Sequence record: MG976803.1
Length of the DNA stretch: 64,000 nt
Source of the DNA: Escherichia phage myPSH2311
Strand: one strand, 5' to 3'
Shown here: positions 1 through 64,000 of the stretch, piece after piece
Position numbering within the stretch: the stretch's first letter is position 1
Layout: each line of letters begins with the position of its first letter
The notes under the pieces: generated by a model
What the model was told of the DNA's origin: nothing
The model's input: the letters and a program-made list of their open reading frames with translations, nothing else
Database searches by the model: none
Made by a program: the position numbers and the translations under genes

Positions 1-137
1 AAGCAATTCAAATGTGATCATGAGTACTATCGGATACGCAAAGCTTACGGGGATGAAAGAGTTCACACCCTTTATAGGTCCACTTGGAGATGTAGTAAAT
101 GTGGTAAGCTTAAACACAGCACATGGATGGATAGGCA

Positions 138-326
138 TTAACGTGACATGGCCTTTATGGGGGTGCCTTAATGTGAAGTAGTCATCAAAGATGACGTCCC
201 CTTTATGTCTTAACTTTATCAGAGGGGTGTATGACAGAAGATGAATACGGTAGCTTCTCTGAAGAAGGCTACGAAAATGAATACAGGTATTCTCACGGGT
301 GTTAATGTGAGGTGGCCTTTACGGGT
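138..326. repeat. three iteron-like motif copies in the non-coding leader
   Basis: TTAACGTGACATGGCCTTTATGGGGG at 138-163, TTAATGTGAAGTAG at 168-181, TTAATGTGAGGTGGCCTTTACGGGT at 302-326; no ORF in 1-429. Confidence 0.45.
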
Positions 327-465
327 AAAATATGAGGTTTTTAAAAGAAATACACTCCTTGATTTATAAGGACATAGTGTACTCAGTATCCCGCAATGCA
401 TGGTTCTACCAAAAAGGTGGCAACGGTGAATGGGTAGATTGAATCTTATTCAGAGGAGAAGAATT

Positions 466-720
466 ATGAATTTAGTATTAGACTTTTTATCAGAGATGGT
501 GCCTCGGTTCAGAACGGAGACATACGCTTTCGTGGTCAATAGTGACTCTGAAGAAGGAATGGAAGCTACATGCTTAGGTCGACTTGTTGATTTAGATGAT
601 GAAACAGATTTCGATATTACAATTGATGTGAGTAGCTTAGGTTGGCTCTTCTTCAGAGCATTCCGCACTTACAAAGTAGAAACATACAAAGATTACAGCA
701 AGGGAGGGACAGATGAATAA
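466..720 (+). CDS. hypothetical protein
   Basis: ORF in track (430-720); ATG at 466 is in frame and preceded by AGAGGAGAAG. Confidence 0.5.
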   Translation: MNLVLDFLSEMVPRFRTETYAFVVNSDSEEGMEATCLGRLVDLDDETDFDITIDVSSLGWLFFRAFRTYKVETYKDYSKGGTDE

Positions 721-1345
721 TTTAATCCAAGCGATGGACCTTAACGATTACAATTCACAGCTATGTCGCTCTGGTTGTAGCTTACAGCATTTAGAAACTA
801 TGGGAAATGTTTCAGGATTGGCTGTACAAGATTTATATAGTGGAAGTATTCTTAAACCAACTATTACGGAGAAGAAAGATATGATGAGTTTAGTAGAACA
901 ATACCGTGGACTTCAAGTCGGTACTATTGGTGATAAATATGAGAACTACTACAAAAATCGCTCAAAAGTACTTGAAGAAGTTGCACGGGCTAAGCCTTCT
1001 ACTCTGGAGGTAGTTGAATATGAATCTACTAAACATGATCACCTCCCTGATTATGCTCGTGCAATGATTGAGATGATTGAAGAAGCTGAATATGAAATGC
1101 TCCATGATTACATTACCTCCAAAGATGAATGGCATCGTGATGTTCGAATTGAAGAAGATGGTACAGAAACAATTACGTGGATTCACAAGAGTGAGTTAGT
1201 AGACGACGCACTGCGAGACTACGAAAAATTTTTGGTCGACGGCTCTATTCTTTTAGAGGAAGAGAAGGGTGTAGAACTTCCGTGGGAAGGTGAGACGATT
1301 GCTCTAGGTAAGATGTTTAACCTGTCCGTTGGTGATTGTAAGTAA
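713..1345 (+). CDS. hypothetical protein
   Basis: 210 aa ORF, ATGA overlap with upstream ORF, followed by terminator. Confidence 0.55.
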   Translation: MNNLIQAMDLNDYNSQLCRSGCSLQHLETMGNVSGLAVQDLYSGSILKPTITEKKDMMSLVEQYRGLQVGTIGDKYENYYKNRSKVLEEVARAKPSTLEVVEYESTKHDHLPDYARAMIEMIEEAEYEMLHDYITSKDEWHRDVRIEEDGTETITWIHKSELVDDALRDYEKFLVDGSILLEEEKGVELPWEGETIALGKMFNLSVGDCK

Positions 1346-1350
1346 TGTTT

Positions 1351-1372
1351 GCCTCCGTTGGGAGGCTTTTTG
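1351..1372 (+). terminator. rho-independent terminator
   Basis: hairpin GCCTCCGTTGGGAGGC followed by TTTTT. Confidence 0.6.
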
Positions 1373-1401
1373 TGTTGTTGATAATGTAGAAGGAGTATAA
1401 A

Positions 1402-1875
1402 ATGTTTGGAGAAAACGGAGAACTCACGCCTGCACAGGTAGCTGAGGTTACAGGAAGATTACCCGGAGTAACGGAAGAACTCGAAAGCCGTGGTATGAAC
1501 CCAAGCAATGGGAAGTTTCAAAAGGGAAATAAATTCGGACGACCCAGAGGTAGTAGAGGTAAGCTGACACAATTAATGTTGGACCGTGTTGCTGCAAGTC
1601 ATTTGTCTCCTGATGAAGTGTTAATTCAAATTTACGAAGATCCTAATATTCCACCTGATCTTAGATTCAAGGCTGCATCAAAAGTTGCAGATCTGGTATA
1701 TCCTAAGGCGGCCTCTGTTGAAGTTAAGATTGAGGAAGAGAATGTAATCAACGAAGAATCATTGAATGCACAAATCAAGGACTTCTTGACTGGAGCACTT
1801 GGTATAGACGTTATGCCTCCAGAAGAAGACAACTCTGAGGACGCTGAAAAGGGGGAGGAAGCGGACGAGAGTTAA
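1402..1875 (+). CDS. hypothetical protein, possible small terminase subunit
   Basis: 157 aa ORF just upstream of large terminase; basic GNKFGRPRGSRGK segment and acidic C-terminus; RBS AGGAG; position-based only. Confidence 0.35.
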   Translation: MFGENGELTPAQVAEVTGRLPGVTEELESRGMNPSNGKFQKGNKFGRPRGSRGKLTQLMLDRVAASHLSPDEVLIQIYEDPNIPPDLRFKAASKVADLVYPKAASVEVKIEEENVINEESLNAQIKDFLTGALGIDVMPPEEDNSEDAEKGEEADES

Positions 1876-2067
1876 GTAAAGGAAACAGGGAGCTGTCGAA
1901 GATCATCTGATTAACAATCTAAGGATTGTTATAGTTTTATTGCCACGATGTTCTTTTGCAGTGTACCCTTGTAGTGGAGAGGGGAGGTTCTTTGACGAAG
2001 GGACTTTCCCTTTTCTATTTTTAAACTGGAGGAAGCATGTCATTAGATAAACATAGTTAGACGCTTT

Positions 2068-3504
2068 ATGGCATTGCAGATTTTGTCTTTCAAGGCGTAT
2101 GACTTCCAAAAGAAATTTTATGCAGCAGGATTGAAGCATCGCTTTAGATTCTTGTGTGCAGCGAACCGTGTTGGTAAATCTTACAGCGAGGCATACGAGT
2201 TTGCTTGTCATGTCACAGGTCGCTACCCAACTTGGTGGACAGGATATAAATTTAAAAGACCTATCTTAGCATGGGCAGTTGGTATTACAGGGGATTCCAC
2301 AAGGAAAGTATTGCAAAAGGAATTGTTTGGTACACCTATCGGAAAGGATACAAATTTATTGGGGACAGGTGTCATTCCTCGTGATGCTATCGTCATTGAC
2401 ACGATAGAACGAGATGGTAACAAACTTCAAATCGTACAAATCAAACATCAAAATGAAAGAGGAGAATTTGACGGTTTAAGTACATTAGAATTCCGCTCAA
2501 CCCAACAGGGTGAACACACATTGATGGGTGCAACAGTTGACTACATTTGGTTAGACGAAGAAGATCCATACGAGTCTATGGCTATATTCGCACAGTGCGT
2601 CACACGTACACTCACAACTAAAGGTCTAGTTACAATTACAGCTACACCAGAGAACGGTTTAACTGAACTGGTAGATAAATTTATGAAAGGTGAAGGGGAT
2701 GAGAACACAGGTTCTCTATATTTCCAGAATGCTTCTTGGTGGGATGCTCATGCAGACCTAGGTGGACATATCACTGACCAAGATATAAAAGATATGACTG
2801 AAGGTATTCCAGCGTGGCAGTTAGAGATGCGTTCGAAAGGTATGCCATTGTTAGGAAGTGGTTTGATATATGATGTATCGGATGACACAATTAAATGTGA
2901 ACCATTCGAAATTCCGGATACGTGGAAACGTGTCTGTGCAATTGATATTGGTATTGATCACCCAACTGCTGCTGTTTGGACAGCTTACGATGCAAACACT
3001 GATACTATCTATGTTTACGACTCGTATAAAGAAGGTGGCTTTACTCCAGTGTATCATGCTCCAGCTATTAATGGTCGTGGTCAGTGGATTCCTGTCATCC
3101 TACCGCATGATGCGGACAATATTGAGAAAGGTAGTGGTTCATCTGTTGCTCAATTCTATAAAAATGCAGGAGTTAACGTACAGAGTGAGACCTTCTACAA
3201 CAAAATTGGAATGGATGGTAAAAAGAACTTCTTTGTAGAACCGGGAATCACAGATATCCGAGAAAGAATGATGAGTGGACGCTTTAAAATCTTTAACACA
3301 GCCGCTAACGCTAAGCTATTCGAAGAGAAAGCTAGATATCACCGTAAGGTTGGTAAGATTATTAAAGAACATGATGACTTAATGGATGCAATGCGCTATT
3401 CAGCGTGCTCTGTTACACATCGTGGTCGCTCTAAGCATGACGTTAGCTACGGAAGTGCTTCTCTGTATGAGGCAAACGTAAGCAGATGGAATCAGAGTTA
3501 CTAA
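2068..3504 (+). CDS. terminase large subunit
   Basis: 478 aa; P-loop-like CAANRVGKS, Walker B-like DYIWLDEED, nuclease-domain acidic residues (CAIDIGIDH); start uncertain, no SD. Confidence 0.85.
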   Translation: MALQILSFKAYDFQKKFYAAGLKHRFRFLCAANRVGKSYSEAYEFACHVTGRYPTWWTGYKFKRPILAWAVGITGDSTRKVLQKELFGTPIGKDTNLLGTGVIPRDAIVIDTIERDGNKLQIVQIKHQNERGEFDGLSTLEFRSTQQGEHTLMGATVDYIWLDEEDPYESMAIFAQCVTRTLTTKGLVTITATPENGLTELVDKFMKGEGDENTGSLYFQNASWWDAHADLGGHITDQDIKDMTEGIPAWQLEMRSKGMPLLGSGLIYDVSDDTIKCEPFEIPDTWKRVCAIDIGIDHPTAAVWTAYDANTDTIYVYDSYKEGGFTPVYHAPAINGRGQWIPVILPHDADNIEKGSGSSVAQFYKNAGVNVQSETFYNKIGMDGKKNFFVEPGITDIRERMMSGRFKIFNTAANAKLFEEKARYHRKVGKIIKEHDDLMDAMRYSACSVTHRGRSKHDVSYGSASLYEANVSRWNQSY

Positions 3505-3565
3505 AGTAAGGGGGAGGTTTGTCCTCCCTTCTTTTATTTAAGCTATCAACCGAGGGAGAGAATCG

Positions 3566-5296
3566 ATGGCTAAGCAAAAATATAGTGAAGAGGTGTTGGA
3601 CGAGTTACGTGTTGACCTTCAACGTCGTTTTAATTACGCTCAAGGTTACGTGGACATGGCTGTTAAGGGCTATGCTCGTGAAGCTTGGGAATATTTCTAT
3701 GGTAACTTACCTGCACCAGTAACTGCTGGCAGCTCTAGTTGGGTAGATCGTACTGTTTGGGAATCTGTTAACGGTACATTGCAAGATATTATTAACGTAT
3801 TCTGTTCTGGTGATGAAGCAGTTACTTTCGTAGCTGACAACCAACAGGATTCTGATGCTGCTGATGTAGCAACTAAACTAGTTAACCAAATTCTTCTGCG
3901 TGATAATCCGGGATACAATATTATCTCTTCTGCTGCACAAGAATGTCTAGTTACTCGTAACTCTTTTATCAAGTATTATTGGGATGAACAAACTTCTACT
4001 CAAACTGAAGAAGCTGAAGGTGTACCACCGGAAGCATTGGCTGCATATGTTCAGGGATTAGAAGCTGGTGGACTCAAGAATCTGGAAATCTTCACTGAAG
4101 AAAATGAAGATGGTACAGTGGATGTTAAAGTTACTTACGAACAAACTGTTAAACGTGTGAAAGTTGAATATGTCCCTTCAGAGCAAATCTTTGTTGACGA
4201 ACATGCTACCTCTTTTGCAGATGCACAATACTTCTGTCATCGTGTTCGTCGTTCTAAAGAAGATCTGGTTGCTATGGGCTTCCCTAAAGACGAGATTGAA
4301 GCATTCAACGACTGGACAGACACGATGGATACTACTCAATCTACAGTTGCTTGGTCTCGTACTGACTGGCGTCAGGATATTGATGCTGATATTGGTACAG
4401 ATACCGAAGATATTGCTTCTATGGTTTGGGTTTACGAGCACTACATTCGTACTGGTGTTCTAGATAAGAATAAAGAGTCTAAACTCTATCAGGTTATTCA
4501 AGCTGGTGAGCATATCCTTCACACTGAAGAAGTAACTCACATTCCGTTTGTAACCTTCTGTCCGTATCCGATTCCAGGCTCCTTCTATGGTCAATCGGTC
4601 TATGACATTACGAAAGATATTCAAGATTTACGTACCGCGTTAGTTCGTGGTTATATTGATAACGTCAACAATGCTAACTATGGTCGATACAAAGCTCTTG
4701 TTGGTGCATACGACCGTCGCTCTCTGCTTGATAACCGTCCCGGTGGAGTGGTTGAAATGGAACGTCAGGACGCTATTGACCTGTTCCCATACCATAACCT
4801 ACCTCAAGGTATTGACGGCCTCCTAGGCATGTCTGAGGAGCTTAAAGAGACACGTACAGGTGTAACCAAACTAGGCATGGGTATCAACCCTGATGTGTTT
4901 AAGAATGATAACGCTTATGCAACTGTAGGCTTGATGATGAATGCTGCACAGAACCGTCTCCGTATGGTGTGTCGTAACATTGCTCACAACGGTATGGTTG
5001 AATTGATGCGTGGTATTTACAACCTTATCAGAGAAAATGGTGAAGTCCCTATCGAGGTACAAACCCCTCGCGGTATGATTCAGGTAAATCCGAAACAATT
5101 ACCAGCTCGTCACAATCTCCAAGTTGTTGTAGCTATCTCTCCTAATGAGAAAGCAGAACGTGCACAGAAACTGATTAGCTTGAAACAGCTGATTGCAGCA
5201 GATGCACAGTTAGCACCTCTCTTTGGTTTGGAGCAAGACCGTTACATGACTGCACAGATCTTTGAGTTGATGGGTATTAAAGATACACATAAATAA
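3566..5296 (+). CDS. portal protein
   Basis: 576 aa ORF immediately after terminase; size and position typical; RBS GAGGGAGAGAA. Confidence 0.7.
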   Translation: MAKQKYSEEVLDELRVDLQRRFNYAQGYVDMAVKGYAREAWEYFYGNLPAPVTAGSSSWVDRTVWESVNGTLQDIINVFCSGDEAVTFVADNQQDSDAADVATKLVNQILLRDNPGYNIISSAAQECLVTRNSFIKYYWDEQTSTQTEEAEGVPPEALAAYVQGLEAGGLKNLEIFTEENEDGTVDVKVTYEQTVKRVKVEYVPSEQIFVDEHATSFADAQYFCHRVRRSKEDLVAMGFPKDEIEAFNDWTDTMDTTQSTVAWSRTDWRQDIDADIGTDTEDIASMVWVYEHYIRTGVLDKNKESKLYQVIQAGEHILHTEEVTHIPFVTFCPYPIPGSFYGQSVYDITKDIQDLRTALVRGYIDNVNNANYGRYKALVGAYDRRSLLDNRPGGVVEMERQDAIDLFPYHNLPQGIDGLLGMSEELKETRTGVTKLGMGINPDVFKNDNAYATVGLMMNAAQNRLRMVCRNIAHNGMVELMRGIYNLIRENGEVPIEVQTPRGMIQVNPKQLPARHNLQVVVAISPNEKAERAQKLISLKQLIAADAQLAPLFGLEQDRYMTAQIFELMGIKDTHK

Positions 5297-5340
5297 TTGC
5301 CGATTTTCAGGTTGAGAACGTACAGGCTTCTTCTCAGAAG

Positions 5341-5745
5341 ATGATTGCTGATGCATTCGACCAACGTGAACGTACTACATTCGAACAGCAGAAAGCTGCG
5401 GATGAGTTAAGTCTGCGTCAGGAAGAGTTGCAGTTCAAGCAAGAAAATGCAGCAGATGCTATGACTCTGGAAAACCGTAAAGAAGATAACAATGCTACTC
5501 TGGAACAAGCTAAGCACAAGTTAGCTCTTATGCAACAGCAGGTCCGTCAGTATGAATCTGTACTGAAAGAATTGCAGATGGTTATGTCTCATCAGGTAGA
5601 CCAAGAGAAGATTGTTCAGCAAGCTCGTGTTCAGGACAAAACTTTGGAACTCCAAAAGAAAGAAGCTAATGTAACTAAGAAAGAGCAACAAGCTTCTCTC
5701 AAAGATTCACGGATTCCAGGCAAACGTCTTGGAAGTAAAAAGTAA
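5341..5745 (+). CDS. coiled-coil protein, hypothetical
   Basis: 134 aa, Q/E/K-rich heptad-like sequence; no clear SD. Confidence 0.45.
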   Translation: MIADAFDQRERTTFEQQKAADELSLRQEELQFKQENAADAMTLENRKEDNNATLEQAKHKLALMQQQVRQYESVLKELQMVMSHQVDQEKIVQQARVQDKTLELQKKEANVTKKEQQASLKDSRIPGKRLGSKK

Positions 5746-5754
5746 GGACGTCGA

Positions 5755-5991
5755 ATGAACATTAGGCATCAATTCAATAAAGAGCACGCCGCCGCTTTGG
5801 CGGCTCTCAATCTTAACGGCAGTCTTGACGCAGCATTAGAGGCATTGAAAGAAAGACTCATGACAGAGATCGTACAAACCGAACCTCATGAGAATAAGAA
5901 ACGCGAAGATTGTTATCAAAAGTATAAAATGGTGGGCAGCTTAAAAGAGGTCATAAAAGCTGCTATCAATAGTGCAGGAGATGTTTCATAA
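5755..5991 (+). CDS. hypothetical protein
   Basis: 78 aa ORF, ATGA overlap with downstream scaffold ORF. Confidence 0.5.
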   Translation: MNIRHQFNKEHAAALAALNLNGSLDAALEALKERLMTEIVQTEPHENKKREDCYQKYKMVGSLKEVIKAAINSAGDVS

Positions 5992-7076
5992 TGCCACAAG
6001 ATAATTATATTGACCCGAACGATTTTAAATCTTTCCTCCAACTGGATGACCTAAAAGGTTCTTTCAAAGAAGAACTCGGTCGATTAGAATCTGAACAAGA
6101 ACCAGAAGTGGACATTGACGATGAGTTCCCGGAAAAAGACGGTGACGATTTCGACTTTGATACCGACCTTCTCGGTGAAAGCGATGAGCTTAAGTTCGAA
6201 GATGAAGATGGTTGGGAAGATCGTGAAGAGGAAGGCGAAGTCGAACAAGATGAGGAAGAATTTGATGAATCAGACGAAAACTCTGAAGCAGATGAGGAAG
6301 ACTCAAGCGATGCAGGATATGAAGATGATTCTGCTGACGGTGATGGTGAAGTCTTTGATGTAGACTACGAAACCGTTATCACCCTTCCTGATGGACGTGA
6401 GATGACTATTGAAGAACTTTCTAATGGCTATCTTACTGGTGCTGATATGACAGAGCGAGAATCAACTCTTCAGCGTCATATGGAAGCATTTGAGGAACGT
6501 GTAGTAGGTTTGAAGGATGTATTAGAATTAGCGTCTTTAGAAGCAGACCGAGTAATTGAAGATTATAACGGTTTTGATTGGGACAAGCTTGCAGTAGAAG
6601 ATCCTCAAGCGTATGTTGAAAACAAACGTTTCCTAGAGAAGTACACAGCTCGCCGTCAACAGCTTGAACAGGCTCAGGTCCGTATTAAGCAGGAAGCAGC
6701 AGCTAAAGAGCAGGAAGCTTTCCAAGCCAAGAGCATTGAATGTGTTAATATTCTGAAACGTGAGATTCCAAATTGGGATGAAAACTTATATCAAAACTTA
6801 ATGCAATACGCAATTGACTTAGGTGCTACTGAAGAAGAAGTATTGAAGGAAAACCGTCCGTCTATTTTCCTAGCTCTCCATAAAGCATACCAATTTGATA
6901 AAGGTAAGCAACAGGTGATGGCTAAGATTAAACGTCCCGGTGCTCCACGCAAGGTTGTGAAGTCTGATGCTGCAAAGTCTCGTACTTCCAATAAGCCCGA
7001 CAACGCTAAGGTTGCCAAGGCATTCGCAGAGGGTCGCGTTAGTCACGAAGACGCATTCAAATTCCTCGTAGATTAA
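5991..7076 (+). CDS. putative scaffolding protein
   Basis: 361 aa with extremely acidic D/E-rich N-terminal half and coiled-coil C-terminal half; directly upstream of capsid gene. Confidence 0.55.
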   Translation: MPQDNYIDPNDFKSFLQLDDLKGSFKEELGRLESEQEPEVDIDDEFPEKDGDDFDFDTDLLGESDELKFEDEDGWEDREEEGEVEQDEEEFDESDENSEADEEDSSDAGYEDDSADGDGEVFDVDYETVITLPDGREMTIEELSNGYLTGADMTERESTLQRHMEAFEERVVGLKDVLELASLEADRVIEDYNGFDWDKLAVEDPQAYVENKRFLEKYTARRQQLEQAQVRIKQEAAAKEQEAFQAKSIECVNILKREIPNWDENLYQNLMQYAIDLGATEEEVLKENRPSIFLALHKAYQFDKGKQQVMAKIKRPGAPRKVVKSDAAKSRTSNKPDNAKVAKAFAEGRVSHEDAFKFLVD

Positions 7077-7117
7077 TCGACAAATTAAATTATTAATAGT
7101 ATAGGAGCTAACATAAC

Positions 7118-7453
7118 ATGGCTAATCCAACTTTATTTGTATCGTATGACCAGAATGGTAAAAAACTTTCTTTTGCTAACTGGATTTCTGTTCTGTCCCC
7201 TCAGGATACCCCGTTCGTATCTATGACCGGTAAAGAGTCTATCAACCAGACTATCTTTAGCTGGCAGACCGATGCACTGGCAAGCGTTGACAGTAATAAC
7301 GCACACGTCGAAGGCTCTCGTGCTGAAGACGGCGAAATGAAACCGACTGTTATCAAATCTAACGTTAATGGTCCTTTGGACGTGGTAACTGATTGCAGTG
7401 TCAAGTCTTGGCATATGTCCATGTCCATGGCATTAAGCTATAAAGGCGCTTAG
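7118..7453 (+). CDS. major capsid protein, N-terminal segment (ends at in-frame TAG)
   Basis: RBS AGGAG upstream; same reading frame as 7463-8065, separated only by TAG at 7451-7453 plus 9 nt. Confidence 0.55.
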   Translation: MANPTLFVSYDQNGKKLSFANWISVLSPQDTPFVSMTGKESINQTIFSWQTDALASVDSNNAHVEGSRAEDGEMKPTVIKSNVNGPLDVVTDCSVKSWHMSMSMALSYKGA

Positions 7454-7462
7454 ACATGCGTA

Positions 7463-8065
7463 TTGCGTCTGAATGACACCCATGCAGCTCGTAAGACTGG
7501 TGCATTCCAGTTCCTGTGTGCTCACGGTGGTCTGGCTGGTGGCGTTGTTGACAAGACCAAGAATGGTCCTGCTGACCCGGACACTGGTGCAGTAACTGTT
7601 AAAGTTGCACAGAATGCTTCTAACCCGACCACTAACATTGGTTTCGACGAAGCTGATATCTTTGATATGACTCTGCAACTGTATACCGCTGGTTCTGAAG
7701 CAGATATCATCATGATTAACCCGGCTCATGCTAAGATCTTTGCTGGTCTGCAAGAAAATACTCAGGGTTCACGTAAGCGTATCTTTGAGAACACCAAGCA
7801 GTTCATCTACGAAGTTAACAGCATCACTGACCCGCTGGGCCAGAGCTACAAAATCATCGTTAACCGTTGGATGCCTACCGATGCAGTTTACTTCTTCCGT
7901 AGCGCTGACTGGACCCAGATGGTTCTACGTGCTCCGAAACGTACTGAACTGGCTAAAGACGGTTCTTACGAGAAGTGGATGATTGAAATGGAAGTTGGTC
8001 TGCGTCACCGCAACCCGTATGCTTCCGGCGTTCTGTTCACTGCTGCGGGAAAGGTGGCGGCGTAA
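7463..8065 (+). CDS. major capsid protein, C-terminal segment
   Basis: 200 aa, TTG start in track, no SD; in frame with 7118-7453; followed by slippery site and Ig-like ORF. Confidence 0.55.
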   Translation: MRLNDTHAARKTGAFQFLCAHGGLAGGVVDKTKNGPADPDTGAVTVKVAQNASNPTTNIGFDEADIFDMTLQLYTAGSEADIIMINPAHAKIFAGLQENTQGSRKRIFENTKQFIYEVNSITDPLGQSYKIIVNRWMPTDAVYFFRSADWTQMVLRAPKRTELAKDGSYEKWMIEMEVGLRHRNPYASGVLFTAAGKVAA

Positions 8066-8589
8066 CAGTAGACAGTGTGACTGTTAGCCCTGCGTCTTTA
8101 GCAAGCCTAGAGACAGGGGCTACTCGGCAGTTCACTGCAAGCGCGGAGAAAAGTGATGGTTCTACCGAAACAACTGGCTTTACTTGGTCAGTGACAGGAG
8201 GTGGTTCTATCACTCAGTCGGGTTTGTATACTGCCCCGAGTGCGTCTCAATCCACTGATGTATCCATTACTGCAACTTTAGAAGGTGTTTCTGGTACAGC
8301 AACCATTTCTGAAATTGTTGCTCCTACTCCTACTATTGTGAGTCGTGGGCCAATTACAGGTAAAGTAGGTGGTACTACCACTAACTTCAACACCATGTTT
8401 ACTGTAACTAATTCTATTGCTGATGATTACACACTTGTTGTAACTCCCGCAGAAGCTGGTACAATAAGCGCTAATAATTCGTTAAAATTAGATGCTGCTG
8501 CAAGTGGCGAAGTTACTGTTCAAGCAAGTTTGACAGCTGACCCGTCCATCAATGCAACATGCACTTTTACTGGTGTAACACCTGCTTAA
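8047..8589 (+). CDS. capsid C-terminal Ig-like (Big_2-type) extension in the -1 frame
   Basis: heptamer G GGA AAG at 8047-8053 in capsid zero frame, 10 nt before capsid stop; -1 frame open to 8589 encoding VTVSPASL..TRQFTA..TWSV..SGLYTA Ig-like pattern. Confidence 0.6.
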   Translation, partial: GKGGGVTVDSVTVSPASLASLETGATRQFTASAEKSDGSTETTGFTWSVTGGGSITQSGLYTAPSASQSTDVSITATLEGVSGTATISEIVAPTPTIVSRGPITGKVGGTTTNFNTMFTVTNSIADDYTLVVTPAEAGTISANNSLKLDAAASGEVTVQASLTADPSINATCTFTGVTPA

Positions 8590-8597
8590 AAACTAGA

Positions 8598-8622
8598 CCC
8601 TGCCTTCGGGCGGGGTTTTTTT
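8598..8622 (+). terminator. rho-independent terminator
   Basis: CCCTGCC TTCG GGCGGGG hairpin followed by TTTTTTT. Confidence 0.75.
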
Positions 8623-8692
8623 CGTTTTAAGACCTATACAAGCTAGTGTGTAATGTATATTCTTTGTCTACATACAACAAGGAGGACAACCT

Positions 8693-9445
8693 ATGGCGAT
8701 GCCAGATGTGGCCTATCCGATTAACACGTATGGCTGGCTTAAGAAAGCTGTTGCCTTGTGGGCCGATCGGGACGATGACGAATTTGTTAATCAAATTCCA
8801 AACTTTATTAACTTTGCAGAGAAAGAGGTTTATCGTAACTTACGTATTCCTCCTCTGGAAAAAGAAGTGTATTTAGATATTAAAGATGGAGTGGCTTATA
8901 TTCCTCCTGATTACTTAGAAGCTCAATGGATGATGAGATCCAAAGATGGTACAATCTTCCAAGTAACATCTCCTGAGGAGATAAGCTATCGGAGACAGCA
9001 CGGGGCTATTAACTCTTCACATTGGAATAACCAACCTGTTAATTTTGCACGGTTTGGAGCACGTTTCTTATTCTATCCTAGAATAAATGCAGATGTTCCG
9101 CATTACCCTGATGATGGTAGTCCGATTGTTCCAGCGGAGAGTTCGGTAATCTTGAGTTATTATGCAGATCCTCCAGAATTTCACGAAGATGGTGATACAA
9201 GTGCGATTCTTACCATTGCACCAGAGCTTCTTTTATATTTTACTCTGAGGCATGCATGTTTATTTGTTCAAGATGATAATGGGGTTCAAAAGTGGTCTGC
9301 TTTAGGTAAGGCTATTCTTGACGAGCTAGTAGAACAGAATAAGAAACAAGAGTACTCAGGTTCACCTATTGCAATTCCGAATAACATGACTCGACTTCAG
9401 AGCAGCCTGCCTGATATTTATGGTATTCGTACTTCTCGTCTATAA
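8693..9445 (+). CDS. virion structural protein (possible head-tail adaptor)
   Basis: 250 aa, RBS AAGGAGG; position after capsid gene. Confidence 0.45.
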   Translation: MAMPDVAYPINTYGWLKKAVALWADRDDDEFVNQIPNFINFAEKEVYRNLRIPPLEKEVYLDIKDGVAYIPPDYLEAQWMMRSKDGTIFQVTSPEEISYRRQHGAINSSHWNNQPVNFARFGARFLFYPRINADVPHYPDDGSPIVPAESSVILSYYADPPEFHEDGDTSAILTIAPELLLYFTLRHACLFVQDDNGVQKWSALGKAILDELVEQNKKQEYSGSPIAIPNNMTRLQSSLPDIYGIRTSRL

Positions 9446-9454
9446 GGAGATAAT

Positions 9455-10579
9455 ATGATCGTTTATAACAACCAAGCACCTAAGAATGTTAACAATGTAG
9501 GACAATTTGGAGCTACTGAGGGAACTATTGGTGCTTATAAATCAGCAGCTGAATATGCAGCAGACTCTAAATATTGGGCATTGTTGTCCCAAACTAAATA
9601 CTCCTCAGTAGAGGAGATTTTGGCTGAAGTAGAACGTCTGTATGCTCAAGGTCATCTACTGGAAGAAGACATTAAACAACTCAAGAGTGACTTTGAGTCA
9701 CAAGAACAAGTGCTCTTAGGTTTGATTCAATCCACAGGAACTGCAATTGACAACACCAATGCAGCAACTGAGCTTTCAAAAGAGGCAACTCAAAACGTTC
9801 TAGCACAACTTGACATTATCTCTAACATGACAGTTCAAACAACGCTTCTTCCTCCGGGAAGCCTAGCTACGGGGTCTTATGATAATGCAACAGGTGTCTT
9901 TGCTTTTGGTATTCCAGAAGGTAAACCGGGGCGTGATGGTACTGACGGAACAATCGGTGATATTGGAAGCGTTCCTGTTGGTACCCCTGTTGTTGATGAC
10001 TATGGTTTCTATGTAGATAAAGATGATGGTGGTTTATACCGAGCTGACATGTCAGATATTGCCAACTTGATTCCATCTGTTCGATCTGTTTCAATCAATG
10101 GCGGCGCTGAACAAACAGGTTCAGTGGTTTTTGATTCTGTCTCCACATTCAATGGACGTAAGGGTGCTGTAGTTCCTGCTACTGGAGACTACACAGCTGC
10201 TCAAGTGGGAGCTTTTAGTGTAACTAATAACCTATCCGAAATAACCGACACAAGTGCAGCTATTACAAATATTGGACTCGCTGAGCATGGGATTGGTAGC
10301 CCTACCTTAACCAAAGTGAAGGCTATGGACTGGCAAACATTTAATTTTGTCAATGGAGGTAACTATTCAGTATTAATGTCGAATATTACAAATGCCCCTG
10401 CTGAGATAAATTATCCTGCCAATTATGGGTTATATCTTGAAGTCATTGGCGTAGTTACAGGAGGAGGTGAGGTACGAGTGGTGCCAATTGCATTGGGAAT
10501 CCTCTCAATGGCATATTTTCCGCTTGGCCAATGCGCTTATGCCGTGGCAAATGTGCCACAACTGCTGCATTGTGTGTAG
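9455..10579 (+). CDS. tail fiber protein, N-terminal segment (ends at in-frame TAG)
   Basis: RBS AAGGAG; short collagen-like GKPGRDGTDGTIGDIG; TGDYTAAQVGA fiber-type motif; last 30 codons look non-native. Confidence 0.5.
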   Translation: MIVYNNQAPKNVNNVGQFGATEGTIGAYKSAAEYAADSKYWALLSQTKYSSVEEILAEVERLYAQGHLLEEDIKQLKSDFESQEQVLLGLIQSTGTAIDNTNAATELSKEATQNVLAQLDIISNMTVQTTLLPPGSLATGSYDNATGVFAFGIPEGKPGRDGTDGTIGDIGSVPVGTPVVDDYGFYVDKDDGGLYRADMSDIANLIPSVRSVSINGGAEQTGSVVFDSVSTFNGRKGAVVPATGDYTAAQVGAFSVTNNLSEITDTSAAITNIGLAEHGIGSPTLTKVKAMDWQTFNFVNGGNYSVLMSNITNAPAEINYPANYGLYLEVIGVVTGGGEVRVVPIALGILSMAYFPLGQCAYAVANVPQLLHCV

Positions 10580-10705
10580 CATCGCCAGCTTAGCGCTGCA
10601 TCAATTGTACCTATTACCAAAGGTGGTACAGGAGCTACTTCATCAGAGAATGCTCGACTAGCTCTAGTTGCAGCTAAGAGTGGTGATAACTCTGATATCA
10701 CCTCG

Positions 10706-12445
10706 ATGACCAACAAGGTTACTTTCACACAATCTCCAGTAATTCCTGATGCTGTAGATGATAATGACGCGGTTGCTTTGAGACAGTTGCATACAAGTGA
10801 AGCAGATTTGCTGGCAAGGCTGAAAAGTAGTAATGCAGGTGAAGGTGCATCCCTTATTACCTTTGAAAATGGTAATTCTGTTGAGAGTCTTTCCAGTAAA
10901 GATGGGGCTAAAAACATTGGCAGTGGTGAGAGAAGTTTGCTTGTCCGTAACAACGACATTAAGCATTCAGGAGATTTCCCTACCTTACAAGCTGCGGTAA
11001 ATGCATCGTTACCAAAAAACGACTTAATTGTTTCCCCCGGTGAATACAGTGAAGCGATTACTATTGGTAGTACACAGTTAAAGGGTGTTGGTGGAGCCAC
11101 GGTACTGAAAGCTCCGTCAAACTTTACAGACACTATTCAGGTTAAGGCATCTACGCCTCATTGGCAATTCCGCCATAGTGGTGGTTTTGCTATAGATGGT
11201 TCTGGGACAACCGGGGCTGTAGGTATTAGTTTTGACCCGACCGACCAATATGCTGGTCGTCACAACTTTAGTGACGTATACATCCATAACATTAACAAGG
11301 CCATTCAGAAACCTTCCGGGAATATAGGTAATACATGGAAAGGCATTGGCGTGCAAGGTTGTGACTGGGGTTACTGGGCACAGTCTGCTTCTGAGATGCA
11401 CTTAGGCTCTGACACCCTTCAGAACATGCACTTTGATGGTATTAGCACTTACTGTGTTTACTTGAACGCTACAACAGGAGAAGCGCCTGGTACATTCGGA
11501 GGTGGTGTAGGCGGCTGGTGGATTAAAGATAGTATTATGGAAGCCTCTGGCGGTGGTGGTATTTACCTCAAGAACAAGGATGGTGACTGCCCTACTGCCC
11601 CATGTGGTGTATCCAATGTATGGATGGAAGCTATCGCTACTACTCCAGCTATTAATGTAGATGGTGTATCTCAGAAGCCTCGTGTCCTTAAACTTATTGA
11701 TACCAGTATCTTCTTTGCAGAGTACACATACCTTAATAACGTAGAGCTTCAGAACTCCAACCTTGTTACTTATGGCTGCCGAGTAGATAATTCAGATGGC
11801 CACATGGATATCTCTGTAGATGCCAACAGCAGTTTTGTGGCTGATCAATTGTACCTGAATGGTAGCTCCGGCAAAGATGTAATGGTACGTTCTGTAGCGG
11901 CTCAGACAGGCAAGATTGGGCAAAGCTGGTCACCTAATATGAGTATGCGTGGATACCTGCCGGAAGGATACATCTATCGTGTACCTGGTAATAAGCTGGT
12001 AGCTAAACCCTTCGATGGAGGTACTGCTGAATTTAGTGGTACGGCAAGCAGCACTGGGAGTTTGCAGCCACAAGGCCAGTTATCTCAGAGCTGCATGTAC
12101 TTCGAAATCCCTGGTGCTGCTGAGTATGAGCTTACTGGTGCTGCATTTCAGATAACTTCCGGTAACTGGTATGTATGGGGCATTAGCACTGAACTGGTAC
12201 AGGGAACCCCTACAAACTTCCGCATCGGTGGAGATATCAATGTAGGTGAAGTATTTACTAAGGGGGGCCAGTGGGTGAGTACCTTTGGTGTAGCTCAGGC
12301 TAGTGCTTCCGGTTCAGTGAACCTGCGCCTAAGTACAGCCGGTACAGGCGGAGTAGTCCTACGCCTCGCTGATTACTTCGTAGCGGAGTTCACTACTCAG
12401 GCAGAGGCTATGCGCTTCGCTAATAGTAGACGTGCCCTGCGTTAA
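10706..12445 (+). CDS. tail fiber/tailspike protein, C-terminal segment
   Basis: 579 aa; frame is open from 10580, directly after the TAG, and encodes VPITKGGTGATSSENARLAL fiber motif before the track start. Confidence 0.55.
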   Translation: MTNKVTFTQSPVIPDAVDDNDAVALRQLHTSEADLLARLKSSNAGEGASLITFENGNSVESLSSKDGAKNIGSGERSLLVRNNDIKHSGDFPTLQAAVNASLPKNDLIVSPGEYSEAITIGSTQLKGVGGATVLKAPSNFTDTIQVKASTPHWQFRHSGGFAIDGSGTTGAVGISFDPTDQYAGRHNFSDVYIHNINKAIQKPSGNIGNTWKGIGVQGCDWGYWAQSASEMHLGSDTLQNMHFDGISTYCVYLNATTGEAPGTFGGGVGGWWIKDSIMEASGGGGIYLKNKDGDCPTAPCGVSNVWMEAIATTPAINVDGVSQKPRVLKLIDTSIFFAEYTYLNNVELQNSNLVTYGCRVDNSDGHMDISVDANSSFVADQLYLNGSSGKDVMVRSVAAQTGKIGQSWSPNMSMRGYLPEGYIYRVPGNKLVAKPFDGGTAEFSGTASSTGSLQPQGQLSQSCMYFEIPGAAEYELTGAAFQITSGNWYVWGISTELVQGTPTNFRIGGDINVGEVFTKGGQWVSTFGVAQASASGSVNLRLSTAGTGGVVLRLADYFVAEFTTQAEAMRFANSRRALR

Positions 12446-12471
12446 GAGTAATGACATTACTATAAGCAAAA

Positions 12472-12487
12472 CCCCGCTTAGGCGGGG
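12472..12487. terminator. stem-loop after fiber gene
   Basis: CCCCGC TTAG GCGGGG hairpin; weak T-tract on plus strand. Confidence 0.35.
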
Positions 12488-12671
12488 TTAGCTTCCATAG
12501 GGTAGTTGTTTTCCCTGATGTAGTGGAATTTATCGGAGACAATGAGCTGGCTGCTTTGTTGCATTCTGATAAATAGTTCATAACTCCCCTTCGAGGTCTT
12601 TAGTAGTAAGTACCTTTAGTAAGTAATGAAACTAATATATCCCAAGAGGTTAATACATAGGAGACAGATAA

Positions 12672-12890
12672 ATGAAAATGATGAAACAAGCTGCATATGG
12701 TTTAATATGCTTAGGCGCAGGTGTTGTGGTATCCACCGCAGTTCCTGTAGGCGCAGTTCATCCATTAGTTACAGCACCTTCTCCAGTAGAGAAGCTTAGC
12801 TCTCAATGTAAACAGAGAACAATTCAAAATAACCTAGTTGTTATTTGTCCTGATGCTGAATCTAACGCTCTGAGAAAGATACTACCTTAA
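12672..12890 (+). CDS. small membrane/secreted protein, possible holin
   Basis: 72 aa, hydrophobic N-terminal segment, RBS GGAGA, immediately upstream of endolysin. Confidence 0.35.
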   Translation: MKMMKQAAYGLICLGAGVVVSTAVPVGAVHPLVTAPSPVEKLSSQCKQRTIQNNLVVICPDAESNALRKILP

Positions 12891-12919
12891 TTTAAAGGGA
12901 CCACAAAAGGAGGTTAGAA

Positions 12920-13411
12920 ATGGATAACGCCGCATTGCCACCTGTACAATTAAACTTAAGCCCAGCTGGAATGGAATTCATTATGAAGCATGAAGGTATG
13001 AGAACCAAGGCTTATAAAGATTCCGCAGGCATCTGGACGATATGTGTAGGGGCTACGCGCGATATGAATGGTTATCCGGTTAGACAAGGATTAACGTATT
13101 CTATAGAGGATTGTCTAGCTCTGCTAGATAGAGACACACAAGACTCTGTTCGTGCTACTCAGAAGAACATAAAAGTTCCTTTACTAGTTCATGAGTTTGA
13201 TGCACTCACTTCTTTCAATTTTAATGTTGGAAGTGGTGCTTTGAGCACATCTAAGTTAAGGAAGGTTATCAATGGAGATGTTAAAGGGGATATTTATTCC
13301 GAATTTCTTCGTTGGGATAAGATAACGGTCAAGGGAGTGAAGCAGAGAAGTCAGGGTCTTCATAACAGAAGGGTTGCAGAAGCTGATCTTTATACCGAAG
13401 GTAAATATTAA
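12920..13411 (+). CDS. endolysin (lysozyme, GH24-like)
   Basis: 163 aa; HEGMRTKAYKDSAGIWTICVGAT matches the phage lysozyme catalytic motif; RBS AAGGAGG. Confidence 0.8.
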   Translation: MDNAALPPVQLNLSPAGMEFIMKHEGMRTKAYKDSAGIWTICVGATRDMNGYPVRQGLTYSIEDCLALLDRDTQDSVRATQKNIKVPLLVHEFDALTSFNFNVGSGALSTSKLRKVINGDVKGDIYSEFLRWDKITVKGVKQRSQGLHNRRVAEADLYTEGKY

Positions 13412-13423
13412 TGGAGGTGCCTC

Positions 13424-14227
13424 TTGGCTATTGAAACTAATGCGGTAGTAGTTACCGACTTAAACCCACTCTATCCTCGTGATAGAGATTATATCTATGA
13501 AGGTGCAGCCCAGCTGCGCCTAGTTAAGCAAGTATTACAGAACACATTCCCCAACTTAACTGAGCCTATGACTGTAAACTCTGACACACTAGCTGCTATC
13601 TCTGACAAGATCTCTTTTGCTGGTGACTATATGGATGTTGGTGGTTTGATGATTAAGAATGGTACAGCAGGTACTGGTAATAACGACTTTACCACCAAAG
13701 CCCAAATGGAATCTTTTATGCTCAACTGGATGCAGAATAAGATTTACAGGGTTGGGTCTTATTACATCACTGAGGAAGATATTAACCCGGGAGATTCTAC
13801 ATCTTTAGGGTTTGGTATCTGGACACAAGTTACTGGTGTTATCATGGGTGCTGGGGTTGTGAACCCTGATGGGACAGTCCCTAATGCTCAGCGTGTGGAG
13901 TTTACTGCTGGTGCTACAGGTGGTCGTGTTTACAACACAGTTAAGACAGAGAACCTGCCATTGACTACAATCTCTGGTTCAAGTTTTTCTCTTTCTAACT
14001 ATACACACTCACACACTACATCATTTGGACGTGGAGATGCAAGTGGACATAACAGCTCACCTAACTGGTATAATCCGGGGGTTAGTTATTCTGTTGCATC
14101 AAGTTCTGATACTCACACCCACACCATTACAGGTGATGCAACATTTGGCTATGATGATGTATCTCGTCAACCTATAAATACGTTACCACCCTTCCGTGCA
14201 GCATATATCTGGAGACGTATCAGTTAA
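13424..14227 (+). CDS. tail fiber-like structural protein
   Basis: 267 aa, G/T/S-rich, position in tail module. Confidence 0.45.
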   Translation: MAIETNAVVVTDLNPLYPRDRDYIYEGAAQLRLVKQVLQNTFPNLTEPMTVNSDTLAAISDKISFAGDYMDVGGLMIKNGTAGTGNNDFTTKAQMESFMLNWMQNKIYRVGSYYITEEDINPGDSTSLGFGIWTQVTGVIMGAGVVNPDGTVPNAQRVEFTAGATGGRVYNTVKTENLPLTTISGSSFSLSNYTHSHTTSFGRGDASGHNSSPNWYNPGVSYSVASSSDTHTHTITGDATFGYDDVSRQPINTLPPFRAAYIWRRIS

Positions 14228-14236
14228 GGAGGAAGT

Positions 14237-17194
14237 ATGGCTCTTTACCCAATAAAATCTTTGGGTGCGGTTGGTGTTATTGCCGACCAATCTCCTACAG
14301 ATCTGGCTCCTAATGCATTTACTAATGCAATTAATGCTCGGTTTGTAGAACAGCGTGTGTTTAAGACGGGGGGCTCTGCCCCTCTTTCTTACGTTGAAAG
14401 TGATAAAGAAATAAGACCATTATCATTCACTTCAATGCCTTTTGACTACTTCAGTGCTAACAATAGTTTCTTACTGGTAGGTACAGATAAGAGTATTTTT
14501 AGATTAAATAATGAATCTATGGTTGATGTTAGTCGAAGAGTGGCTACAGTCACCAAAAAAGCAGTATCTTATGTCAAGATAAACCCCGTACTAACAGAGA
14601 TCGTCCCTAAAGAAACATCTGTTATTATGAATCTTAATGAAAGCAAGGTTCTCGAGGTATCTCTTCTTCCAGAAGGTGTTGTTACTCCATCCCTTGTGTG
14701 GGAGGTTAGTAATCCCTCCTATGGTTCAATATTAGTTGACCCTGATGATAGTAAGAAAGCTACATTGAGTGTCTTATCTAATGAGGGTAGCTTTACTGTC
14801 ACTGTCTCTAATGAAGATGAATCTGTAACTACCAGTATCTCCGTAAAGGTTGTTGATTCTGATTCTGGTATCTTCCTTAACCGGGACTCTGTTCAACTTC
14901 GTAAAGGTGGAACAACCACACTTACAGCAACAACCAGCAAGACCCCACTAACGTGGACTTCTTCTAACCCGTCCATTATATCTGTGGCGCCTAATGGTGA
15001 CACTACTACAGCAATATTAACCGCTCAAGGAGTAGGTAATGCACTGATAACAGTAAGCAATGGGTCTAAAACCTCGGAATGCTCTGTTAGTGTTATCAAT
15101 CAGATTGACAGTATATCTTTAAGTCAAACAGATTTACAAATTAACCGTGGGACGTCATATGTCTTATACTCTAGTTTAATTCCATCAAATGCTGCAAATC
15201 AGAGAATAACTTGGACTTCCTCTAACCCAAATATCGCCACTGTTTCGGGAACAGGTCTTCAAGGAACTGTCTCTGGGTTAACTGCTGGGTTTACAGTTAT
15301 AACAGCAACTACGGAAGAAGGTGAAAGGACCGCCACCTGTAACGTCAGGGTTGAGTTATCAAGTAGGGCCCTTTTTTCTGCTGCATCAGCTCCTTCTGAA
15401 GAACCTAGTTCTACGGATTCAGATATTGACACCTCATCTATGTCAGAGGGCAATGCTTTTTATGACTATTCTATGGTTGATGGTGTTGAAGCCTATTCTA
15501 TAAATGAAGTCATGTCTAGGTCAACTCAGCTTGAATCCTTAACTCTTGACATTGTGGATACTGAAATTGATGTTGGAGATGAGTTAGTAATAACTGCAAC
15601 GGCATTCCCTGAAGGGGAGTACCTTTATAATTGGGTGGTAGATCAGCCGGGGTATATATCCTCTACTTCCACTACCGACTCTTCCTTTACCTTAACTGCT
15701 ATTAAGACTGGCAAAGTGAAGATAACCTGCACTGCTAGTCAAGTAGCTCGTAGAGACTATGAAGCATTTGAGGAGTATCCTTGGTATAATACGATTATCT
15801 CTAACTGCGCAGTATTCACTACTCACTACGAAACCCCTCAAGTAAAAGAGTTTGCCTCTGAGTATTTCACAGATCTTCCGGGGTGGGGTGAGCAGACAAT
15901 AGTAGATGCTAATGGGAACCCTTCTGTTGTAAAATATAACTGGAAGTGCGAAAGGATTCGTGCATTTAATAATCGTCTATTTGCTCTTAATATGCGAGAG
16001 TCTAATGCATCAGGAGTTACTACTCACTACCCTCTTCGACTTCGCTGGTCTAACTATGCTAATGAGAATAAGGCACCTACTTTATGGGATGATTTTGCTT
16101 ATGATAGATATGTGACTTCAGATTTAGCAGCAAATGTTGTAGGTCAAACTGAGGCTCTAGAAAATGGATATGCCGGATACATAGATTTAGCTGACTCAAA
16201 CGGTAGCTTAGTCGAAATTCTTCCTCTTAAGGATTATCTATTTATCTATACGGAGTTTGAGACTTACATTGGATCCCCAACTAACAACACATATCAACCT
16301 CTAATGTTCAAGAAGCTCTTCAACGACTCTGGAATCTTAGCACCTGAGTGTGTAGTTGAAGTTGAGAGCGGACATTTCGTGGTCACTCAGAATGATGTTA
16401 TTCTACACAATGGTGCAACCAAGAAGTCTATTGCATCTAACAGGGTCAAGAATATGCTTATCAACGAAGTGTGTTTAGTAAACCCTTTGGCTACTAAAGT
16501 TCATCTTCACCAAGACAAGAAGGAAGTGTGGATTCTTTATGTAGGACCCGGAGAACCTGCTGGGAGCTTTGCTTGTACGAAAGCCGCTGTATGGAACTAT
16601 GAGTTTGATACGTGGTCTTTCCGTACAATCCCATTCTCTCATTGTATTGGTTTAGTCGATCCTCCTACTTTAGAGAAAGGTCCTACTTGGGTTGATTTCC
16701 AAGAGTACACTTGGGATGACCCTTCAATCAGTGAACTTGTGTGGAGAAAGGATTCTACTAACTTCCGTCAGAGAGTTACTGTAGTAGGTTCTTGGATGAA
16801 AGGTTTTTACCAAGTGGACATAGGTCCTTATGACTACTCTTATGATAGGCTGAATGATATTGTTGTCAAAAAGCCCCTAGAGATGAGACTGGAAAGAACT
16901 GGTATAGATTTTGACAACGTAACTAATGAATGGAATCAAAAGCACATAAACCGATTCCGTCCACAAGTAACCGGGTCAGGTACGTACATATTCCAAGCTG
17001 GTGGTAGTCAGTATTCGGATCAAGAGGATAGGCATATTCATAGTGAAAAGTCTTATACAATTGGTGTGGACAGACATGTAGGTGTCCGACTGAACCATCC
17101 GTATCTATTCTATAATGTTATAGATAATGATGTTAACAGTAATGCAGCAATCAATGGTCTAACTATTGAGTTTGCTGTTGGCGGGCGAAGATAA
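14237..17194 (+). CDS. large virion structural protein with tandem Ig-like (Big_2) domains
   Basis: 985 aa; RBS AAGGAGG; three repeats of the LTWTSSNPSI..VAPNG..G.A.ITV pattern. Confidence 0.6.
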   Translation: MALYPIKSLGAVGVIADQSPTDLAPNAFTNAINARFVEQRVFKTGGSAPLSYVESDKEIRPLSFTSMPFDYFSANNSFLLVGTDKSIFRLNNESMVDVSRRVATVTKKAVSYVKINPVLTEIVPKETSVIMNLNESKVLEVSLLPEGVVTPSLVWEVSNPSYGSILVDPDDSKKATLSVLSNEGSFTVTVSNEDESVTTSISVKVVDSDSGIFLNRDSVQLRKGGTTTLTATTSKTPLTWTSSNPSIISVAPNGDTTTAILTAQGVGNALITVSNGSKTSECSVSVINQIDSISLSQTDLQINRGTSYVLYSSLIPSNAANQRITWTSSNPNIATVSGTGLQGTVSGLTAGFTVITATTEEGERTATCNVRVELSSRALFSAASAPSEEPSSTDSDIDTSSMSEGNAFYDYSMVDGVEAYSINEVMSRSTQLESLTLDIVDTEIDVGDELVITATAFPEGEYLYNWVVDQPGYISSTSTTDSSFTLTAIKTGKVKITCTASQVARRDYEAFEEYPWYNTIISNCAVFTTHYETPQVKEFASEYFTDLPGWGEQTIVDANGNPSVVKYNWKCERIRAFNNRLFALNMRESNASGVTTHYPLRLRWSNYANENKAPTLWDDFAYDRYVTSDLAANVVGQTEALENGYAGYIDLADSNGSLVEILPLKDYLFIYTEFETYIGSPTNNTYQPLMFKKLFNDSGILAPECVVEVESGHFVVTQNDVILHNGATKKSIASNRVKNMLINEVCLVNPLATKVHLHQDKKEVWILYVGPGEPAGSFACTKAAVWNYEFDTWSFRTIPFSHCIGLVDPPTLEKGPTWVDFQEYTWDDPSISELVWRKDSTNFRQRVTVVGSWMKGFYQVDIGPYDYSYDRLNDIVVKKPLEMRLERTGIDFDNVTNEWNQKHINRFRPQVTGSGTYIFQAGGSQYSDQEDRHIHSEKSYTIGVDRHVGVRLNHPYLFYNVIDNDVNSNAAINGLTIEFAVGGRR

Positions 17195-17200
17195 TACTAA

Positions 17201-17228
17201 GGGAGCTTCGTGCTCCCTTTTCTTGTTT
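17201..17228 (+). terminator. rho-independent terminator
   Basis: GGGAGC TTCGT GCTCCC hairpin followed by TTTTCTTGTTT. Confidence 0.7.
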
Positions 17229-17244
17229 ATTATAAGGAGGGTCT

Positions 17245-18213
17245 ATGGGTGCTGGTGGCTTTCGTAAGAATACCGGAAGAAACAACACAACACAACCTTA
17301 TAGTGTGGGCTTTCTAAACACCTCTGAGAGTGTAGAAACCAATAACGTTGCAATATATGATGAACTCCAGAACATTAGCACTGCAACCAATCAAATGTTC
17401 CAAGCTATAGATGAAATCCACGAGGAGATTGATGTTCGTATTAAAGCTCTTCATGCTATGAATTTGCAATTCGATGAATTAGAGAACCGTGTTACAACAG
17501 AGATTGAGACTGCCATTGCAGATATCATAACACAAATGGGTAATCTATCCACTGATGATATTTGGGATAACTCTGTTCAGCCTCCTGTTAAGTTAGATTC
17601 AACTATGTCTGGTATTAAGACTTCTATAGAAGGCAATACAGCATCTATTCAAACTGTCGAAGGCATTGTCAATGATCAAGGACAAGAGATTGCCCTTATT
17701 CAGTCTGATTTAACTAACGGGACAGGTAGTGCTTCTCAATATATGAAACTCACTGAATATGAAGCTACTTGGGGAGTAAATTCCACAGTAAATGGAAAGA
17801 CAGCAGGAGTAAAACTGACAAATAATGGTTCTGTAAGCCAATTCCAAGTCACAGCTGATAAGTTTGTGGTATCTGATGGCACATCAGGAAGTACTCCCTT
17901 CAAGGTTGAGAATGGAAGGGCTGTTATGGAGTTTGCTGATATTACTAATGTCAATATTACAACAGCTCAAATAGCAACAGCTAGGATTGAATGGGCACAG
18001 ATTGATAATGTTAGTATAACAAATGCACAAATCACAAGTCTCTCCGCTGATAAGATAACGGCTGGGTCTATGTCAGGGACTAATTGGCGTCTTACAGTTG
18101 GCGGTGACTTTGTTTTAGGTGGAACAGGTGGTGCACAATTATGGATGAATGGAAACAGAATAGATTTCTACGACGGAAGTGGTGCTCTAAGAATTAGAAT
18201 AGGGAGTTGGTAA
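17245..18213 (+). CDS. tail fiber-like protein
   Basis: 322 aa; RBS AAGGAGGG; C-terminal IDNVSITNAQITSLSADKITAGSMSG repeat typical of tail fibers. Confidence 0.5.
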   Translation: MGAGGFRKNTGRNNTTQPYSVGFLNTSESVETNNVAIYDELQNISTATNQMFQAIDEIHEEIDVRIKALHAMNLQFDELENRVTTEIETAIADIITQMGNLSTDDIWDNSVQPPVKLDSTMSGIKTSIEGNTASIQTVEGIVNDQGQEIALIQSDLTNGTGSASQYMKLTEYEATWGVNSTVNGKTAGVKLTNNGSVSQFQVTADKFVVSDGTSGSTPFKVENGRAVMEFADITNVNITTAQIATARIEWAQIDNVSITNAQITSLSADKITAGSMSGTNWRLTVGGDFVLGGTGGAQLWMNGNRIDFYDGSGALRIRIGSW

Positions 18214-18214
18214 T

Positions 18215-19246
18215 ATGGCATATGGAATATGGACACAACCAGTAGGGCCGGGGCCAGCAACCCCCGCTCCCTTGTTTATTGATAGCGGAAGTACTTTCCC
18301 TCAGTTCAAGAATAGTATAAGAGGGAGCTTTAACTTTAATGGAGCTGGGAGATCTTTCCCTATTAGTGGATGGGATGGCAGTGGTCAGATAGTTATTGTT
18401 CCTACCGGTTCTTTATGCTGGCAATGGGAAGTCCCTCCTAACCTAGTTCCTGATGTTTATTGTGTGAATAATATCTATGTAGAAAACAACTCCTCTTTTA
18501 GAGTTACTCTGAATCAGAACCCCGGTAGTAATCCACTATTCGATTGTGGGTTCAACGTATATCAAATATGGCCTAGAGCGGATAGGAATTATGGAATTAC
18601 CTTTTCTAATACAGCAGACTACTTCTCAATATCTGACAGTGGGGTCGTCGGTCAATGTATTTGGGCTTGGCAGGGGACCATAAACAATGCCCTTCAGATA
18701 CCAAATATCGGTGGGTTCAATATGACCAATGCTGTTGTGTTTGCTAATTGGTCTGATGGAGGGGTAGGACTATCTTATACCTCTGATGACAGGGTTATTC
18801 GCGTCTATCAGAACAGACCCTATGTCAACGGAAACACTAATGAAGGAGGGTCTGTCTTTGCGAGGGTTGCCGTATTCTGTAACGGAGCTGGTGTTCCTGA
18901 GCATAATGGAGGTTTGAATATTTACTCTCCGGGTACCACACAATGTGTCTTCTCTACTAACAGAACACCTTTCACTGTGGATACTTTTATAGGATCAGGA
19001 GGTGGTAACACGGGAATGTCATACCCCATGATACCTCTTACCTCTGGGATAGGTGCAATAAAAGGCCGAGGCAGTGGATGGAGATATCAGCAAATGAGAT
19101 CTCACACAATGAGTGGTTCTACGATAGGAACTGGCTATGGAAGGTATTTGTTTCAGTGGGATCAAAATTACGACCTAGGAGCTGATACTGTAGTTAATTT
19201 ATCAGTCCCTGTAATAAATGCAGCTAAGGTTTTTGCTGGACTATAA
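18215..19246 (+). CDS. virion structural protein
   Basis: 343 aa G/N/S-rich ORF tightly coupled to upstream gene. Confidence 0.45.
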   Translation: MAYGIWTQPVGPGPATPAPLFIDSGSTFPQFKNSIRGSFNFNGAGRSFPISGWDGSGQIVIVPTGSLCWQWEVPPNLVPDVYCVNNIYVENNSSFRVTLNQNPGSNPLFDCGFNVYQIWPRADRNYGITFSNTADYFSISDSGVVGQCIWAWQGTINNALQIPNIGGFNMTNAVVFANWSDGGVGLSYTSDDRVIRVYQNRPYVNGNTNEGGSVFARVAVFCNGAGVPEHNGGLNIYSPGTTQCVFSTNRTPFTVDTFIGSGGGNTGMSYPMIPLTSGIGAIKGRGSGWRYQQMRSHTMSGSTIGTGYGRYLFQWDQNYDLGADTVVNLSVPVINAAKVFAGL

Positions 19247-19258
19247 CAAGGAGATATT

Positions 19259-20041
19259 ATGGCAATTAAAATGGGTATTGAAGAACTAGACCCAATGGTT
19301 CAACAGGCTTCAAAGAAGTATGGGATTCCTGCTGCTTTGATTCATGCTGTAATCCAAAGAGAGTCTAGTGGTCGTCCTACAGTAGCTTCTGGAACTGGTC
19401 CTGTAGGTTTAATGCAAATCAGTAAAGGGTTGGCTAAAGACTACGGATATAAATTGGAAGATAGATTGGACCCAGCAAAGAATATTGATATGGGTGCTCG
19501 GTATATCAGAGACAACCTAAAAGCTTTTAACGGTGACGTCAAGAAAGCAATGGTTGGTTATTCAGAAGGTATCGGCGGAGCTAAGCAAATGTTCGCTGGT
19601 AAAAGAGGGTTTACTCCACAGGCTCTTGATTCAATGAACAATAAACACTTTCTTCCTTTCTATGGTGATGCAGCTTCTCAGATTGCTAACCCTATTGGAG
19701 CTTTGCAAGCTGTTCAACCAGTTAACCAGTTTAGTCCGGATACTCTTGATAGAGAGAAGGCTGCTCAAGCTCCGACTCAGGCAGAAATTGCTGCTTCTAA
19801 GACTGGTGCTTTAGGCGGCAATCCAGTAGAGTTTTACTCTGATGAAGCACAGGAAGGAGAAGATCAGAAGCCTCAACAGAACTTTGGTAATGCAGTATTA
19901 GGAGTAGCTGCTATGCTTGCTGGTAAACCTCCTACTTCTCAAACAGTTCAGAGGGCAAGTGCACCACATGCAGCAGGTTCTCAGTACAGTCCACAAACAC
20001 AAGCAGTGCTCAGACGTTTGGCTAGCATTGGTGTGAAGTAA
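19259..20041 (+). CDS. lytic transglycosylase (SLT domain) virion protein
   Basis: QRESSGRP..GPVGLMQISKGLAKDYG matches the SLT catalytic E-S motif; RBS AAGGAGA. Confidence 0.75.
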   Translation: MAIKMGIEELDPMVQQASKKYGIPAALIHAVIQRESSGRPTVASGTGPVGLMQISKGLAKDYGYKLEDRLDPAKNIDMGARYIRDNLKAFNGDVKKAMVGYSEGIGGAKQMFAGKRGFTPQALDSMNNKHFLPFYGDAASQIANPIGALQAVQPVNQFSPDTLDREKAAQAPTQAEIAASKTGALGGNPVEFYSDEAQEGEDQKPQQNFGNAVLGVAAMLAGKPPTSQTVQRASAPHAAGSQYSPQTQAVLRRLASIGVK

Positions 20042-20060
20042 TAATCGTTAAGGAGGACTT

Positions 20061-21113
20061 ATGTCTTTATTTGGAAAATCAGCTTCTAGCAAAACCACAG
20101 TGGCTCCTTCCTCTCAGGTTGATGCCCTGCTGAAGCAGATTGTTGCTAATGCTCAGAATATGCAGAACAACGATCAGGGTTTTATTTCCCAACAGCTGGC
20201 TGGGTTCAATGGCAACCAACAAGGTGCTCTGAATAACTTAGCAGCTTCCACAACTCAAAAACAATTGGCTAATATGTACACACCTCGTACACAGCAAGGA
20301 TTGGACCAACTAAATGCTCTTGCCCAACAGTATCAGAATATTGTTAATAGTGGTGGAGTGACGGCTGAAGGGGTTAATAACTTTAGTAAAGGTTTGAATA
20401 ACTCAGCTCTTGCACAAGCTACTAGCAAAGCAGCTTCTAATGTCTCTCTTGGTAATGGCTCTGACTCTGGCTCTCTCCGTAGGGCTGCGGCTCAAGGGGC
20501 TGCTTTGAATGGTGCTAACACTAACCTGTCTCGTACTATCAGTGGCAAGAATATGGGGATCAGTGCTCTTCAACAAGACCAAAACTTCCAGAGAGGCTTA
20601 CTTGGTGCTCAGTCAGGGTTAGCTGGACAGAATCTCAATCTTGGTGCTCAAGGTGTTCAGGCAACTCAACAGGCTATTCAGAATCAGCTCATGGCTGGTA
20701 ATTTACAACAGCAGCAAGCTCAGGCTCAAGCTGATATCAATTGGCAGAACGCTATTGGCTCTCAGCAGTATGGATGGAATCAGCTTAACAACCAGCTTAA
20801 TGTACTAAACAGTGTAAGTCCAATGGCTGGATACACAATTAAGAATGCTGCTCCGGGAGTTAATGTTGGACAGCAGCTCCTAGGTGCTGGTATCACTGGA
20901 TTAGGTATTGCAGGTCGTATGGGTGCTTTCTCTCCTAATCAACAGACTCAGAATGCTTGGAGTTCCTATAACAACTCAGGTGGGCAATCTGGAATGGCTG
21001 GTCCTATGATTGGGGGTTCTAATCTTTCTCAACAGAGAGGTCAGTCTAACTGGTTATCCACAGCAGGTAGTAATATCTTAGGTGGTGTCTTAGGGGCATT
21101 TGGAGCAAACTAA
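20061..21113 (+). CDS. Q/N/G-rich virion protein (paralog A)
   Basis: 350 aa, starts MSLFGKSASSKTT, low complexity; RBS AAGGAGG. Confidence 0.5.
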   Translation: MSLFGKSASSKTTVAPSSQVDALLKQIVANAQNMQNNDQGFISQQLAGFNGNQQGALNNLAASTTQKQLANMYTPRTQQGLDQLNALAQQYQNIVNSGGVTAEGVNNFSKGLNNSALAQATSKAASNVSLGNGSDSGSLRRAAAQGAALNGANTNLSRTISGKNMGISALQQDQNFQRGLLGAQSGLAGQNLNLGAQGVQATQQAIQNQLMAGNLQQQQAQAQADINWQNAIGSQQYGWNQLNNQLNVLNSVSPMAGYTIKNAAPGVNVGQQLLGAGITGLGIAGRMGAFSPNQQTQNAWSSYNNSGGQSGMAGPMIGGSNLSQQRGQSNWLSTAGSNILGGVLGAFGAN

Positions 21114-21125
21114 AGGAGAATATCT

Positions 21126-22094
21126 ATGTCACTTTTTGGTGGAGGCGGAAGTAAAACTACTTCCCAAATGATTCGTCCTGAATACATTCAACAGTATATT
21201 GACCAGCTTAATAAGCAGATTGGTAATACCAGTTCAGGGGATTATGTTTATCGAGATAATGTAGGGTTTAATAATAACCAGACAGAGGCACTTAACAACT
21301 TAGCACAATCTGGTGCTCTAGGAACTCTCTCACAGCAGTATATGGATGCAGCAGGTCAAGGGTTAGGGTATCTAGATAATGCCTATAAAGGCTATCAGAG
21401 CCTCTCTGGACAAGGTGGGATTACTGGAGAACAGATTGGTGCTCTCGCTGGTCAATTATATGATGATGACGCTGTGCAAGCAGCCATTACAGCTAATAAT
21501 GAACAAGTTCAACAGAATCTAGCACGTAATGCTCTTCCTCAGTTAGCTCAGCAGTATGCTGGTCAGCAAGGTTCAGGTGCTCGTATGGCTAAATCTTTTG
21601 CCCAAGGTGATGCTCTGAATCAGATGCAAGGGCAAGCAACAGATATTACCAACAGTGCCTATAACTCGGCTATTAGTCAAGCTGAAAGCATTCTCTCTGG
21701 TAATAGACAGAATCAGGCAGCTGCTCTCTCTGGTCTTTCTACTATTGGTTCTAACCTTTCTAACCTAGGTCAGCAGGGTGCTAATTTGTCTCAACAGCAA
21801 ATGATGAATCAATGGAATGCAGGATTGCAGCAACAACAGCAACAACAGAATGAATATGATAATGCCTACCAGAATGCTCAGAACGCAGCTAATTGGGGAT
21901 GGCAAGATATCAACAACCAACTCGGTGCAGCAGGTGTACTTAACGGTGCTCTCGGACAAACTACAACCACTAAAACCTCTGGTGGCAAAGGTGGTTTCCT
22001 TGGTGGAGCTATGAGTGGTTCAGCAGCAGGCTCTTCCTTTGGGCCTTGGGGTGCATTAGCTGGGGGTCTAATCGGTGGGTTGGCTAGTACTTAA
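21126..22094 (+). CDS. Q/N/G-rich virion protein (paralog B)
   Basis: 322 aa, starts MSLFGGGGSKTTS, same composition as paralog A; RBS AAGGAGA. Confidence 0.5.
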   Translation: MSLFGGGGSKTTSQMIRPEYIQQYIDQLNKQIGNTSSGDYVYRDNVGFNNNQTEALNNLAQSGALGTLSQQYMDAAGQGLGYLDNAYKGYQSLSGQGGITGEQIGALAGQLYDDDAVQAAITANNEQVQQNLARNALPQLAQQYAGQQGSGARMAKSFAQGDALNQMQGQATDITNSAYNSAISQAESILSGNRQNQAAALSGLSTIGSNLSNLGQQGANLSQQQMMNQWNAGLQQQQQQQNEYDNAYQNAQNAANWGWQDINNQLGAAGVLNGALGQTTTTKTSGGKGGFLGGAMSGSAAGSSFGPWGALAGGLIGGLAST

Positions 22095-22107
22095 TTAGGA
22101 GATAAAT

Positions 22108-23757
22108 ATGCAACAGACAACTTACGCTCAGGTCAGAAGTCGTGACCCGAGAAATACTTTCTATGGTGTTAATCCGGGAGCGGCTTCGGCCTCTCCTTAT
22201 ATGGCTAGACCCGTTCAGACAGCAGATATTTCTATGTATCAACGACCTGCTGTACCTGCTGGGTTATCTGCTCTTGTAGGTCAAACTTCAGTTGATTATC
22301 AGAATATGTTGAATCCTGTTCAGAGTAATGGTCTTCCTTCTGACATTCCGAATGATGTACAACCTCAATCACAACAGGCTGTAACTCTTCCTGAGTTTGA
22401 GAACCAAGAAACCATGCAAGCTGCTGGACTTTCTCCTTCTGCTATTCCTCAAGAATCAGAACCTCTTCCGGTAACACCTCCTACTAAACCGCTAGAAGCT
22501 GGTCCTATGGAGTTTACTCCTTCTCAGGTAGAACAGGCACAAGGTGTGATTAACACTCTTGCTCAAGGACAAGACACTGGTGATGGAATGGCTGCTGCTA
22601 CTCGTGCTAAAGATCAAGAGCGTGTTAACAACGATATCTTGCAAGTTGCGAAAGCTAAAGACCCTTCAGAAGCTTGGAACAAACTACAGAAAGAACCATT
22701 CTATCAGAACTCTAGTTTCTATACAGGTTTGATGGGTGTAGGTCTTTCCATTATGTCAGGTAAGTCTCCTATTGAAGCTTTCCAGATTGGTCAGGGAATG
22801 GCTAATCAGGATGAGACTAAGAAGCAACTGGAAGCTAACCGTGATGCCTTGATTGAACAAGGCTTCTCTCAAGACTCGATCGCAGCTGCTATTGCTAACG
22901 GAGACCCGTCTCTACTGAAGATGAGAGCTGTAGACCCTGCTCAGAAAGAAGCGCTGTATGCTGCTCGTGAAGAACGACAAAATGCTGAATGGGATAGACG
23001 TCAACAGATTCAAGAGCAAACTATGCGTGAGCGTGCTGATGAAACTCGTCGTGCCGCTGAAGAAAGAGCTAACATGAACTTTGAACGTCAGAAAGAGTTG
23101 ATTGGTTATCGTGATAAGGTTAAGGCTGAACGTGCTGAACAAGCTGCTCAGAGTTTTAACTTTAACCCGAAAGAAGTTCGTCTTGCTCAGAATACAGCTG
23201 AAGGTACGGTTGCTAAGCAGTGGGCAGAGAAAGGTGGCCTGTTTAACCAGTCTAACAAAGACTTGGATTTGGCTGATAAAGCTGTTAAGGATAAAGACTA
23301 TCAGACAGCTCGTTCTGCTTACATGCAGGCTATCATGAACTCTGCAAGGGCTGAAATCGGTGCTACTCGTTCTCTTACCGAAGAAGACTTAGGGCACTTT
23401 GCAGAAGACCCATCAATCTTCGTTCGTGTTGGCAACAAGTTTGCACTGAAATCTGGATGGCGTCCTACTGATTCTGCTCTTGCTTATGCTCGTAAGCAAG
23501 CTAACGTTGGTCACACCTCTGCAATGAAAGGTGTTGCTGATGCTAAGAGAGCTACGATTGAAGCTTACATCGGTTCTGGTATGGATAAGAAGAGAGCTAC
23601 TGCATTGGTTAACCGTGCAATCCCTTCTGGTGGTTTCTATGACCCTCTAGGTGTTTTCTCTGAACAAGCAGAAGAAGCAGTTGGTGGTGCAGTAACCAAT
23701 CCTAAGCTTAATGGTGCTTTATCAGCTGTCGAAGACACTAGCTGGTTCACTCAATAA
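22108..23757 (+). CDS. internal virion protein
   Basis: 549 aa, RBS GGAGA; position within internal protein block. Confidence 0.45.
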   Translation: MQQTTYAQVRSRDPRNTFYGVNPGAASASPYMARPVQTADISMYQRPAVPAGLSALVGQTSVDYQNMLNPVQSNGLPSDIPNDVQPQSQQAVTLPEFENQETMQAAGLSPSAIPQESEPLPVTPPTKPLEAGPMEFTPSQVEQAQGVINTLAQGQDTGDGMAAATRAKDQERVNNDILQVAKAKDPSEAWNKLQKEPFYQNSSFYTGLMGVGLSIMSGKSPIEAFQIGQGMANQDETKKQLEANRDALIEQGFSQDSIAAAIANGDPSLLKMRAVDPAQKEALYAAREERQNAEWDRRQQIQEQTMRERADETRRAAEERANMNFERQKELIGYRDKVKAERAEQAAQSFNFNPKEVRLAQNTAEGTVAKQWAEKGGLFNQSNKDLDLADKAVKDKDYQTARSAYMQAIMNSARAEIGATRSLTEEDLGHFAEDPSIFVRVGNKFALKSGWRPTDSALAYARKQANVGHTSAMKGVADAKRATIEAYIGSGMDKKRATALVNRAIPSGGFYDPLGVFSEQAEEAVGGAVTNPKLNGALSAVEDTSWFTQ

Positions 23758-23824
23758 GACCTAAGTCCTGCCTTCTATAATGTATATAGGGGGTAGGACA
23801 TTTTTATTTATAAAAGGAGACGTT

Positions 23825-24172
23825 ATGGCTAACATTAAACCGTGGGAAGAAGCTTCCAAAGCTCCTGCGTATCTGAATGCCTCTCCGGAGCAACAAGCTC
23901 AAATGAGAGAACAATATAAGGCAGCAGGTGGCTCTATTCCTGAGGAACAACCAGTAGCACAACCACAACAAGAAGAACGTGGTGCTATAGGTGAGTTTGC
24001 TCAAGGTGTGTCAAATGCTCTTCAATCTGGTGGTGCAAATATTGCAGCTAGTGCTGCTAAAGGTATTGGTGGTTTAGTTGAGATTGGTGAGAATCTAGCT
24101 GGAGCACAAACTAGTTATGGTAAGCGTATCCAAGAGAACTCTCAGAAAGTCAGTGTCATGAGTTGCTGGTGA
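23825..24172 (+). CDS. internal virion protein, N-terminal ORF
   Basis: ATG at 23825 preceded by AAAGGAGA; G/A-rich; ends 8 nt before the next ORF in the +1 frame. Confidence 0.5.
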   Translation: MANIKPWEEASKAPAYLNASPEQQAQMREQYKAAGGSIPEEQPVAQPQQEERGAIGEFAQGVSNALQSGGANIAASAAKGIGGLVEIGENLAGAQTSYGKRIQENSQKVSVMSCW

Positions 24173-24179
24173 TATCGGT

Positions 24180-26972
24180 TTGACAGTTGCTAACCCATTG
24201 GCTGCTGCTGCTATCATCGCAGGTCGTGAGACAGGTCGTGCATATGCAGACCAAACCCCTGAAGAGGGAGAAGATAAGTCTATTCTAGATGCAGCCTTAG
24301 TTGGTGGTGCTAACTATGCGGCTCAGAGAATCCTTCCGGGTGCTGTCGGTACAGCTGAGTCCACACTTGGACGTATTGGTCAGAACGTTGCTAGTAACGC
24401 AGTGGCTGGTGCTAAAGGTGGCGCTCTTGTGGGTGCTGCTGAAGCTCAGAACAAGCATGGAGATGATACAACCTTTGCTAATGTATTAGAGGGTGCTATC
24501 GAAGAAGGTGCTATGGGTGCTGCATTCGGTGGTGCAGTTGGTGGAGTTCATGGTTTGATTAGCCGTCCAGATTCTGCTGTCTTCAAGAATACTCCAGAGT
24601 ATGCGAAGACTGATATTGCTGCTGATGATGAACTAATTCGTAGTGCTAAGAATATTGATGAACTGAAAGAAGCTTACTCTAAAGCTGAAACTGCTAACGC
24701 TGCTTCTGCTCTGAATCTTCTGGATGAGAATGGATTCCGTATTACAGATGCTGTTGCTGTGGATTCTCCTGCTGCTCAGCGTATTCTTAATACTGACCAA
24801 GCTCGTGCTGAGAAAGCTGCTTCTGTTCAGAAAGAACATTCCAACATTCCGGGCCTTAATCCTTTAGCTTCTCCTGCTAAGACTCGTGGTAAAGCATTTG
24901 CTGATAATGAGCACAACCAGAAGCAGGCTGTTGCTATGAAGGATGCAATGGCTGACTACACCAAAGACAACACGAAAGCTCTTACAGATGTTCTAGATAA
25001 CCTAGACCGTGAATTAACTTCTCTCCGAGCTTCTGGTGATTTTACTGGTAGTCCGATTGATATTAAGAATCGTACACAAGCTGACCGTGATTTCATTGAT
25101 GCTTACAAGACTTTCTACAATGAAGCAAATCGATTCAAAGCTCGTGAAGGTGAAGATTTTAATAACTTTGTAGAGAAAGCTACTGAACTACAGAAGATGG
25201 CTGATAATGTTTCTCCAGAGATGAAGAAAGCTATCGGTGGGTTGAAGAAACTGAAAGGTATGCCTGAAGGTTTTAATCCTATTCAAGATGCTTATACTCT
25301 GAACAATACAGCTAAATTCATGAGCAACCAAGATCGTGGTTGGACTTCCTTGACTGATGATGGATTCCGTGAAGCTTCTTCACCTAGTCTGGTAATGAAC
25401 ACTCTTGGTGCTGCTAAGTATGCTCTGAATCGCTTCTCTTCTCAGCGTGCTCGTTCTCAACGTGTTAAGCAACAAGAATCTAACAGTGAAGCTATCCGCT
25501 CTCTTGCTCGTGGTGATTTGGAAGTTGCTCGTGCTAAATCTACTGCTGATGAAGCTCGTGCTAAGATGGAAGAAGAACCAGTTGTTGATGACATTAAATT
25601 TAAGACGCAAAATGACGTAGAAACCGAACCGGTTCGGGAGCCTTCTTCTAGTACTGTGACGGAAGAAAATCTTCCTTCTTCTACTCCTCAAGAGACTCCT
25701 CTTACAGCTCGTGATTTAGTTGCGCAAAGACGCGCTATCCGTCAGGCTGAACAGCGTCGCGCTGAAGAAGAGGCATTGGCTGCTCAAGAAGCTCCGGTCG
25801 AACAGGCTCCACAGGCTGAACCTCTCCCTGCTCGTAACCCTCTAGAGGAGCGTCGTGCAATGGAACAGCAACGTGCTCAAGAAGAGGCCGCACAGGCTCC
25901 AGAACCTACCGTAGAGGAACCAACAGTCAAAGCTGAGCCATTACCTGCCCGTGCTCCTAAAGCTCCTAAGGAAGCTGTACAGGACGTTAAACCGGCAAGT
26001 GGTGTAGAACGTTTAGCTGCTATGTCTAGTGCTGCTCGTCAGGCTACTAAAGATCGTGCAGAACGCTTTGCTCGTTCTCTGTACTCTAAGGCTGCTAAAG
26101 CTAAAGCTACTGCTGAAAACTTCTTGGCTTATAAAGGTGATCCTAAGGAACTGATGCGTCGTATTCGTCAGGAAGATAATGCTATCAACACTGAACGTCA
26201 TGAAGAAATGGCTCGTAACCAGAGTTGCATGTCCGAAGCGGTTATCGAGGAACGTGGTCTGCCAGAAGACATTGCTACTAAGGCATTACGTGCTGAAGAG
26301 AAAGGTTTAGGTGGGAACGTAACTAACTTGGATAGTCTGAAACGTCGTGCTGAAAGGTTGTATCAGAAGCAGCGTGAAGATGAGTTTGATAGACTGTACC
26401 AACAAGCTCTAGAAGAGAATAAAGCTTTCGATAACAAGAATGCTCCTAAGCTGGTTGACCAGAAGAAAGAGCTTCAGTCTGAGATTGATACTTTGATTGA
26501 TGCAGAACCTTTACGTCCTGCTCAGAAAGACGCTATGCGTAAATTGATGAATGACTTTGTAGATGGAAAGTTTAAATCTTCAGAGAAGGCTGGTAGGGAA
26601 GAGGCTTTGGAAGTTGGTCAGATGAAGGATATTTGGGATGGGTTTATTAACACCTATAACAGAGAAGTGAATGCCTTCAACAAAGCTAACAAGAACTCTC
26701 AGTACGAAGCTGCTGCTAAGCATTTACAGGCTCGTGAAGAACGTCTTGCTACACTCAGGAAAAAGGCTCAGGCTCGTTCGGATGCTAAAGCTGCTGTTGA
26801 GAATGAACGTAAAACTCTAGAGGCTATTGCAGCTCAGAAGAGTGAGATTGAGAAGATGATGGAAGGTTTACCTAAACCTGTTCGTGAGGCTCAGGAATCT
26901 CGTACACTGAAACAGTTGGCTGCTCACCACGATAAGAACTCTCCAGTTCCTCCAGAGAAGTTCCGTAGTTAA
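24180..26972 (+). CDS. large internal virion protein
   Basis: 930 aa; TTG start without SD; G/A-rich N-terminus, long charged coiled-coil segments, internal EPLPAR repeats. Confidence 0.55.
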   Translation: MTVANPLAAAAIIAGRETGRAYADQTPEEGEDKSILDAALVGGANYAAQRILPGAVGTAESTLGRIGQNVASNAVAGAKGGALVGAAEAQNKHGDDTTFANVLEGAIEEGAMGAAFGGAVGGVHGLISRPDSAVFKNTPEYAKTDIAADDELIRSAKNIDELKEAYSKAETANAASALNLLDENGFRITDAVAVDSPAAQRILNTDQARAEKAASVQKEHSNIPGLNPLASPAKTRGKAFADNEHNQKQAVAMKDAMADYTKDNTKALTDVLDNLDRELTSLRASGDFTGSPIDIKNRTQADRDFIDAYKTFYNEANRFKAREGEDFNNFVEKATELQKMADNVSPEMKKAIGGLKKLKGMPEGFNPIQDAYTLNNTAKFMSNQDRGWTSLTDDGFREASSPSLVMNTLGAAKYALNRFSSQRARSQRVKQQESNSEAIRSLARGDLEVARAKSTADEARAKMEEEPVVDDIKFKTQNDVETEPVREPSSSTVTEENLPSSTPQETPLTARDLVAQRRAIRQAEQRRAEEEALAAQEAPVEQAPQAEPLPARNPLEERRAMEQQRAQEEAAQAPEPTVEEPTVKAEPLPARAPKAPKEAVQDVKPASGVERLAAMSSAARQATKDRAERFARSLYSKAAKAKATAENFLAYKGDPKELMRRIRQEDNAINTERHEEMARNQSCMSEAVIEERGLPEDIATKALRAEEKGLGGNVTNLDSLKRRAERLYQKQREDEFDRLYQQALEENKAFDNKNAPKLVDQKKELQSEIDTLIDAEPLRPAQKDAMRKLMNDFVDGKFKSSEKAGREEALEVGQMKDIWDGFINTYNREVNAFNKANKNSQYEAAAKHLQAREERLATLRKKAQARSDAKAAVENERKTLEAIAAQKSEIEKMMEGLPKPVREAQESRTLKQLAAHHDKNSPVPPEKFRS

Positions 26973-27139
26973 TTGCAAGCCTTTTAAGGCGCGCTGAAGC
27001 GGCTTTAAATGGCGCTAAATCGTGCAAAATGCCCATTGGGAGCCTGAATGGCGCGTGTTTTGCATAAGCCGGCGTTTGCCCAGTTCGTAAGGCTGGTATT
27101 TTGCTGTAAAGCGTGATTCATCGCCGCCTGATGCGTACT

Positions 27140-27982
27140 ATGGAAGATAAGGGCATATCTAGAGAGGATGCTGAAGCATTTGCTGGTTCCTATATGGATA
27201 ACCGTTATGCACTTCTTGAGAAGCCTATGACTCCTACTGAACATCAGAATGCTCGTTCTCGTATCGAAGCTGATGTTGAGAAGTTTGCTAAGAAGTACGA
27301 ATCAATGACTCCTATCGAGAAAGAGATTGTTAAGGTTACTGGAGATACTGAAGGTAAGCTTGATAACTTGGATGCGGATACTAGGAAGGCTATTGAGGAG
27401 GCTCAGAAGGTTGACTCTGATATTAAGAAACTGCAAGAGGAAGAGTTGGAGATGGAGAAGATTCGTTCTGCTCTGCCTGATGATGAAAGATCTCAAGCAA
27501 ATTCTGATATCTTGGAAAGCATTAAACAACAGGAAGAGGTCTTTGCTGATAAAGTAGAGAAAGCTTTCTTGAGTGGGAAGAGCTTGGATGAGTTGGCTAG
27601 TGTGGCTGAAGTTTTAGACAGGGTTCATGGTGCAGATAAGGCTGGTAACAACCGTCGCTTTGTACGTGCATTGCAGACTGCTGCTGAAAACAAGAAGAAG
27701 TATGGTGATAATCCAGTAGCTTGGTTTAGTGCTGATGATTACTCTGCCATTGCTAAACTTGGTGCTTCTTCCGCAGGTGGTAACAAATCCAGAGCACTGG
27801 AGAAGATCTTTGGTTCTACAGCTGAACAGGCTAAGAGTAAGTTGCTTGGTAGGGATGATGTAGCGAAGATGAGACGTGTGATTGAAGAGAACCCTGATAT
27901 CAAGATTCCTTCTTACAAGACAGGTCAGGTTTCCAGTCCCAGTCAATGGGCATGCATGGTCCAAAATCGGCCCCTAGGGTAA
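27140..27982 (+). CDS. internal virion protein, truncated by insert
   Basis: track ORF 27113-27982; native-looking reading frame runs to 27922, last 20 codons derive from the filler. Confidence 0.45.
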   Translation: MEDKGISREDAEAFAGSYMDNRYALLEKPMTPTEHQNARSRIEADVEKFAKKYESMTPIEKEIVKVTGDTEGKLDNLDADTRKAIEEAQKVDSDIKKLQEEELEMEKIRSALPDDERSQANSDILESIKQQEEVFADKVEKAFLSGKSLDELASVAEVLDRVHGADKAGNNRRFVRALQTAAENKKKYGDNPVAWFSADDYSAIAKLGASSAGGNKSRALEKIFGSTAEQAKSKLLGRDDVAKMRRVIEENPDIKIPSYKTGQVSSPSQWACMVQNRPLG

Positions 27983-28022
27983 CGTCGGAATCCGGTACGC
28001 TTATGCCCCTAAGTGCATTTTT
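27923..28022. other. 100-bp GC-rich filler between perfect 81-bp direct repeats
   Basis: 27842-27922 is identical to 28023-28103; the intervening 100 bp is unrelated to flanks. Confidence 0.8.
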
Positions 28023-28247
28023 TTGCTTGGTAGGGATGATGTAGCGAAGATGAGACGTGTGATTGAAGAGAACCCTGATATCAAGATTCCTTCTTACAAG
28101 ACAACAAATCGTACTGAGTACTTGCAGTTCTTGGAGAAGTTTAATGACGAAGGGAAGCCTAAGATTAAACGTGGCTCATTGTCAGAGAAGCTTGAACGCA
28201 GTAAGCGTCAATCGAGACTCCGTGTAAGAGTTCGACCTAAGGAGTGA
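28023..28247 (+). CDS. internal virion protein, C-terminal remainder
   Basis: 74 aa; its first 27 codons repeat the duplicated segment of the upstream ORF. Confidence 0.45.
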   Translation: MLGRDDVAKMRRVIEENPDIKIPSYKTTNRTEYLQFLEKFNDEGKPKIKRGSLSEKLERSKRQSRLRVRVRPKE

Positions 28248-28524
28248 TAAAAGAAAAGCCCAGGGCTCGTTCAAGTCAAATGATGGGCTAGTCAATTAAG
28301 CCCCTTGGGCATAGCTGGCAATGCTAGTCACAACTTCTTCATTCATATACCCTCCTAGATTGTGTTTATAAAATTAGTAAGTTTCTCTTCACTTTCATCA
28401 AAAGCTTTTCCAGCTGCTTCCATCTCCCAAGTATCGGCATTGTCAATAAAGCTCTGAGCTTCTAATAGGTCGTGGATTAAGTCGAAGAGTTTATTTTTAT
28501 CTGCTTGTGTGATCATGTCAGTTC

Positions 28525-28791
28525 CTAGATTAAATCGTAATACTGAATAATGTCAGAGAGTTTGAACTCTCGAATCTCATCTTTCTCTACATCTATCGCT
28601 GTCATAATCCAACAAGGTTTGCCACCGTTATGAAAACGGGAGCTAGCAACGGAGGTTCGGAGTGGAATAACGGACCGGTCAGCAACCTCGCCTCTCCAAT
28701 TGCGATAGCGAAAGCGAAGCACTTGTTGCGTAGATTTTTGATCATCACTCATTTCCTTTTTTGAATTGTTTTCTTGCATCATTATTGGCAA
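28525..28791 (-). CDS. hypothetical protein
   Basis: 88 aa ORF, last gene of minus-strand module. Confidence 0.4.
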   Translation of the reverse strand: MPIMMQENNSKKEMSDDQKSTQQVLRFRYRNWRGEVADRSVIPLRTSVASSRFHNGGKPCWIMTAIDVEKDEIREFKLSDIIQYYDLI

Positions 28792-29078
28792 TGCTTAACG
28801 TAACTAGCTTGGGCTTCATGGTCAAGAGGAACTATAGGCTCTATGTGGTCAATAGCCATATCCTTTACAGGGTGGTCAGAACCACACATGGCACACTTAA
28901 AGTGCATTGCCAGTCTACCTGTCTTTGGATTAATCTTCTGCTCTGTCTTGGCGTCTGCTAGTGCATCGAACATGGGCTTCCACTTTCTAGTCAGAGAACG
29001 AATCCCTGACTTGATAAAAGAATTGTAACGAGCTTCAGTCCACATTCCAGAGCATCTAGTCTTCTCAGCCTTCGCCAT
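28782..29078 (-). CDS. HNH nuclease-domain protein
   Basis: 98 aa; HFKCAMCGSDHPVKDMAIDHIEPI matches HNH C..C/His motif. Confidence 0.5.
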   Translation of the reverse strand: MAKAEKTRCSGMWTEARYNSFIKSGIRSLTRKWKPMFDALADAKTEQKINPKTGRLAMHFKCAMCGSDHPVKDMAIDHIEPIVPLDHEAQASYVKHCQ

Positions 29079-29256
29079 AACCTACACTCATATCATCTTC
29101 TTCCCATACACGTTTATCTACTCGGTGTGATACTTTTTCACGTTTTTCTTTAATATAGCGGTTGCCTAATTCGTGGCTATATTTAATACGCTGCTCTTTA
29201 CGAGATTCACGGTTGGAGGAGTTTTCATCATATGAACGATAATCAAATTTACCCAT
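29065..29256 (-). CDS. hypothetical basic protein
   Basis: 63 aa K/R/E-rich ORF. Confidence 0.3.
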   Translation of the reverse strand: MGKFDYRSYDENSSNRESRKEQRIKYSHELGNRYIKEKREKVSHRVDKRVWEEDDMSVGYGEG

Positions 29257-29451
29257 TATAATATCCTTATTACCAAGATTTATCTAACCATGTCCAGTCG
29301 AACAGGTCTTCCGGAGTCTGACCAACAAAGAGCAGCCGAGCATTCTCAAGCATCTTCTCTTCATCTTCAGTATCGAACTTCTTATAATATTCCATTCGTA
29401 CTATATGATACATGGTCCAAGCCTGCATTGAACCGTAAAGCCCTTAGGCTG

Positions 29452-30078
29452 TTAGTTACCACCCCACATAACCTCTTTACGTTCCCCACATCCGGGGATG
29501 TTATCCGTACCATCTCCAATCAACATTTGATAGAAGAAGTTTTGCCATGAAACTAAATCAGATACGTAATGAGGAGGGACTTCTTTCTGTCTTTCTCCAC
29601 AAGCCCAGCGATAATGCCATCCGGGAGTTATCAACAAATCCTTGTCTCTAGTACAGATGATAGTATTCTTATCCCTACGTTGCCTTTCAGCTAGTGCATC
29701 ATCAGCCTCTCTCCCAAAGACCTCAATGTATTCGTACTTGGCTTTAATGTAATCACCAACGTTTTGCCAGTGAAAAGGTCTTTCTCCGGGAGGTCTGTTT
29801 GCCTTGTAGTCTTGTTGCTTAGCAACATCGAAACGGAAGTTACCGCCTTCGCTGAAGTAGAATACAACCTTACTACAACCCGAGCGAGCTATAATTGTAT
29901 CAATCTTGTACTGAAGTCGTTCAATCATGAAATTGTAATCAACTGGAACACGTCCTGTGTCAAGGAAGGGATGCTCCTGAGTAAGAGCACCCACTTCATA
30001 CCGAAGAACGTCAGCGTCCACTATAGCAACTTCAGGGAGCTTAACTTCTTCCATAAATATCATCCTGAGCTTGAGCAA
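29452..30078 (-). CDS. 5-3 exonuclease / flap endonuclease (PIN-like), possibly C-terminally truncated
   Basis: FDVAKQQDYKANR, GREADD, DKDLLI, LIGDGTDNIPG motifs; the helix-hairpin-helix part appears missing. Confidence 0.65.
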   Translation of the reverse strand: MLKLRMIFMEEVKLPEVAIVDADVLRYEVGALTQEHPFLDTGRVPVDYNFMIERLQYKIDTIIARSGCSKVVFYFSEGGNFRFDVAKQQDYKANRPPGERPFHWQNVGDYIKAKYEYIEVFGREADDALAERQRRDKNTIICTRDKDLLITPGWHYRWACGERQKEVPPHYVSDLVSWQNFFYQMLIGDGTDNIPGCGERKEVMWGGN

Positions 30079-30930
30079 TAATCCAATCTAGGTCTGATAC
30101 TGCTGATTCAATAGTTGAGTCATTAAACAGTAGATATGTTTTTCTCTGTTCGCCTTCAATATACGAGCGAGAATCTCTATCAAAAGAACAACCATCTCTA
30201 AGAACTTGGACAACTTGGACATTGAAATTCTTTTCTAGTTCTCGTACCTCTGCATCAAAGCCTCCGTCAGTGAAAACAATAATGTCGTCCTGACCCAGCC
30301 CTTCTTGTTTGATGCTCTCTACAGCAAGATTCCCCATATGGTTGTTGCCAAACATAGGTTTTAAGAAGTCTTCACTTGTAGAAATCATCAAATCTCTTAC
30401 AGACTTCCCTCCCCATTCTGGTCTAGGCTTTTCTTTCCATTCACGATCTTCATAGAGTGCTAGAAAGTTTTCTAGAGGCATACCCAATGCAGCAGCAGCT
30501 ACATTATACATCGGCTCCTTGAAAGACTTGGTTGAATATCCATGATGGTATGAGTGTGCATTTACCCAAGCACTAGCTATCGTATCTTTACCACAACCCG
30601 GAGGCCCATTAAGAATTACCACTAAAGGTTTATATTGGGAGCATTCCACCATATTAGTCAGTGCTGGATTGCCTTGAGATTCCATTTCTAATTGCTCCGT
30701 GTGGTCATGTGAGTAGTCTACTGGAGAAGTTTTGTTACCAGTAACTTTAGGTAAAATCGCTCTAGTTGTTTCTACGTATTTACCGCCATCAATATTGATT
30801 TGAAACTCTACAAGCTCATTCTGTAACTCATATCCTGATAAGTTGGATAGCTCCTCCAACTCATCTCTGACGAAATTTAAATGTTTGATTTTAATTGCAA
30901 GAGCTTTCTTTAAAGCTTTTACCTCTTCAT

Positions 30931-30940
<10 letters not shown>
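30041..30940 (-). CDS. P-loop nucleotide/polynucleotide kinase-like protein
   Basis: 299 aa; Walker A LNGPPGCGKDT; N-terminal coiled coil. Confidence 0.5.
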
Positions 30941-32182
<1,242 letters not shown>

Positions 32183-32430
32183 AATGCATCTCTTTATAAA
32201 TAGTTTCCGTGTTCTTCTTCCAGTTAGATAAACCGGTAAGAACCCTCTGAGCAACTTCATCAGCTGCCCTACTTCTTTCAATCTCTAACTCTTGCTGGTG
32301 CTTCTCTTTGTCCAGATTACTGCTGTCTGTTTGGTACTCGTTAAACTTCATACCACCAAAGAATACAAGAGCTGAGAAAATGATAAACCCTATATTATCA
32401 CTTAATGTACTTTGCATACTGTCTCCAACG

Positions 32431-32452
32431 AAAAAAGCCACCCGAAGGTGGC
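32431..32452 (-). terminator. rho-independent terminator
   Basis: GCCACC CGAA GGTGGC hairpin with T-tract on the minus strand. Confidence 0.65.
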
Positions 32453-32474
32453 TAAGCTATAACAAGGAGAGTTA

Positions 32475-33221
32475 TCAGAAAGGCGAATCGTTATCATCTT
32501 CATAAGTAGAAGCAGGCTCTTTATCAATCGTAGGAATTGAAGGAGTAGCTTCTTTCTGTTCTGTTTCAGAAGCACGAGTAATTTCACGACCAGCCAGAGG
32601 CATGTTCTTAGCGTCATTAGCTTGAGTAAGCAGATTGCGCTGGAACGGGAACATCAGTTGATAAGATGCTACGTTCTCGTCGGTTTCAGCATACGGTTCG
32701 AAGAATACCAGAGGACTACGAGCTTCACCAACTGCTGCACGATATTTAGTTGGGATTGGAGAAATGGTCTTGATGGAGTTTTTAACTTCACCAGCTTTGT
32801 TAGTGTAAGAGTTAACCAGAATGTTAACAGGCTGACCTAACAGAACATCCTTGAACCAAGACAGATCACCTTTCAGTGCTTGAATACTTGGGTCAACCAT
32901 CTTGCAAAGATCAAGAATACCAGAGTTCTTAGCTCGTGGGTTTACATCATAGCTCTTGAACTGGCAAGCCGGACGTGGTTCTAATGCCTTACCATCGGAA
33001 TCTTTACCAGTAGCATCAACACCAATCAGCTCGAAAGCTAAATCCATACGGAAAGCCGGATTCTTAGGAGTTACTGCTTTGGTCTTCGGGTCAATCCAAG
33101 GGTCACGATTGTGAACACCCAAACCTACTACACGAACGATACGTGCTTCGTATTCACCATCAGGGATTACATCGTAGTTGGATTTACGGGAAGAAGTTGC
33201 GATAGTTGGAATCATAGACAT
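32475..33221 (-). CDS. single-stranded DNA-binding protein (T7 gp2.5-like)
   Basis: 248 aa; acidic C-terminal tail ending in Phe (TYEDDNDSPF); RBS AAGGAAAT. Confidence 0.45.
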   Translation of the reverse strand: MSMIPTIATSSRKSNYDVIPDGEYEARIVRVVGLGVHNRDPWIDPKTKAVTPKNPAFRMDLAFELIGVDATGKDSDGKALEPRPACQFKSYDVNPRAKNSGILDLCKMVDPSIQALKGDLSWFKDVLLGQPVNILVNSYTNKAGEVKNSIKTISPIPTKYRAAVGEARSPLVFFEPYAETDENVASYQLMFPFQRNLLTQANDAKNMPLAGREITRASETEQKEATPSIPTIDKEPASTYEDDNDSPF

Positions 33222-33783
33222 AGTGTAATTTCCTTATTTAATTTGAAAGATTGTTGCTCTCTTTGAGCGGTTATGTATAATATACATTACATATATAGTG
33301 TAGGAACTACCGGAAGGTAGTAGGTTTTGTCCAAACAAAAGTCTCTTTAGAATTATTTGTTGGAGATTGTCTCTTATAAACCCGAGACTGCCTAGCAGTT
33401 ACATAAGCTCTAGCTTTTTCTGTAGCTGCATACTTATGGTTAAATTTCATGGTAGTATATCTCTAAGTGCTATAATGTATATAAGTTATAGCTGATAAAG
33501 TTATTGCACGGGACTGACGACGATAAGGCGCAGACGACAATCTCTCATAAGTTTGTAAGAAATTGAGAGACTACCGGAAGGGCAGGAGCCACCTGCGAGA
33601 TAAAAATAGAGAATTAAGGAATCCTTGATTTAGGTTGTAGGGACTCCTAGGGACTTTGATTCTCTATTTAAAAGAATATTAATTACTTATTACCTAAATA
33701 ATTAACTAACTTACTTAAACCAAATTCAATAAGAATAGATAAAAAGATTATTCCTAAGAAAGCTAAAAAGTAAAGGATATAAG
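33222..33783. promoter_or_regulatory. AT-rich 560-bp non-coding region with repeated motif
   Basis: no ORF over 50 aa with SD; ACTACCGGAAGG occurs twice; extended -10-like TGCTATAAT. Confidence 0.4.
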
Positions 33784-34032
33784 TTACCATTCAAGTAAAC
33801 CTTTAAAGTTAGATTTTTCTACTATCCTCTGATAACGAAGATTAGAATCAGCTTGTTTCTTTAACATCTCATTATACTGATCTCTGATAGAGTCTTTATG
33901 TACTACAGGTTCTTTAAATAACGAGATCTTGTTCTTTTCTTCTTTCATCAAAGACCTTCCTAATCTCTTGCAGAGAAACAGCTTTATAGTTAATTTGCTC
34001 CATTGATGTACAGAAATATCTCCAATCATCAA
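33784..34032 (-). CDS. hypothetical protein
   Basis: 82 aa ORF overlapping the 3-prime end of the phosphoesterase ORF; start uncertain. Confidence 0.3.
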   Translation of the reverse strand: MMIGDISVHQWSKLTIKLFLCKRLGRSLMKEEKNKISLFKEPVVHKDSIRDQYNEMLKKQADSNLRYQRIVEKSNFKGLLEW

Positions 34033-34417
34033 TTACGTGGTTATGAGTATGAGCATAAATATTAAACTTCCCTCTCATCTCATCAGTGTGAATAGGAATA
34101 TGAGTTACCCAAAACTCTTTATATTTATAATCACCAGAGATTCTACGGAAGACTTTCATCATATCAGGGAGAAGTTCTAACCTGTCATGGTTCCCTAAGA
34201 CTAGATGCTTCTCTCCTCTTACTTCAGCGATGATATCAAGGGCATACTTTTCAAACACCCAATCACCGGTAAAGAAGATTTTATCACGTTTAGTTACATG
34301 ATCAAATGCAGCTAGGATTGCTTTGTCATGTTCTTCGATGGTTTTAAATTGCTTACGAAAACTACAGATGTTGCGATGGCCTAAGTGACCATCCCCTGCA
34401 AAATAAACTTCAGCCAT
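33914..34417 (-). CDS. metallophosphoesterase (calcineurin-like)
   Basis: GDGHLGH, FFTGDWV, LVLGNHD motifs. Confidence 0.6.
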   Translation of the reverse strand: MAEVYFAGDGHLGHRNICSFRKQFKTIEEHDKAILAAFDHVTKRDKIFFTGDWVFEKYALDIIAEVRGEKHLVLGNHDRLELLPDMMKVFRRISGDYKYKEFWVTHIPIHTDEMRGKFNIYAHTHNHVIDDWRYFCTSMEQINYKAVSLQEIRKVFDERRKEQDLVI

Positions 34418-34426
34418 AAAGACCTC

Positions 34427-34723
34427 TTAGATAGTTAATTTGTGATCTTCCTCCGCTCTGTTTCTAACAGAGACGGCTTCTTCTAGGGTTGAGAAAGTTC
34501 CTAGGTATTTAGTTTTCGTTGAAAGGCTTAAGGCTTTTGGCATAGCTGCAAAATGGGCCCGTTAATATGACCCGTTAAAGGCTTTTTTGGCATGCGTAAA
34601 AGGCTTGCTTAAATTTCCTGCCTCATCACCCCGCCTGCATTTTGTTCCGTTGCGAATTCTCCAGAACACTTTCCCAGATGATAAATCACAAACAAAGAAC
34701 TCATCCAGAAGATCTTCTATCAT
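34427..34723 (-). pseudogene. HNH-AP2 homing endonuclease remnant with internal filler
   Basis: 5-prime 26 codons MIEDLLDEFFVCDLSSGKVFWR and 3-prime end KYLGTFSTLEEAVSVRNRAEED flank a GC-rich filler at about 34515-34645. Confidence 0.5.
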
Positions 34724-34935
34724 ATCATGCAACCATCGCAAGTTAAGTCACCTAGCAGGGACAGGGAAAGTAATCTGGATTGCTCATCGCTGTATAGTTG
34801 ATCAATCTCTTCTTTAAGTTTTGCCAACTCCATAAAGTTAATGAGCTGACCATGTTCGAGGCAGTCTGTTTTTAGTACGAACAAAACTTCAGCGTTGGTT
34901 GAGTCTTCACTTGAGTATTTATCAATGTATTCCAT
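34720..34935 (-). CDS. hypothetical protein
   Basis: 71 aa ORF. Confidence 0.35.
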   Translation of the reverse strand: MEYIDKYSSEDSTNAEVLFVLKTDCLEHGQLINFMELAKLKEEIDQLYSDEQSRLLSLSLLGDLTCDGCMI

Positions 34936-34937
34936 TT

Positions 34938-35159
34938 TTATGCCACATCTCCTTGTTTGTTGTTAATAATATCCAGTGCTGTATAAGCTTTACCTGTTCC
35001 TAAGTATTCCAAAACTGGAGGACTCTTCTTTTCTTCAGCGACTACATAAGGTGTGATCTTCCCTTTCAGTACAGCCTGAGATGCTTTAGCACTGTCTTCA
35101 GAGGTATGAATAGTAGTAAGCCCTTTCTTTCCAATTCTATAAGTGTGAACCCAAATCAT
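34938..35159 (-). CDS. hypothetical protein
   Basis: 73 aa ORF. Confidence 0.35.
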   Translation of the reverse strand: MIWVHTYRIGKKGLTTIHTSEDSAKASQAVLKGKITPYVVAEEKKSPPVLEYLGTGKAYTALDIINNKQGDVA

Positions 35160-35319
35160 TCTTCTTCCTCATATTCCCAATTTCTTTCATAATATCCAGA
35201 GTTATAGTTTAGGGCGCACTTCTCGGCCTCTTCTATGTCGTCGGTGTTTAGGATATTCACCCACCCTCCAGCTTCATCAAAACCTTCTTCTTCCTCGTTA
35301 ATCCATACACTATATTTCT

Positions 35320-35730
35320 TCATCGAATCACCAAAGGCTCTTCAGAGTACACAGGAGCGGCTATTTCTACAGGAGGTGCTGCCCTAAGGTCATTAAGTCT
35401 TACGCCCTTCAGCATACCGTCTAGGTGGTCCTTTTTGGGGATTCCAACAGGGAAGTCATCAATCCAGATATCGACGAAGAAGCCTAACTGTCGACACACC
35501 TCATCCTTCTGCACACCATTACAAAAGATGACAGGGATTTGCAGGGTCTCTGCATCATAGAGGATATCCACGTTATCATAACCATTAGGCTCTGAGAAAC
35601 GGAAAGTCACGAATCTTACATCATGTCCATACCCTTTCATCAATCCTATCACATCTCTCCACAGTCGTCTGTCTGCTGTGTAAGTGTCATCATAATCTAA
35701 ACCAATATTCATGTCAAACCCTTTAGACAA
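35320..35730 (-). CDS. HAD-like phosphatase, putative
   Basis: 136 aa; N-terminal IGLDYDDTYT resembles HAD motif I (DxDxT). Confidence 0.35.
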   Translation of the reverse strand: MSKGFDMNIGLDYDDTYTADRRLWRDVIGLMKGYGHDVRFVTFRFSEPNGYDNVDILYDAETLQIPVIFCNGVQKDEVCRQLGFFVDIWIDDFPVGIPKKDHLDGMLKGVRLNDLRAAPPVEIAAPVYSEEPLVIR

Positions 35731-35752
35731 GAAAAGCCGCCCGAAGGCAGCT
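35731..35752 (-). terminator. putative terminator
   Basis: AGCCGCC CGAA GGCAGCT hairpin with A-run on plus strand. Confidence 0.45.
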
Positions 35753-35944
35753 TCTTATTTAACTGTTCACTTTAGCTTCAAGTGTTTCGTTTTCAATACT
35801 CAAGTCAATCACTACACCAGTAAGCTCAACGACTGCTTGGCGAAGGGCATCTTTACCCATAGAGTGTACTTGAGATAAGAAGAAAGCTTTACCTTCTTCA
35901 GTGGATAGGGTTTCTTTTAATTCAGAAGCAGTCATTGATATTCC

Positions 35945-36139
35945 TTATGTTATGTTATAAATTCGCATGATTGTACCACCGGTTAGTTCAATTTCGGCAA
36001 TCTTCTCATCTCGTTCTAAATCTGTATACACTAGCACATTCTCAAATACACCTGTTGCGTCAGTATAAAGGATGTTATACTTCGGAGGTGGCTTACGGTA
36101 GATACCTTCCATCACTCTTTCTCCTCTCGTTCTTTCCAC
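35945..36139 (-). CDS. hypothetical protein
   Basis: 64 aa ORF. Confidence 0.3.
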   Translation of the reverse strand: MERTRGERVMEGIYRKPPPKYNILYTDATGVFENVLVYTDLERDEKIAEIELTGGTIMRIYNIT

Positions 36140-36295
36140 AGTTCAGCAAGTTCTAAATAAAACTCAGCTTCATCAGGACGTCCTTGTTCATTACAGATGG
36201 CGCTCTGACGATAACACCAATCCGATGGCATCTCTTCCACTTCAATCTCCTTGTTACGAACCAATCAATAAGAATAGTTCATTCATCTTATTTAT

Positions 36296-36487
36296 TCACT
36301 CTACCAATGCAGGTACTTCTATCCTTTTAACTGTGAATGACTTGTTTGGAAACTTTCGAACTAGCTCTGCTGCTTTGGTTATTGCTAAGTTCTCTGTCTC
36401 AAAGATACACAGTTGACCATTTAATGCTACGAGAGTGGAGCCACCACTGTAGATGGCCCAAGATTGATAATAACCACGAACACTCAT
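36296..36487 (-). CDS. hypothetical protein
   Basis: 63 aa ORF just downstream of polymerase. Confidence 0.35.
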   Translation of the reverse strand: MSVRGYYQSWAIYSGGSTLVALNGQLCIFETENLAITKAAELVRKFPNKSFTVKRIEVPALVE

Positions 36488-36495
36488 AACTCACC

Positions 36496-38340
36496 TTAGT
36501 GCGTATGCATCCAGTTAAGTCCAATCTGACAATCAGAGGCCAGAGGACATTCCATATTCAAATACTCACCAGCCTTCTTAACACAAAGCTCGGTGTGCTC
36601 TTTGAGTTTCTGTACATCGTTACGATTAACTGAGAACTGGCCCTCGTCGTGCATATCAATTACCTTAGCACAACGAACTCCATCCTTCTCAATCCACTTG
36701 TTAAGGAACATCATAGCGTATTTCATAACAACAGCACCAGCACATTGCAGGAGAGTGTTAAGTGCTTTATGAACCATAACTTTACCAGTGGCATCTCGTC
36801 TCATTGTAATCTTACGACCATCAACACCAATCAAGTATCCTTGAGCAGCTTTCTCTGTCATACGATCAATGAGGATTGCAATACATGGGTTCTCTGCCAA
36901 GAAACGTGCTCGCATCACTGAACCTTCGTCAGCCCCACCACCTACAATTGAGCCAAGCTTAGCGTCGCCAGCACCGTAGTTGAATGCATAGATAAACGTT
37001 TTAGCATTGTCACGAGTAGGAAGACCAGCAAGTTTCTGGTTGTGGGAGTGGATATCACCTTCAAGGAGAATATCACGATACATAATAGCAGAAGCTAAAC
37101 CACGTTCTGCCAGAGCTTTCTTAGCTGGGTTGTTCTCTTCGATTGCCTCAGCAAGCATATCCCTACACTCTTTAATGAGGTAGTGAGCTAGCATACGAAG
37201 TTCAAGTCCAGAACCATCATACCCTAAGAATACTTCTTTGCCAGCGGGTATGTAATATTTGTAAGCACCTATAGGTTTGTCTTTCTTCCCCGGCTTACCT
37301 TTCTCGTAAATTACGTTAGTACCTTTTCGTATATAACAACCATCAGGAACAACGTTAGTAATAACGAAAGGATGAGAATGATCACTGTCTGAGTTATAGT
37401 CAGACTCAAACAAACTGCGGCACTCGTGACCAAACAAACCACGGGAGGGAATATTAACCACGATACGATGTTTGAATCGAAAAGTCGGCGTAGCGCAGCT
37501 GTTAGCTTCTGCCGAAAGTTTACCATCTTCGCGCTCCTTTGCTATGAGTCCACTGATAAGACCTAGCCTGTGAGCCGCTACAACGCGTCTCTTAAGCAAA
37601 CTTCCGACACTCCCTAGCTCACCCCCTAACCCTTCTTCAAGGGTCTCCTCGAGGTTTGTAGGAGCTGTAGGCCACTTGTTTGATGTGGCTAGTGCTTTCT
37701 TAATCTCATCAAACGTTACAGGATTACGGCGATTAGGGTTTAATCCCAAACCAAATACGTAAGCCTTCATATAATTCTTAGTTTTAAACCTGAAATGCTT
37801 TTCTAAGAACTTCTTAATATCAGCGTCAACCATCTCGGCTGTCTGCTTCTGCTTAGCATTGCCTCGCATCCAAGCAGTATACCATGCTTGGTACGTTCCA
37901 TACTTTCTCATATCTTTCTTGATTTCGAAAGTATTCCAAGGCTTCTTAGATACGTTAAACTCTGGAGGAAGAAATCCCTCATCCATAAGAGCTTCTTTAA
38001 CTCGTGCATCTTTCGATGGGTCAAAGTCTACGTATTCGACACAGGTGAAAGCTCCACCAATGTCTTCCCTCTTCAGCCCAACCCTATCACAATAGGCTTG
38101 AGGCCACTTCTGTAAAGCTCCAGACTTCTTAAACGGCTTCATATAAGTAGAGCCATCTAATCTCATCTTAGGTAAGAGAGGAATCAGTTCTTTGTCAATA
38201 TTAACAATAATCTCTTTAAGGAGGTGAACATACCACCGAGCATTTCTTCGGTTGAAACTCACTCCGTGCTTTGCTTGCTTAGAGATTATATCAGCGACAG
38301 TCATCTCTGTCAAAAATGGAAGAGCGTCCGGGTTGCTCAC
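36496..38340 (-). CDS. DNA polymerase, family A (polymerase domain only)
   Basis: 614 aa; motif A GYDGSGLELR, motif B RDNAKTFIYAFNYGAG, motif C IDMHDEG. Confidence 0.85.
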   Translation of the reverse strand: MSNPDALPFLTEMTVADIISKQAKHGVSFNRRNARWYVHLLKEIIVNIDKELIPLLPKMRLDGSTYMKPFKKSGALQKWPQAYCDRVGLKREDIGGAFTCVEYVDFDPSKDARVKEALMDEGFLPPEFNVSKKPWNTFEIKKDMRKYGTYQAWYTAWMRGNAKQKQTAEMVDADIKKFLEKHFRFKTKNYMKAYVFGLGLNPNRRNPVTFDEIKKALATSNKWPTAPTNLEETLEEGLGGELGSVGSLLKRRVVAAHRLGLISGLIAKEREDGKLSAEANSCATPTFRFKHRIVVNIPSRGLFGHECRSLFESDYNSDSDHSHPFVITNVVPDGCYIRKGTNVIYEKGKPGKKDKPIGAYKYYIPAGKEVFLGYDGSGLELRMLAHYLIKECRDMLAEAIEENNPAKKALAERGLASAIMYRDILLEGDIHSHNQKLAGLPTRDNAKTFIYAFNYGAGDAKLGSIVGGGADEGSVMRARFLAENPCIAILIDRMTEKAAQGYLIGVDGRKITMRRDATGKVMVHKALNTLLQCAGAVVMKYAMMFLNKWIEKDGVRCAKVIDMHDEGQFSVNRNDVQKLKEHTELCVKKAGEYLNMECPLASDCQIGLNWMHTH

Positions 38341-38356
38341 TTTATACTCCTTTAAA

Positions 38357-38779
38357 TTATTGGTAAAGTAAATCTGTAAATGCTTGGTTATCTTCTACTA
38401 CATTCAGCATGGTTGCTTCATCACTATAAGCCCTAACTGTCCCGTTGACAACTGTCCAAGGAGGGGGCGGAGGTGGTGTATGTGTAGCTCTGGCTTCACG
38501 AGGTTGTTCTCGTACCAGATGAGCCACAACCCTCTGATTAGCAACTTCTTCTCTTTCTCTAATAGCTCTCTGAATGTAGGCCAGCTTCATACCCCAAGCT
38601 TCTTCAAACTCTTGAGGGTGTTTATCACTGATAACCACATACTGACGTTCAGGAATACCAGAGCGAATCTCTGATAATAATTCATGGAACAAATCTAGTT
38701 CATGTTCAGTGAGATTCATTTCGATATCATCCCACTTGAGAACTAAGAAACGGTTTTGGTGTCTAGCTGGTAATGGCAT
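38357..38779 (-). CDS. hypothetical protein
   Basis: 140 aa ORF. Confidence 0.4.
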   Translation of the reverse strand: MPLPARHQNRFLVLKWDDIEMNLTEHELDLFHELLSEIRSGIPERQYVVISDKHPQEFEEAWGMKLAYIQRAIREREEVANQRVVAHLVREQPREARATHTPPPPPPWTVVNGTVRAYSDEATMLNVVEDNQAFTDLLYQ

Positions 38780-38942
38780 CCTACTCCACCTCTACTTCAA
38801 TGTAAGTTCTCTCACCGACGTCATCTTTTAAGACCCATGACTTGGCATCTTCTTCAGACTTAAAAGCTTTCACAACGCTGTAACCACCTTCCCATTCATC
38901 ACCGAACCAGCGCTGTCCTACGTAAATGTATTCTTTCATTAC

Positions 38943-39227
38943 TCAACCTTTTGGGAATGGCATCAAAAATTCCATAGCAGATTTAATCTCATTATTGATT
39001 CGTGAATCACGATAAGAGATAAACTTACCTTTGCTATCACGTAACATCACATGGGTTCTGGCTGTTTTGTGAGGGAGCAATGTGATACTAGTTGGAATAG
39101 CATCAATCCCTACAGCGTATTTGTCAATAGTCTTACTTTCAGCCAACAGATAAGACCAAGTACGCGGTTTCTGCTCCGGGCGGTTAGGGTATGTGTCCCG
39201 AATTTGAACCATAGCTAACTTATTCAT
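38943..39227 (-). CDS. small protein, paralog pair member 1
   Basis: 94 aa, ends FLMPFPKG; similar to next ORF. Confidence 0.4.
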   Translation of the reverse strand: MNKLAMVQIRDTYPNRPEQKPRTWSYLLAESKTIDKYAVGIDAIPTSITLLPHKTARTHVMLRDSKGKFISYRDSRINNEIKSAMEFLMPFPKG

Positions 39228-39228
39228 A

Positions 39229-39483
39229 TTAAACTCCTTTAGGGAATGGGATGAGATTTTCTACTGCAACACGGAAAGATTTTTCTACGTTCTTATTCTT
39301 ATAAGAGATAAATTTTCCATCAGCTCCTCGAAGGAGTACGTTAGTGCGAGCTGTATTTGGGTTTTGTTGAATCATAGAACGAATGATGTTCTCTGAACCT
39401 CTATGCTTATTGGTGAATTTCCAACTGATAGTTTTACCGGTACGAGTTACATCAATGATATTTACGATTTTTACAATAGACAT
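39229..39483 (-). CDS. small protein, paralog pair member 2
   Basis: 84 aa, ends LIPFPKGV; shares TART.V.LR..GKFISY core. Confidence 0.4.
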   Translation of the reverse strand: MSIVKIVNIIDVTRTGKTISWKFTNKHRGSENIIRSMIQQNPNTARTNVLLRGADGKFISYKNKNVEKSFRVAVENLIPFPKGV

Positions 39484-39552
39484 ATTTATTACCTAAGAAG
39501 TTTAATTTGGTTTATATAAAAGAAAAGGCCACCTGATTAGGCAGCCTTTGTT

Positions 39553-39846
39553 CTAGAGACGAAGCCAAGTTTGATAGTCAGCTTCAGTGTAATGGTTGTT
39601 TCGAGAGTTGTTTTTCATTTCCTTGAGAGTAGCTCTCAGGTCAATGTTATGCTCTCTCCTTGTTCTATTCGGGTCTGTATCTTCTAATAGATGGGAGTGA
39701 TCACTACAAGAGTAGTGCTTATAGTGGTCCCTGTATCCTCTACTTGGAGAATACTTGGTCATTAAAGTTGCAACTCTTTTTACACCCTCTGCTTTACAGA
39801 ATTTACAATAAGTGTGAATTGTACATCTTTTTGTTTCTGCTGACAC
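39553..39846 (-). CDS. Cys/His-rich hypothetical protein
   Basis: 97 aa with CTIHTYCKFC. Confidence 0.35.
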   Translation of the reverse strand: MSAETKRCTIHTYCKFCKAEGVKRVATLMTKYSPSRGYRDHYKHYSCSDHSHLLEDTDPNRTRREHNIDLRATLKEMKNNSRNNHYTEADYQTWLRL

Positions 39847-39856
39847 TATAACCTCT

Positions 39857-40292
39857 TTATGAGCTTAAAGCTCCTTTGCGTGCTCCAGCTGCTTTTCCAG
39901 CTCGATCACCACTTTTGCCGCCGTTTGAACGGTTTGAGCTGACTGATTCAACACGTAAGTTGCTTGACGCATTAGAGCCTCCAGACTTGACAGCTCGTTT
40001 GTGTCCAACGTCTTTACCTCTGACAGCAGCTTTTCCATCGCGCTTTTCAACGATGCGACGTGCACGGTGGCGCTGAGCATCTCCGCTCTTGCTCCCAATT
40101 CCCGTTTCACCGCGCTTGATCGCAGTCCTTCTTTCTTGTGCATAATCTCTCTTTCCTACATGATCTGCCATTAGATTTCTCCTGTTGGGCAATGACGTTA
40201 AACGCCCGTTGTGGCCCAAAATTGGCGCCCAAAATTGGGGCTTAATGCGTGCGTAATTTTTGGGCCAAATTAAGGCCGTATATAATAACAGC
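39857..40292. other. GC-rich segment fused in frame to the PhoH ORF; coding status unclear
   Basis: two overlapping minus-strand frames both look protein-like; local GC well above phage average. Confidence 0.4.
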
Positions 40293-40840
40293 TGAGAGGT
40301 TTCTCCCAATCGAGTCATGATTGAGAAGGCTTCATCTTTAGTGGTGTTCTGGAACTCATCAACAATAACAATAGCATCATTGAAAGAACGACCACGGAGA
40401 TATTCCAGAGGTACAAACTCAATGTTACCATTTCCGATTTGGCATTCATAGAATCCCTTACCATATCGCTGAGTAATAACATCAATGATAGGCATCAGGT
40501 AAGGTTCAAACTTCTCACGCATTCCTCCCGGAAGTAACCCAAGAGAGTTGCCCATGCCGACAGAAGGGCGACTCAGAATGATCTTCTGAATCTTACCGCT
40601 CTTCAGTGCATCAATAACTGTGGAAGTGATTACAAAGGTCTTACCACAGCCCGCAGGAGCGTCTGTGAACACAACTTGTTTAGTCTTAATAGCATTGAGT
40701 AGCTCAGACTGAAACTGGTTCTGAGGGACTACAGGCTTTGCTAAAACCACCTCTTCATACTCTCGCTTACCTTTACGAGTAACAAGTGCTTCCCGACGAA
40801 GGTCTTTCCGTGATTCTTTCCGTGATTGACGACGACTCAT
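40293..40840 (-). CDS. phoH: PhoH-like ATPase, C-terminally disrupted
   Basis: Walker A DAPAGCGKTF, Walker B IVIVDEFQN, TRLGETSQ; conserved C-terminal region replaced. Confidence 0.6.
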
Positions 40841-41022
40841 TTACGCTCTCCAATTTCTTCGTAATGACACTCAGTAGTTAAGCAGTCTTTACAGATTGCT
40901 GTATAAACCCTGACGTTAGTAAATCGTTTGTTCTTCCCTTTGGTTGGAGAGCCTTTGGCAAGCTCTCTGATAACCTTGTTACTTAAATGAAGGTTTGTTC
41001 CTTCACATTTAGAGCACTTCAT
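40837..41022 (-). CDS. zinc-ribbon protein
   Basis: 61 aa with CSKCEG and CKDC pairs. Confidence 0.4.
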   Translation of the reverse strand: MKCSKCEGTNLHLSNKVIRELAKGSPTKGKNKRFTNVRVYTAICKDCLTTECHYEEIGERK

Positions 41023-41338
41023 GGTTCATATCTTTATGAATCCTGTAAACAGCTGTCGCCATACAAGCAACAGCCTCGTTGTGTGGGAGGTGCATCCCTG
41101 TAGAACCATCCCAATCTTTGAACTCATTGTCAAAGACTCCGGTAGGCTCTGGATATAGAGCTTGCAGCTCCACTAGATCATTAGCAACTTGTTGCCATTT
41201 ATCATCAGACCAGATAGGGTCATCCAACCAGTAATACAAATAGGAATGGATGATCAATTGCCTTCTATGCCGATTGATTACTTCAGCGGGACTTATCTCA
41301 CTTCCATTTGAAGTCCTAAATGTATTACTGTCAATCAT
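41009..41338 (-). CDS. hypothetical protein
   Basis: 109 aa ORF. Confidence 0.4.
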   Translation of the reverse strand: MIDSNTFRTSNGSEISPAEVINRHRRQLIIHSYLYYWLDDPIWSDDKWQQVANDLVELQALYPEPTGVFDNEFKDWDGSTGMHLPHNEAVACMATAVYRIHKDMNHEVL

Positions 41339-41589
41339 TTCACAACCTTAAATTTGAATGTTGTTGGGTGATAATAATGCAACCTATTGATAGTGTGCTT
41401 TGTTTCGAGATATATCCTGCAAGAGTGGCACATGACATGGGTCAGACCAGTTACAGGGTTAGGTTTGAAGTTGGCGACAGGCTTCTCTTTCTTACAGAAG
41501 CTACAGACTTTCTTTTCCATCTTTTCTCCAGTGGTCAACGAATTGCTGAAACACCTTATGGTCGAATGTGAAACCACGAGCAATCCCAC
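41335..41589 (-). CDS. zinc-finger protein
   Basis: 84 aa with CSFC and CHSC pairs. Confidence 0.35.
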   Translation of the reverse strand: MGLLVVSHSTIRCFSNSLTTGEKMEKKVCSFCKKEKPVANFKPNPVTGLTHVMCHSCRIYLETKHTINRLHYYHPTTFKFKVVK

Positions 41590-41734
41590 ACTCTACGAAA
41601 GTAGAAGGCATATAGTCTACATCATCTTTAGACGTATGACCATAAACTTGAATAAGCTTTTTAATCTTATCCTTCTCTCTTCGAGGAAGCATCCTAAATG
41701 CCTCCTGAATATCTGTAATATGTTTGATTTTCAT
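41501..41734 (-). CDS. hypothetical protein
   Basis: 77 aa ORF overlapping the previous one by 89 bp; one of the two may be spurious. Confidence 0.3.
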   Translation of the reverse strand: MKIKHITDIQEAFRMLPRREKDKIKKLIQVYGHTSKDDVDYMPSTFVECGIARGFTFDHKVFQQFVDHWRKDGKESL

Positions 41735-41750
41735 CAGAAAGCCTCTGATA

Positions 41751-42095
41751 TTAACTCTCCAAAGTTTTCTTCAGAGCTGCCCATGAGATTGGGTAGAGCT
41801 TAGCCATCTCTTCATCTACGGATTTAGCAAACACTCGAACTTCATATTGAGCGTGAGATGAGAGTCGCTGACGACACAACTCAAACCAGCCATACAAAGA
41901 ACCAGTCCACACCCACTCAGTGATCATCCCCTGAGGAAGAACAAATCGAGCTTGCTCTGGTGCAATAAATTCAATCAACTTGTCATATGTTGCTAGAGAA
42001 GCTTCATATGCATCGTTAATCAACATTAATGCTTCAGCTCGTTCTCCGTCGATGAGTTGAATCCCTGAACCTGCATGGTTTGCCCAAAATGGCAT
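41751..42095 (-). CDS. thyX: flavin-dependent thymidylate synthase ThyX, C-terminal half
   Basis: ARFVLPQG..RLSSHAQYEVR matches ThyX C-terminal conserved block. Confidence 0.6.
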   Translation of the reverse strand: MPFWANHAGSGIQLIDGERAEALMLINDAYEASLATYDKLIEFIAPEQARFVLPQGMITEWVWTGSLYGWFELCRQRLSSHAQYEVRVFAKSVDEEMAKLYPISWAALKKTLES

Positions 42096-42163
42096 TGGCG
42101 CTATAGCATGGGGCTTTTTAAATGGCCCCGCGGGTTAATGCTAATGGCGGATTTTGGCCACGG

Positions 42164-42469
42164 TTATGCATGCGTAGGGAGTTCAACTGCTCCATCTTTA
42201 TACCGCCGGGACATTTCGTTCCACGAGAATCCAACCTGATGCTTGCCCAGCTGTCTCGCAATTGCGATAGGTGCTTTGCATCGGAAACTGACTTGCGGGT
42301 GTCGGAATGGAGTACAGTGTTTTTCCCGTGCAAGGAAGTTGATAAGTTTTGTGTCTCTCTCATTTAAGTCACCTTCTCGAACAACACCGAAAGATACTCT
42401 AGCTGCATTGACTACAGATTTGTCACTACCCATTGCTTCAATCAGTGTTGCTTGTAGTTGTTCGTTCAA
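42164..42469 (-). CDS. thyX: flavin-dependent thymidylate synthase ThyX, N-terminal half
   Basis: AARVSF, HCTPFRH and KH..FSWNEMSRRY resemble the ThyX signature; separated from the C-terminal half by a filler. Confidence 0.6.
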   Translation of the reverse strand: MNEQLQATLIEAMGSDKSVVNAARVSFGVVREGDLNERDTKLINFLAREKHCTPFRHPQVSFRCKAPIAIARQLGKHQVGFSWNEMSRRYKDGAVELPTHA

Positions 42470-42908
42470 TTAAAAGTTCCTTTTTTCGATTCATGTAAAC
42501 TTGATGAGCTTCTTCGGCAGTTCCATACATACCTAGATGTATATCTACTTTATCAATACAAATAACAGCCCTATATCTAATAGTCCCTGATTTATATTTG
42601 ACAACCTTAACACCTTGAAGCCCTGTTTCCTTGTTTGATACCCTAGCCCCGAACTGGTTGTGGCAGTTTGTCGAGGTGTCCACCAATCTCAAGTTCTGTA
42701 TTGAGTTGTTCTTCTTATTTCTATCGATATGGTCTATCTGAGAAGAAGGCCACTCTCCATAGTAAAAGAACCATGCCACTTTATGAGCTTTGTGTACTTT
42801 CCCTTTAAACCGCAGGGTTATGTACTTACTTCGAGTTCCTCCTAATTTCTTACCTTTTCGAAAGAACTCTCCAGTCTCAGGGATATACTCTAAATCATCG
42901 ATTAACAT
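42438..42908 (-). CDS. HNH homing endonuclease with AP2 domain
   Basis: QIDHIDRNKKNNSIQNLRLVD HNH motif, N-terminal YIPETGEFF, C-terminal AP2-like LGMYGTAEEAHQVY. Confidence 0.8.
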   Translation of the reverse strand: MLIDDLEYIPETGEFFRKGKKLGGTRSKYITLRFKGKVHKAHKVAWFFYYGEWPSSQIDHIDRNKKNNSIQNLRLVDTSTNCHNQFGARVSNKETGLQGVKVVKYKSGTIRYRAVICIDKVDIHLGMYGTAEEAHQVYMNRKKELLIERTTTSNTD

Positions 42909-43173
42909 TCAGAGCTGTATCTAAAAATGCTTTCAGGTTTGCTTCAGTCTGCATACCAGAGAGGCTGTAGTGTGCACCACTGTTACGGTCAGGCACAACG
43001 AAAGCAGGGATACTTCGTACACCATACTTAACAGCTTGTTCACGACCATCACCTTCAAGGATGTTAATCTCTTCCACTTCTACATCAAACTCCTTAACAA
43101 CCTTCTCAAAGGTAGGAGCCATTGCTTTACATGGAGCACACTGATCACTATAAAACTTAATTACTTTAGACAT
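42895..43173 (-). CDS. thioredoxin-like protein
   Basis: 92 aa; active-site-like CAPC in thioredoxin fold context. Confidence 0.55.
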   Translation of the reverse strand: MSKVIKFYSDQCAPCKAMAPTFEKVVKEFDVEVEEINILEGDGREQAVKYGVRSIPAFVVPDRNSGAHYSLSGMQTEANLKAFLDTALNVNR

Positions 43174-43181
43174 GTAAATCC

Positions 43182-43361
43182 TTATGCAGTCAGGAGGTGA
43201 AGCAGGAACGGGATAACAACAGCTACGATAACCATGATAGTTGATGCTGTTTGAATCTCACCTTTCTTATCAGGAGTTTCTTCAATAAGCTTACCAGAAG
43301 CCCAATAAATACCACCACCAATAAAGATAGCCCAAATACCCCATACGATTGCTGATAACAT
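43182..43361 (-). CDS. small membrane protein (two predicted TM helices)
   Basis: 59 aa ORF not in track (MLSAIVWGIWAIFIGGGIYW...); found by manual reverse translation. Confidence 0.35.
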   Translation of the reverse strand: MLSAIVWGIWAIFIGGGIYWASGKLIEETPDKKGEIQTASTIMVIVAVVIPFLLHLLTA

Positions 43362-43422
43362 ATATCTATATCCTTATAAATAAGTTCGCCCCACCTCGGG
43401 TTAGGAGACAGGGCGGAGGTTT

Positions 43423-44034
43423 TTAGTAAGACACGTCACCACTTGAATGGGACATGTTGCTCTTGACGAAGTAGCAATACTTGCCAAGACCTTCATTAAT
43501 TTCTTGAAGCATACTCTGATCGACAGGGTAGGATGCTAAATCGCCATCAAACTCATCCATCTTCTCAATAATACACATCAAGGTCATGCACATATCAGAG
43601 AGCATACCGTCCATGTCTAGATCAGCATTACCCTCTGAGAACCAGGCATGGGAGAGGTAGTTAGCCGCTGTAGCATCCACCTTAACGCAGTGGTATCGCA
43701 TACGCTCAGCAATACGATCTCCTACCTGTCGTGCGTAATCTTCCAGCTCGTCAAACATACCATGAACACCCTGAAATCCTGCACCAGAGACATTCCAGTG
43801 GTAGTTTTTAGCTTTGATATGCAAGAGTTCCATGTTAGCTTGTAAGCAGCTCAGGATGTGTTCTAGGCTGTTTGCACTAATCATGCCTTGCATTGTTTCA
43901 AGGCGAGAGATTGAAAGCTCAGACCGGTCTAACATACTATAACTGTCACGACCAATCTCAGGTAAATCAAAAACATTCTTATGCATTTGGGTTTTCTCCA
44001 TCAAGTTCAACTGAGTTAGCAACATTACGTGCAA
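43423..44034 (-). CDS. hypothetical protein
   Basis: 203 aa ORF. Confidence 0.45.
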   Translation of the reverse strand: MHVMLLTQLNLMEKTQMHKNVFDLPEIGRDSYSMLDRSELSISRLETMQGMISANSLEHILSCLQANMELLHIKAKNYHWNVSGAGFQGVHGMFDELEDYARQVGDRIAERMRYHCVKVDATAANYLSHAWFSEGNADLDMDGMLSDMCMTLMCIIEKMDEFDGDLASYPVDQSMLQEINEGLGKYCYFVKSNMSHSSGDVSY

Positions 44035-44237
44035 TATTATCCATTACCTGCTGGGTAATTACGATGCAGTTTAGGCATGGTAATGCGTTTAGGCGTCTTG
44101 GGGAGGTGCCCCCAGTTGCAAGCTGATGCTGCGGGTAAATTGGCGCCATGGGAAACGCGTTAATGCGTGCCTGATGTTATCTTTTCTCATGTGTTGCTCA
44201 AGATCCCAAACAACATGAATAGCCCACATCTTTTTCA

Positions 44238-44447
44238 TTAGTAATGTACCTTTCCGCTGATATAAACACGACCAGAAGAATACTCCTTGGCCTTATGGAT
44301 GCTGATACTATTAACCACGTCACCAGTAAGCATAGTCTTTTTAAAATCTCGAGCTTGTTGACGAGTAGGGAGTGCAGTCATAGTCATACCACCTGATGCC
44401 CACTTAATCTTCGCTAACCAGAATTTTCTCATAGTGATTGGTCTCAT
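44238..44447 (-). CDS. hypothetical protein
   Basis: 69 aa ORF. Confidence 0.35.
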   Translation of the reverse strand: MRPITMRKFWLAKIKWASGGMTMTALPTRQQARDFKKTMLTGDVVNSISIHKAKEYSSGRVYISGKVHY

Positions 44448-44644
44448 TAGTAATAAACCTTACTGTTGACACAAAAAGCACCTTCACTATTCACGATAGC
44501 TTTTCCTAATGTAACCTTGTTAAGTCTAAAAGTAGACTTGTATTGGTTTTTGACCCTACGTGCGTGCTCTCGAGTATTAACAAAATCTACAGCTACTAAC
44601 TCTCCAGTCGTGTTATCATGTACACGAACAATCCACTTTTTCAT
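44447..44644 (-). CDS. hypothetical protein
   Basis: 65 aa ORF, ATGA overlap. Confidence 0.35.
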   Translation of the reverse strand: MKKWIVRVHDNTTGELVAVDFVNTREHARRVKNQYKSTFRLNKVTLGKAIVNSEGAFCVNSKVYY

Positions 44645-44847
44645 TTTACTAAACCCTTCATGTAGTCATAAAGATCATTAGAAGCTTTACCCCATTCAAG
44701 GTGCTTCTTATCCATATAACGCTTACAGACTTCTTTATTACCTTCATCACAAGTATCAAATCGATGACATGCCCGACCAAATACCATTGCTTTTAACTGA
44801 GCATCAGTAGTTAAATATTTAAGTTCTTGAAACTCTTCTTTATTCAT
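44641..44847 (-). CDS. hypothetical protein
   Basis: 68 aa ORF, overlap coupling. Confidence 0.35.
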   Translation of the reverse strand: MNKEEFQELKYLTTDAQLKAMVFGRACHRFDTCDEGNKEVCKRYMDKKHLEWGKASNDLYDYMKGLVK

Positions 44848-45381
44848 TTACACACCCTTAGATGCAACTACACCTTCAGAGTTATTATAACGACCCTTCA
44901 CTGCATAGGAGTGTTCCCCTGCATGAGAGTGCTCAAACATGACCATCTGACCAACACGCATACCAGCACGAACTCGTAAGCTATGATGCTTGGTTACGTT
45001 ATGGAATTCAAATGTCAGCTTACTACTATTAAATCCTGCATCTGCCCAACCGGCGTGAAGGTGGTTCAAACCACAACGAGCCATAGACGAACGCAGAACA
45101 AACAGACTTGAGATGTTATCTGGAAGATTAAACTCCTCCATAGAGTGAGCCAAGAAGAACTGACCCGGAGTGATAACCAAACCCTCTTCAGGAATCTTTA
45201 CTTCCTTCCACTGAAGATTCTCTTTCGCATCAATATCAACGATGCCATCAGCCTGTTCTTCAACAAGGATAGTATCGCCAATACGAATATCCACACTAGC
45301 AGCGTTAACATACTTATGCTCCGCATCCAGATAGCCATTGTCAATTACATCATGCAGTTCAACACTTCCTAGTAAACTCAT
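44848..45381 (-). CDS. dCTP deaminase / dUTPase-family protein
   Basis: 177 aa; VLRSSMARCGL and GWADAGF motifs; RBS AAGGAG. Confidence 0.6.
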   Translation of the reverse strand: MSLLGSVELHDVIDNGYLDAEHKYVNAASVDIRIGDTILVEEQADGIVDIDAKENLQWKEVKIPEEGLVITPGQFFLAHSMEEFNLPDNISSLFVLRSSMARCGLNHLHAGWADAGFNSSKLTFEFHNVTKHHSLRVRAGMRVGQMVMFEHSHAGEHSYAVKGRYNNSEGVVASKGV

Positions 45382-45498
45382 TCTTGCTCCTTAGTTATTT
45401 GTTTCCATTTAAGCGTGCATATTTTGGCTAATTTTTGGCGTAAAAGTTTTCGCCCAGTGCCTGATTGAACCGGGTCGTAATTATTGCCCGGGTAGTGT

Positions 45499-45591
45499 TT
45501 AAAATGGCGAGGAATTAACAGCTGAGTGTGGTGCATCAATAACACCATCATCAATTAATTTATGTAACTCTGGACTTCCTAGTAAACTCAT
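45499..45591 (-). pseudogene. diverged duplicate of the dCTP deaminase 5-prime end
   Basis: encodes MSLLGSPELHKLIDDGVIDA then runs into filler; compare MSLLGSVELHDVIDNGYLDA of the intact gene. Confidence 0.55.
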
Positions 45592-45600
45592 TCTTATTCC

Positions 45601-45978
45601 TTAGTTATTTGTTTCCATGTCAAAAGAGATTCCACGACCCGCTTCATCGGCAAACCGAACTGTACGGGTTTGAGGTTCTAATACTTCAGGGTTGTTAGCA
45701 ATAAAGCGATCAGCGAGACTATCTCCCAAATCTTGTTCCATACCTTCATCAGTCCAGATAACACGAGAAGGGGCGTTGATATCACCAACAGCGAAACCCT
45801 GACCAGAGAACTGACGTGCGCTAACAGTTAAGCCGTTTGGTCGACCACGAGAGGGTCTAGCCATCCATCGCTCCATAGAATCACTTGTAATACCAAGAGC
45901 TTCTTCAAAAGATGTTCTACGAGTAGGGCTTTCTCTTCGTGACTCTTGTGCTCGACGCATTGCAGGGGCTACAAACAC
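45601..45978 (-). CDS. hypothetical protein
   Basis: 125 aa; N-terminal codons may derive from the upstream filler. Confidence 0.4.
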   Translation of the reverse strand: MFVAPAMRRAQESRRESPTRRTSFEEALGITSDSMERWMARPSRGRPNGLTVSARQFSGQGFAVGDINAPSRVIWTDEGMEQDLGDSLADRFIANNPEVLEPQTRTVRFADEAGRGISFDMETNN

Positions 45979-46034
45979 CCCTTCAATTGCAAATTGGCGC
46001 CCAATTTGGCAATGATTTGCCCCGTTTGTTAAGC

Positions 46035-46949
46035 CTATGCAAATGTGCGCTTTGGCGATTGGGCCAAATTGGCCTGAAGACTAGACATAATCTGAATCTC
46101 TTCATAAGGGATTCCAAAGAATCGACTCATGTCTCGGTTAACACAATATAGAGCACTTGTTGTATCTTCAATAAGAGAAACCTGACCTAATCCATTGACT
46201 AGATGACTAACTGGCTGAGGTGTGGGAAGATATCGAGTTTGGGCCATGTATTGATGCGCAACTGCTGGAGAGGAAAATCTCAACACTTGTGAGTTAGGCC
46301 ACTTCTTGTGAACATACCTGATTTCACGACTAGAGACAACCACTGGACAAGGGGAAGTCATAGCCAAATATCCGTGAGAAGTCATGAATAAGTTGTCAAG
46401 AGTCATCGCACCACGGCACATCATAGGAAAATTATCCAATACCTCTTCAATAGAAGTAGGATAATTAAACATGAATTGGATACGAACCCCATTCCACTGA
46501 AACTCAATAATATCAGTGAATGTTAATTGAGAACCCCCAGCATAGGATTCGTTTGTAGCTTCAGCAAGAAGTGATGCATATTCAATATCTTGTGACTCTA
46601 GCCATTCCTTCACATTACTTTCAATCTCCCGTCCAAGCTCTTGCCAACGATCAGTTGGGATGAAAGTGTTTTGAGTTCTTGGTGTTTGTCCTCTGACAAT
46701 AAAGATATCAATGTCATGTGGAGCTATGTTATTAAGGACAGCATCACGAACAGCCCCACCAGTAATGATGGGACAGATACCATCTGGAATCAAGTTGTTG
46801 TTAATCAACTGTTCAATGAAGTGACGACCAACAGTGATATCAGGTTGTTGAGCAACCTTATCTTCAATTTGGTTAATCGGGATAACAATCATTTTACATT
46901 TTCCAATATAATGAAGGTGGGTCGTAAGGGTCAAATCCCGTGAGTTCAC
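46035..46949 (-). CDS. nucleotidyltransferase (Pol beta superfamily, CCA-adding/poly(A) polymerase-like head)
   Basis: [15 protein letters not shown] motif. Confidence 0.5.
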
Positions 46950-47451
46950 ACAAGAAAAGATAAACCTTAACAGTTAAGTTAACGTCCTGTTCACAATAAG
47001 TAAACATATCTTCAGTGAAAGCATCCCATGCTTCCTCTTGCTCACCATAATCGCCCTTAAGTTCTCCTAAGAACTCACCCCACTGCTTCAAACCATGACC
47101 CCTTGGGCCACGTCTAGGGTCGCCTTTCGGATACTCAGGACTGTCACCAATACGGTCAGGTTTAAGATATCGACTAAGACATAAAGTGTCGAAGACGTTA
47201 AAACGATAGTTAATCAGATTGGGATACATCTTCTTCAGAGCACAAAGGTCGAAGTCAATAATATTGTGACCCACCAGTACATCTGCTTCTGTAAGTTTAC
47301 GAATCCCATCTTCAATTTGGTGAGGCCGATAGCCCCACCTTTCACCAGTTTCAACATCGAAGATATAAATACACCATACTTTAGTTATGTCATCGTACAG
47401 TGCATTACTCTCGATATCGAATGCAAACACTTTCTTCTTTTTCTTTACCAC
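46894..47451 (-). CDS. 3-5 exonuclease (DnaQ-like), separate from polymerase
   Basis: Exo I FDIES, Exo II HNIIDFD, Exo III YCEQD. Confidence 0.75.
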
Positions 47452-48785
47452 GGTGAAGCTCCATCTGCTTGGTTGACGAGAGAAGCTGCATCCTCTCCGT
47501 TAGTTAAAACGAATGGATTATCTTCATCAACTTCAAAGTCTTCCCTTTCTACAAGTCTCCCGGTTTCACTGATATACTTAGTATAGCAGACACCTGTCTG
47601 ACCGTAGTTACGTTCTTTCAGTAATCGAATGACTGAGAGGTTCTTAGCTAAGCCATCAGCTTGCTTGTCACGCTCAAAGCCAATGATACACTGACACCAA
47701 CGCATAAGAGAACGAGAGCCAGTGAACTGCACTTCACGTACCTGTCCACCTTCTTCATGAGGAGCACCACCTGCCGGAGCATTAAGGTGAGATAGCACGA
47801 AAGCGGTAAAGTCTAATTCTTTGCACATACCAGCAAGCTCGGAAGCAATCTTACTGATTTCAGTGTTAATCTCTGAAGGTGTTAAATGGGACACCAGAGC
47901 GGTAATGTTATCAAGGATGATGAACTTACACTGGTTTTCAACTACCCAGAAACGGATACACTGTTTAATGTCTTCCCATTCATTCTGTCCGAAGTTGTCA
48001 TACAAGAAGAATTTGTCTGCATAACGAAGTGCTTCATTACGCAAATCCTCCTCATCATATTCAACATCAGGTCGGTGGAAAGGAATTGATGCCGACTTAC
48101 CAGCAATGTTCTTAACAGACATGCCTACCTTCTCTTCCAAGAAGAAGCCACCTCCATTAAAACCATGTTCTAAGCACAGATGAGCAACCAGCTCATGAGC
48201 AATGAGTGTTTTACCACTCCCTACTCCACCACCAATTGCTACCACCTCTCCCCATCGAATACCGAAGGTCATCTCATTCAGAGTCTTCCACGGATATGGG
48301 ATACCCCACTCCGCTTTCTTCAGAGCATCATCAAGGCAATCAAAGATTGTTACAGCACCAGCAGGAGATTCCCGCTTTGCTGAGTACTTGAGAATGTTGA
48401 ATAACTCTTGACCACGACCAGACAGAAGCATGTCATTCGCATCCTTAATCTCTTTCTCCACACCGTTGTATGGGAAAGTTCCTTTAGGAATACGAGCAAA
48501 CTTAACATGAGGGAATAAAGAACGACCTTTTGTTAAAGCTATCTCACCTGCATCATCGTTGTCCATGCAGAGCACAACCTCCTCAAAACCATTTACGAAG
48601 TCTCGATTACGAGACAACACAGAAGAGATTGAACCTGCACCGAACGGTAAAGAAACACATGCTGGTTTGATGTTTGTTGCATTTGTAAAAGCTGTAAGGA
48701 CATGGAAACCTGACATACAGGATAGCGGGTCTTCAAAAATGAACAGCTTCTTGTTGTACACATCTCCACGTTGAGCTTGTGCCAT
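47445..48785 (-). CDS. primase-helicase (TOPRIM + DnaB-like helicase)
   Basis: [15 protein letters not shown]; Walker [10 protein letters not shown]; no zinc-binding domain in this ORF. Confidence 0.8.
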
Positions 48786-48905
48786 ACCAAAATTGCGTGA
48801 CGTTGGCTAATTGCTGACGTGGAATGGCCCTGGCAATTGGGATGCCCCGTGTTAGCTGCGATTTGGCGCGTTATTGGCCCCGTGTTTGCAAGTAATGCGC
48901 GGGCT

Positions 48906-49124
48906 TTATGCCGTTAATGCTGGGTTTATGCGTGCATATTGCTGTGCCAATGCGTAATGGGTAGTGCCCTTTTCGAACACTTCGTAATTCCCACAACGGT
49001 TACAACTCCCCCACTCCTCACCAGTCTCTTCGTTACGGAAGAGAATCATGTGGTTGTGGGTTTTATCACGACCATGAGAGATACATTCCTTACAACCTGT
49101 GTCTCCCAAAATGATCTTTGACAT
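48906..49124 (-). CDS. zinc-ribbon protein, probable detached primase zinc-binding domain
   Basis: CKEC..CNRC pairs; separated from the TOPRIM ORF by a GC-rich filler. Confidence 0.45.
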   Translation of the reverse strand: MSKIILGDTGCKECISHGRDKTHNHMILFRNEETGEEWGSCNRCGNYEVFEKGTTHYALAQQYARINPALTA

Positions 49125-49302
49125 GCTCTTCCTCCTTGGAATCCTTGAGCTTAGTAGAACGAACGAATTTCATCCCACACTTGTTCCTGTTCTTTCCTAT
49201 AAAAAGAAAGTTGGGTCTTGAACATCTCCACTGATGATTCAAAGTTTTTGGTTTGTGCAGCTTCAACGAAACGTTCATGTCGGTTGATTTTGCACCGTAG
49301 CA

Positions 49303-49515
49303 TTAAATACTTGGCTTCAAGTCTCCGAAGAGCCATGTGGCAATTTTATCTTGTTCTTCGTCGATATGATAAATCCAAGCGATAACAGTTTCACCTGAGT
49401 CCATCTTAACAGCAATCTGAGTACGCTGATAGAAGCTGTCTTCAGGGCTACGTTTGTTGTAACCTTCCAGACGGTCATACGGACCTTCCAGACCTGCTTT
49501 GTCAGTAGCAAACAC
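49303..49515 (-). CDS. AIG2/gamma-glutamyl-cyclotransferase-like protein, C-terminal part
   Basis: continues the 49627-49926 ORF once the filler and 110-bp duplication are removed. Confidence 0.45.
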   Translation of the reverse strand: MFATDKAGLEGPYDRLEGYNKRSPEDSFYQRTQIAVKMDSGETVIAWIYHIDEEQDKIATWLFGDLKPSI

Positions 49516-49606
49516 TTCTACACGAACAGGCTTGTTGTTATTGCTGTGTGCGAGAGAGATGCTCGGGAAGTAGGAACCACCGTAACGGAACAGATCAAAG
49601 TTGTCT

Positions 49607-49706
49607 AATGGGCCGTTTTATGCGGTTTAAAGGCCTTGACCAGTGCATTTGCCCGTTAAATGGCGTGGGGATTTCCCAGTGCGGGTGGCCAGTAAACGTG
49701 TTTTGT
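49607..49706. other. 100-bp GC-rich filler between 110-bp direct repeats
   Basis: 49497-49606 matches 49707-49816; intervening 100 bp unrelated. Confidence 0.8.
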
Positions 49707-49926
49707 CTTTGTCAGTAGCAAACACTTCTACACGAACAGGCTTGTTGTTATTGCTGTGTGCGAGAGAGATGCTCGGGAAGTAGGAACCACCGTAACGGAA
49801 CAGATCAAAGTTGTCTTCAGTCCAACCTTCACCAATTGACTTAGCACCAGCTCGGTCATTAACTAAATAGTTAGCTTGACCACGACGAAGAGAACCATAA
49901 GTTGCTACGTAAATTACTTCTGACAT
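49627..49926 (-). CDS. AIG2/gamma-glutamyl-cyclotransferase-like protein, N-terminal part
   Basis: N-terminal VATYGSLRRGQAN matches the YGSL/YGTL motif of the GGCT/AIG2 fold. Confidence 0.5.
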   Translation of the reverse strand: MSEVIYVATYGSLRRGQANYLVNDRAGAKSIGEGWTEDNFDLFRYGGSYFPSISLAHSNNNKPVRVEVFATDKDKTRLLATRTGKSPRHLTGKCTGQGL

Positions 49927-50137
49927 TATCTATACCTTTCCAGTCTTTCATGATGTTTTCAATGTAAGCACACTGCTGATCAGTGGCTCCTGTTACAAAC
50001 ACTTCTAACCCCAACTGCTCACAGAAGGGATTAAGAATCAATATTCTGGTTTGCCCATACGAGTGATGCTCTCGGTAGATAACACACCCAGCATCCCATA
50101 CAGAATCAATGGCTTTACTCAATCTTTCATGTTTCAT
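49871..50137 (-). CDS. hypothetical protein
   Basis: 88 aa ORF between the triplicated array and the GGCT-like gene. Confidence 0.4.
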   Translation of the reverse strand: MKHERLSKAIDSVWDAGCVIYREHHSYGQTRILILNPFCEQLGLEVFVTGATDQQCAYIENIMKDWKGIDNVRSNLRSNLWFSSSWSS

Positions 50138-50190
50138 AAAACCTCCAGCTTATCCGAACTAGCCTCCTCTTTCGAAGAGGCTAAAGCAGA

Positions 50191-50376
50191 TTACTCTGTA
50201 ATAAAGATTTTGATTACACCACAGATTGCTGCACTCTCAAATACTGCAACAGCTTCACTCCCCTGAAAGAAGGCCACTTTGCCGTCAGAGAAGTTAAACA
50301 TGTCAGCATCTAGGTCCATAGCTCGCATATCACCAGCGTCGTTAGTATCTTTAAACAGAACTTTATACTTATTCAC
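50191..50376 (-). CDS. small acidic protein C, copy 3
   Basis: 61 aa MNKYKVLFKDTND..., ends in Glu; identical to copy 2. Confidence 0.5.
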   Translation of the reverse strand: MNKYKVLFKDTNDAGDMRAMDLDADMFNFSDGKVAFFQGSEAVAVFESAAICGVIKIFITE

Positions 50377-50621
50377 AGATAGGTCACTCCTTTGTCTTGT
50401 TGTGCTTCAGAGATGATACGTTCTACACATTCCATAGAATACTTATCACCACGTTTCAGGAAAGTCACAATTGCAGAGAATTGATTACCAATCATTCGCT
50501 GATTAGTAATACCCCACTCCTCACACAACTTACGCAACTCTTTACGAGAGCCTACAATCAGAGGCTCTTTTTGTTCCATCATTCCATTTTGTACTAGATC
50601 TTCCAATGAAAACATATCCAT
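50373..50621 (-). CDS. small protein B, copy 3
   Basis: 82 aa MDMFSLEDLVQNG...; ATGA overlap with gene C. Confidence 0.5.
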   Translation of the reverse strand: MDMFSLEDLVQNGMMEQKEPLIVGSRKELRKLCEEWGITNQRMIGNQFSAIVTFLKRGDKYSMECVERIISEAQQDKGVTYL

Positions 50622-50627
50622 ATATCC

Positions 50628-51419
50628 TTAGTAGTTTACAACAGTGCCATCGTTCAGGGTAAGGCTATTAATCTGCAACACACGACCAAGCTGACGATCA
50701 CTAATTGGTGCGTTCCATCCAGAGCGGTAGAAGTTACGACCACAGAAGAACAAGATCACATTACTTGCTACAGTCGAACCGTTTTCAGGATGCTTGATGT
50801 TAGCGATATAATAACCACGACGCAGATTACGACGGGTTACAGGGTTGATCTCTAACCCTTGCTCTTCAACTTGCATTGTTTCAGGAACAGGTTCCGAAGA
50901 TTCTTCAGCAACTGGCTCGGAGCTTTCCACTGACAGTGCGTAATCCTCATCACCTGCTGGTGAAAATGTTTCTTCCACTTCTTCAACAGGAAGTTCGTAT
51001 GCAACACGATAGTCAGGCTCAACACCAGAGAAGCTCTTAACAAACTCAACAATATTGTGAGTATAGGTTTCCAGAGTTGTTCCAGTCAGTCCCGGAGCTG
51101 TGTTAACTTCCAGAACCCAAGCGTTAGTATTTTTACTAATCAGGTCAACAGCACCAAAGTTCAAACCCAGAGCAGATACAGCTTTGTGAGCTTGAATCAA
51201 AACCTGATCAGGAGGCGCATCTTGGAAGTTTGAGGAATAAACCCAACCAGTGTGATGATTTCGAACGTCTTCACGATAGGAAGGATCTTCACGGTAACCA
51301 TTACGACGAATCTTCTTCTGAACGTAAGTGATAACACCTTCGAATACATGAACACGCCATTCACGATTGGTGAACGATAAGGGAAAGGTCCTTGGCCATA
51401 GCGTGGCGTATGCATGCAT
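50628..51419 (-). pseudogene. ATP-grasp ligase 3-prime half, truncated copy
   Basis: starts within filler and joins ATP-grasp at REWRVHVFEG; retains EVNTAPG motif; lacks N-terminal ATP-binding half. Confidence 0.55.
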
Positions 51420-61312: not shown

Positions 61313-61531
61313 TTACTTTTGAGTCAAACACAGATCGGGACGTGGCATAACAGTGGTTGATAGACCGAAGACTTCAACATAACCGCTGCTCAAGTTAGCA
61401 GCCTTACGCAAACCGTCAGAGGTCTTATCTTCTAGCATCAGCCAGAAACGTTTATCGTAAGAGAAAACATCACCGCCCTTAACATCTTCTGCATTTGCAT
61501 ATTTAGGATAATCAACTACTTTAATTTCCAT
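61313..61531 (-). CDS. small protein, GDVF-family paralog
   Basis: 72 aa; motif DVKGGDVFSY. Confidence 0.4.
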   Translation of the reverse strand: MEIKVVDYPKYANAEDVKGGDVFSYDKRFWLMLEDKTSDGLRKAANLSSGYVEVFGLSTTVMPRPDLCLTQK

Positions 61532-61789
61532 TCACTTACCTTTATTAGTAATTACTGCATCTGGGATAAGGATTACAGGAAGATTTGAATTAAGCTTCAT
61601 AACCTGATTAGTTCTTAAACCAAGCACAACTGTTCCAGAATCTTTCCTGTTCGACTCGGTTACGTGTGGAGTGAATAAACTAACAACCAAATAGTGATCG
61701 ACGCATGTAGATTTAACTTGGAATACATCTCCAAGCTTTAAATCACCCACTGTAAGATCTGGGTCTTTCATCTCAAGATCAATCTTCAT
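61532..61789 (-). CDS. small protein, GDVF-family paralog
   Basis: 85 aa; motif DLKLGDVFQV. Confidence 0.4.
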   Translation of the reverse strand: MKIDLEMKDPDLTVGDLKLGDVFQVKSTCVDHYLVVSLFTPHVTESNRKDSGTVVLGLRTNQVMKLNSNLPVILIPDAVITNKGK

Positions 61790-62015
61790 CTTTAGCCTCT
61801 ATGTTGGTTATGTGAAGATCACTACGTACTTGGCAGACTTCATCCCGTTTAAAAGGCATGAGCTTTCCAGTTACCACATCAACACAGTTGACATAATTGT
61901 CTGCGTACAATGTGTCGGTTCTGATGTAAAGGGATTCTTTACGCTCAAACAGAACCCCCGGCTTCATGTTATTTAAGCGAAGCATTGTACGATCGGATTT
62001 AATATTAACTTTCAT
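61779..62015 (-). CDS. small protein, GDVF-family paralog
   Basis: 78 aa; motif NMKPGVLFER. Confidence 0.4.
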   Translation of the reverse strand: MKVNIKSDRTMLRLNNMKPGVLFERKESLYIRTDTLYADNYVNCVDVVTGKLMPFKRDEVCQVRSDLHITNIEAKDED

Positions 62016-62017
62016 CT

Positions 62018-62332
62018 TTAATCCACCTTATTGGTAAGTCGAGCATTATCAACTACCTGAACAACAGTATCTTTTCTCAACATTGTTATTCTATCCGAAG
62101 TGAGATCTACTACTACTCTTTCGTCAGGCTTCCAACTAGCTGAATAAACGGTTGAGGAATCTAGCTTTACTGTAAGATATATTTTATTTTTAGGTGGAAC
62201 AGTTTCAAAAACACTCCCCACCTTCAGGTCTTTCAGTTGCTTGACTACAGGGGCTGTATTAATATCATGCTTCATTGTTAATCTCCTGCTGTTTAGCAAT
62301 AGCCACTCGCAAGTCTTCATTAGCACGAGCAA
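62018..62332 (-). CDS. small protein, GDVF-family paralog
   Basis: 104 aa track ORF; motif DLKVGSVFET. Confidence 0.4.
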   Translation of the reverse strand: MLVLMKTCEWLLLNSRRLTMKHDINTAPVVKQLKDLKVGSVFETVPPKNKIYLTVKLDSSTVYSASWKPDERVVVDLTSDRITMLRKDTVVQVVDNARLTNKVD

Positions 62333-62561
62333 GGCGTAACACTTCGTGGTTGAGGTTCTGAAGACGCTTGTTTCTGTCCTCTACTTGCATAATAAGATCG
62401 TTAAGTGTTACTTTAACTTTCTCATTATACATCTCATCCACTCGAACTAGGGATTTATACATTCTTTCCCAGCTTGCTGCTTTGTTTCTGAGAACAATAA
62501 ATCCTAGAACACTGATAGTTAAACAGCTTACAAAAAGGAATTTATATACTTCTAAAGTCAT
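62265..62561 (-). CDS. membrane-anchored coiled-coil protein
   Basis: 98 aa; N-terminal hydrophobic helix. Confidence 0.4.
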   Translation of the reverse strand: MTLEVYKFLFVSCLTISVLGFIVLRNKAASWERMYKSLVRVDEMYNEKVKVTLNDLIMQVEDRNKRLQNLNHEVLRLARANEDLRVAIAKQQEINNEA

Positions 62562-62760
62562 ATTATTTACCCTTTATCAGAGATTAAAAGTAATATTATT
62601 TAAGTAAGTTATATTTAGTAAACTTATTTTCTAAGAAATTTTCAAAGGGTCTATATACAGAGCATTACCCATAGTCCCAGAATACTACCATCTTTTTCAA
62701 TAAATTTACTAAGTGGTTGGTTTATAAAGGAATTTAGTTTGTCAAATCTGGCACTAGTGA

Positions 62761-63150
62761 TTATTCCCTAGAGCTGTTATCGAACACTAAATCACCACAA
62801 TACATAGGATTGGCATACCATTTTGGCACCCCTTCGCTCTTACTCTGAAAGTAAGTCCCACTATACAGCGGAACATAATTCTTCTTAAGGGCACGTTTAG
62901 CAAGTCGCTCGCTTTCTCCAATGGCTTGCTTAGTCATCGGATTTTTATCACGAATCAGCTTTACATAACGTTTATAAGGTTTCTCCTGTTTTAATAGTAC
63001 CGGAATCCACTCAAACTGGTTCTTTTGTCTTATCACCTGTTCAGCGGTCAGTTTTCGTTGGGCCATTCTATTTATCACGGTATCCGCAACTAAAGCCTTA
63101 CATGCGGTTGGCTGATTCCCTGCCTCATAATAAATAGTCAATGTCAACAT
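62761..63150 (-). CDS. cell wall hydrolase, SleB-like domain
   Basis: IYYEAGNQP..ALVADTVINRM..QKNQFEW matches the SleB/Hydrolase_2 core. Confidence 0.5.
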   Translation of the reverse strand: MLTLTIYYEAGNQPTACKALVADTVINRMAQRKLTAEQVIRQKNQFEWIPVLLKQEKPYKRYVKLIRDKNPMTKQAIGESERLAKRALKKNYVPLYSGTYFQSKSEGVPKWYANPMYCGDLVFDNSSRE

Positions 63151-63199
63151 TAGCTGTGCCGTTGTTATCAGAACTTGATACCTCCTGTTTTACGGGCAT

Positions 63200-63225
63200 A
63201 AAAAAGCCCCAGCCGTAGCCGGGGC
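63200..63225 (-). terminator. putative terminator
   Basis: GCCCC..GGGGC hairpin with T-tract on the minus strand. Confidence 0.45.
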
Positions 63226-63366
63226 AAACCTGAAAGCAACACATGACCGTTGCTATAAATACACTCGCAAATGCACTTACAGCAACGCAAAAAGCCGCTC
63301 AAAGGCGGCTATGCGGAAGCTTCAAATGGGGAGAGGGCACGACGCGACAGAAAGAGCGTCATAGTA

Positions 63367-63540
63367 CTAAAAAGAGAGGCTATTGGAGAGGTTACTTATT
63401 GCCTTCCTTAATGCCTTGTTTTCTTGTTTAACCAATTCGTTTTCTTCTTGCAAGGATGCTACCAGATGGACCAGAACATCAACTACTGCATCACCTTGCC
63501 GCATCTCTCTGACTTTATTTAGAATCTCTGAATAAATCAT
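63367..63540 (-). CDS. small coiled-coil protein
   Basis: 57 aa ORF not in track, ATGA-coupled to upstream gene. Confidence 0.35.
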   Translation of the reverse strand: MIYSEILNKVREMRQGDAVVDVLVHLVASLQEENELVKQENKALRKAISNLSNSLSF

Positions 63541-63980
63541 TTTACCCTCGCCTCTTTGATGGGGTCGATGTATTTCTCAACGCCCCACTTGTGTTTACTA
63601 TCTGCGTAGAAAACATCAGGTGCACATTGGCTTGTTTTAGGGAAGGCTTGCGGGTCTTTCGTGCTCCCCTTAAACTTCTGTTTACCTCGAGTGCGACCAT
63701 TACAGAAGATTTCTAACTTCTTCTCTTCTTCTGTTTTAGCTCCCCCGCTCTGTAACAAAGAACGTTTATGATCAGCCAACAACAACGCATCAGCCCGATG
63801 GACACGATGGCCTACACGCTTTGCCACACTGGAAGGAACATGGGATTCAGCCTCAGCCTTTGCAGCACGACGTTTTAAACTACGCTTACTAACGTGATTA
63901 GTTGCCTTCGGTTTCTCTTTCTCTAGTTCAGAGATAGCAAAACAACGACCGCCCTTCATGCTGATTTTAGATTTAGCCAC
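63537..63980 (-). CDS. basic hypothetical protein
   Basis: 147 aa K/R-rich ORF near the window edge. Confidence 0.4.
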   Translation of the reverse strand: MAKSKISMKGGRCFAISELEKEKPKATNHVSKRSLKRRAAKAEAESHVPSSVAKRVGHRVHRADALLLADHKRSLLQSGGAKTEEEKKLEIFCNGRTRGKQKFKGSTKDPQAFPKTSQCAPDVFYADSKHKWGVEKYIDPIKEARVK

Positions 63981-64000
63981 AATCTTATTCCTTTCAGTGA

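What the first reader, a model, noticed from the sequence alone, without database searches (positions are those of the whole stretch)
39857..40840. PhoH-like gene has its 3-prime end replaced by a GC-rich segment with two protein-like frames
Conserved PhoH sequence stops after TRLGETSQ; the frame continues through a filler into a K/R/G-rich tail, while another frame encodes a 92-aa coiled-coil-like ORF (39865-40143).
Basis: seen in the sequence. Interest (0 to 1): 0.5.

Follow-up and report, generated by a model that had tools for sequence, protein, structure and literature searches.

The report
Assembly seam, not a PhoH fusion
The "PhoH gene with a replaced 3' end" is a seam in a patchwork phage sequence, where a 102-base block found in no database covers a break and happens to join a truncated phoH in frame to the ordinary next gene.

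Summary
The window is a Kuravirus (phiEco32-like) E. coli phage, closest to myPSH1131 and ES17. The 327-codon ORF at 39857..40840 (-) exists, and PhoH homology does stop at residue 184 (…TRLGETSQL).

The "K/R/G-rich tail" is not a replacement. It is the native next gene (39857..40171, 104 aa, SU10 CDS56 / ES17_54, phrog_4590), with its own RBS and ATG. It is 99.8% identical to ES17 at the DNA level. It was detected by mass spectrometry in SU10 and belongs to a small HNH-motif family.

The 92-aa "coiled-coil" frame is an accidental open frame. Substitutions are 26 synonymous to 12 non-synonymous in the K/R/G frame but 3 to 35 in the other. An open stretch that long arises in 9-24% of synonymous recodings.

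Only 40185-40286 (102 nt) is foreign. It matches nothing in six collections. It is one of at least 17 similar orphan blocks, about 11 of them roughly 100 nt, plus about 10 shorter ones. The blocks share an odd word vocabulary and replace genuine sequence present in myPSH1131 and ES17. They frameshift or stop terminase, portal, major capsid, tail fibre, ThyX and primase/helicase genes.

Verdict: sequence-construction artefact, not a biological feature.

The parts
40287..40840 (-). 5' part of phoH (codons 1-184 plus 2 nt). It holds Walker A (APAGCGKTF) and Walker B (IVIVDEFQN) and ends at ...TRLGETSQL. The last 61-62 codons, including the GDxxQxD motif, are absent.
   Evidence: Pfam PF02562 E 1.2e-45, profile positions 2-151 of 205. 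NCBIfam NF007827 positions 46-197 of 253, 131.9 bits against a cut-off of 380. phrog_170 E 3.7e-61. 182/184 identical to ES17_56. DNA 99.0% to ES17 from 40287 and 100% to myPSH1131 from 40344.
40185..40286 (.). Orphan 102-nt block (the 'filler'). It replaces 1040 nt of ES17: the phoH 3' end, ES17_55 and spacers. At slightly different boundaries (window 40173-40286) it replaces 239 nt of SU10: the phoH 3' end plus a 56-nt spacer with a middle promoter. It is one of at least 17 such blocks in the window.
   Evidence: Unaligned to ES17 and SU10. No match in phages, E. coli genomes, IMG/VR, GTDB genomes or JGI metagenomes. Leave-one-out Markov log-odds +0.418 bits/nt for the 'filler' class, while only 0.75% of backbone 100-mers score above 0. 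No Rfam match. RNA fold z -1.45 and -0.48.
40172..40184 (-). ES17-type ribosome-binding region (CAGGAGAAATCTA) of the 104-aa gene. It is the last genuine bases before the seam.
   Evidence: Aligned to ES17 but not to SU10 or myPSH1131, which carry a different spacer here.
39857..40171 (-). Independent conserved gene of 104 aa (SU10 CDS56, ES17_54, PSH1131_044). It is K/R/G-rich and carries an HNH-like core (DVGHKR...GGSN...NLR......N).
   Evidence: Annotated CDS in ES17, SU10 and myPSH1131. phrog_4590 E 1.4e-40. Synonymous vs non-synonymous codons against L008 are 26:12. 77 homologous clusters. H57 and N80 invariant. 16/35 members hit Pfam HNH and 12/35 hit HNH_3. SU10 gp56 detected by MS (PMC4281155).
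39865..40143 (-). 92-codon open frame (+1 relative to the 104-aa gene).
   Evidence: No PHROG, Pfam or NCBIfam family. Synonymous vs non-synonymous codons are 3:35 against L008 and 4:34 against L009. The frame carries stops in the distant homologue L010. An open stretch of at least 92 codons arises in 9-24% of synonymous recodings. Unrelated to ES17_55, also 92 aa.

Best explanation
The junction at 40185-40286 is a seam of sequence construction, not something the phage does.

Shown: the window is a patchwork rendering of a Kuravirus genome. About 36 kb is at least 99.9% identical to Escherichia phage myPSH1131, and the rest is ES17-like. At some 27 places genuine sequence has been cut out and replaced by orphan blocks. 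Two classes are visible. About 11 blocks are roughly 100 nt (94-102) and sit at joins where collinearity jumps, runs backwards, or stacks strain variants. About 15 blocks are 7-169 nt, and their length tracks the length of the missing genuine sequence. The block in phoH belongs to the first class. It removes the last 61-62 codons of phoH and the phoH-CDS56 spacer. That spacer carries a middle promoter with the tAATGTATAtA motif in SU10 and myPSH1131.

By chance (about 6%) the block has no stop in the phoH frame and leaves phoH in frame with the next gene's ATG. A mechanical ORF call therefore gives a 327-aa 'fusion'. The next gene is an ordinary, separately expressed 104-aa HNH-motif protein. 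Its K/R/G/A-rich composition raises GC and, because it has few T-at-position-2 codons, leaves the +1 frame open by accident.

Inferred: the break falls here because the phoH-CDS56 interval is strain-variable (56 nt in SU10, 866 nt with an extra gene in ES17). The underlying data also look like a mixture of strains, so the assembly broke there. Contigs were then ordered on a reference with fixed-length gaps, and the gap positions ended up as invented A/C/G/T letters. Who or what wrote those letters cannot be determined from here.
For: 1. Only 102 nt is unaligned. The flanks are 99.8% and 99.0% identical to ES17 and 99.98% and 100% identical to myPSH1131.
2. Window vs ES17 shows about 30 breaks. 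At least 15 blocks of 68-169 nt are orphan, and two more at 34517-34620 and 45409-45508 have the same texture.
3. 1557 nt of concatenated blocks has no match in 50,697 phage records at E<=1, although the backbone matches about 99 Kuravirus records.
4. The blocks form one compositional class. In leave-one-out 3rd-order Markov scoring, 13 of 15 score above 0, against 0.75% of backbone 100-mers. 59 six-mers occur in at least 4 blocks, against 25±6 expected from the blocks' own dinucleotide content and 8.8±4.3 for backbone pieces.
5. At eight of these sites checked side by side, myPSH1131 and ES17 carry identical genuine sequence of 38-184 nt, with flanks identical to the window, where the window has filler of a different length.
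6. The blocks introduce frameshifts or in-frame stops in terminase large subunit, portal, major capsid, tail fibre, exonuclease, ThyX and primase/helicase. Such a genome could not be viable.
7. For 15 variable-length blocks, length correlates with the length replaced: r = 0.96, replaced ≈ block + 63±25 nt. That behaviour fits estimated-size gaps.
8. The ATP-grasp region is present three times, separated by blocks. One copy is 100% myPSH1131, one is 99.8% ShigP1/FS2B type, and one is 99.8% ES17 type. This is stacking of strain-variant contigs.
9. The public myPSH1131 record was made by CLC de novo assembly plus CONTIGuator reference-guided scaffolding (PMC6200275). It also has about 100-nt orphan blocks at joins, including one at 43970-44069 directly before a phoH that is cut 57 nt from the window's cut.
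10. The exact 327-aa product is not on record among 153 billion gene positions.
11. Four relatives checked (L005, L007, L008, SU10) have phoH aligned from residue 1 to residue 243-246, upstream of the 104-aa gene; L009 aligns from residue 12 to 243 and L006 only from residue 65 to 243.
Against: - The window has no N characters, so 'gap' is an inference from block length and position, not something seen directly.
- I could not identify the source record or the process that wrote the letters.
- The myPSH1131 record's own 100-nt blocks have a different, backbone-like composition. The two renderings are therefore not the same file.
- One block (60549-60648) does not share the common vocabulary.
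- The phoH-CDS56 interval is naturally variable among Kuraviruses. A natural rearrangement at this spot is therefore not implausible when considered alone.
Confidence: 0.92

Rival explanations
1. A real natural variant. Illegitimate recombination or repair after a homing-endonuclease cut at the variable phoH-CDS56 spacer deleted the phoH 3' end and captured 102 nt of unknown DNA. The result would be a truncated, probably inactive PhoH or a PhoH-HNH fusion.
For: The interval is an indel hot spot: a 56-nt spacer in SU10, 866 nt between the two CDSs with an extra gene in ES17, and longer spacers in L007 and L009. HNH homing endonucleases are annotated next to phoH in YW01 and YF01. A 10-nt imperfect direct repeat (AGATTTCTCC / AGGTTTCTCC) lies near both edges.
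Against: The block belongs to a class of at least 17 blocks with a shared vocabulary that also destroy essential genes. It is absent from every collection searched. The nearest record has genuine sequence at sister sites. The 10-nt repeat does not sit at the junction itself.
Confidence: 0.04
2. The orphan blocks are copies of a small mobile element (MITE-like) or a family of inserted regulatory or structured-RNA cassettes that has spread through this phage genome.
For: There are many blocks of similar size (about 100 nt) with internal inverted and direct repeats (GGCCCAAAATTGG twice plus an inverted copy).
Against: The blocks share only 9-14-nt words, with no alignable homology, terminal inverted repeats or target-site duplications. 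They replace variable amounts of flanking DNA rather than inserting. There is no Rfam family. Folding is no better than shuffles, with z from -1.45 to +0.97 over six folds of five blocks. Essential genes are broken.
Confidence: 0.02
3. Dual coding. The 39857-40171 segment would encode two proteins in overlapping frames, the K/R/G-rich one and the 92-aa helical one.
For: The +1 frame is open in the window and in five Kuravirus relatives, including two that are 85-86% identical at the protein level (L008 and L009). The translation looks helical.
Against: Substitutions are overwhelmingly non-synonymous in that frame: 3:35 and 4:34, against 26:12 and 20:17 in frame 0. Variable columns fall at codon positions 1/2/3 as 23/12/45. 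The frame has stops in L010. There is no family hit. An open frame that long is expected in 9-24% of recodings. The MS-detected SU10 gp56 mass of 10.8 kDa is that of the annotated frame.
Confidence: 0.02

Closest known systems
Pseudomolecule joins of reference-guided scaffolders (ABACAS/CONTIGuator-type fixed-length linkers) and estimated-size scaffold gaps
   Same: Blocks of about 100 nt sit at joins where collinearity with relatives jumps, runs backwards by 81-110 nt, or stacks variant contigs. A second class has length that tracks the missing sequence (r = 0.96). The sister record myPSH1131 was built with CLC plus CONTIGuator.
   Different: Real linkers are runs of N, whereas here they are A/C/G/T letters with a peculiar shared vocabulary. 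That CONTIGuator/ABACAS uses 100-N linkers is my recollection. The CONTIGuator paper text I read does not state it.
GenBank MG983840.1, Escherichia phage myPSH1131 ('complete genome')
   Same: About 36 kb of the window is at least 99.9% identical to it. It has the same triplicated ATP-grasp region. Its phoH is also cut, 57 nt from the window's cut, and is preceded by a 100-nt orphan block. No phoH CDS is annotated.
   Different: Its junction holds 2.5 kb of duplicated DNA-polymerase-region contigs and an SU10-type spacer. Its short gaps are filled with genuine sequence. Its 100-nt blocks have backbone-like composition.
Kuravirus PhoH-like ATPase (SU10 gp57, ES17_56; Pfam PF02562)
   Same: Residues 1-184 are 99% identical, with Walker A and B present.
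   Different: It lacks the C-terminal 62 residues, including GDTNQHD.
SU10 CDS56 / phrog_4590 small HNH-motif proteins
   Same: The protein is identical to ES17_54 and differs from SU10 CDS56 at two residues. It is conserved in all five C3-morphotype phages and was MS-detected. The HNH core H...N...N is conserved.
   Different: In the window it has lost its upstream spacer and promoter and is read as the tail of phoH.

Membership tests
PhoH-like ATPase (PF02562 / NF007827) | Score above the curated family cut-off | tested here: inconclusive
   Pfam 156 bits against a cut-off of 27: met. NCBIfam equivalog 131.9 bits against a cut-off of 380: not met.
PhoH-like ATPase (PF02562 / NF007827) | P-loop NTPase Walker A (GxxGxGKT) and Walker B (hhhhDExQN) | tested here: met
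   APAGCGKTF at residues 61-69 and IVIVDEFQN at residues 156-164.
PhoH-like ATPase (PF02562 / NF007827) | Complete domain including the C-terminal GDxxQxD motif (profile positions 152-205) | tested here: not met
   The match stops at profile position 151 of 205. ES17 has FCMGDTNQHD... where the window has LLYTALIWPK....
Scaffold-gap or fill-in artefact | Recurrent blocks of fixed length at breaks of collinearity with close relatives | tested here: met
   About 11 blocks of 94-102 nt.
Scaffold-gap or fill-in artefact | Block sequence unsupported by any independent sequence, while relatives hold genuine sequence at the site | tested here: met
   No match in any collection. Genuine sequence is present in myPSH1131 and ES17.
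Scaffold-gap or fill-in artefact | Blocks disrupt genes that a viable genome needs | tested here: met
   Terminase, portal, capsid, tail fibre and primase/helicase are broken.
Scaffold-gap or fill-in artefact | Gap characters (N), or absence of read support across the block | not testable with these tools
   The window holds only A, C, G and T. No reads or source record are available.
HNH (ββα-Me) nuclease, for the 104-aa gene | Conserved His general base and Asn/His metal ligands in an H-N-N/H spacing | tested here: met
   H57 and N80 are invariant. G64, G65, N71 and L72 are at least 90% conserved in 35 sequences.
HNH (ββα-Me) nuclease, for the 104-aa gene | Significant match to a curated HNH model or to a solved HNH fold | tested here: inconclusive
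   The window protein has no Pfam hit at E<=0.1. 16/35 relatives hit PF01844 (best 8.8e-5) and 12/35 hit PF13392 (best 2e-5). The model has pLDDT 68.8, with β53-57, β72-76 and α77-81. Most Foldseek PDB hits, including the best (4h9d), are HNH nucleases or HNH-containing complexes, but all have E>=1.7.
Overlapping (dual-coding) genes | Purifying selection in both frames and an ORF longer than composition predicts | tested here: not met
   3:35 synonymous to non-synonymous codons in the second frame. P = 0.09-0.24 for an open stretch of at least 92 codons.
Mobile mini-element (MITE or homing-endonuclease scar) | Alignable copies with terminal repeats or target-site duplications; insertion rather than replacement | tested here: not met
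   Only 9-14-nt shared words. The blocks replace 38-1040 nt or more of genuine DNA.

The most novel reading that the evidence does not exclude
The window is a faithful sequence of a real, possibly defective or satellite-dependent, Kuravirus variant. In it, 102 nt of DNA of unknown origin replaced the phoH 3' end and the middle promoter. The product would be a PhoH(1-184)-linker-HNH-motif fusion protein, and similar blocks elsewhere would represent an unknown sequence-replacement process.
Probability: 0.02. Interest if true: 0.4.

Novelty: not a real feature. Interest (0 to 1): 0.04.

Why it matters
It matters mainly as a warning. This window cannot be read as a faithful genome. It contains about 27 invented or unsupported blocks and stacked strain variants. 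Any finding in it that touches one of the listed coordinates (broken thyX, capsid, terminase, 'tandem triplication', odd GC-rich inserts) is suspect.

The same applies to the public record MG983840.1, which is labelled 'complete genome'. It carries about 100-nt orphan blocks, duplicated contigs and no intact phoH.

The small positive result is that the conserved 104-aa gene next to phoH in C3-morphotype phages, annotated 'hypothetical', belongs to a family with a conserved HNH core.

Tried and rejected
- **Foreign origin of the 102-nt block.** I searched for it in phages (near and distant), E. coli genomes, IMG/VR (three patterns, including a gapped flank-to-flank pattern), GTDB genomes and JGI metagenomes. 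Nothing was found.
- **Structured RNA or regulatory element.** Rfam at E<=10 gave nothing in the block. Folding z-scores were -1.45 and -0.48. Promoter and terminator scans were at chance level: 3 promoter-like sites against 2.7 expected, and 3 terminator-like sites against 1.2.
- **The 92-aa ORF as a homologue of ES17_55 (also 92 aa).** They are unrelated.
- **Mobile-element family.** There is no alignable similarity among the blocks.
- **Exact look-up of the 327-aa product to find the source contig.** It is not on record.
- **PDB by sequence for the 104-aa protein.** The single sequence and the 5-sequence profile gave nothing. The 35-sequence profile gave only chance-level hits, one of them on a Cas9 HNH domain at E 2.8.
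- **CONTIGuator paper, for an explicit statement of 100-N linkers.** The held text does not contain one.

Full report
**What the window is.** All genes around the finding lie on the minus strand. Megablast of 39300-41300 finds 99 phage records, nearly all Escherichia Kuravirus (phiEco32-like, Gordonclarkvirinae). ES17 is the best at 99.4%, but its alignment comes in two pieces that span 2939 nt of ES17 for 2001 nt of query.

**Checking the observation.** The 327-aa ORF at 39857..40840 (-) and the 92-aa ORF at 39865..40143 (-) exist. Pfam PhoH matches residues 37-186, which is profile positions 2-151 of 205. NCBIfam PhoH matches positions 46-197 of 253. Against ES17 PhoH (246 aa), residues 1-184 are 182/184 identical. 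Identity ends at ...TRLGETSQL, where ES17 continues FCMGDTNQHDMRGRE....

**What lies after the break.**
- Local blastn shows window 39300-40184 equals ES17 at 99.8%, and window 40287-41300 equals ES17 at 99.0%.
- Only 40185-40286 (102 nt) is unaligned. It stands in for 1040 nt of ES17: the last 62 codons of phoH, the extra gene ES17_55 and spacers.
- Against SU10 the unaligned window stretch is 40173-40286 (114 nt), standing in for 239 nt: the last 61 codons of phoH plus a 56-nt spacer.
- The 'K/R/G-rich tail' is therefore the native downstream gene, annotated as a 315-nt CDS in ES17 (ES17_54), SU10 (SU10_056) and myPSH1131 (PSH1131_044).
- It has its own ATG at 40171 with AGGAG upstream, and it matches phrog_4590 end to end at E 1.4e-40.
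- In SU10, gp56 (10.8 kDa) and gp57 PhoH (27.6 kDa) were detected by mass spectrometry as separate proteins. A middle promoter carrying the phage-sigma motif tAATGTATAtA was placed between CDS56 and CDS57, and CDS56 is reported in all five C3-morphotype phages (PMC4281155).
- Of the relatives checked, L005, L007, L008 and SU10 have phoH aligned from residue 1 to residue 243-246; L009 aligns from residue 12 and L006 only from residue 65.

**The two frames.**
- Across the window, ES17, SU10 and five IMG/VR relatives, variable columns fall at codon positions 1/2/3 of the K/R/G frame as 23/12/45.
- Against L008, codon differences are 26 synonymous to 12 non-synonymous in that frame, but 3 to 35 in the 92-aa frame. 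Against L009 they are 20:17 and 4:34.
- The 92-aa frame has no family and carries stops in the distant homologue L010.
- A stop in the +1 frame needs T at codon position 2, and a K/R/G/A/S-rich protein has few such codons. The frame therefore stays open easily: 9% of recodings with genome codon usage and 24% of permutations of the gene's own codons give at least 92 open codons.
- GC is raised only at codon positions 1 and 2 (0.60 and 0.57, against 0.54 and 0.41 in the genome). GC3 is 0.34 in both, so the segment is native by codon usage.

**The 102-nt block.**
- It has no match in phages, E. coli genomes, IMG/VR, GTDB genomes or JGI metagenomes.
- The 327-aa product is not on record.
- The block has no Rfam match, and its folding is not better than shuffles.
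- It contains GGCCCAAAATTGG-like words twice, plus an inverted copy.

**The decisive context.**
- Comparing the whole window with ES17 shows collinearity at 98-100% that is broken about 30 times.
- At the breaks sit orphan blocks. Those of about 100 nt are 7368-7466 (99), 27923-28022 (100), 40185-40286 (102), 42079-42178 (100), 44072-44171 (100), 45409-45508 (100), 49607-49706 (100), 51367-51460 (94), 52764-52859 (96), 54527-54623 (97) and 60549-60648 (100).
- Others are 109, 140, 68, 83 and 169 nt, and about ten are short (7-36 nt).
- Concatenated, 1557 nt of blocks find nothing in 50,697 phage records at E<=1.
- They share a composition and vocabulary distinct from the backbone. In leave-one-out Markov scoring 13 of 15 score above 0, against 0.75% of backbone 100-mers. 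59 six-mers recur in at least 4 blocks, against 25±6 and 8.8±4.3 in the two controls.
- They are not alignable to each other.
- The closest record over much of the window is myPSH1131 (MG983840.1): about 14.4 kb at 100% and about 36 kb at 99.9% or better.
- At eight sites checked side by side, myPSH1131 and ES17 hold identical genuine coding sequence between flanks identical to the window, where the window has a block of a different length.
- The blocks frameshift or stop the terminase large subunit, portal, major capsid, tail fibre, exonuclease, ThyX and primase/helicase genes. No viable phage looks like this.
- For 15 variable-length blocks, length tracks the length replaced (r = 0.96, offset 63±25 nt). 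That is how estimated-size gaps behave.
- The roughly 100-nt class sits where ES17 coordinates jump (by 38 to 4717 nt), run backwards (81 and 110 nt), or where variant copies are stacked.
- The ATP-grasp region occurs three times. The copies match myPSH1131 (100%), ShigP1/FS2B (99.8%) and ES17 (99.8%).

**Why the seam is here (inference).**
- The phoH-CDS56 interval differs between strains.
- The window's left edge is ES17-type, while myPSH1131 carries the SU10-type spacer.
- The stacked variants point to a strain mixture, and an assembly of a mixture breaks at such a spot.
- The myPSH1131 genome was assembled with CLC and then scaffolded on a reference with CONTIGuator (PMC6200275).
- That record also has about 100-nt orphan blocks at joins. 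One lies at 43970-44069, directly before a phoH that is cut 57 nt from the window's cut, and no phoH CDS is annotated there.
- Its blocks differ in composition from the window's, so the window is another rendering and not a copy of that file.
- That such scaffolders use 100-N linkers is my recollection. The CONTIGuator text I read does not say so.
- The window has no N. Who or what wrote letters into the gaps cannot be told from here.

**Why a 327-aa ORF appears.** A shuffled block of this composition avoids stops in the phoH frame 18% of the time. Being in frame with the next ATG adds a factor of 1/3, giving about 6%. With more than 14 blocks inside genes, one read-through is expected now and then.

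**Side result.**
- The 104-aa protein belongs to a family of 77 clusters of proteins, nearly all 87-114 aa (one of 150 aa).
- In a 35-sequence alignment H57 and N80 are invariant, and G64, G65, N71 and L72 are nearly so. This gives DHK..GGSN..SNLR......N, an HNH (H-N-N) core.
- 16 of 35 members hit Pfam HNH and 12 of 35 hit HNH_3, with best E-values of 8.8e-5 and 2e-5. The window copy itself does not reach E 0.1.
- An AlphaFold model (pLDDT 68.8) has β53-57, β72-76 and α77-81.
- Most Foldseek PDB hits, including the best (4h9d), are HNH nucleases or HNH-containing complexes, but all are weak, with E at 1.7 or above.
- It works like a minimal HNH module. Membership is inconclusive and activity is untested.

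**Verdict.** The feature is an artefact of how this sequence was put together. Interest is very low, apart from the warning about this window and about MG983840.1.

Noticed in passing
window 7368-7466, 10487-10595, 26976-27115, 27923-28022, 28262-28329, 34517-34620, 42079-42178, 44072-44171, 45409-45508, 45992-46074, 48792-48960, 49607-49706, 51367-51460, 52764-52859, 54527-54623, 60549-60648. Short ones at 2066-2077, 5296-5307, 24148-24161, 26223-26247, 28784-28811, 29420-29455, 31115-31140, 49335-49346, 59027-59044, 60848-60854.: Orphan blocks like the one in phoH. They are absent from 50,697 phage records, share a vocabulary (ATGCGT, TTGGCG, AATGGC, GGCCCA, ATGCATGCATGC), replace genuine sequence, and break terminase, portal, major capsid, tail fibre, exonuclease, ThyX and primase/helicase. 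Any other first-stage finding that touches these coordinates is suspect.
   Followed up: yes
window 50147-51366, 51461-52763, 52860-54526: The ATP-grasp region is present three times in tandem, separated by blocks. The copies are 100% myPSH1131-type, 99.8% ShigP1/FS2B-type and 99.8% ES17-type. This looks like stacked contigs from a strain mixture rather than a real triplication. MG983840.1 has the same three places.
   Followed up: partly
L012/L013 (GenBank MG983840.1, myPSH1131): 36444-36543, 43970-44069, 53386-53485, 55168-55277, 56494-56589, 58706-58803, 62758-62859, 64515-64614, 72591-72689: The public 'complete genome' record itself has roughly 100-nt blocks at contig joins that do not match ES17. 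Some are stitched from roughly 35-nt fragments of sequence found elsewhere in the genome. The record also has duplicated DNA-polymerase-region contigs and no annotated phoH.
   Followed up: partly
window 39857-40171 (-): The conserved 'hypothetical' 104-aa gene next to phoH (SU10 CDS56, phrog_4590) has a conserved HNH core (H57, N71, N80). Relatives hit Pfam HNH and HNH_3, and most fold-search hits, including the best, are HNH nucleases, but all are weak.
   Followed up: partly
window 41751-42095 and 42164-42469 (-): thyX is split into two ORFs by the 100-nt block at 42079-42178. The block replaces 38 nt of genuine sequence that is present in ES17 and myPSH1131.
   Followed up: yes
window 8651, 23778, 33473 (+) and 33281 (-): There are four exact TAATGTATA sites, the core of the phiEco32 gp36-sigma promoter motif, against 0.63 expected by chance. 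The copy that SU10 and myPSH1131 carry between phoH and CDS56 is missing from the window because of the seam.
   Followed up: partly
window 39553-39846 (-) and 39524-39549 (-): The next gene downstream is 97 aa (phrog_9585, E 5.5e-46) and is Cys/His-rich (CTIHTYCKFC...HYKHYSCSDHSH), suggesting metal binding. It is followed by an 11-bp-stem terminator-like hairpin with a T-run.
   Followed up: no

What the first reader, a model, noticed from the sequence alone, without database searches (positions are those of the whole stretch)
41751..42469. Thymidylate synthase thyX split into two ORFs by a short filler
The N-terminal ORF carries the AARVSF, HCTPFRH and S..RY signature; the C-terminal ORF carries ARFVLP and SHAQYE blocks. 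Between them lies about 70-100 bp with filler-type k-mers that adds a stop and a new start. The adjacent HNH-AP2 endonuclease gene suggests a homing-type hotspot.
Basis: partly seen in the sequence, partly recalled or inferred. Interest (0 to 1): 0.55.

Follow-up and report, generated by a model that had tools for sequence, protein, structure and literature searches.

The report
Assembly spacer splits phage thyX gene
The "split" thymidylate synthase gene is an artefact: a 100-base non-biological spacer, placed where two assembly contigs were joined, overwrites 38 bases of an otherwise intact, ordinary phage thyX gene.

Summary
On the minus strand, two ORFs carry the N-terminal (Pfam Thy1 positions 1-92) and C-terminal (positions 106-190) halves of ThyX. 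Foreign-looking sequence between them supplies a stop and a new ATG.

It is not biology. The window is bases 1-64000 of GenBank MG976803 (Escherichia phage myPSH2311, a Kuravirus): 79 of 82 published ORF coordinates fit it exactly. The authors built that genome by ordering de novo contigs on a reference with CONTIGuator, whose default gap for overlapping contigs is 100.

The foreign piece is exactly 100 nt (42079-42178). It replaces 38 native bases that are identical in ES17, myPSH1131 and two IMG/VR contigs. Restoring them gives an intact 206-aa ThyX, 205/206 residues identical to ES17.

About 16 similar pieces of roughly 100 nt sit at other junctions, where the reference coordinates skip, overlap or jump back. 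They share an odd 4-mer composition (z = 6.7 for the thyX piece) but do not align to each other. The thyX piece was searched for and not found in the phage, virome, metagenome, genome and E. coli collections. No published ORF overlaps any of them.

The neighbouring HNH endonuclease gene is a real, variably present gene, unrelated to the split. Interest is very low.

The parts
42079..42178 (.). 100-nt non-native spacer (filler) inside thyX. It supplies the TAA stop (42164-42166, minus strand) and the new ATG (42093-42095), and it replaces 38 native bases.
   Evidence: Alignment to ES17 and YW01. blastn block ends at 42078 and 42179. The native 38 nt are identical in ES17, myPSH1131 and 2 IMG/VR contigs. 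The leave-one-out 4-mer score has z 6.7. No match in any collection searched.
42179..42433 (-). Native 5' part of thyX (codons 1-85; MGSDKS...KDGAVEL). The ORF as it reads in the window runs on to the stop at 42164 inside the filler.
   Evidence: Pfam Thy1 positions 1-92. 99% identical to ES17. The ES17 annotation starts at the equivalent ATG.
41751..42078 (-). Native 3' part of thyX (...HAGSGIQLIDGE...KKTLES, stop). The ORF as it reads in the window begins at an ATG (42095) inside the filler. The authors' ORF48 is 42026-41751.
   Evidence: Pfam Thy1 positions 106-190. 100% identical to myPSH1131 44070-45804. The 91-aa product is AVP40145.1 / AVQ10062.1. Table S4 of PMC6437105.
42438..42908 (-). 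Free-standing HNH endonuclease gene between the thioredoxin gene and thyX. It is real, it varies among Kuraviruses, and it is unrelated to the split.
   Evidence: Pfam HNH_3. The exact protein equals the ES17 homing endonuclease YP_010673354.1. Only 4 of 98 related records cover this part.
40185..40286 (.). Another spacer of the same class. The ES17 coordinate jumps by 1,041 bp across it, creating a chimeric PhoH ORF (39857-40840).
44072..44171 (.). Another 100-nt spacer of the same class.
45409..45508 (.). Another 100-nt spacer. The flanking blocks overlap by 110 nt on ES17.
49607..49706 (.). Another 100-nt spacer. The flanking blocks overlap by 110 nt on ES17.
27923..28022 (.). Another 100-nt spacer. 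The flanking blocks overlap by 81 nt on ES17.
7368..7466 (.). Another spacer (99 nt unaligned).
51367..51460 (.). Spacer between allele 1 and allele 2 of the triplicated ATP-grasp region.
52764..52859 (.). Spacer between allele 2 and allele 3 of the triplicated ATP-grasp region.
54527..54623 (.). Another spacer. The ES17 coordinate jumps from 53751 to 58469 across it.
60549..60648 (.). An unalignable piece of exactly 100 nt at a junction (ES17 64322 to 66109). Its composition differs from the other fillers.

Best explanation
The window is the first 64 kb of GenBank MG976803 (Escherichia phage myPSH2311, genus Kuravirus). The authors did not close this genome. They made it by ordering de novo contigs on a reference genome with CONTIGuator, which places a fixed 100-position gap between contigs. 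One contig join falls inside thyX. In the sequence given here those 100 positions (42079-42178) are filled with arbitrary letters. These letters happen to contain a TAA in the frame of the upstream half and an ATG in the frame of the downstream half, so a naive ORF scan shows two ThyX half-genes. The true phage almost certainly has the ordinary intact 621-bp thyX of its relatives, with 38 native bases where the spacer sits. Nothing is spliced, bypassed or assembled from two chains. Shown here: the identity of the window, the exact 100-nt replacement, the recurrence and odd composition of the spacers, their absence elsewhere, and the authors' assembly method. Inferred: that the 100 positions were originally Ns, and who turned them into letters.
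For: 1. Identity of the window. 79 of 82 ORF coordinates in Table S4 of PMC6437105 are clean start-to-stop ORFs at exactly those window coordinates, including ORF48 'Thymidylate synthase' at 42026-41751. The window GC is 42.49%, against 42.4% published. The 91-aa C-terminal product is AVP40145.1 of myPSH2311.

2. Assembly method. [quoted passage not shown] 3. The thyX piece. Exactly 100 nt in the window replace 38 nt that are identical in ES17, the sister record myPSH1131 and two IMG/VR contigs. The flanks are 99-100% identical right up to the edges. Putting the 38 nt back gives an uninterrupted 206-aa ORF, 205/206 residues identical to ES17 ThyX.

4. Recurrence. Only 16 pieces of the window remain uncovered by ES17 or myPSH1131. 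Ten of them are 96-102 nt long and five are exactly 100. Across them the reference coordinate skips (for example +1,041 bp), overlaps (81-110 nt duplicated) or jumps back. One ES17 region is present three times, as three different alleles.

5. Composition. The fillers lack common 4-mers such as AAGA, GAAG, CTCT and ATCA, and are enriched in CGCG, GCGT, GGCC and ATGC. CpG observed/expected is 1.1 against 0.65 in native sequence. The thyX filler, scored with a model trained on the others, reaches +100.9 against a background maximum of 19.8.

6. Absence elsewhere. The filler has no match in 50,697 phage records, IMG/VR, JGI metagenomes, GTDB genomes or 28 Gb of E. coli genomes. The ORF products that contain filler-coded residues are not among about 15 billion proteins.

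7. Annotation. None of the 82 published ORFs overlaps any filler. ORF44 and ORF48 start at an ATG just downstream of a filler.
Against: I could not read MG976803 itself, because it is absent from the tool collections. So I cannot say whether the public record has Ns or letters at 42079-42178. Who produced the letters is also unknown. The sister record myPSH1131, as held in the phage collection, has letters rather than Ns in its own junction pieces of about 100 nt. At this junction the two contigs are 38 nt apart on ES17 rather than overlapping, so the '100 for overlapping contigs' rule fits only if the gap is fixed or was computed on another reference. A 6-nt repeat (CATGCA) flanks the region, and an excision between its two copies would be in frame. 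A biological reading could invoke this.
Confidence: 0.97

Rival explanations
1. A small non-autonomous mobile element (MITE-like, or a remnant of a homing event linked to the neighbouring HNH endonuclease) inserted into thyX. This would leave a gene truly split into two polypeptides that reassemble, or a pseudogene.
For: An HNH endonuclease gene lies immediately upstream. A 10-nt imperfect inverted repeat sits near the ends of the piece (I3). Many filler pieces in the genome could superficially look like a dispersed repeat family.
Against: The pieces do not align to each other beyond shuffled controls, so they are not copies of one element. The event is a 100-for-38 replacement that removes 12-13 conserved residues, not an insertion with a target-site duplication. 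Lengths are quantised at about 100 nt and the pieces sit at reference discontinuities. The piece occurs in none of 98 related phages nor in any other collection. ES17 and YW01 carry the same HNH gene with an intact thyX.
Confidence: 0.015
2. Programmed translational bypassing (a T4 gene 60-like hop). The ribosome takes off at GCA followed by TAA (42168-42170 / 42164-42166) and lands on the GCA of the downstream CATGCA, making one fused ThyX chain.
For: The matching CATGCA hexamers are in frame with each other. A stop codon follows the first one directly. A GGGGC...GCCCC hairpin lies in between.
Against: The fused product would lack FIPKEIFARPSDL, which is present in all relatives and aligns with solved ThyX structures. 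The RNA fold is no better than shuffles (z -0.34). There is no Rfam match and no conservation in any other genome. ATGCAT-type words are typical of the fillers, so the repeat is expected by chance.
Confidence: 0.005
3. A self-splicing or otherwise processed intron interrupts thyX.
For: Phage nucleotide-metabolism genes (td, nrd) are classic intron hosts (own knowledge).
Against: At 100 nt the piece is far below group I or II intron size (own knowledge). No intron family is found by Rfam even at E <= 10. The structure is not significant. Removing the piece does not restore the gene, because 38 native bases are missing.
Confidence: 0.003

Closest known systems
Reference-guided pseudomolecules (CONTIGuator / ABACAS) with fixed 100-position gaps between contigs
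   Same: The assembly method is documented for this very genome, and the default gap of 100 is quoted. The unalignable pieces are about 100 nt long and sit at every discontinuity relative to the reference. Flanking contig ends overlap or skip, and redundant allelic contigs are placed in tandem.
   Different: In the window the gap positions are letters, not N. The letters have an artificial-looking vocabulary of unknown origin.
ThyX (flavin-dependent thymidylate synthase, Pfam PF02511) of Kuravirus phages, e.g. ES17 YP_010673353.1
   Same: After the 38 native bases are restored, the gene is 621 bp (206 aa) and 205/206 residues identical to ES17 ThyX. It lies in the same position between the HNH/thioredoxin genes and the 'anti-restriction nuclease' gene. 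It resembles solved ThyX structures (6j61, E 5e-29; T. maritima 1kq4, E 2e-23).
   Different: As written in the window, it is interrupted.
Truly split phage genes (T4 topoisomerase genes 39/60 with the 50-nt bypass; Aeromonas phage Aeh1 nrdA split by mobE), recalled from own knowledge
   Same: Superficially similar: a nucleotide- or DNA-metabolism gene in two ORFs with an endonuclease gene nearby.
   Different: Here no endonuclease lies between the halves and conserved residues are lost. The interrupting sequence is unique to one scaffolded record and belongs to a set of assembly spacers.

Membership tests
Assembly spacer at a contig join (CONTIGuator pseudocontig) | Fixed length (100) regardless of the true gap | tested here: met
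   42079-42178 is exactly 100 nt and replaces 38 nt. Five of the pieces left uncovered are exactly 100 nt (a sixth, 45409-45508), and the others are 91-102 nt.
Assembly spacer at a contig join (CONTIGuator pseudocontig) | Sits where collinearity with the reference breaks (skips, overlaps, redundant contigs) | tested here: met
   ES17 coordinates skip, overlap by 81-110 nt or jump back at the spacers. Three alleles of ES17 52.1-53.7 kb lie in tandem.
Assembly spacer at a contig join (CONTIGuator pseudocontig) | Documented use of such a scaffolder for this record | tested here: met
   The window coordinates equal Table S4 of PMC6437105. The methods state CONTIGuator2. The default gap of 100 is quoted.
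Assembly spacer at a contig join (CONTIGuator pseudocontig) | Spacer positions are N in the deposited record | not testable with these tools
   MG976803 is not in the collections. Indirectly, no published ORF enters a spacer.
ThyX / Thy1 (PF02511) | Pfam domain above the gathering score | tested here: met
   The halves score 64.9 and 73.4 bits against a cutoff of 24.8, covering profile positions 1-92 and 106-190.
ThyX / Thy1 (PF02511) | ThyX motif RHRxxSxxxxSxRY | tested here: inconclusive
   The sequence reads KHQVGFSWNEMSRRY. The S...SxRY part is kept but RHR is KHQ, as in ES17 and YW01. This is a natural feature of the clade and was not examined further.
ThyX / Thy1 (PF02511) | A single uninterrupted chain of about 200-250 aa | tested here: not met
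   Not met as written in the window. It is met once the 38 native bases replace the spacer.
Translational bypass (T4 gene 60 type) | Matched take-off and landing codons with a stop after take-off | tested here: met
   GCA-TAA ... GCA, in frame. This is expected by chance given the ATGCAT-rich filler vocabulary.
Translational bypass (T4 gene 60 type) | The bypass restores a complete homologue, and the signal and structure are conserved | tested here: not met
   The product would lack 12-13 conserved residues. The fold has z -0.34. No other genome carries it.
Group I / II intron | Match to an intron covariance model; excision restores the ORF | tested here: not met
   No intron hit at E <= 10. 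Excision cannot restore the missing 38 nt.
MITE-like mobile element | Several alignable copies, terminal inverted repeats, target-site duplication | tested here: not met
   Fillers align to the thyX filler no better than shuffles do. There is only a 10-nt imperfect inverted repeat. The event is a replacement, not an insertion.

The most novel reading that the evidence does not exclude
The 100 nt are really present in phage myPSH2311 DNA. ThyX would then be made as two chains, or by ribosomal bypass between the flanking CATGCA repeats. It would be a naturally split or recoded flavin-dependent thymidylate synthase next to a homing endonuclease.
Probability: 0.01. Interest if true: 0.55.

Novelty: not a real feature. 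Interest (0 to 1): 0.03.

Why it matters
It matters only as a caution. This GenBank 'complete genome' is a reference-ordered patchwork of contigs. Its join positions, read as sequence, create false split genes (thyX), chimeric ORFs (phoH) and false tandem gene triplications. Any scan of this window will produce further false findings at the other spacers, so these should be discounted. The underlying thyX is an ordinary Kuravirus gene.

Tried and rejected
1. Intron: an Rfam scan of 41700-42520 at E <= 10 gave only four chance snoRNA/sRNA hits, all far below their gathering scores.

2. Structured RNA or bypass signal: the fold of 42060-42200 has z -0.34 against shuffles.

3. Mobile element family: the pairwise local scores between fillers are no higher than for shuffled sequence. 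The longest exact word shared with the rest of the window is 11 nt.

4. Host-derived insert: no match in 5,426 E. coli genomes.

5. Natural occurrence elsewhere: no exact match to the filler or to a window-type junction in IMG/VR, JGI metagenomes or GTDB genomes.

6. Fetching MG976803 directly: it is not in the collections. The look-up of encoding contigs returned only the sister record.

7. The CONTIGuator paper itself (PMC3133546) does not state the gap size in its text. The default of 100 came from a paper that used the tool.

8. I looked at whether the sister record myPSH1131 explains the origin of the filler letters. It has the native 38 nt at this site. It also has its own junction pieces of about 100 nt, with a more natural composition. 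I could not explain that difference.

Full report
**Observation.** Two ORFs lie head to tail on the minus strand.
- ORF 42164-42469 contains NAARVSF, HCTPFRH and SRRY. Its likely true start is the ATG at 42433, as annotated in ES17.
- ORF 41751-42095 contains ARFVLP and SHAQYE.
- Pfam Thy1 (PF02511) matches profile positions 1-92 in the first (E 1e-17) and 106-190 in the second (E 3e-20).
- The ORFs are in different frames. Sixty-eight nt separate the TAA of the first from the ATG of the second.
- The next ORF upstream (42438-42908) has an HNH_3 domain.

**What the interrupting sequence is.**
- The region is 92-99.7% identical to about 98 Kuravirus (phiEco32-like) coliphages. The best match is ES17, which carries an intact 621-bp thyX.
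- In the alignment with ES17 and YW01, identity is essentially complete on both sides. The only differences between window and ES17 there are SNPs at 42239, 42181, 42042 and 42022. Between 42078 and 42179, 100 nt in the window stand in place of 38 nt in the relatives.
- Those 38 nt (AGGTCCGAAGGTCTCGCAAAAATCTCTTTAGGGATGAA on the + strand) are identical in ES17, in the sister record myPSH1131 and in two IMG/VR contigs.
- Substituting them for the 100 nt gives an open 206-aa ORF that matches ES17 ThyX at 205 of 206 residues.
- The event is therefore a replacement. It removes the conserved segment FIPKEIFARPSDL, which aligns with solved ThyX structures. Both the TAA and the new ATG lie inside the foreign 100 nt.

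**The piece is one of a class.**
- blastn of the whole window against ES17 breaks into blocks separated by unalignable pieces, many of them exactly 100 nt long: 27923-28022, 42079-42178, 44072-44171, 45409-45508, 49607-49706 and 60549-60648. Others are 94-102 nt.
- After adding myPSH1131 as a second reference, only 16 pieces of the 64 kb remain uncovered.
- Across these pieces the reference coordinate skips (for example 1,041 bp at 40185-40286), overlaps by 81-110 nt, or jumps back.
- ES17 52.1-53.7 kb is present three times in tandem as different alleles. Their best matches are myPSH1131 (100%), ShigP1 (99.8%) and ES17 (99.8%).
- The pieces share a peculiar vocabulary. AAGA, GAAG, CTCT and ATCA are absent, while CGCG, GCGT, GGCC and ATGC are strongly enriched. 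CpG observed/expected is 1.1 against 0.65.
- Scored with a model trained only on the other pieces, the thyX piece reaches +100.9. The maximum among 5,795 native windows is 19.8 (z 6.7). The ES17 genome peaks at 22.4.
- The pieces are nevertheless not copies of one another. Local alignment scores do not exceed those of shuffled sequence.

**Where the window comes from.**
- The exact 91-aa C-terminal product (MLINDAY...) is annotated as thymidylate synthase in Escherichia phage myPSH2311 (AVP40145.1) and in myPSH1131.
- Supplementary Table S4 of the myPSH2311 paper (PMC6437105) lists ORF coordinates. 79 of the 82 that fall below 64000 are clean start-to-stop ORFs at exactly the same window coordinates. 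The three exceptions look like 1-2 nt typos.
- ORF48 'Thymidylate synthase' is listed at 42026-41751.
- The window is therefore bases 1-64000 of GenBank MG976803.
[quoted passage not shown] - None of the published ORFs overlaps a spacer. ORF44 and ORF48 begin at an ATG just downstream of a spacer, although longer ORFs run into the spacers in the window. This is what one expects if those positions could not be translated when the genome was annotated. That last point is inference.

**Absence elsewhere.** The thyX filler has no significant match in any of the following:
- 50,697 phage records;
- IMG/VR, searched both for the filler and for a window-type junction;
- JGI metagenome contigs;
- GTDB genomes;
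- 28 Gb of complete E. coli genomes.

The ORF products containing filler-coded residues are not among about 15 billion proteins.

**Rivals.**
- *Intron.* There are no Rfam intron hits even at E <= 10. The size is far too small (own knowledge). Excision cannot restore the missing 38 nt.
- *Translational bypass.* CATGCA occurs just before the TAA and again 95 nt downstream, in frame. The hop product would lack 12-13 conserved residues. The RNA fold is unremarkable (z -0.34). ATGCAT-type words are typical filler vocabulary.
- *MITE or homing remnant.* There are no alignable copies, no target-site duplication and no occurrence in any relative. ES17 and YW01 have the same HNH gene next to an intact thyX.

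**Open point.** I could not read MG976803 itself. I therefore cannot say whether the deposited record has Ns or these letters, nor who produced the letters. The sister record myPSH1131, as held in the phage collection, is built the same way. It has junction pieces of about 100 nt made of letters with a more natural composition. This affects who is responsible for the letters, not the conclusion that the split is non-biological.

**Verdict.** The feature is an assembly or scaffolding artefact over an ordinary Kuravirus thyX. Confidence is about 0.97. Novelty: not a real feature. Interest: 0.03.

Noticed in passing
window 1-64000: The whole window is a reference-ordered patchwork (GenBank MG976803, myPSH2311). 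About 16 spacers of roughly 100 nt are not found in relatives. They will generate further false 'split gene', 'novel intergenic element' or 'repeat' findings. Intervals: 7368-7466, 10487-10595, 26976-27115, 27923-28022, 28262-28329, ~34517-34656, 40185-40286, 42079-42178, 44072-44171, 45409-45508, ~45992-46074, 48792-48957, 49607-49706, 51367-51460, 52764-52859, 54527-54623, 60549-60648.
   Followed up: yes
window 49940-54526: The ATP-grasp gene region (ES17 52.1-53.7 kb) occurs three times in tandem as three alleles, separated by spacers. Their best matches are myPSH1131 (100%), ShigP1 (99.8%) and ES17 (99.8%). This points to redundant contigs from a mixture of several Kuravirus strains, or cross-sample carry-over, rather than a real triplication. 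The sister record myPSH1131 (MG983840.1) carries the same three alleles.
   Followed up: partly
window 39857-40840: The 327-aa 'PhoH' ORF is a chimera. Its N-terminal PhoH part runs through spacer 40185-40286 into unrelated sequence, and 1,041 bp of ES17 are skipped at this junction. The authors annotated only 40171-39857.
   Followed up: partly
window 42438-42908: The free-standing HNH (HNH_3) endonuclease gene between the thioredoxin gene and thyX is variable. Among 98 related phage records, only ES17 (two records), YW01 and TH38 cover it. Most others have thyX next to trx, or carry different DNA there. This is a real presence/absence polymorphism typical of homing endonuclease genes. The authors did not annotate it, nor the thioredoxin gene (42895-43173) or the 5' half of thyX.
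   Followed up: partly
window 42203-42247 (minus strand; ThyX residues ~63-77): The canonical ThyX motif RHRxxSxxxxSxRY reads KHQVGFSWNEMSRRY in this phage and in ES17/YW01 (RHR replaced by KHQ). This is a natural trait of the clade. Whether it affects FAD or dUMP binding or substrate choice was not examined.
   Followed up: no
L009/L010 (MG983840.1, myPSH1131), e.g. 36444-36543, 43970-44069, 47353-47452, 53386-53485, 64515-64614: The public sister record labelled 'complete genome' is also a patchwork. It has junction pieces of about 100 nt, duplicated exonuclease, ATP-binding and ATP-grasp regions, and a thyX truncated at its 5' end by a mis-join at 45959/45960. Its junction pieces have a natural-like composition and partly match Kuravirus DNA in fragments. 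Their origin is unexplained.
   Followed up: partly
window 60549-60648: This unalignable junction piece is exactly 100 nt long, but its composition (GAGT/GAGC/TCGT-rich) differs from the other fillers and it scores negative with the filler model. It is possibly a different kind of fill or real divergent sequence.
   Followed up: no

What the first reader, a model, noticed from the sequence alone, without database searches (positions are those of the whole stretch)
48786..49124. Primase zinc-binding domain separated from TOPRIM-helicase by a filler
A 72-aa CxxC..CxxC ORF lies immediately upstream of the TOPRIM-helicase ORF, which lacks a zinc-binding domain. About 120 bp of filler-type sequence separates them, suggesting a split gp4-like gene.
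Basis: inference. Interest (0 to 1): 0.5.

Follow-up and report, generated by a model that had tools for sequence, protein, structure and literature searches.

The report
Gap filler splits ordinary primase-helicase gene
The apparent split primase is the ordinary single primase-helicase gene of a phiEco32-type coliphage, in which 280 bases are missing and 169 bases of meaningless placeholder sequence stand in their place; at least 15 such blocks in this window mark joins of a poorly assembled genome, so this is an artefact and not biology.

Summary
They are two non-adjacent pieces of one gene. In the closest relatives ES17 and phiEco32, and in about 97 close and more than 1000 distant phage records, the N-terminal part is one continuous reading frame. 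In ES17 and phiEco32 the gene is a single 596-aa gp4-type primase-helicase.

In the window, codons 1-55 and 149-596 are 100% identical to ES17 gp075. The 280 nt between them are replaced by 169 nt (48792-48960) that match nothing in the public collections searched. This block has no RNA structure, no terminal repeats and stops in all six frames. It also encodes the last 17 residues of the "72-aa ORF".

Putting the ES17 segment back restores a protein identical to ES17 gp075.

The same odd composition recurs in at least 14 other orphan blocks. Many are about 100 nt long and sit at deletion or duplication joins. They break the terminase, portal and major head genes. Two of the blocks that are exactly 100 nt long are flanked by identical 81-nt and 110-nt repeats, as overlapping contig ends would be.

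GenBank myPSH1131, a CLC plus CONTIGuator pseudomolecule, shows the same architecture and the same left breakpoint in the primase gene.

Verdict: scaffolding or placeholder artefact, with no novelty.

The parts
49131..49137 (-). Native Shine-Dalgarno sequence (AAGGAGG) of the primase-helicase gene, six nt upstream of the ATG at 49124
   Evidence: Sequence read; identical in phiEco32 and ES17
48961..49124 (-). Native 5' part of the primase-helicase gene: codons 1-55, the Cys4 zinc-binding domain (CKEC...CNRC)
   Evidence: 100% amino-acid identity to ES17 gp075 residues 1-55; matches PHROG 239 profile positions 37-89
48792..48960 (.). 169-nt orphan filler that replaces 280 nt (codons 56-148) of the gene.
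   Evidence: Alignment to phiEco32 and ES17. No match in phages, E. coli genomes, IMG/VR, metagenome contigs or GTDB genomes. No Rfam hit. Folding z-score +1.77. No terminal inverted repeats or target-site duplication. Stops in all six frames. A leave-one-out 4-mer score places it in the filler class.
47445..48791 (-). Native 3' part of the same gene: codons 149-596 plus the stop (TOPRIM fold and DnaB-like helicase). The ORF finder starts it at the internal Met150 (ATG at 48785).
   Evidence: 100% amino-acid identity to ES17 gp075 residues 149-596. Pfam DnaB_C E=5e-11 and Toprim_2 E=0.004. PHROG 239 profile positions 192-610. Aligns to T7 gp4.
7368..7466 (.). Filler block (99 nt) replacing 210 nt inside the major head protein gene
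10487..10595 (.). Filler block (109 nt) replacing 184 nt inside a tail fibre gene
26976..27115 (.). Filler block (140 nt) replacing 221 nt inside the homologue of ES17 gp025
27923..28022 (.). Filler block of exactly 100 nt, flanked on both sides by an identical 81-nt repeat
28262..28329 (.). Filler block (68 nt) replacing 150 nt of ES17 sequence
40185..40286 (.). Filler block (102 nt) at a 1040-nt deletion that truncates PhoH
42079..42178 (.). Filler block of exactly 100 nt replacing 38 nt inside ThyX
44072..44171 (.). Filler block of exactly 100 nt at a 452-nt deletion
45409..45508 (.). Filler block of exactly 100 nt between 110-nt overlapping ends (78 of 110 identical)
45992..46075 (.). Filler block (about 84 nt) inside the nucleotidyltransferase gene, between flanks that are 100% identical to ES17
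49607..49706 (.). Filler block of exactly 100 nt, flanked on both sides by an identical 110-nt repeat, inside the gamma-glutamyl cyclotransferase gene
51367..51460 (.). Filler block (94 nt) between tandem copies 1 and 2 of the gp78-80 module
52764..52859 (.). Filler block (96 nt) between tandem copies 2 and 3 of the gp78-80 module
54527..54623 (.). Filler block (97 nt) at a 4717-nt deletion relative to ES17

Best explanation
The window is a Kuravirus (phiEco32/ES17-like) coliphage genome stored as a reference-ordered draft pseudomolecule. Its contig joins and gaps are occupied by non-biological placeholder sequence instead of real bases or Ns. One such gap falls inside the single-copy primase-helicase gene. 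The contig that carries the 5' end of the gene stops after gene nt 164. The next contig starts at about gene nt 445. The 280 unassembled nt are represented by 169 nt of filler. An ORF finder therefore reports two artefactual ORFs: a 72-aa ORF made of 55 native zinc-binding residues, 17 filler-encoded residues and a filler stop codon, and a 446-aa ORF that begins at the internal Met150. The real phage almost certainly carries one intact 596-aa gp4-type primase-helicase. What is shown: the replacement itself, that the filler is orphan, that it shares its composition with the other blocks, that identical repeats flank two of the exactly 100-nt blocks, that essential genes are broken, and the parallel with GenBank myPSH1131. 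What is inferred: that the cause is scaffolding of contigs followed by filling of gap positions, and who or what wrote the filler letters.
For: (1) phiEco32 gp75 and ES17 gp075 are single 596-aa ORFs. The window is 100% identical in amino acids to ES17 gp075 over residues 1-55 and 149-596. (2) Substituting ES17 nt 51032-51311 for window 48792-48960 gives a 596-aa ORF with no differences from ES17 gp075. (3) The N-terminal 241 aa are contiguous in about 97 records at 90% identity or more, and 1054 of 1249 matching phage records cover at least 80% of the query in one place. The primase/helicase is among the five most conserved core proteins of Kuravirus-like phages (PMC9965538). (4) The filler has no match in 50,697 phage records, 5,426 E. 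coli genomes, IMG/VR, JGI metagenome contigs or GTDB genomes. The exact 72-aa product is not on record. (5) There is no Rfam family. The block folds worse than 198 of 200 shuffles. There are no terminal repeats. Stops occur in all six frames. (6) Alignment of the whole window to ES17 shows about 19 joins. Each has a non-homologous block, six of them exactly 100 nt and others 94-102 nt, together with a deletion or a back-jump. None of the blocks searched at 15 other sites has any phage homologue; the one hit, within the sixteenth block searched (34492-34664), fell on HNH-gene sequence beside the filler-like stretch. (7) A 4-mer model trained on the other blocks scores the held-out primase filler at 88, against a background of -53 +/- 23. 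Only 5 background windows reach that score, and they lie in another filler block. (8) The fillers are G>C and T>A on the record's + strand whatever the direction of the local genes, and their dinucleotide usage is far from random (chi2 261). This points to one generator. (9) The exactly 100-nt blocks at 27923-28022 and 49607-49706 are flanked by identical 81-nt and 110-nt repeats, as expected for overlapping contig ends kept apart by a fixed-size gap. From my own knowledge of the ABACAS documentation, that program puts 100 Ns between overlapping contigs. (10) 25 of 114 ES17 genes are broken, including terminase large subunit, portal and major head protein, with about 100% identity in the retained parts, so the sequence as written cannot be a viable phage. 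(11) GenBank MG983840 (myPSH1131) was built with CLC plus CONTIGuator2 (PMC6200275). It has the same three copy-specific tandem gp78-80 modules at 99.7-100% identity, blocks of about 100 nt between HSPs, truncated essential genes, and a primase gene broken at exactly the same left nucleotide. The window's GC content (42.5%) and its lack of tRNA genes fit the sister record myPSH2311, made with the same pipeline. That record is absent from the collection.
Against: The source record could not be identified, so the pseudomolecule origin is an inference. The primase filler is 169 nt, neither 100 nt nor the 280 nt of the true gap, so the rule that sets gap sizes is not fully explained. The filler consists of letters, not Ns, and I could not determine who or what produced them. 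In myPSH1131 the corresponding blocks look different: they contain short fragments of real Kuravirus sequence. The primase breakpoint shared by the window and myPSH1131 is unexplained. It could point to something real at that site in the underlying phage population.
Confidence: 0.8

Rival explanations
1. The sequence is artificial for another reason. It could be a real Kuravirus genome (or a mosaic of several) that was edited in silico or produced by a generative model. In that case deletions, duplications and strain switches would be bridged by generated filler, and no contig scaffolding would be involved. The primase split would still be non-biological.
For: The filler has a restricted, typed-looking vocabulary: GCGC, CGCG, GGCC and ATGC are 4-15 times enriched, and one block contains a GCATGCATGCATGCAT run. 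The fillers show a uniform + strand bias. After a filler the sequence often resumes in a different strain's version.
Against: Identical 81-nt and 110-nt repeats around two of the exactly 100-nt blocks are what overlapping contigs give. A real GenBank record from a documented CLC plus CONTIGuator pipeline has the same three-copy architecture and the same breakpoints.
Confidence: 0.15
2. The split is real. This phage lineage would carry a degenerate or rearranged primase-helicase gene. A 72-aa zinc-ribbon protein would be made from the native ribosome-binding site. A TOPRIM-helicase would be made from Met150. Primase function would be lost, supplied in trans, or taken over by the host.
For: Both ORFs are open and in the same frame. 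The zinc-binding ORF keeps the native ribosome-binding site. T7 naturally makes a form of gp4 without the zinc-binding domain (gp4B) from an internal start (own knowledge). myPSH1131 is broken at the same left nucleotide.
Against: There is no Shine-Dalgarno sequence before the ATG at 48785. Ninety-three codons are missing, including the N-terminal subdomain of the primase RNA-polymerase domain. The flanks have no amino-acid changes, so there is no sign of decay or adaptation. The filler is orphan and belongs to the same class as blocks that destroy the terminase, portal and capsid genes. All relatives have the fused gene.
Confidence: 0.03
3. The 169 nt are a mobile or processed element, such as a small intron, an intein-coding insert, a MITE, or a recoding (readthrough or frameshift) site that interrupts the gene.
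For: The length difference from the replaced segment is 111 nt, a multiple of 3, so the downstream part stays in frame.
Against: It replaces sequence rather than inserting into it, so excision cannot restore the gene. There is no Rfam hit even at E<=1. It has less structure than shuffled sequence. There are no terminal inverted repeats or target-site duplication. It has three in-frame stops. No copy exists elsewhere in any collection searched.
Confidence: 0.01

Closest known systems
ES17 gp075 (YP_010673367) and phiEco32 gp75 (YP_001671820), the Kuravirus DNA primase/helicase
   Same: The ribosome-binding site, codons 1-55 and codons 149-596 are identical in protein sequence to ES17 gp075. The gene neighbourhood is the same: the DNA polymerase exonuclease subunit lies downstream, and gp76 and the gamma-glutamyl cyclotransferase lie upstream.
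   Different: Codons 56-148 are absent and are replaced by 169 nt of orphan sequence.
Bacteriophage T7 gp4 primase-helicase (PDB 6N7I, 1Q57, 1NUI)
   Same: The intact Kuravirus protein aligns to T7 gp4 from residue 117 (T7 residue 111) through the TOPRIM fold and the helicase, with E about 1e-32. It has an N-terminal Cys4 motif in the same position as the T7 zinc-binding domain.
   Different: The window's version lacks the region that corresponds to roughly T7 residues 50-142, that is, the linker and the N-terminal subdomain of the RNA-polymerase domain. The zinc-binding domains are not detectably similar in sequence (one search gives no Pfam hit for the 72-aa ORF).
T7 gp4B, the 56-kDa form without the zinc-binding domain, made from an internal start (own knowledge)
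   Same: It is a helicase-containing product that begins at an internal Met downstream of the zinc-binding domain.
   Different: gp4B keeps the whole RNA-polymerase domain and has its own translation initiation signal. Here Met150 has no Shine-Dalgarno sequence, and the N-terminal subdomain of the RNA-polymerase domain is missing.
GenBank MG983840.1, Escherichia phage myPSH1131 (CLC assembly ordered with CONTIGuator2)
   Same: It has the same three diverged tandem gp78-80 modules, copy for copy at 99.7-100% identity. It has non-homologous blocks of about 100 nt between aligned segments and truncated terminase and head genes. Its primase gene is broken after the same nucleotide, gene nt 164.
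   Different: In its primase gap, a 208-nt garbled copy of the gamma-glutamyl cyclotransferase region replaces 328 nt. Its junction blocks contain short real Kuravirus fragments rather than the window's GC-rich orphan filler.
Gap conventions of reference-guided pseudomolecules (ABACAS/CONTIGuator)
   Same: The window shows fixed-size 100-position separators between overlapping contig ends and variable-size separators at true gaps. Variant contigs that map to one reference region are laid out in tandem (ABACAS pseudomolecule and N gaps: PMC2712343; the 100-N rule is from my own knowledge).
   Different: The gap positions hold A, C, G and T letters of peculiar composition instead of N.

Membership tests
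T7 gp4-type bifunctional primase-helicase (PHROG 239) | N-terminal Cys4 zinc-binding domain | tested here: met
   CKEC and CNRC lie in residues 11-44 of the 72-aa ORF. Residues 3-54 match PHROG 239 profile positions 37-89 at E=4e-4. There is no Pfam hit.
T7 gp4-type bifunctional primase-helicase (PHROG 239) | N-terminal subdomain of the primase RNA-polymerase domain, between the zinc-binding domain and the TOPRIM fold | tested here: not met
   PHROG 239 profile positions 90-191 and ES17 residues 56-148 are absent from the window but present in phiEco32 and ES17. The T7 alignment starts at phiEco32 residue 117, inside the missing part.
T7 gp4-type bifunctional primase-helicase (PHROG 239) | TOPRIM fold with conserved acidic residues | tested here: met
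   The 446-aa ORF contains 'IFEDPLS' and 'CMDNDDAGE', which align with T7 'VTEGEID' and 'MFDMDEAGR'. Pfam Toprim_2 gives E=0.004, below the curated cut-off.
T7 gp4-type bifunctional primase-helicase (PHROG 239) | C-terminal DnaB/RecA-like hexameric helicase domain | tested here: met
   Pfam DnaB_C E=5.4e-11 and 42.8 bits against a cut-off of 27; PHROG 19 and PHROG 243.
T7 gp4-type bifunctional primase-helicase (PHROG 239) | All domains in one polypeptide | tested here: not met
   Three in-frame stops lie between the parts in the window. The feature is met in ES17, phiEco32 and about 97 close relatives.
Naturally split primase (zinc-binding domain encoded as a separate gene) | The downstream ORF has its own translation start signals | tested here: not met
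   The sequence upstream of the ATG at 48785 is CACGCAATTTTGGT, with no Shine-Dalgarno sequence. That ATG is internal Met150 of the intact gene.
Naturally split primase (zinc-binding domain encoded as a separate gene) | The two ORFs together hold the complete set of domains | tested here: not met
   Ninety-three codons are missing.
Naturally split primase (zinc-binding domain encoded as a separate gene) | The split is conserved in related genomes | tested here: not met
   The gene is fused in all good-quality relatives. The only other broken copy is in the draft-quality record myPSH1131.
Intron, intein or mobile insertion in a phage replication gene | Precise removal restores the intact ORF | tested here: not met
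   Removing the 120-nt spacer leaves a stop at codon 73. Removing the 169-nt block gives a frameshift. At best (168 nt removed) the result is a 503-aa product that lacks 93 residues.
Intron, intein or mobile insertion in a phage replication gene | Conserved RNA structure, terminal repeats, or homologous copies elsewhere | tested here: not met
   No Rfam hit at E<=1. Folding z-score +1.77. No terminal inverted repeats or target-site duplication. No homologue anywhere.
Scaffold-gap or placeholder filler in a draft pseudomolecule | Orphan, non-coding blocks of stereotyped length at joins where the flanks are near-identical to relatives | tested here: met
   There are about 19 joins, six of them with blocks of exactly 100 nt. 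The flanks are 98-100% identical to ES17. The blocks are orphan.
Scaffold-gap or placeholder filler in a draft pseudomolecule | Overlapping contig ends duplicated on both sides of a fixed-size gap | tested here: met
   81 of 81 and 110 of 110 nt are identical around 27923-28022 and 49607-49706.
Scaffold-gap or placeholder filler in a draft pseudomolecule | A common composition that is independent of local gene orientation | tested here: met
   The leave-one-out 4-mer score, the + strand G>C and T>A bias in 13 of 15 blocks and the dinucleotide chi2 of 261.
Scaffold-gap or placeholder filler in a draft pseudomolecule | A documented assembly history for the source record | not testable with these tools
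   The source record was not identified. The candidate MG976803 is not in the collection. The sister record myPSH1131 is documented as CLC plus CONTIGuator2.

The most novel reading that the evidence does not exclude
The breakpoint after primase gene nt 164 is shared by this window and GenBank myPSH1131. It might mark something real in this group of Indian Kuravirus isolates, such as a genuine insertion or variant junction between the zinc-binding domain and the RNA-polymerase domain that short-read assemblers cannot cross. If so, the true phages would carry a genuinely interrupted or split primase gene.
Probability: 0.03. Interest if true: 0.45.

Novelty: not a real feature. Interest (0 to 1): 0.03.

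Why it matters
It does not matter biologically. Its value is as a caution. This window, and at least one related GenBank record (myPSH1131, now an ICTV species exemplar), contain non-biological blocks, tandem variant contigs and truncated essential genes. Any "split gene", "novel small ORF", "orphan intergenic element" or "tandem paralogue" called from them is suspect. Other findings from this window that refer to "filler" should be checked against the block list given here.

Tried and rejected
- **Intron, riboswitch or other RNA element:** Rfam gave nothing at gathering thresholds for the whole window or at E<=1 locally. The filler folds worse than shuffled sequence. Rejected.
- **Repeated motif:** the motif ACACGGGGC occurs twice in the filler, but it is not enriched in the window (8 matches against 4.8 expected). 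I treated it as chance or as generator vocabulary.
- **MITE or IS element:** there are no terminal inverted repeats or target-site duplication.
- **Host-derived insert:** there is no E. coli match.
- **Natural variant shared with relatives:** there is no match in phages, IMG/VR, metagenomes or GTDB genomes.
- **Identifying the source record:** the exact 72-aa product is not on record, and MG976803 is not in the collection. The source remains unidentified.
- **Promoter or terminator in the spacer:** none was found.
- **The 100-N rule:** I looked for it in the CONTIGuator and ABACAS papers. They state only that gaps are Ns and that overlaps are taken into account. The 100-N rule therefore rests on my memory of the ABACAS documentation.
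- **Junction blocks of myPSH1131:** I tested whether they are orphan like the window's fillers. They are not: they hit short Kuravirus fragments. The two records do not share the same filler generator.

Full report
**What is at the coordinates.** All the features lie on the minus strand.
- A 72-aa ORF runs from 49124 to 48906. It has CKEC at residues 11-14 and CNRC at residues 41-44, and a strong Shine-Dalgarno sequence (AAGGAGG, 49137-49131).
- A 120-nt spacer follows at 48905-48786.
- A 446-aa ORF follows at 48785-47445.
- The large ORF has a DnaB_C helicase domain (E=5e-11) and a weak Toprim_2 match.
- The two ORFs share a reading frame, and three in-frame stops lie between them.

**What the relatives show.** The window is a Kuravirus (phiEco32-like, Gordonclarkvirinae) coliphage. 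Its closest complete genome is ES17, NC_070984.
- In phiEco32 (phi32_75) and ES17 (gp075) the same locus is one 1791-nt gene for a 596-aa DNA primase/helicase.
- The DNA alignment is essentially identical up to '...GGCACTAC' (window 48961) and again from 'TTTGGTATGGC' (window 48791).
- Between these points, 280 nt of ES17 (51032-51311, codons 56-148) are replaced by 169 unrelated nt, window 48792-48960.
- Residues 1-55 and 149-596 are 100% identical to ES17 gp075.
- The last 17 residues and the stop codon of the "72-aa ORF" are encoded by the foreign block.
- The "start" of the 446-aa ORF is internal Met150, with no Shine-Dalgarno sequence upstream.
- Against PHROG 239, intact phiEco32 gp75 covers profile positions 37-610 in one stretch. 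The two window ORFs cover positions 37-89 and 192-610.
- T7 gp4 aligns with the intact protein from residue 117 (T7 residue 111) onward.

The missing part therefore corresponds to the linker after the zinc-binding domain plus the N-terminal subdomain of the primase RNA-polymerase domain. That domain assignment rests on established knowledge of T7 gp4.

- Deleting the 120-nt spacer leaves a stop at codon 73.
- Deleting the 169-nt block gives a frameshift.
- Deleting 168 nt (the boundary is ambiguous by 1 nt) would give a 503-aa protein that lacks 93 residues.
- Replacing the block with the ES17 segment gives a 596-aa ORF identical to ES17 gp075.

**Conservation.** The N-terminal 241 aa of the intact protein are found as one continuous stretch in about 97 phage records at 90% identity or more. 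Of 1249 matching records, 1054 cover at least 80% of the query in one place. A published comparison lists the primase/helicase among the five most conserved core proteins of Kuravirus-like phages (PMC9965538). No relative encodes the zinc ribbon as a separate gene.

**Nature of the 169 nt.**
- They match nothing in 50,697 phage records, in complete E. coli genomes, in IMG/VR, in JGI metagenome contigs or in GTDB genomes.
- The exact 72-aa product is not on record.
- There is no Rfam match at gathering thresholds or at E<=1.
- The RNA folds worse than 198 of 200 shuffles, z=+1.77.
- There are no terminal inverted repeats, no target-site duplication, no promoter and no terminator.
- All six frames contain stops.

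**The filler is a window-wide class.** Alignment of the whole window to ES17 gives about 19 joins. At each join a non-homologous block sits between segments that are 98-100% identical to ES17, together with a deletion or a back-jump.

| Window block | Length (nt) | Change relative to ES17 |
|---|---|---|
| 2069-2077 | 9 | 82 nt missing, terminase large subunit |
| 5296-5307 | 12 | 76 nt missing, portal |
| 7368-7466 | 99 | 210 nt missing, major head protein |
| 10487-10595 | 109 | 184 nt missing, tail fibre |
| 26976-27115 | 140 | 221 nt missing |
| 27923-28022 | 100 | 81-nt overlap |
| 28262-28329 | 68 | 150 nt missing |
| 28784-28811 | 28 | 96 nt missing |
| 40185-40286 | 102 | 1040 nt missing |
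| 42079-42178 | 100 | 38 nt missing, ThyX |
| 44072-44171 | 100 | 452 nt missing |
| 45409-45508 | 100 | 110-nt overlap |
| 45992-46075 | about 84 | inside the nucleotidyltransferase gene |
| 48792-48960 | 169 | 280 nt missing, primase-helicase |
| 49607-49706 | 100 | 110-nt overlap |
| 51367-51460 | 94 | back-jump of about 1.3 kb |
| 52764-52859 | 96 | back-jump of about 1.3 kb |
| 54527-54623 | 97 | 4717 nt missing |
| 60549-60648 | 100 | 1786 nt missing |

- None of the blocks searched at 15 other sites has any phage homologue. The single hit, in the block searched around 34492-34664, fell on natural HNH-gene sequence next to the filler-like stretch.
- The blocks have about 50% GC, against 42% for the rest of the window. 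GC and CG dinucleotides are enriched about twofold, GA and TC are depleted to about 0.4-fold, and GCGC, CGCG and GGCC tetramers are enriched 10-15-fold.
- Dinucleotide usage differs strongly from an independent-base model (chi2 261, p about 5e-51).
- A 4-mer log-odds model trained on the other blocks scores the held-out primase filler at 88, against a background of -53 +/- 23. The only background windows that reach this score lie in a further filler block, in the nucleotidyltransferase gene.
- On the record's + strand the blocks are G>C and T>A whether the local genes run on the + or the - strand, whereas the flanks follow gene orientation. A single generator wrote them in record orientation.

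**Consequences for the genome as written.** Of 114 ES17 genes, 25 are broken and 15 are absent. The broken genes include the terminase large subunit, the portal protein, the major head protein, a tail fibre, ThyX, PhoH, the nucleotidyltransferase and the primase-helicase. The retained fragments are about 100% identical. This cannot be a viable phage, and there is no sign of gene decay. The breaks are editorial, not evolutionary.

**Probable origin.**
- The exactly 100-nt blocks at 27923-28022 and 49607-49706 are flanked on both sides by identical 81-nt and 110-nt repeats. Overlapping contig ends kept apart by a fixed-size gap would look like this.
- The region 50147-54526 holds three tandem copies of the gp78-80 module, about 92% identical to each other.
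- GenBank MG983840.1 (myPSH1131) contains the same three copies, copy for copy at 99.7-100% identity. It also has blocks of about 100 nt between aligned segments and truncated terminase and head genes.
- Its paper states that CLC de novo scaffolds were arranged with CONTIGuator2 against a reference (PMC6200275). The sister phage myPSH2311 was made the same way. It is 68,712 bp long, with 42.4% GC and no tRNA genes (PMC6437105 and PMC9965538).
- The window has 42.5% GC and no tRNA genes. MG976803 (myPSH2311) is not in the searchable collection, so its identity with the window remains a conjecture.
- CONTIGuator builds on ABACAS pseudomolecules, in which gaps are Ns and overlaps are taken into account (PMC3133546 and PMC2712343). 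That ABACAS uses exactly 100 Ns for overlapping contigs is from my own recollection of its documentation.

I could not determine how the gap positions came to hold A, C, G and T letters.

**An unexplained detail.** In myPSH1131 the primase gene is broken after exactly the same nucleotide (gene nt 164). There, 328 nt are replaced by a 208-nt garbled copy of the gamma-glutamyl cyclotransferase region. This most likely reflects contigs ending at the same graph branch in two assemblies from the same laboratory and pipeline. It leaves a small chance that something real, such as a variant junction in a mixed population, lies at that site.

**Verdict.** The best explanation is placeholder sequence in an assembly gap of a reference-ordered draft genome (confidence about 0.8). 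Another artificial origin has confidence about 0.15. A real split gene has about 0.03, and a mobile or processed element about 0.01. Novelty: not a real feature. Interest: very low.

Noticed in passing
window 7368-7466, 10487-10595, 26976-27115, 27923-28022, 28262-28329, 40185-40286, 42079-42178, 44072-44171, 45409-45508, 45992-46075, 49607-49706, 51367-51460, 52764-52859, 54527-54623: At least 14 further orphan filler blocks have the same GC-rich, palindrome-rich composition. Many are 94-102 nt long, and each sits at a deletion or duplication join relative to ES17. Any other first-stage finding that touches these coordinates is probably the same artefact.
   Followed up: yes
window 2047-3501, 3542-5742, 7112-8062, 9446-12442, 23765-28244: Essential structural genes are truncated or split, with about 100% identity in the retained parts: terminase large subunit (residues 39-513 only), portal (1-576 and 603-747), major head protein (1-83 and 152-352), tail fibre gp014 and the gp025 homologue. 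The genome as written is not viable.
   Followed up: yes
window 50147-51366, 51461-52763, 52860-54526: There are three tandem copies of the gp78-gp79-gp80 (RimK/ATP-grasp-like) module, about 92% identical to each other. Copy 2 is closest to PGN6866 (98%) and copy 3 to ES17 (99.8%). The same three copies occur in GenBank myPSH1131 at 99.7-100% identity. They are probably variant contigs from a mixed phage population laid out in tandem, not true paralogues.
   Followed up: partly
window 27842-27922 / 28023-28103 and 49497-49606 / 49707-49816: Identical 81-nt and 110-nt direct repeats flank two filler blocks of exactly 100 nt. This is the signature of overlapping contig ends kept apart by a fixed-size gap.
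   Followed up: yes
L010 1501-1872 (MG983840.1 myPSH1131) versus window 48961: The GenBank record myPSH1131 has its primase gene broken after exactly the same nucleotide (gene nt 164) as the window, but with different replacement sequence: a 208-nt garbled copy of the gamma-glutamyl cyclotransferase region. The reason for the shared breakpoint is unexplained.
   Followed up: partly
MG983840.1 (L011/L012) 34872-34968, 36444-36543, 43970-44069, 51725-51823, 53386-53485, 56491-56589, 62761-62859, 64515-64614, 72591-72689: myPSH1131, now an ICTV species exemplar (PMC12451628), itself contains junction blocks of about 100 nt, duplicated gene blocks and truncated essential genes. It should be treated as a draft pseudomolecule and not as a complete genome.
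   Followed up: partly
window 54527-54623 and 60549-60648: Large deletions relative to ES17 lie at these joins: 4717 nt (aminotransferase, gp081-gp085 and part of the COOH.NH2 ligase) and 1786 nt (gp099-gp107). The block at 60549-60648 is orphan but does not share the composition of the other fillers (leave-one-out score -75).
   Followed up: partly
window 34436-34729: This is a 294-nt insertion relative to ES17. Its right part (about 34609-34664) matches an HNH homing-endonuclease gene of other Kuraviruses (NJ01, 172-1). A filler-like stretch lies at about 34500-34608.
   Followed up: partly
window 49871-50137 (-): An 88-aa ORF lies in a 207-nt segment that is absent from ES17, phiEco32 and PGN6866 but present in myPSH1131 (99.7%). 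It overlaps the start of the gamma-glutamyl cyclotransferase gene. It may be a genuine lineage-specific small gene.
   Followed up: no
window 1-64000: ARAGORN finds no tRNA gene, whereas most Kuraviruses carry one tRNA-Arg. The region where phiEco32 has its tRNA lies within the 1786-nt deletion at 60549-60648.
   Followed up: partly

What the first reader, a model, noticed from the sequence alone, without database searches (positions are those of the whole stretch)
49497..49816. 110-bp direct repeat flanking a 100-bp filler splits the GGCT-like gene
49497-49606 matches 49707-49816. Removing the filler and one repeat restores a 135-aa AIG2/GGCT-like ORF. Same architecture as the 27.9-kb event.
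Basis: seen in the sequence. Interest (0 to 1): 0.55.

Follow-up and report, generated by a model that had tools for sequence, protein, structure and literature searches.

The report
Assembly-join artefact in phage GGCT gene
The 110-bp repeat around a 100-bp filler is really in the sequence, but it is a non-biological join with made-up spacer bases in a badly assembled E. coli phage genome, not a mutation or a genetic element.

Summary
49497-49606 and 49707-49816 are identical 110-mers separated by exactly 100 nt, and they split a GGACT/AIG2-like gene on the minus strand. The biology does not hold.

The window is a Kuravirus (phiEco32/SU10-like) genome. It shares 100 %-identical blocks of up to 13.5 kb with GenBank MG983840.1 (Escherichia phage myPSH1131), a fragmentary, chimeric "complete genome". 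That record, identical in the arms and for about 150 nt and 120 nt on either side, has one copy of the 110 nt and no filler. So do the 33 related phage records that span the region.

The filler is one of more than 20 junk segments of 14-169 nt. At least five are exactly 100 nt. They sit wherever the window departs from its relatives. They share a G+T-rich, strand-asymmetric vocabulary and match nothing in any collection searched. They have no ORF, no RNA structure and no terminal repeats. They also break the portal, major capsid, primase/helicase and a 1473-aa virion protein, so the molecule as written cannot be a living phage.

Best reading: two sequence blocks overlapping by 110 nt were abutted with a fixed 100-nt spacer, as in reference-guided scaffolding, and the spacer letters were invented. 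A fully synthetic or generated origin is the main rival. Either way it is not a real feature, and interest is low.

The parts
49497..49606 (.). Arm A of the 110-nt exact direct repeat. It is GGCT-gene coding sequence, read on the minus strand.
   Evidence: 100 % identity. It corresponds to Bas91 49582-49691 and MG983840.1 51469-51578, which are single-copy there.
49607..49706 (.). Filler of exactly 100 nt: GC 0.51, G+T 0.63. It has no homolog, no structure and no ORF, and carries stops in the gene's frame.
   Evidence: no match in any collection; composition like the other fillers, z = 4.6.
49707..49816 (.). Arm B of the 110-nt exact direct repeat.
49627..49926 (-). N-terminal fragment of the GGACT/AIG2-like gene (99-aa ORF). 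It reads 73 family residues and then runs into the filler.
   Evidence: Pfam PF06094 at E = 1.3e-5. The exact product is absent from the public gene collection.
49303..49515 (-). C-terminal fragment of the same gene (70-aa ORF). Its last 14 residues are aberrant.
49334..49347 (.). Junk of 14 nt replacing 61 nt of the relatives. It rewrites the GGCT C-terminus and the start of the next gene.
   Evidence: alignment to Bas91; MG983840.1 has yet another, chimeric, sequence here.
48792..48960 (.). Filler of 169 nt replacing 280 nt of the primase/helicase gene, which is split into 446 + 72 aa.
   Evidence: composition z = 6.1.
27842..28103 (.). Sister event: 81-nt exact repeat (27842-27922 / 28023-28103) around a 100-nt filler (27923-28022). 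It frameshifts the 1473-aa virion-protein gene.
45323..45618 (.). Third event of the same architecture. The 86-nt arms are only 79 % identical (two alleles), around a filler of exactly 100 nt (45409-45508).
50092..54623 (.). Three stacked allelic copies of a ~1.4-kb cassette, each followed by a ~100-nt filler (51367-51460, 52764-52859, 54527-54623).

Best explanation
This is a non-biological join. Two blocks of sequence (contigs) from a poorly assembled Kuravirus genome, the myPSH1131 assembly, both end in the same 110 nt of the GGCT gene. Instead of being merged, they were placed one after the other with a fixed 100-nt spacer. Reference-guided contig-ordering tools do this when neighbouring contigs overlap or the gap size is unknown.

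In this window the spacer is not a run of N. It is invented, pseudo-random bases, as at more than 20 other joins.

Shown: the repeat, the fixed spacer length, its absence from all relatives, and the common artificial composition of the fillers. Inferred: that the spacer stands for a scaffolding gap, and who or what wrote the letters.

Nothing 'works' here. Read literally, the gene is simply broken by an in-frame 210-nt insert that carries two stop codons.
For: 1. The arms are 100 % identical and the filler is exactly 100 nt. Exact 100-nt fillers also occur at 27923-28022, 42079-42178, 44072-44171 and 45409-45508. Fillers of about 94-97 nt occur at 51367, 52764 and 54527.

2. MG983840.1 shares 100 %-identical blocks of up to 13.5 kb with the window. 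Across this site it has one copy and no filler, and it matches the window exactly in the arms and for about 150 nt and 120 nt on either side. All 33 phage records that span the region give the same 1238-nt collapsed span.

3. In leave-one-out composition tests, every one of 12 fillers resembles the other fillers rather than phage DNA (z = 2.7-6.1; 0-15 of about 2450 control windows do as well).

4. The fillers are G+T-rich on the + strand whatever the gene orientation. Their vocabulary is one-stranded: TGCGT 13 vs ACGCA 0, ATGCG 13 vs CGCAT 0, GCGTG 11 vs CACGC 0. Adjacent identical bases make up 0.33 of positions against 0.25 elsewhere in the window.

5. The filler cores match nothing in 50,697 phage records, 5,426 E. 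coli genomes, or the IMG/VR, JGI metagenome and GTDB genome contigs. No public contig has the layout arm end, ~100 nt, arm start, whereas the natural junction is found.

6. There is no Rfam match and no structure (z = -0.3 to +1.0). The fillers have no terminal inverted repeats, are not templated from the window, and are unrelated to each other.

7. Fillers also break the portal (576 + 134 aa), major head protein (111 + 200 aa), primase/helicase (446 + 72 aa) and the 1473-aa virion protein. The sequence therefore cannot be a replicating phage.

8. The tandem copies next door are distinct natural alleles: their differences are biased to third codon positions, copy 2 is 99.9 % ShigP1-like and copy 3 is 99.8 % ES17-like. 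That is what stacking strain-variant contigs against a reference produces.

9. The myPSH1131 paper states that CLC scaffolds were ordered with CONTIGuator (PMC6200275). CONTIGuator and ABACAS fill gaps between contigs with Ns (PMC3133546; PMC2712343).
Against: The spacer is letters, not Ns, so a further unexplained step must have overwritten them.

The deposited record MG983840.1 does not have this particular join, so the window is not simply that record.

Many shorter fillers (14-36 nt) replace 67-96 nt of good sequence that the record retains. That fits sized scaffold gaps only loosely.

Filler lengths do not equal the gap lengths measured on SU10.

That ABACAS/CONTIGuator use exactly 100 N for overlapping contigs is my recollection of their manuals, not something found in the papers read.
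Confidence: 0.55

Rival explanations
1. The whole window is synthetic. Either a generative sequence model produced it, or a simulation stitched Kuravirus sequence together and wrote junk at each switch point. Resuming a little upstream gives a duplication and resuming downstream gives a deletion. The repeat plus filler would then be a generation or simulation artefact. This is still not a real feature.
For: The filler vocabulary is one-stranded, always in the written 5'->3' direction. It has doubled-letter and ATGC/GCGT/TTAA/GGCC motifs, including ATGCATGCATGCATGC at about 51425, that look machine- or hand-made.

The source genome changes at fillers: blocks 100 % identical to MG983840.1 alternate with blocks 99 % identical to Bas91.

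Fillers replace good sequence that the public record retains.

Nothing from the fillers, nor the ORF running into this one, is in any public collection.
Against: Verbatim blocks of 13.5 kb with one mismatch are hard for a generative model.

The window reproduces the stacked cassette copies of the real myPSH1131 assembly.

Simply editing MG983840.1 cannot supply the natural sequence the window has and the record lacks (1-2373, 5777-7475, 27116-28261, 42296-44071).

The repeated exact length of 100 nt points to a fixed rule rather than free generation.
Confidence: 0.35
2. It is a real mutation in a real, defective phage molecule. A replication template switch or break repair duplicated 110 nt and added 100 nt of untemplated or foreign filler, inactivating a dispensable GGCT gene.
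For: The GGCT gene is an accessory ('moron') gene in Kuravirus annotation, so losing it could be tolerated. Duplications with filler DNA are known at repaired breaks in other systems (my own knowledge).
Against: The same architecture with exactly 100 nt recurs in essential genes.

More than 20 junk segments break the portal, capsid and primase genes.

The filler has no source in host, phage or metagenome data and is not templated locally.

The same phage's public record lacks the insertion.
Confidence: 0.04
3. It is the insertion of a small mobile or selfish element (miniature transposon, intron, homing element) with a target-site duplication. Alternatively it is a translational-bypass or repeat-spacer-repeat (CRISPR-like) cassette.
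For: Only the superficial layout of a direct repeat flanking an insert.
Against: Target duplications of 110 and 81 nt are far longer than those known for transposons (my own knowledge).

The two fillers are unrelated and lack terminal inverted repeats.

There is no Rfam family and no structure, and no ORF.

The feature is absent from every related phage record that spans the site and from all contig collections.

The arms are ordinary coding sequence and differ between the events.
Confidence: 0.01

Closest known systems
Unmerged overlapping contig ends joined by a fixed-length gap in a reference-ordered pseudomolecule (ABACAS / CONTIGuator-type scaffolding)
   Same: The flanks are exactly duplicated. 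The spacer has a constant length of 100, independent of the true gap. The pattern recurs at many joins, and allelic contigs are stacked in tandem. The feature is absent from independent genomes. The parent phage's paper reports CONTIGuator ordering of CLC scaffolds.
   Different: The spacer is written in A/C/G/T with a peculiar artificial composition instead of N. The deposited record does not show this join.
GenBank MG983840.1, Escherichia phage myPSH1131 (Kuravirus-like; Ganges river, India)
   Same: It shares 100 %-identical blocks of up to 13.5 kb with the window and has the same stacked ATP-grasp cassette copies. It also carries aberrant, chimeric sequence at two of the same sites (49334-49347 and the primase filler).
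   Different: It has a single copy of the 110 nt and no filler. Its junction segments are different, often natural or chimeric phage sequence. It lacks several natural stretches that the window has.
Kuravirus gamma-glutamyl cyclotransferase / YtfP-like gene (Bas91_0071, SU10_078; Pfam PF06094 GGACT)
   Same: The collapsed ORF is colinear over residues 1-123 with one substitution against Bas91, and it passes the Pfam gathering score.
   Different: As written, the gene is interrupted after residue 73 and its last 14 residues are replaced.
Transposon insertion with target-site duplication
   Same: A direct repeat flanks an insert.
   Different: The duplications are 81-110 nt. There are no terminal inverted repeats and no transposase. 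The inserts are unrelated to each other and have no other copies anywhere.

Membership tests
Scaffolding join: overlapping contig ends plus fixed spacer | The two flanks of the spacer are the same genomic sequence (exact overlap). | tested here: met
   The 110-nt arms are 100 % identical. They map to one single-copy stretch in Bas91, SU10 and MG983840.1.
Scaffolding join: overlapping contig ends plus fixed spacer | The spacer has a fixed conventional length, independent of the true gap, and recurs at other joins. | tested here: met
   Exactly 100 nt at 27923, 42079, 44072, 45409 and 49607, and 94-97 nt at three more. The true gaps on SU10 range from -1503 to +4717 nt.
Scaffolding join: overlapping contig ends plus fixed spacer | The spacer is written as a run of N. 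| tested here: not met
   The spacer is A/C/G/T with an artificial, one-stranded composition. An extra overwriting step has to be assumed.
Scaffolding join: overlapping contig ends plus fixed spacer | The join is absent from independent assemblies of the same or related genomes. | tested here: met
Scaffolding join: overlapping contig ends plus fixed spacer | No sequencing read spans the join. | not testable with these tools
   Raw reads of the phage are not available here.
Transposable element with target-site duplication | Terminal inverted repeats, a short target-site duplication, and related copies elsewhere. | tested here: not met
   Ends match at 4-6 of 15 positions. The duplications are 81 and 110 nt. 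The fillers are unrelated (local score 12 vs shuffle mean 8.7, max 15). No copies exist in any collection.
Self-splicing intron or other structured RNA insert | A match to a known RNA family, or a fold more stable than shuffled sequence. | tested here: not met
   No Rfam hit in 49200-50100 apart from a chance E = 0.17 hit outside the filler. Folding z-scores are -0.3 to +1.0.
Programmed translational bypass (T4 gene 60 type) | A conserved coding gap with a take-off stem-loop, retained in relatives. | tested here: not met
   The gap is absent from all relatives and there is no significant structure. The sister event is 181 nt, not a multiple of three.
GGACT / AIG2-like gamma-glutamyl cyclotransferase (Pfam PF06094), for the interrupted gene only | Passes the Pfam gathering score. 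| tested here: met
   Collapsed ORF: 55.7 bits against a cut-off of 22.8, E = 9e-15.

The most novel reading that the evidence does not exclude
The duplication plus filler is a real lesion in a real, defective Kuravirus molecule: a template-switch or break-repair event that duplicated 110 nt and added 100 nt of untemplated DNA. Two or three such events in one genome would then point to an unknown filler-adding repair activity acting on phage DNA.
Probability: 0.03. Interest if true: 0.4.

Novelty: not a real feature. Interest (0 to 1): 0.05.

Why it matters
It matters only as quality control. The window is a corrupted rendition of an already poor public phage assembly (myPSH1131). Any repeat-plus-filler, split gene or tandem duplication in it, including the 27.9-kb event and the triplicated cassette, should not be read as biology. 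It also flags MG983840.1 as a chimeric, strain-mixed record that should not be used as a reference or as a founding genome for taxonomy without re-sequencing.

Tried and rejected
- **Filler homology.** I searched for homologs in phages, E. coli genomes, and viral, metagenome and genome contigs. Only the natural edges of two segments matched.
- **Same architecture elsewhere.** I searched the public contigs for the arm end, ~100 nt, arm start layout. There were no hits, while the positive control for the natural junction was found.
- **RNA element.** Rfam and folding of both fillers on both strands gave nothing.
- **Mobile element.** There are no terminal inverted repeats, no similarity between the fillers and no local template.
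- **Sized gaps against the paper's reference.** I tried to test whether filler lengths equal the gaps on the reference genome named in the myPSH1131 paper. KJ101592 turned out to be a T4-like Enterobacter phage, so the test was impossible. Against SU10 the lengths do not match the gaps.
- **Public origin of the interrupted ORF.** The ORF that runs into the filler is not on record. The truncated primase ORF is on record only because an unrelated natural contig encodes the same 446 residues, and that contig has no filler.
- **Markov scan.** An order-4 Markov outlier scan alone was not specific, because natural outliers also appear. The leave-one-out filler model was much cleaner.
- **Uninformative call.** A whole-window count of TGGCG added nothing.

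Full report
**Observation**

49497-49606 and 49707-49816 are identical 110-mers. Their start-to-start spacing is 210, which leaves a filler of exactly 100 nt at 49607-49706. The bases just outside the arms differ, so the limits are sharp.

A second event has the same layout: an 81-nt exact repeat at 27842-27922 / 28023-28103 around a 100-nt filler at 27923-28022.

On the minus strand the repeat plus filler interrupts a gene that starts at 49926. As written, the gene reads 73 family residues, runs into the filler and stops at 49627. The rest of the gene is a separate 70-aa ORF at 49303-49515.

The 210-nt insertion is in frame, but the filler has two stops in that frame. Removing the filler and one arm gives a 137-aa ORF, not 135 aa. 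This ORF matches Pfam PF06094 (GGACT/AIG2-like) at E = 9e-15.

**What the window is**

The region matches 96 phage records, all Escherichia or Shigella phages of the Kuravirus (phiEco32/SU10) group. Identity reaches 98.9 %. In 33 of them a single place covers at least 80 % of the query. Every listed hit collapses the 1401-nt query onto the same 1238-nt span, with the gene annotated as gamma-glutamyl cyclotransferase or YtfP-like. None has the duplication or the filler.

The closest record is GenBank MG983840.1, Escherichia phage myPSH1131. It shares colinear blocks of up to 13,552 nt with the window at 99.99-100 % identity.

That record is itself a poor assembly. It has only 97 CDS, fragmentary genes, and duplicated exonuclease, ATP-binding and ATP-grasp genes.

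At the site of the finding the record is identical to the window in the arms and for about 150 nt and 120 nt on either side, but it has one copy of the 110 nt and no filler.

**The filler is one of many**

A comparison with phage Bas91 (PQ850614.1) and with MG983840.1 shows that the window departs from its relatives at more than 20 short segments of 14-169 nt.

- Exactly 100 nt: 27923-28022, 42079-42178, 44072-44171, 45409-45508 and 49607-49706.
- 94-97 nt: 51367-51460, 52764-52859 and 54527-54623.

These lengths hold whether the true gap on SU10 is -1503, -110, -71, +38, +452 or +4717 nt.

The event at 45.4 kb again has flanking repeats. There the arms are two alleles, 86 nt long and 79 % identical. 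MG983840.1 carries a different 100-nt block in the same place.

**The fillers are not phage DNA**

- **Base composition.** They are G 29 %, T 29 %, A 21 %, C 20 % on the + strand. The rest of the window is A 29 %, T 29 %, G 21 %, C 21 %. All 15 fillers examined have G+T above 0.5, whatever strand the local gene is on.
- **One-stranded vocabulary.** TGCGT occurs 13 times against 0 for ACGCA. ATGCG is 13 against 0 for CGCAT. GCGTG is 11 against 0 for CACGC.
- **Doubled letters.** Adjacent identical bases make up 0.33 of positions, against 0.25 in the rest of the window.
- **Leave-one-out test.** Each of 12 fillers resembles the other fillers rather than phage DNA. The z-scores are 2.7-6.1, and only 0-15 of about 2450 control windows do as well. 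The few high-scoring 'controls' turned out to be further fillers at 10481-10600, 34501-34650 and 45946-46090.
- **No homologs.** The filler cores match nothing in 50,697 phage records, 5,426 E. coli genomes, IMG/VR, JGI metagenome contigs or GTDB genome contigs.
- **No element-like features.** The two repeat-flanked fillers are unrelated to each other, are not copied from elsewhere in the window and have no terminal inverted repeats. They have no Rfam match and fold no better than shuffled sequence.

**The molecule as written cannot be a phage**

Fillers split several essential genes:

| Gene | Intact length in Bas91 | Fragments in the window |
|---|---|---|
| Portal | 747 aa | 576 + 134 aa |
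| Major head protein | 352 aa | 111 + 200 aa |
| Primase/helicase | 596 aa | 446 + 72 aa |
| Virion protein | 1473 aa | 130 + 930 + 289 aa and a remainder |

One filler stands in for 4.7 kb of genes.

Next to the finding, a ~1.4-kb cassette is present three times, at 50092-54526. The copies differ mainly at third codon positions. Each is nearly identical to a different natural phage: copy 2 is 99.9 % ShigP1-like and copy 3 is 99.8 % ES17-like. They are therefore stacked alleles of one locus, not an evolved duplication. MG983840.1 has the same stacking.

**Mechanism**

The pattern is what a reference-guided contig orderer produces from a strain-mixed, fragmented assembly:

- exact overlaps at block ends;
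- a constant spacer regardless of the true gap;
- allelic blocks stacked in tandem;
- a change of best-matching genome at the spacers.

The myPSH1131 paper says CLC scaffolds were ordered with CONTIGuator2 (PMC6200275). CONTIGuator, like ABACAS, fills gaps between contigs with Ns (PMC3133546; PMC2712343). That these tools use 100 N for overlapping contigs is my recollection, not something I verified.

Several things this account does not explain:

- why the spacers are letters rather than Ns;
- why the deposited record lacks this particular join;
- why shorter fillers replace good sequence that the record retains.

For that reason I keep a strong rival: the window may have been generated or simulated, with junk written at each switch point. 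Against that rival stand the 13.5-kb verbatim blocks and the stacked cassette copies shared with the real assembly. Both readings agree on the point that matters: the repeat plus filler is not a property of a phage genome.

**Biological rivals**

A real template-switch or repair lesion is very unlikely. The identical 100-nt architecture recurs in essential genes, and the filler has no source anywhere. The same phage's public record also lacks it.

A mobile element, intron, bypass element or repeat-spacer-repeat unit fails every defining test applied. It is also absent from every related phage record that spans the site and from all contig collections.

**Dead ends**

- The reference accession given in the paper (KJ101592) is a T4-like Enterobacter phage. 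Gap lengths could not be checked against the reference actually used.
- The exact-product look-up of the interrupted ORF found nothing.
- The look-up of the truncated primase ORF found only an unrelated natural contig without filler.

**Verdict**

The interpretation as a genomic event is not supported. I put about 0.9 on the feature being non-biological: 0.55 for a scaffolding-type join with an overwritten spacer and 0.35 for a synthetic or generated sequence. I put about 0.05 on any real biological origin. Novelty: not a real feature. Interest: 0.05.

Noticed in passing
window 50092-54623: A ~1.4-kb cassette (GGCT 5' end, two small ORFs, truncated ATP-grasp/RimK-like gene) is present three times in tandem, separated by ~100-nt fillers. 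The copies are different natural alleles: their differences are biased to third codon positions, copy 2 is 99.9 % ShigP1-like and copy 3 is 99.8 % ES17-like. MG983840.1 has the same stacking. This looks like strain-variant contigs stacked by reference ordering, not a biological amplification.
   Followed up: yes
window 27842-28103: Sister event: an 81-nt exact repeat around a filler of exactly 100 nt. The 181-nt insert frameshifts the gene for the 1473-aa virion protein (Bas91_0020 homolog). A further 140-nt filler at 26976-27115 lies in the same gene.
   Followed up: yes
window 45323-45618: Third event of the same layout, but the 86-nt arms are only 79 % identical (two alleles). The filler at 45409-45508 is exactly 100 nt. 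MG983840.1 has a different 100-nt block, a copy of sequence from elsewhere in the genome, at the same position.
   Followed up: partly
window 48792-48960: A 169-nt filler replaces 280 nt inside the primase/helicase gene, splitting it into 446 + 72 aa. At the same place MG983840.1 has a diverged copy of the GGCT 5' region instead, a chimeric join.
   Followed up: partly
window 49334-49347: A 14-nt junk segment replaces 61 nt of the relatives. It changes the last 14 residues of the GGCT protein and creates a new start for the next gene (Bas91_0070 homolog). MG983840.1 has a different chimeric sequence there.
   Followed up: yes
window 5296-5306, 7368-7466, 54527-54623: Fillers break the portal gene (576 + 134 aa) and the major head protein gene (111 + 200 aa). 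One filler stands in for about 4.7 kb that in relatives encodes the aminotransferase, amidoligase and neighbouring genes.
   Followed up: partly
GenBank MG983840.1 (loci L005-L007) and PMC6200275: The public myPSH1131 record is a chimeric, strain-mixed assembly with 97 CDS, duplicated gene fragments and stacked allelic cassettes. The reference accession named in its paper (KJ101592) is a T4-like Enterobacter phage, not a Kuravirus. The record has been proposed as the founding member of a new genus (PMC9965538).
   Followed up: partly
window 24148-24161, 26223-26247, 28784-28811, 29420-29455, 31115-31140: Short junk segments of 14-36 nt replace 67-96 nt of good coding sequence that MG983840.1 and Bas91 retain. 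The regular size of the lost pieces (67, 70, 96, 70 and 68 nt) is unexplained.
   Followed up: no
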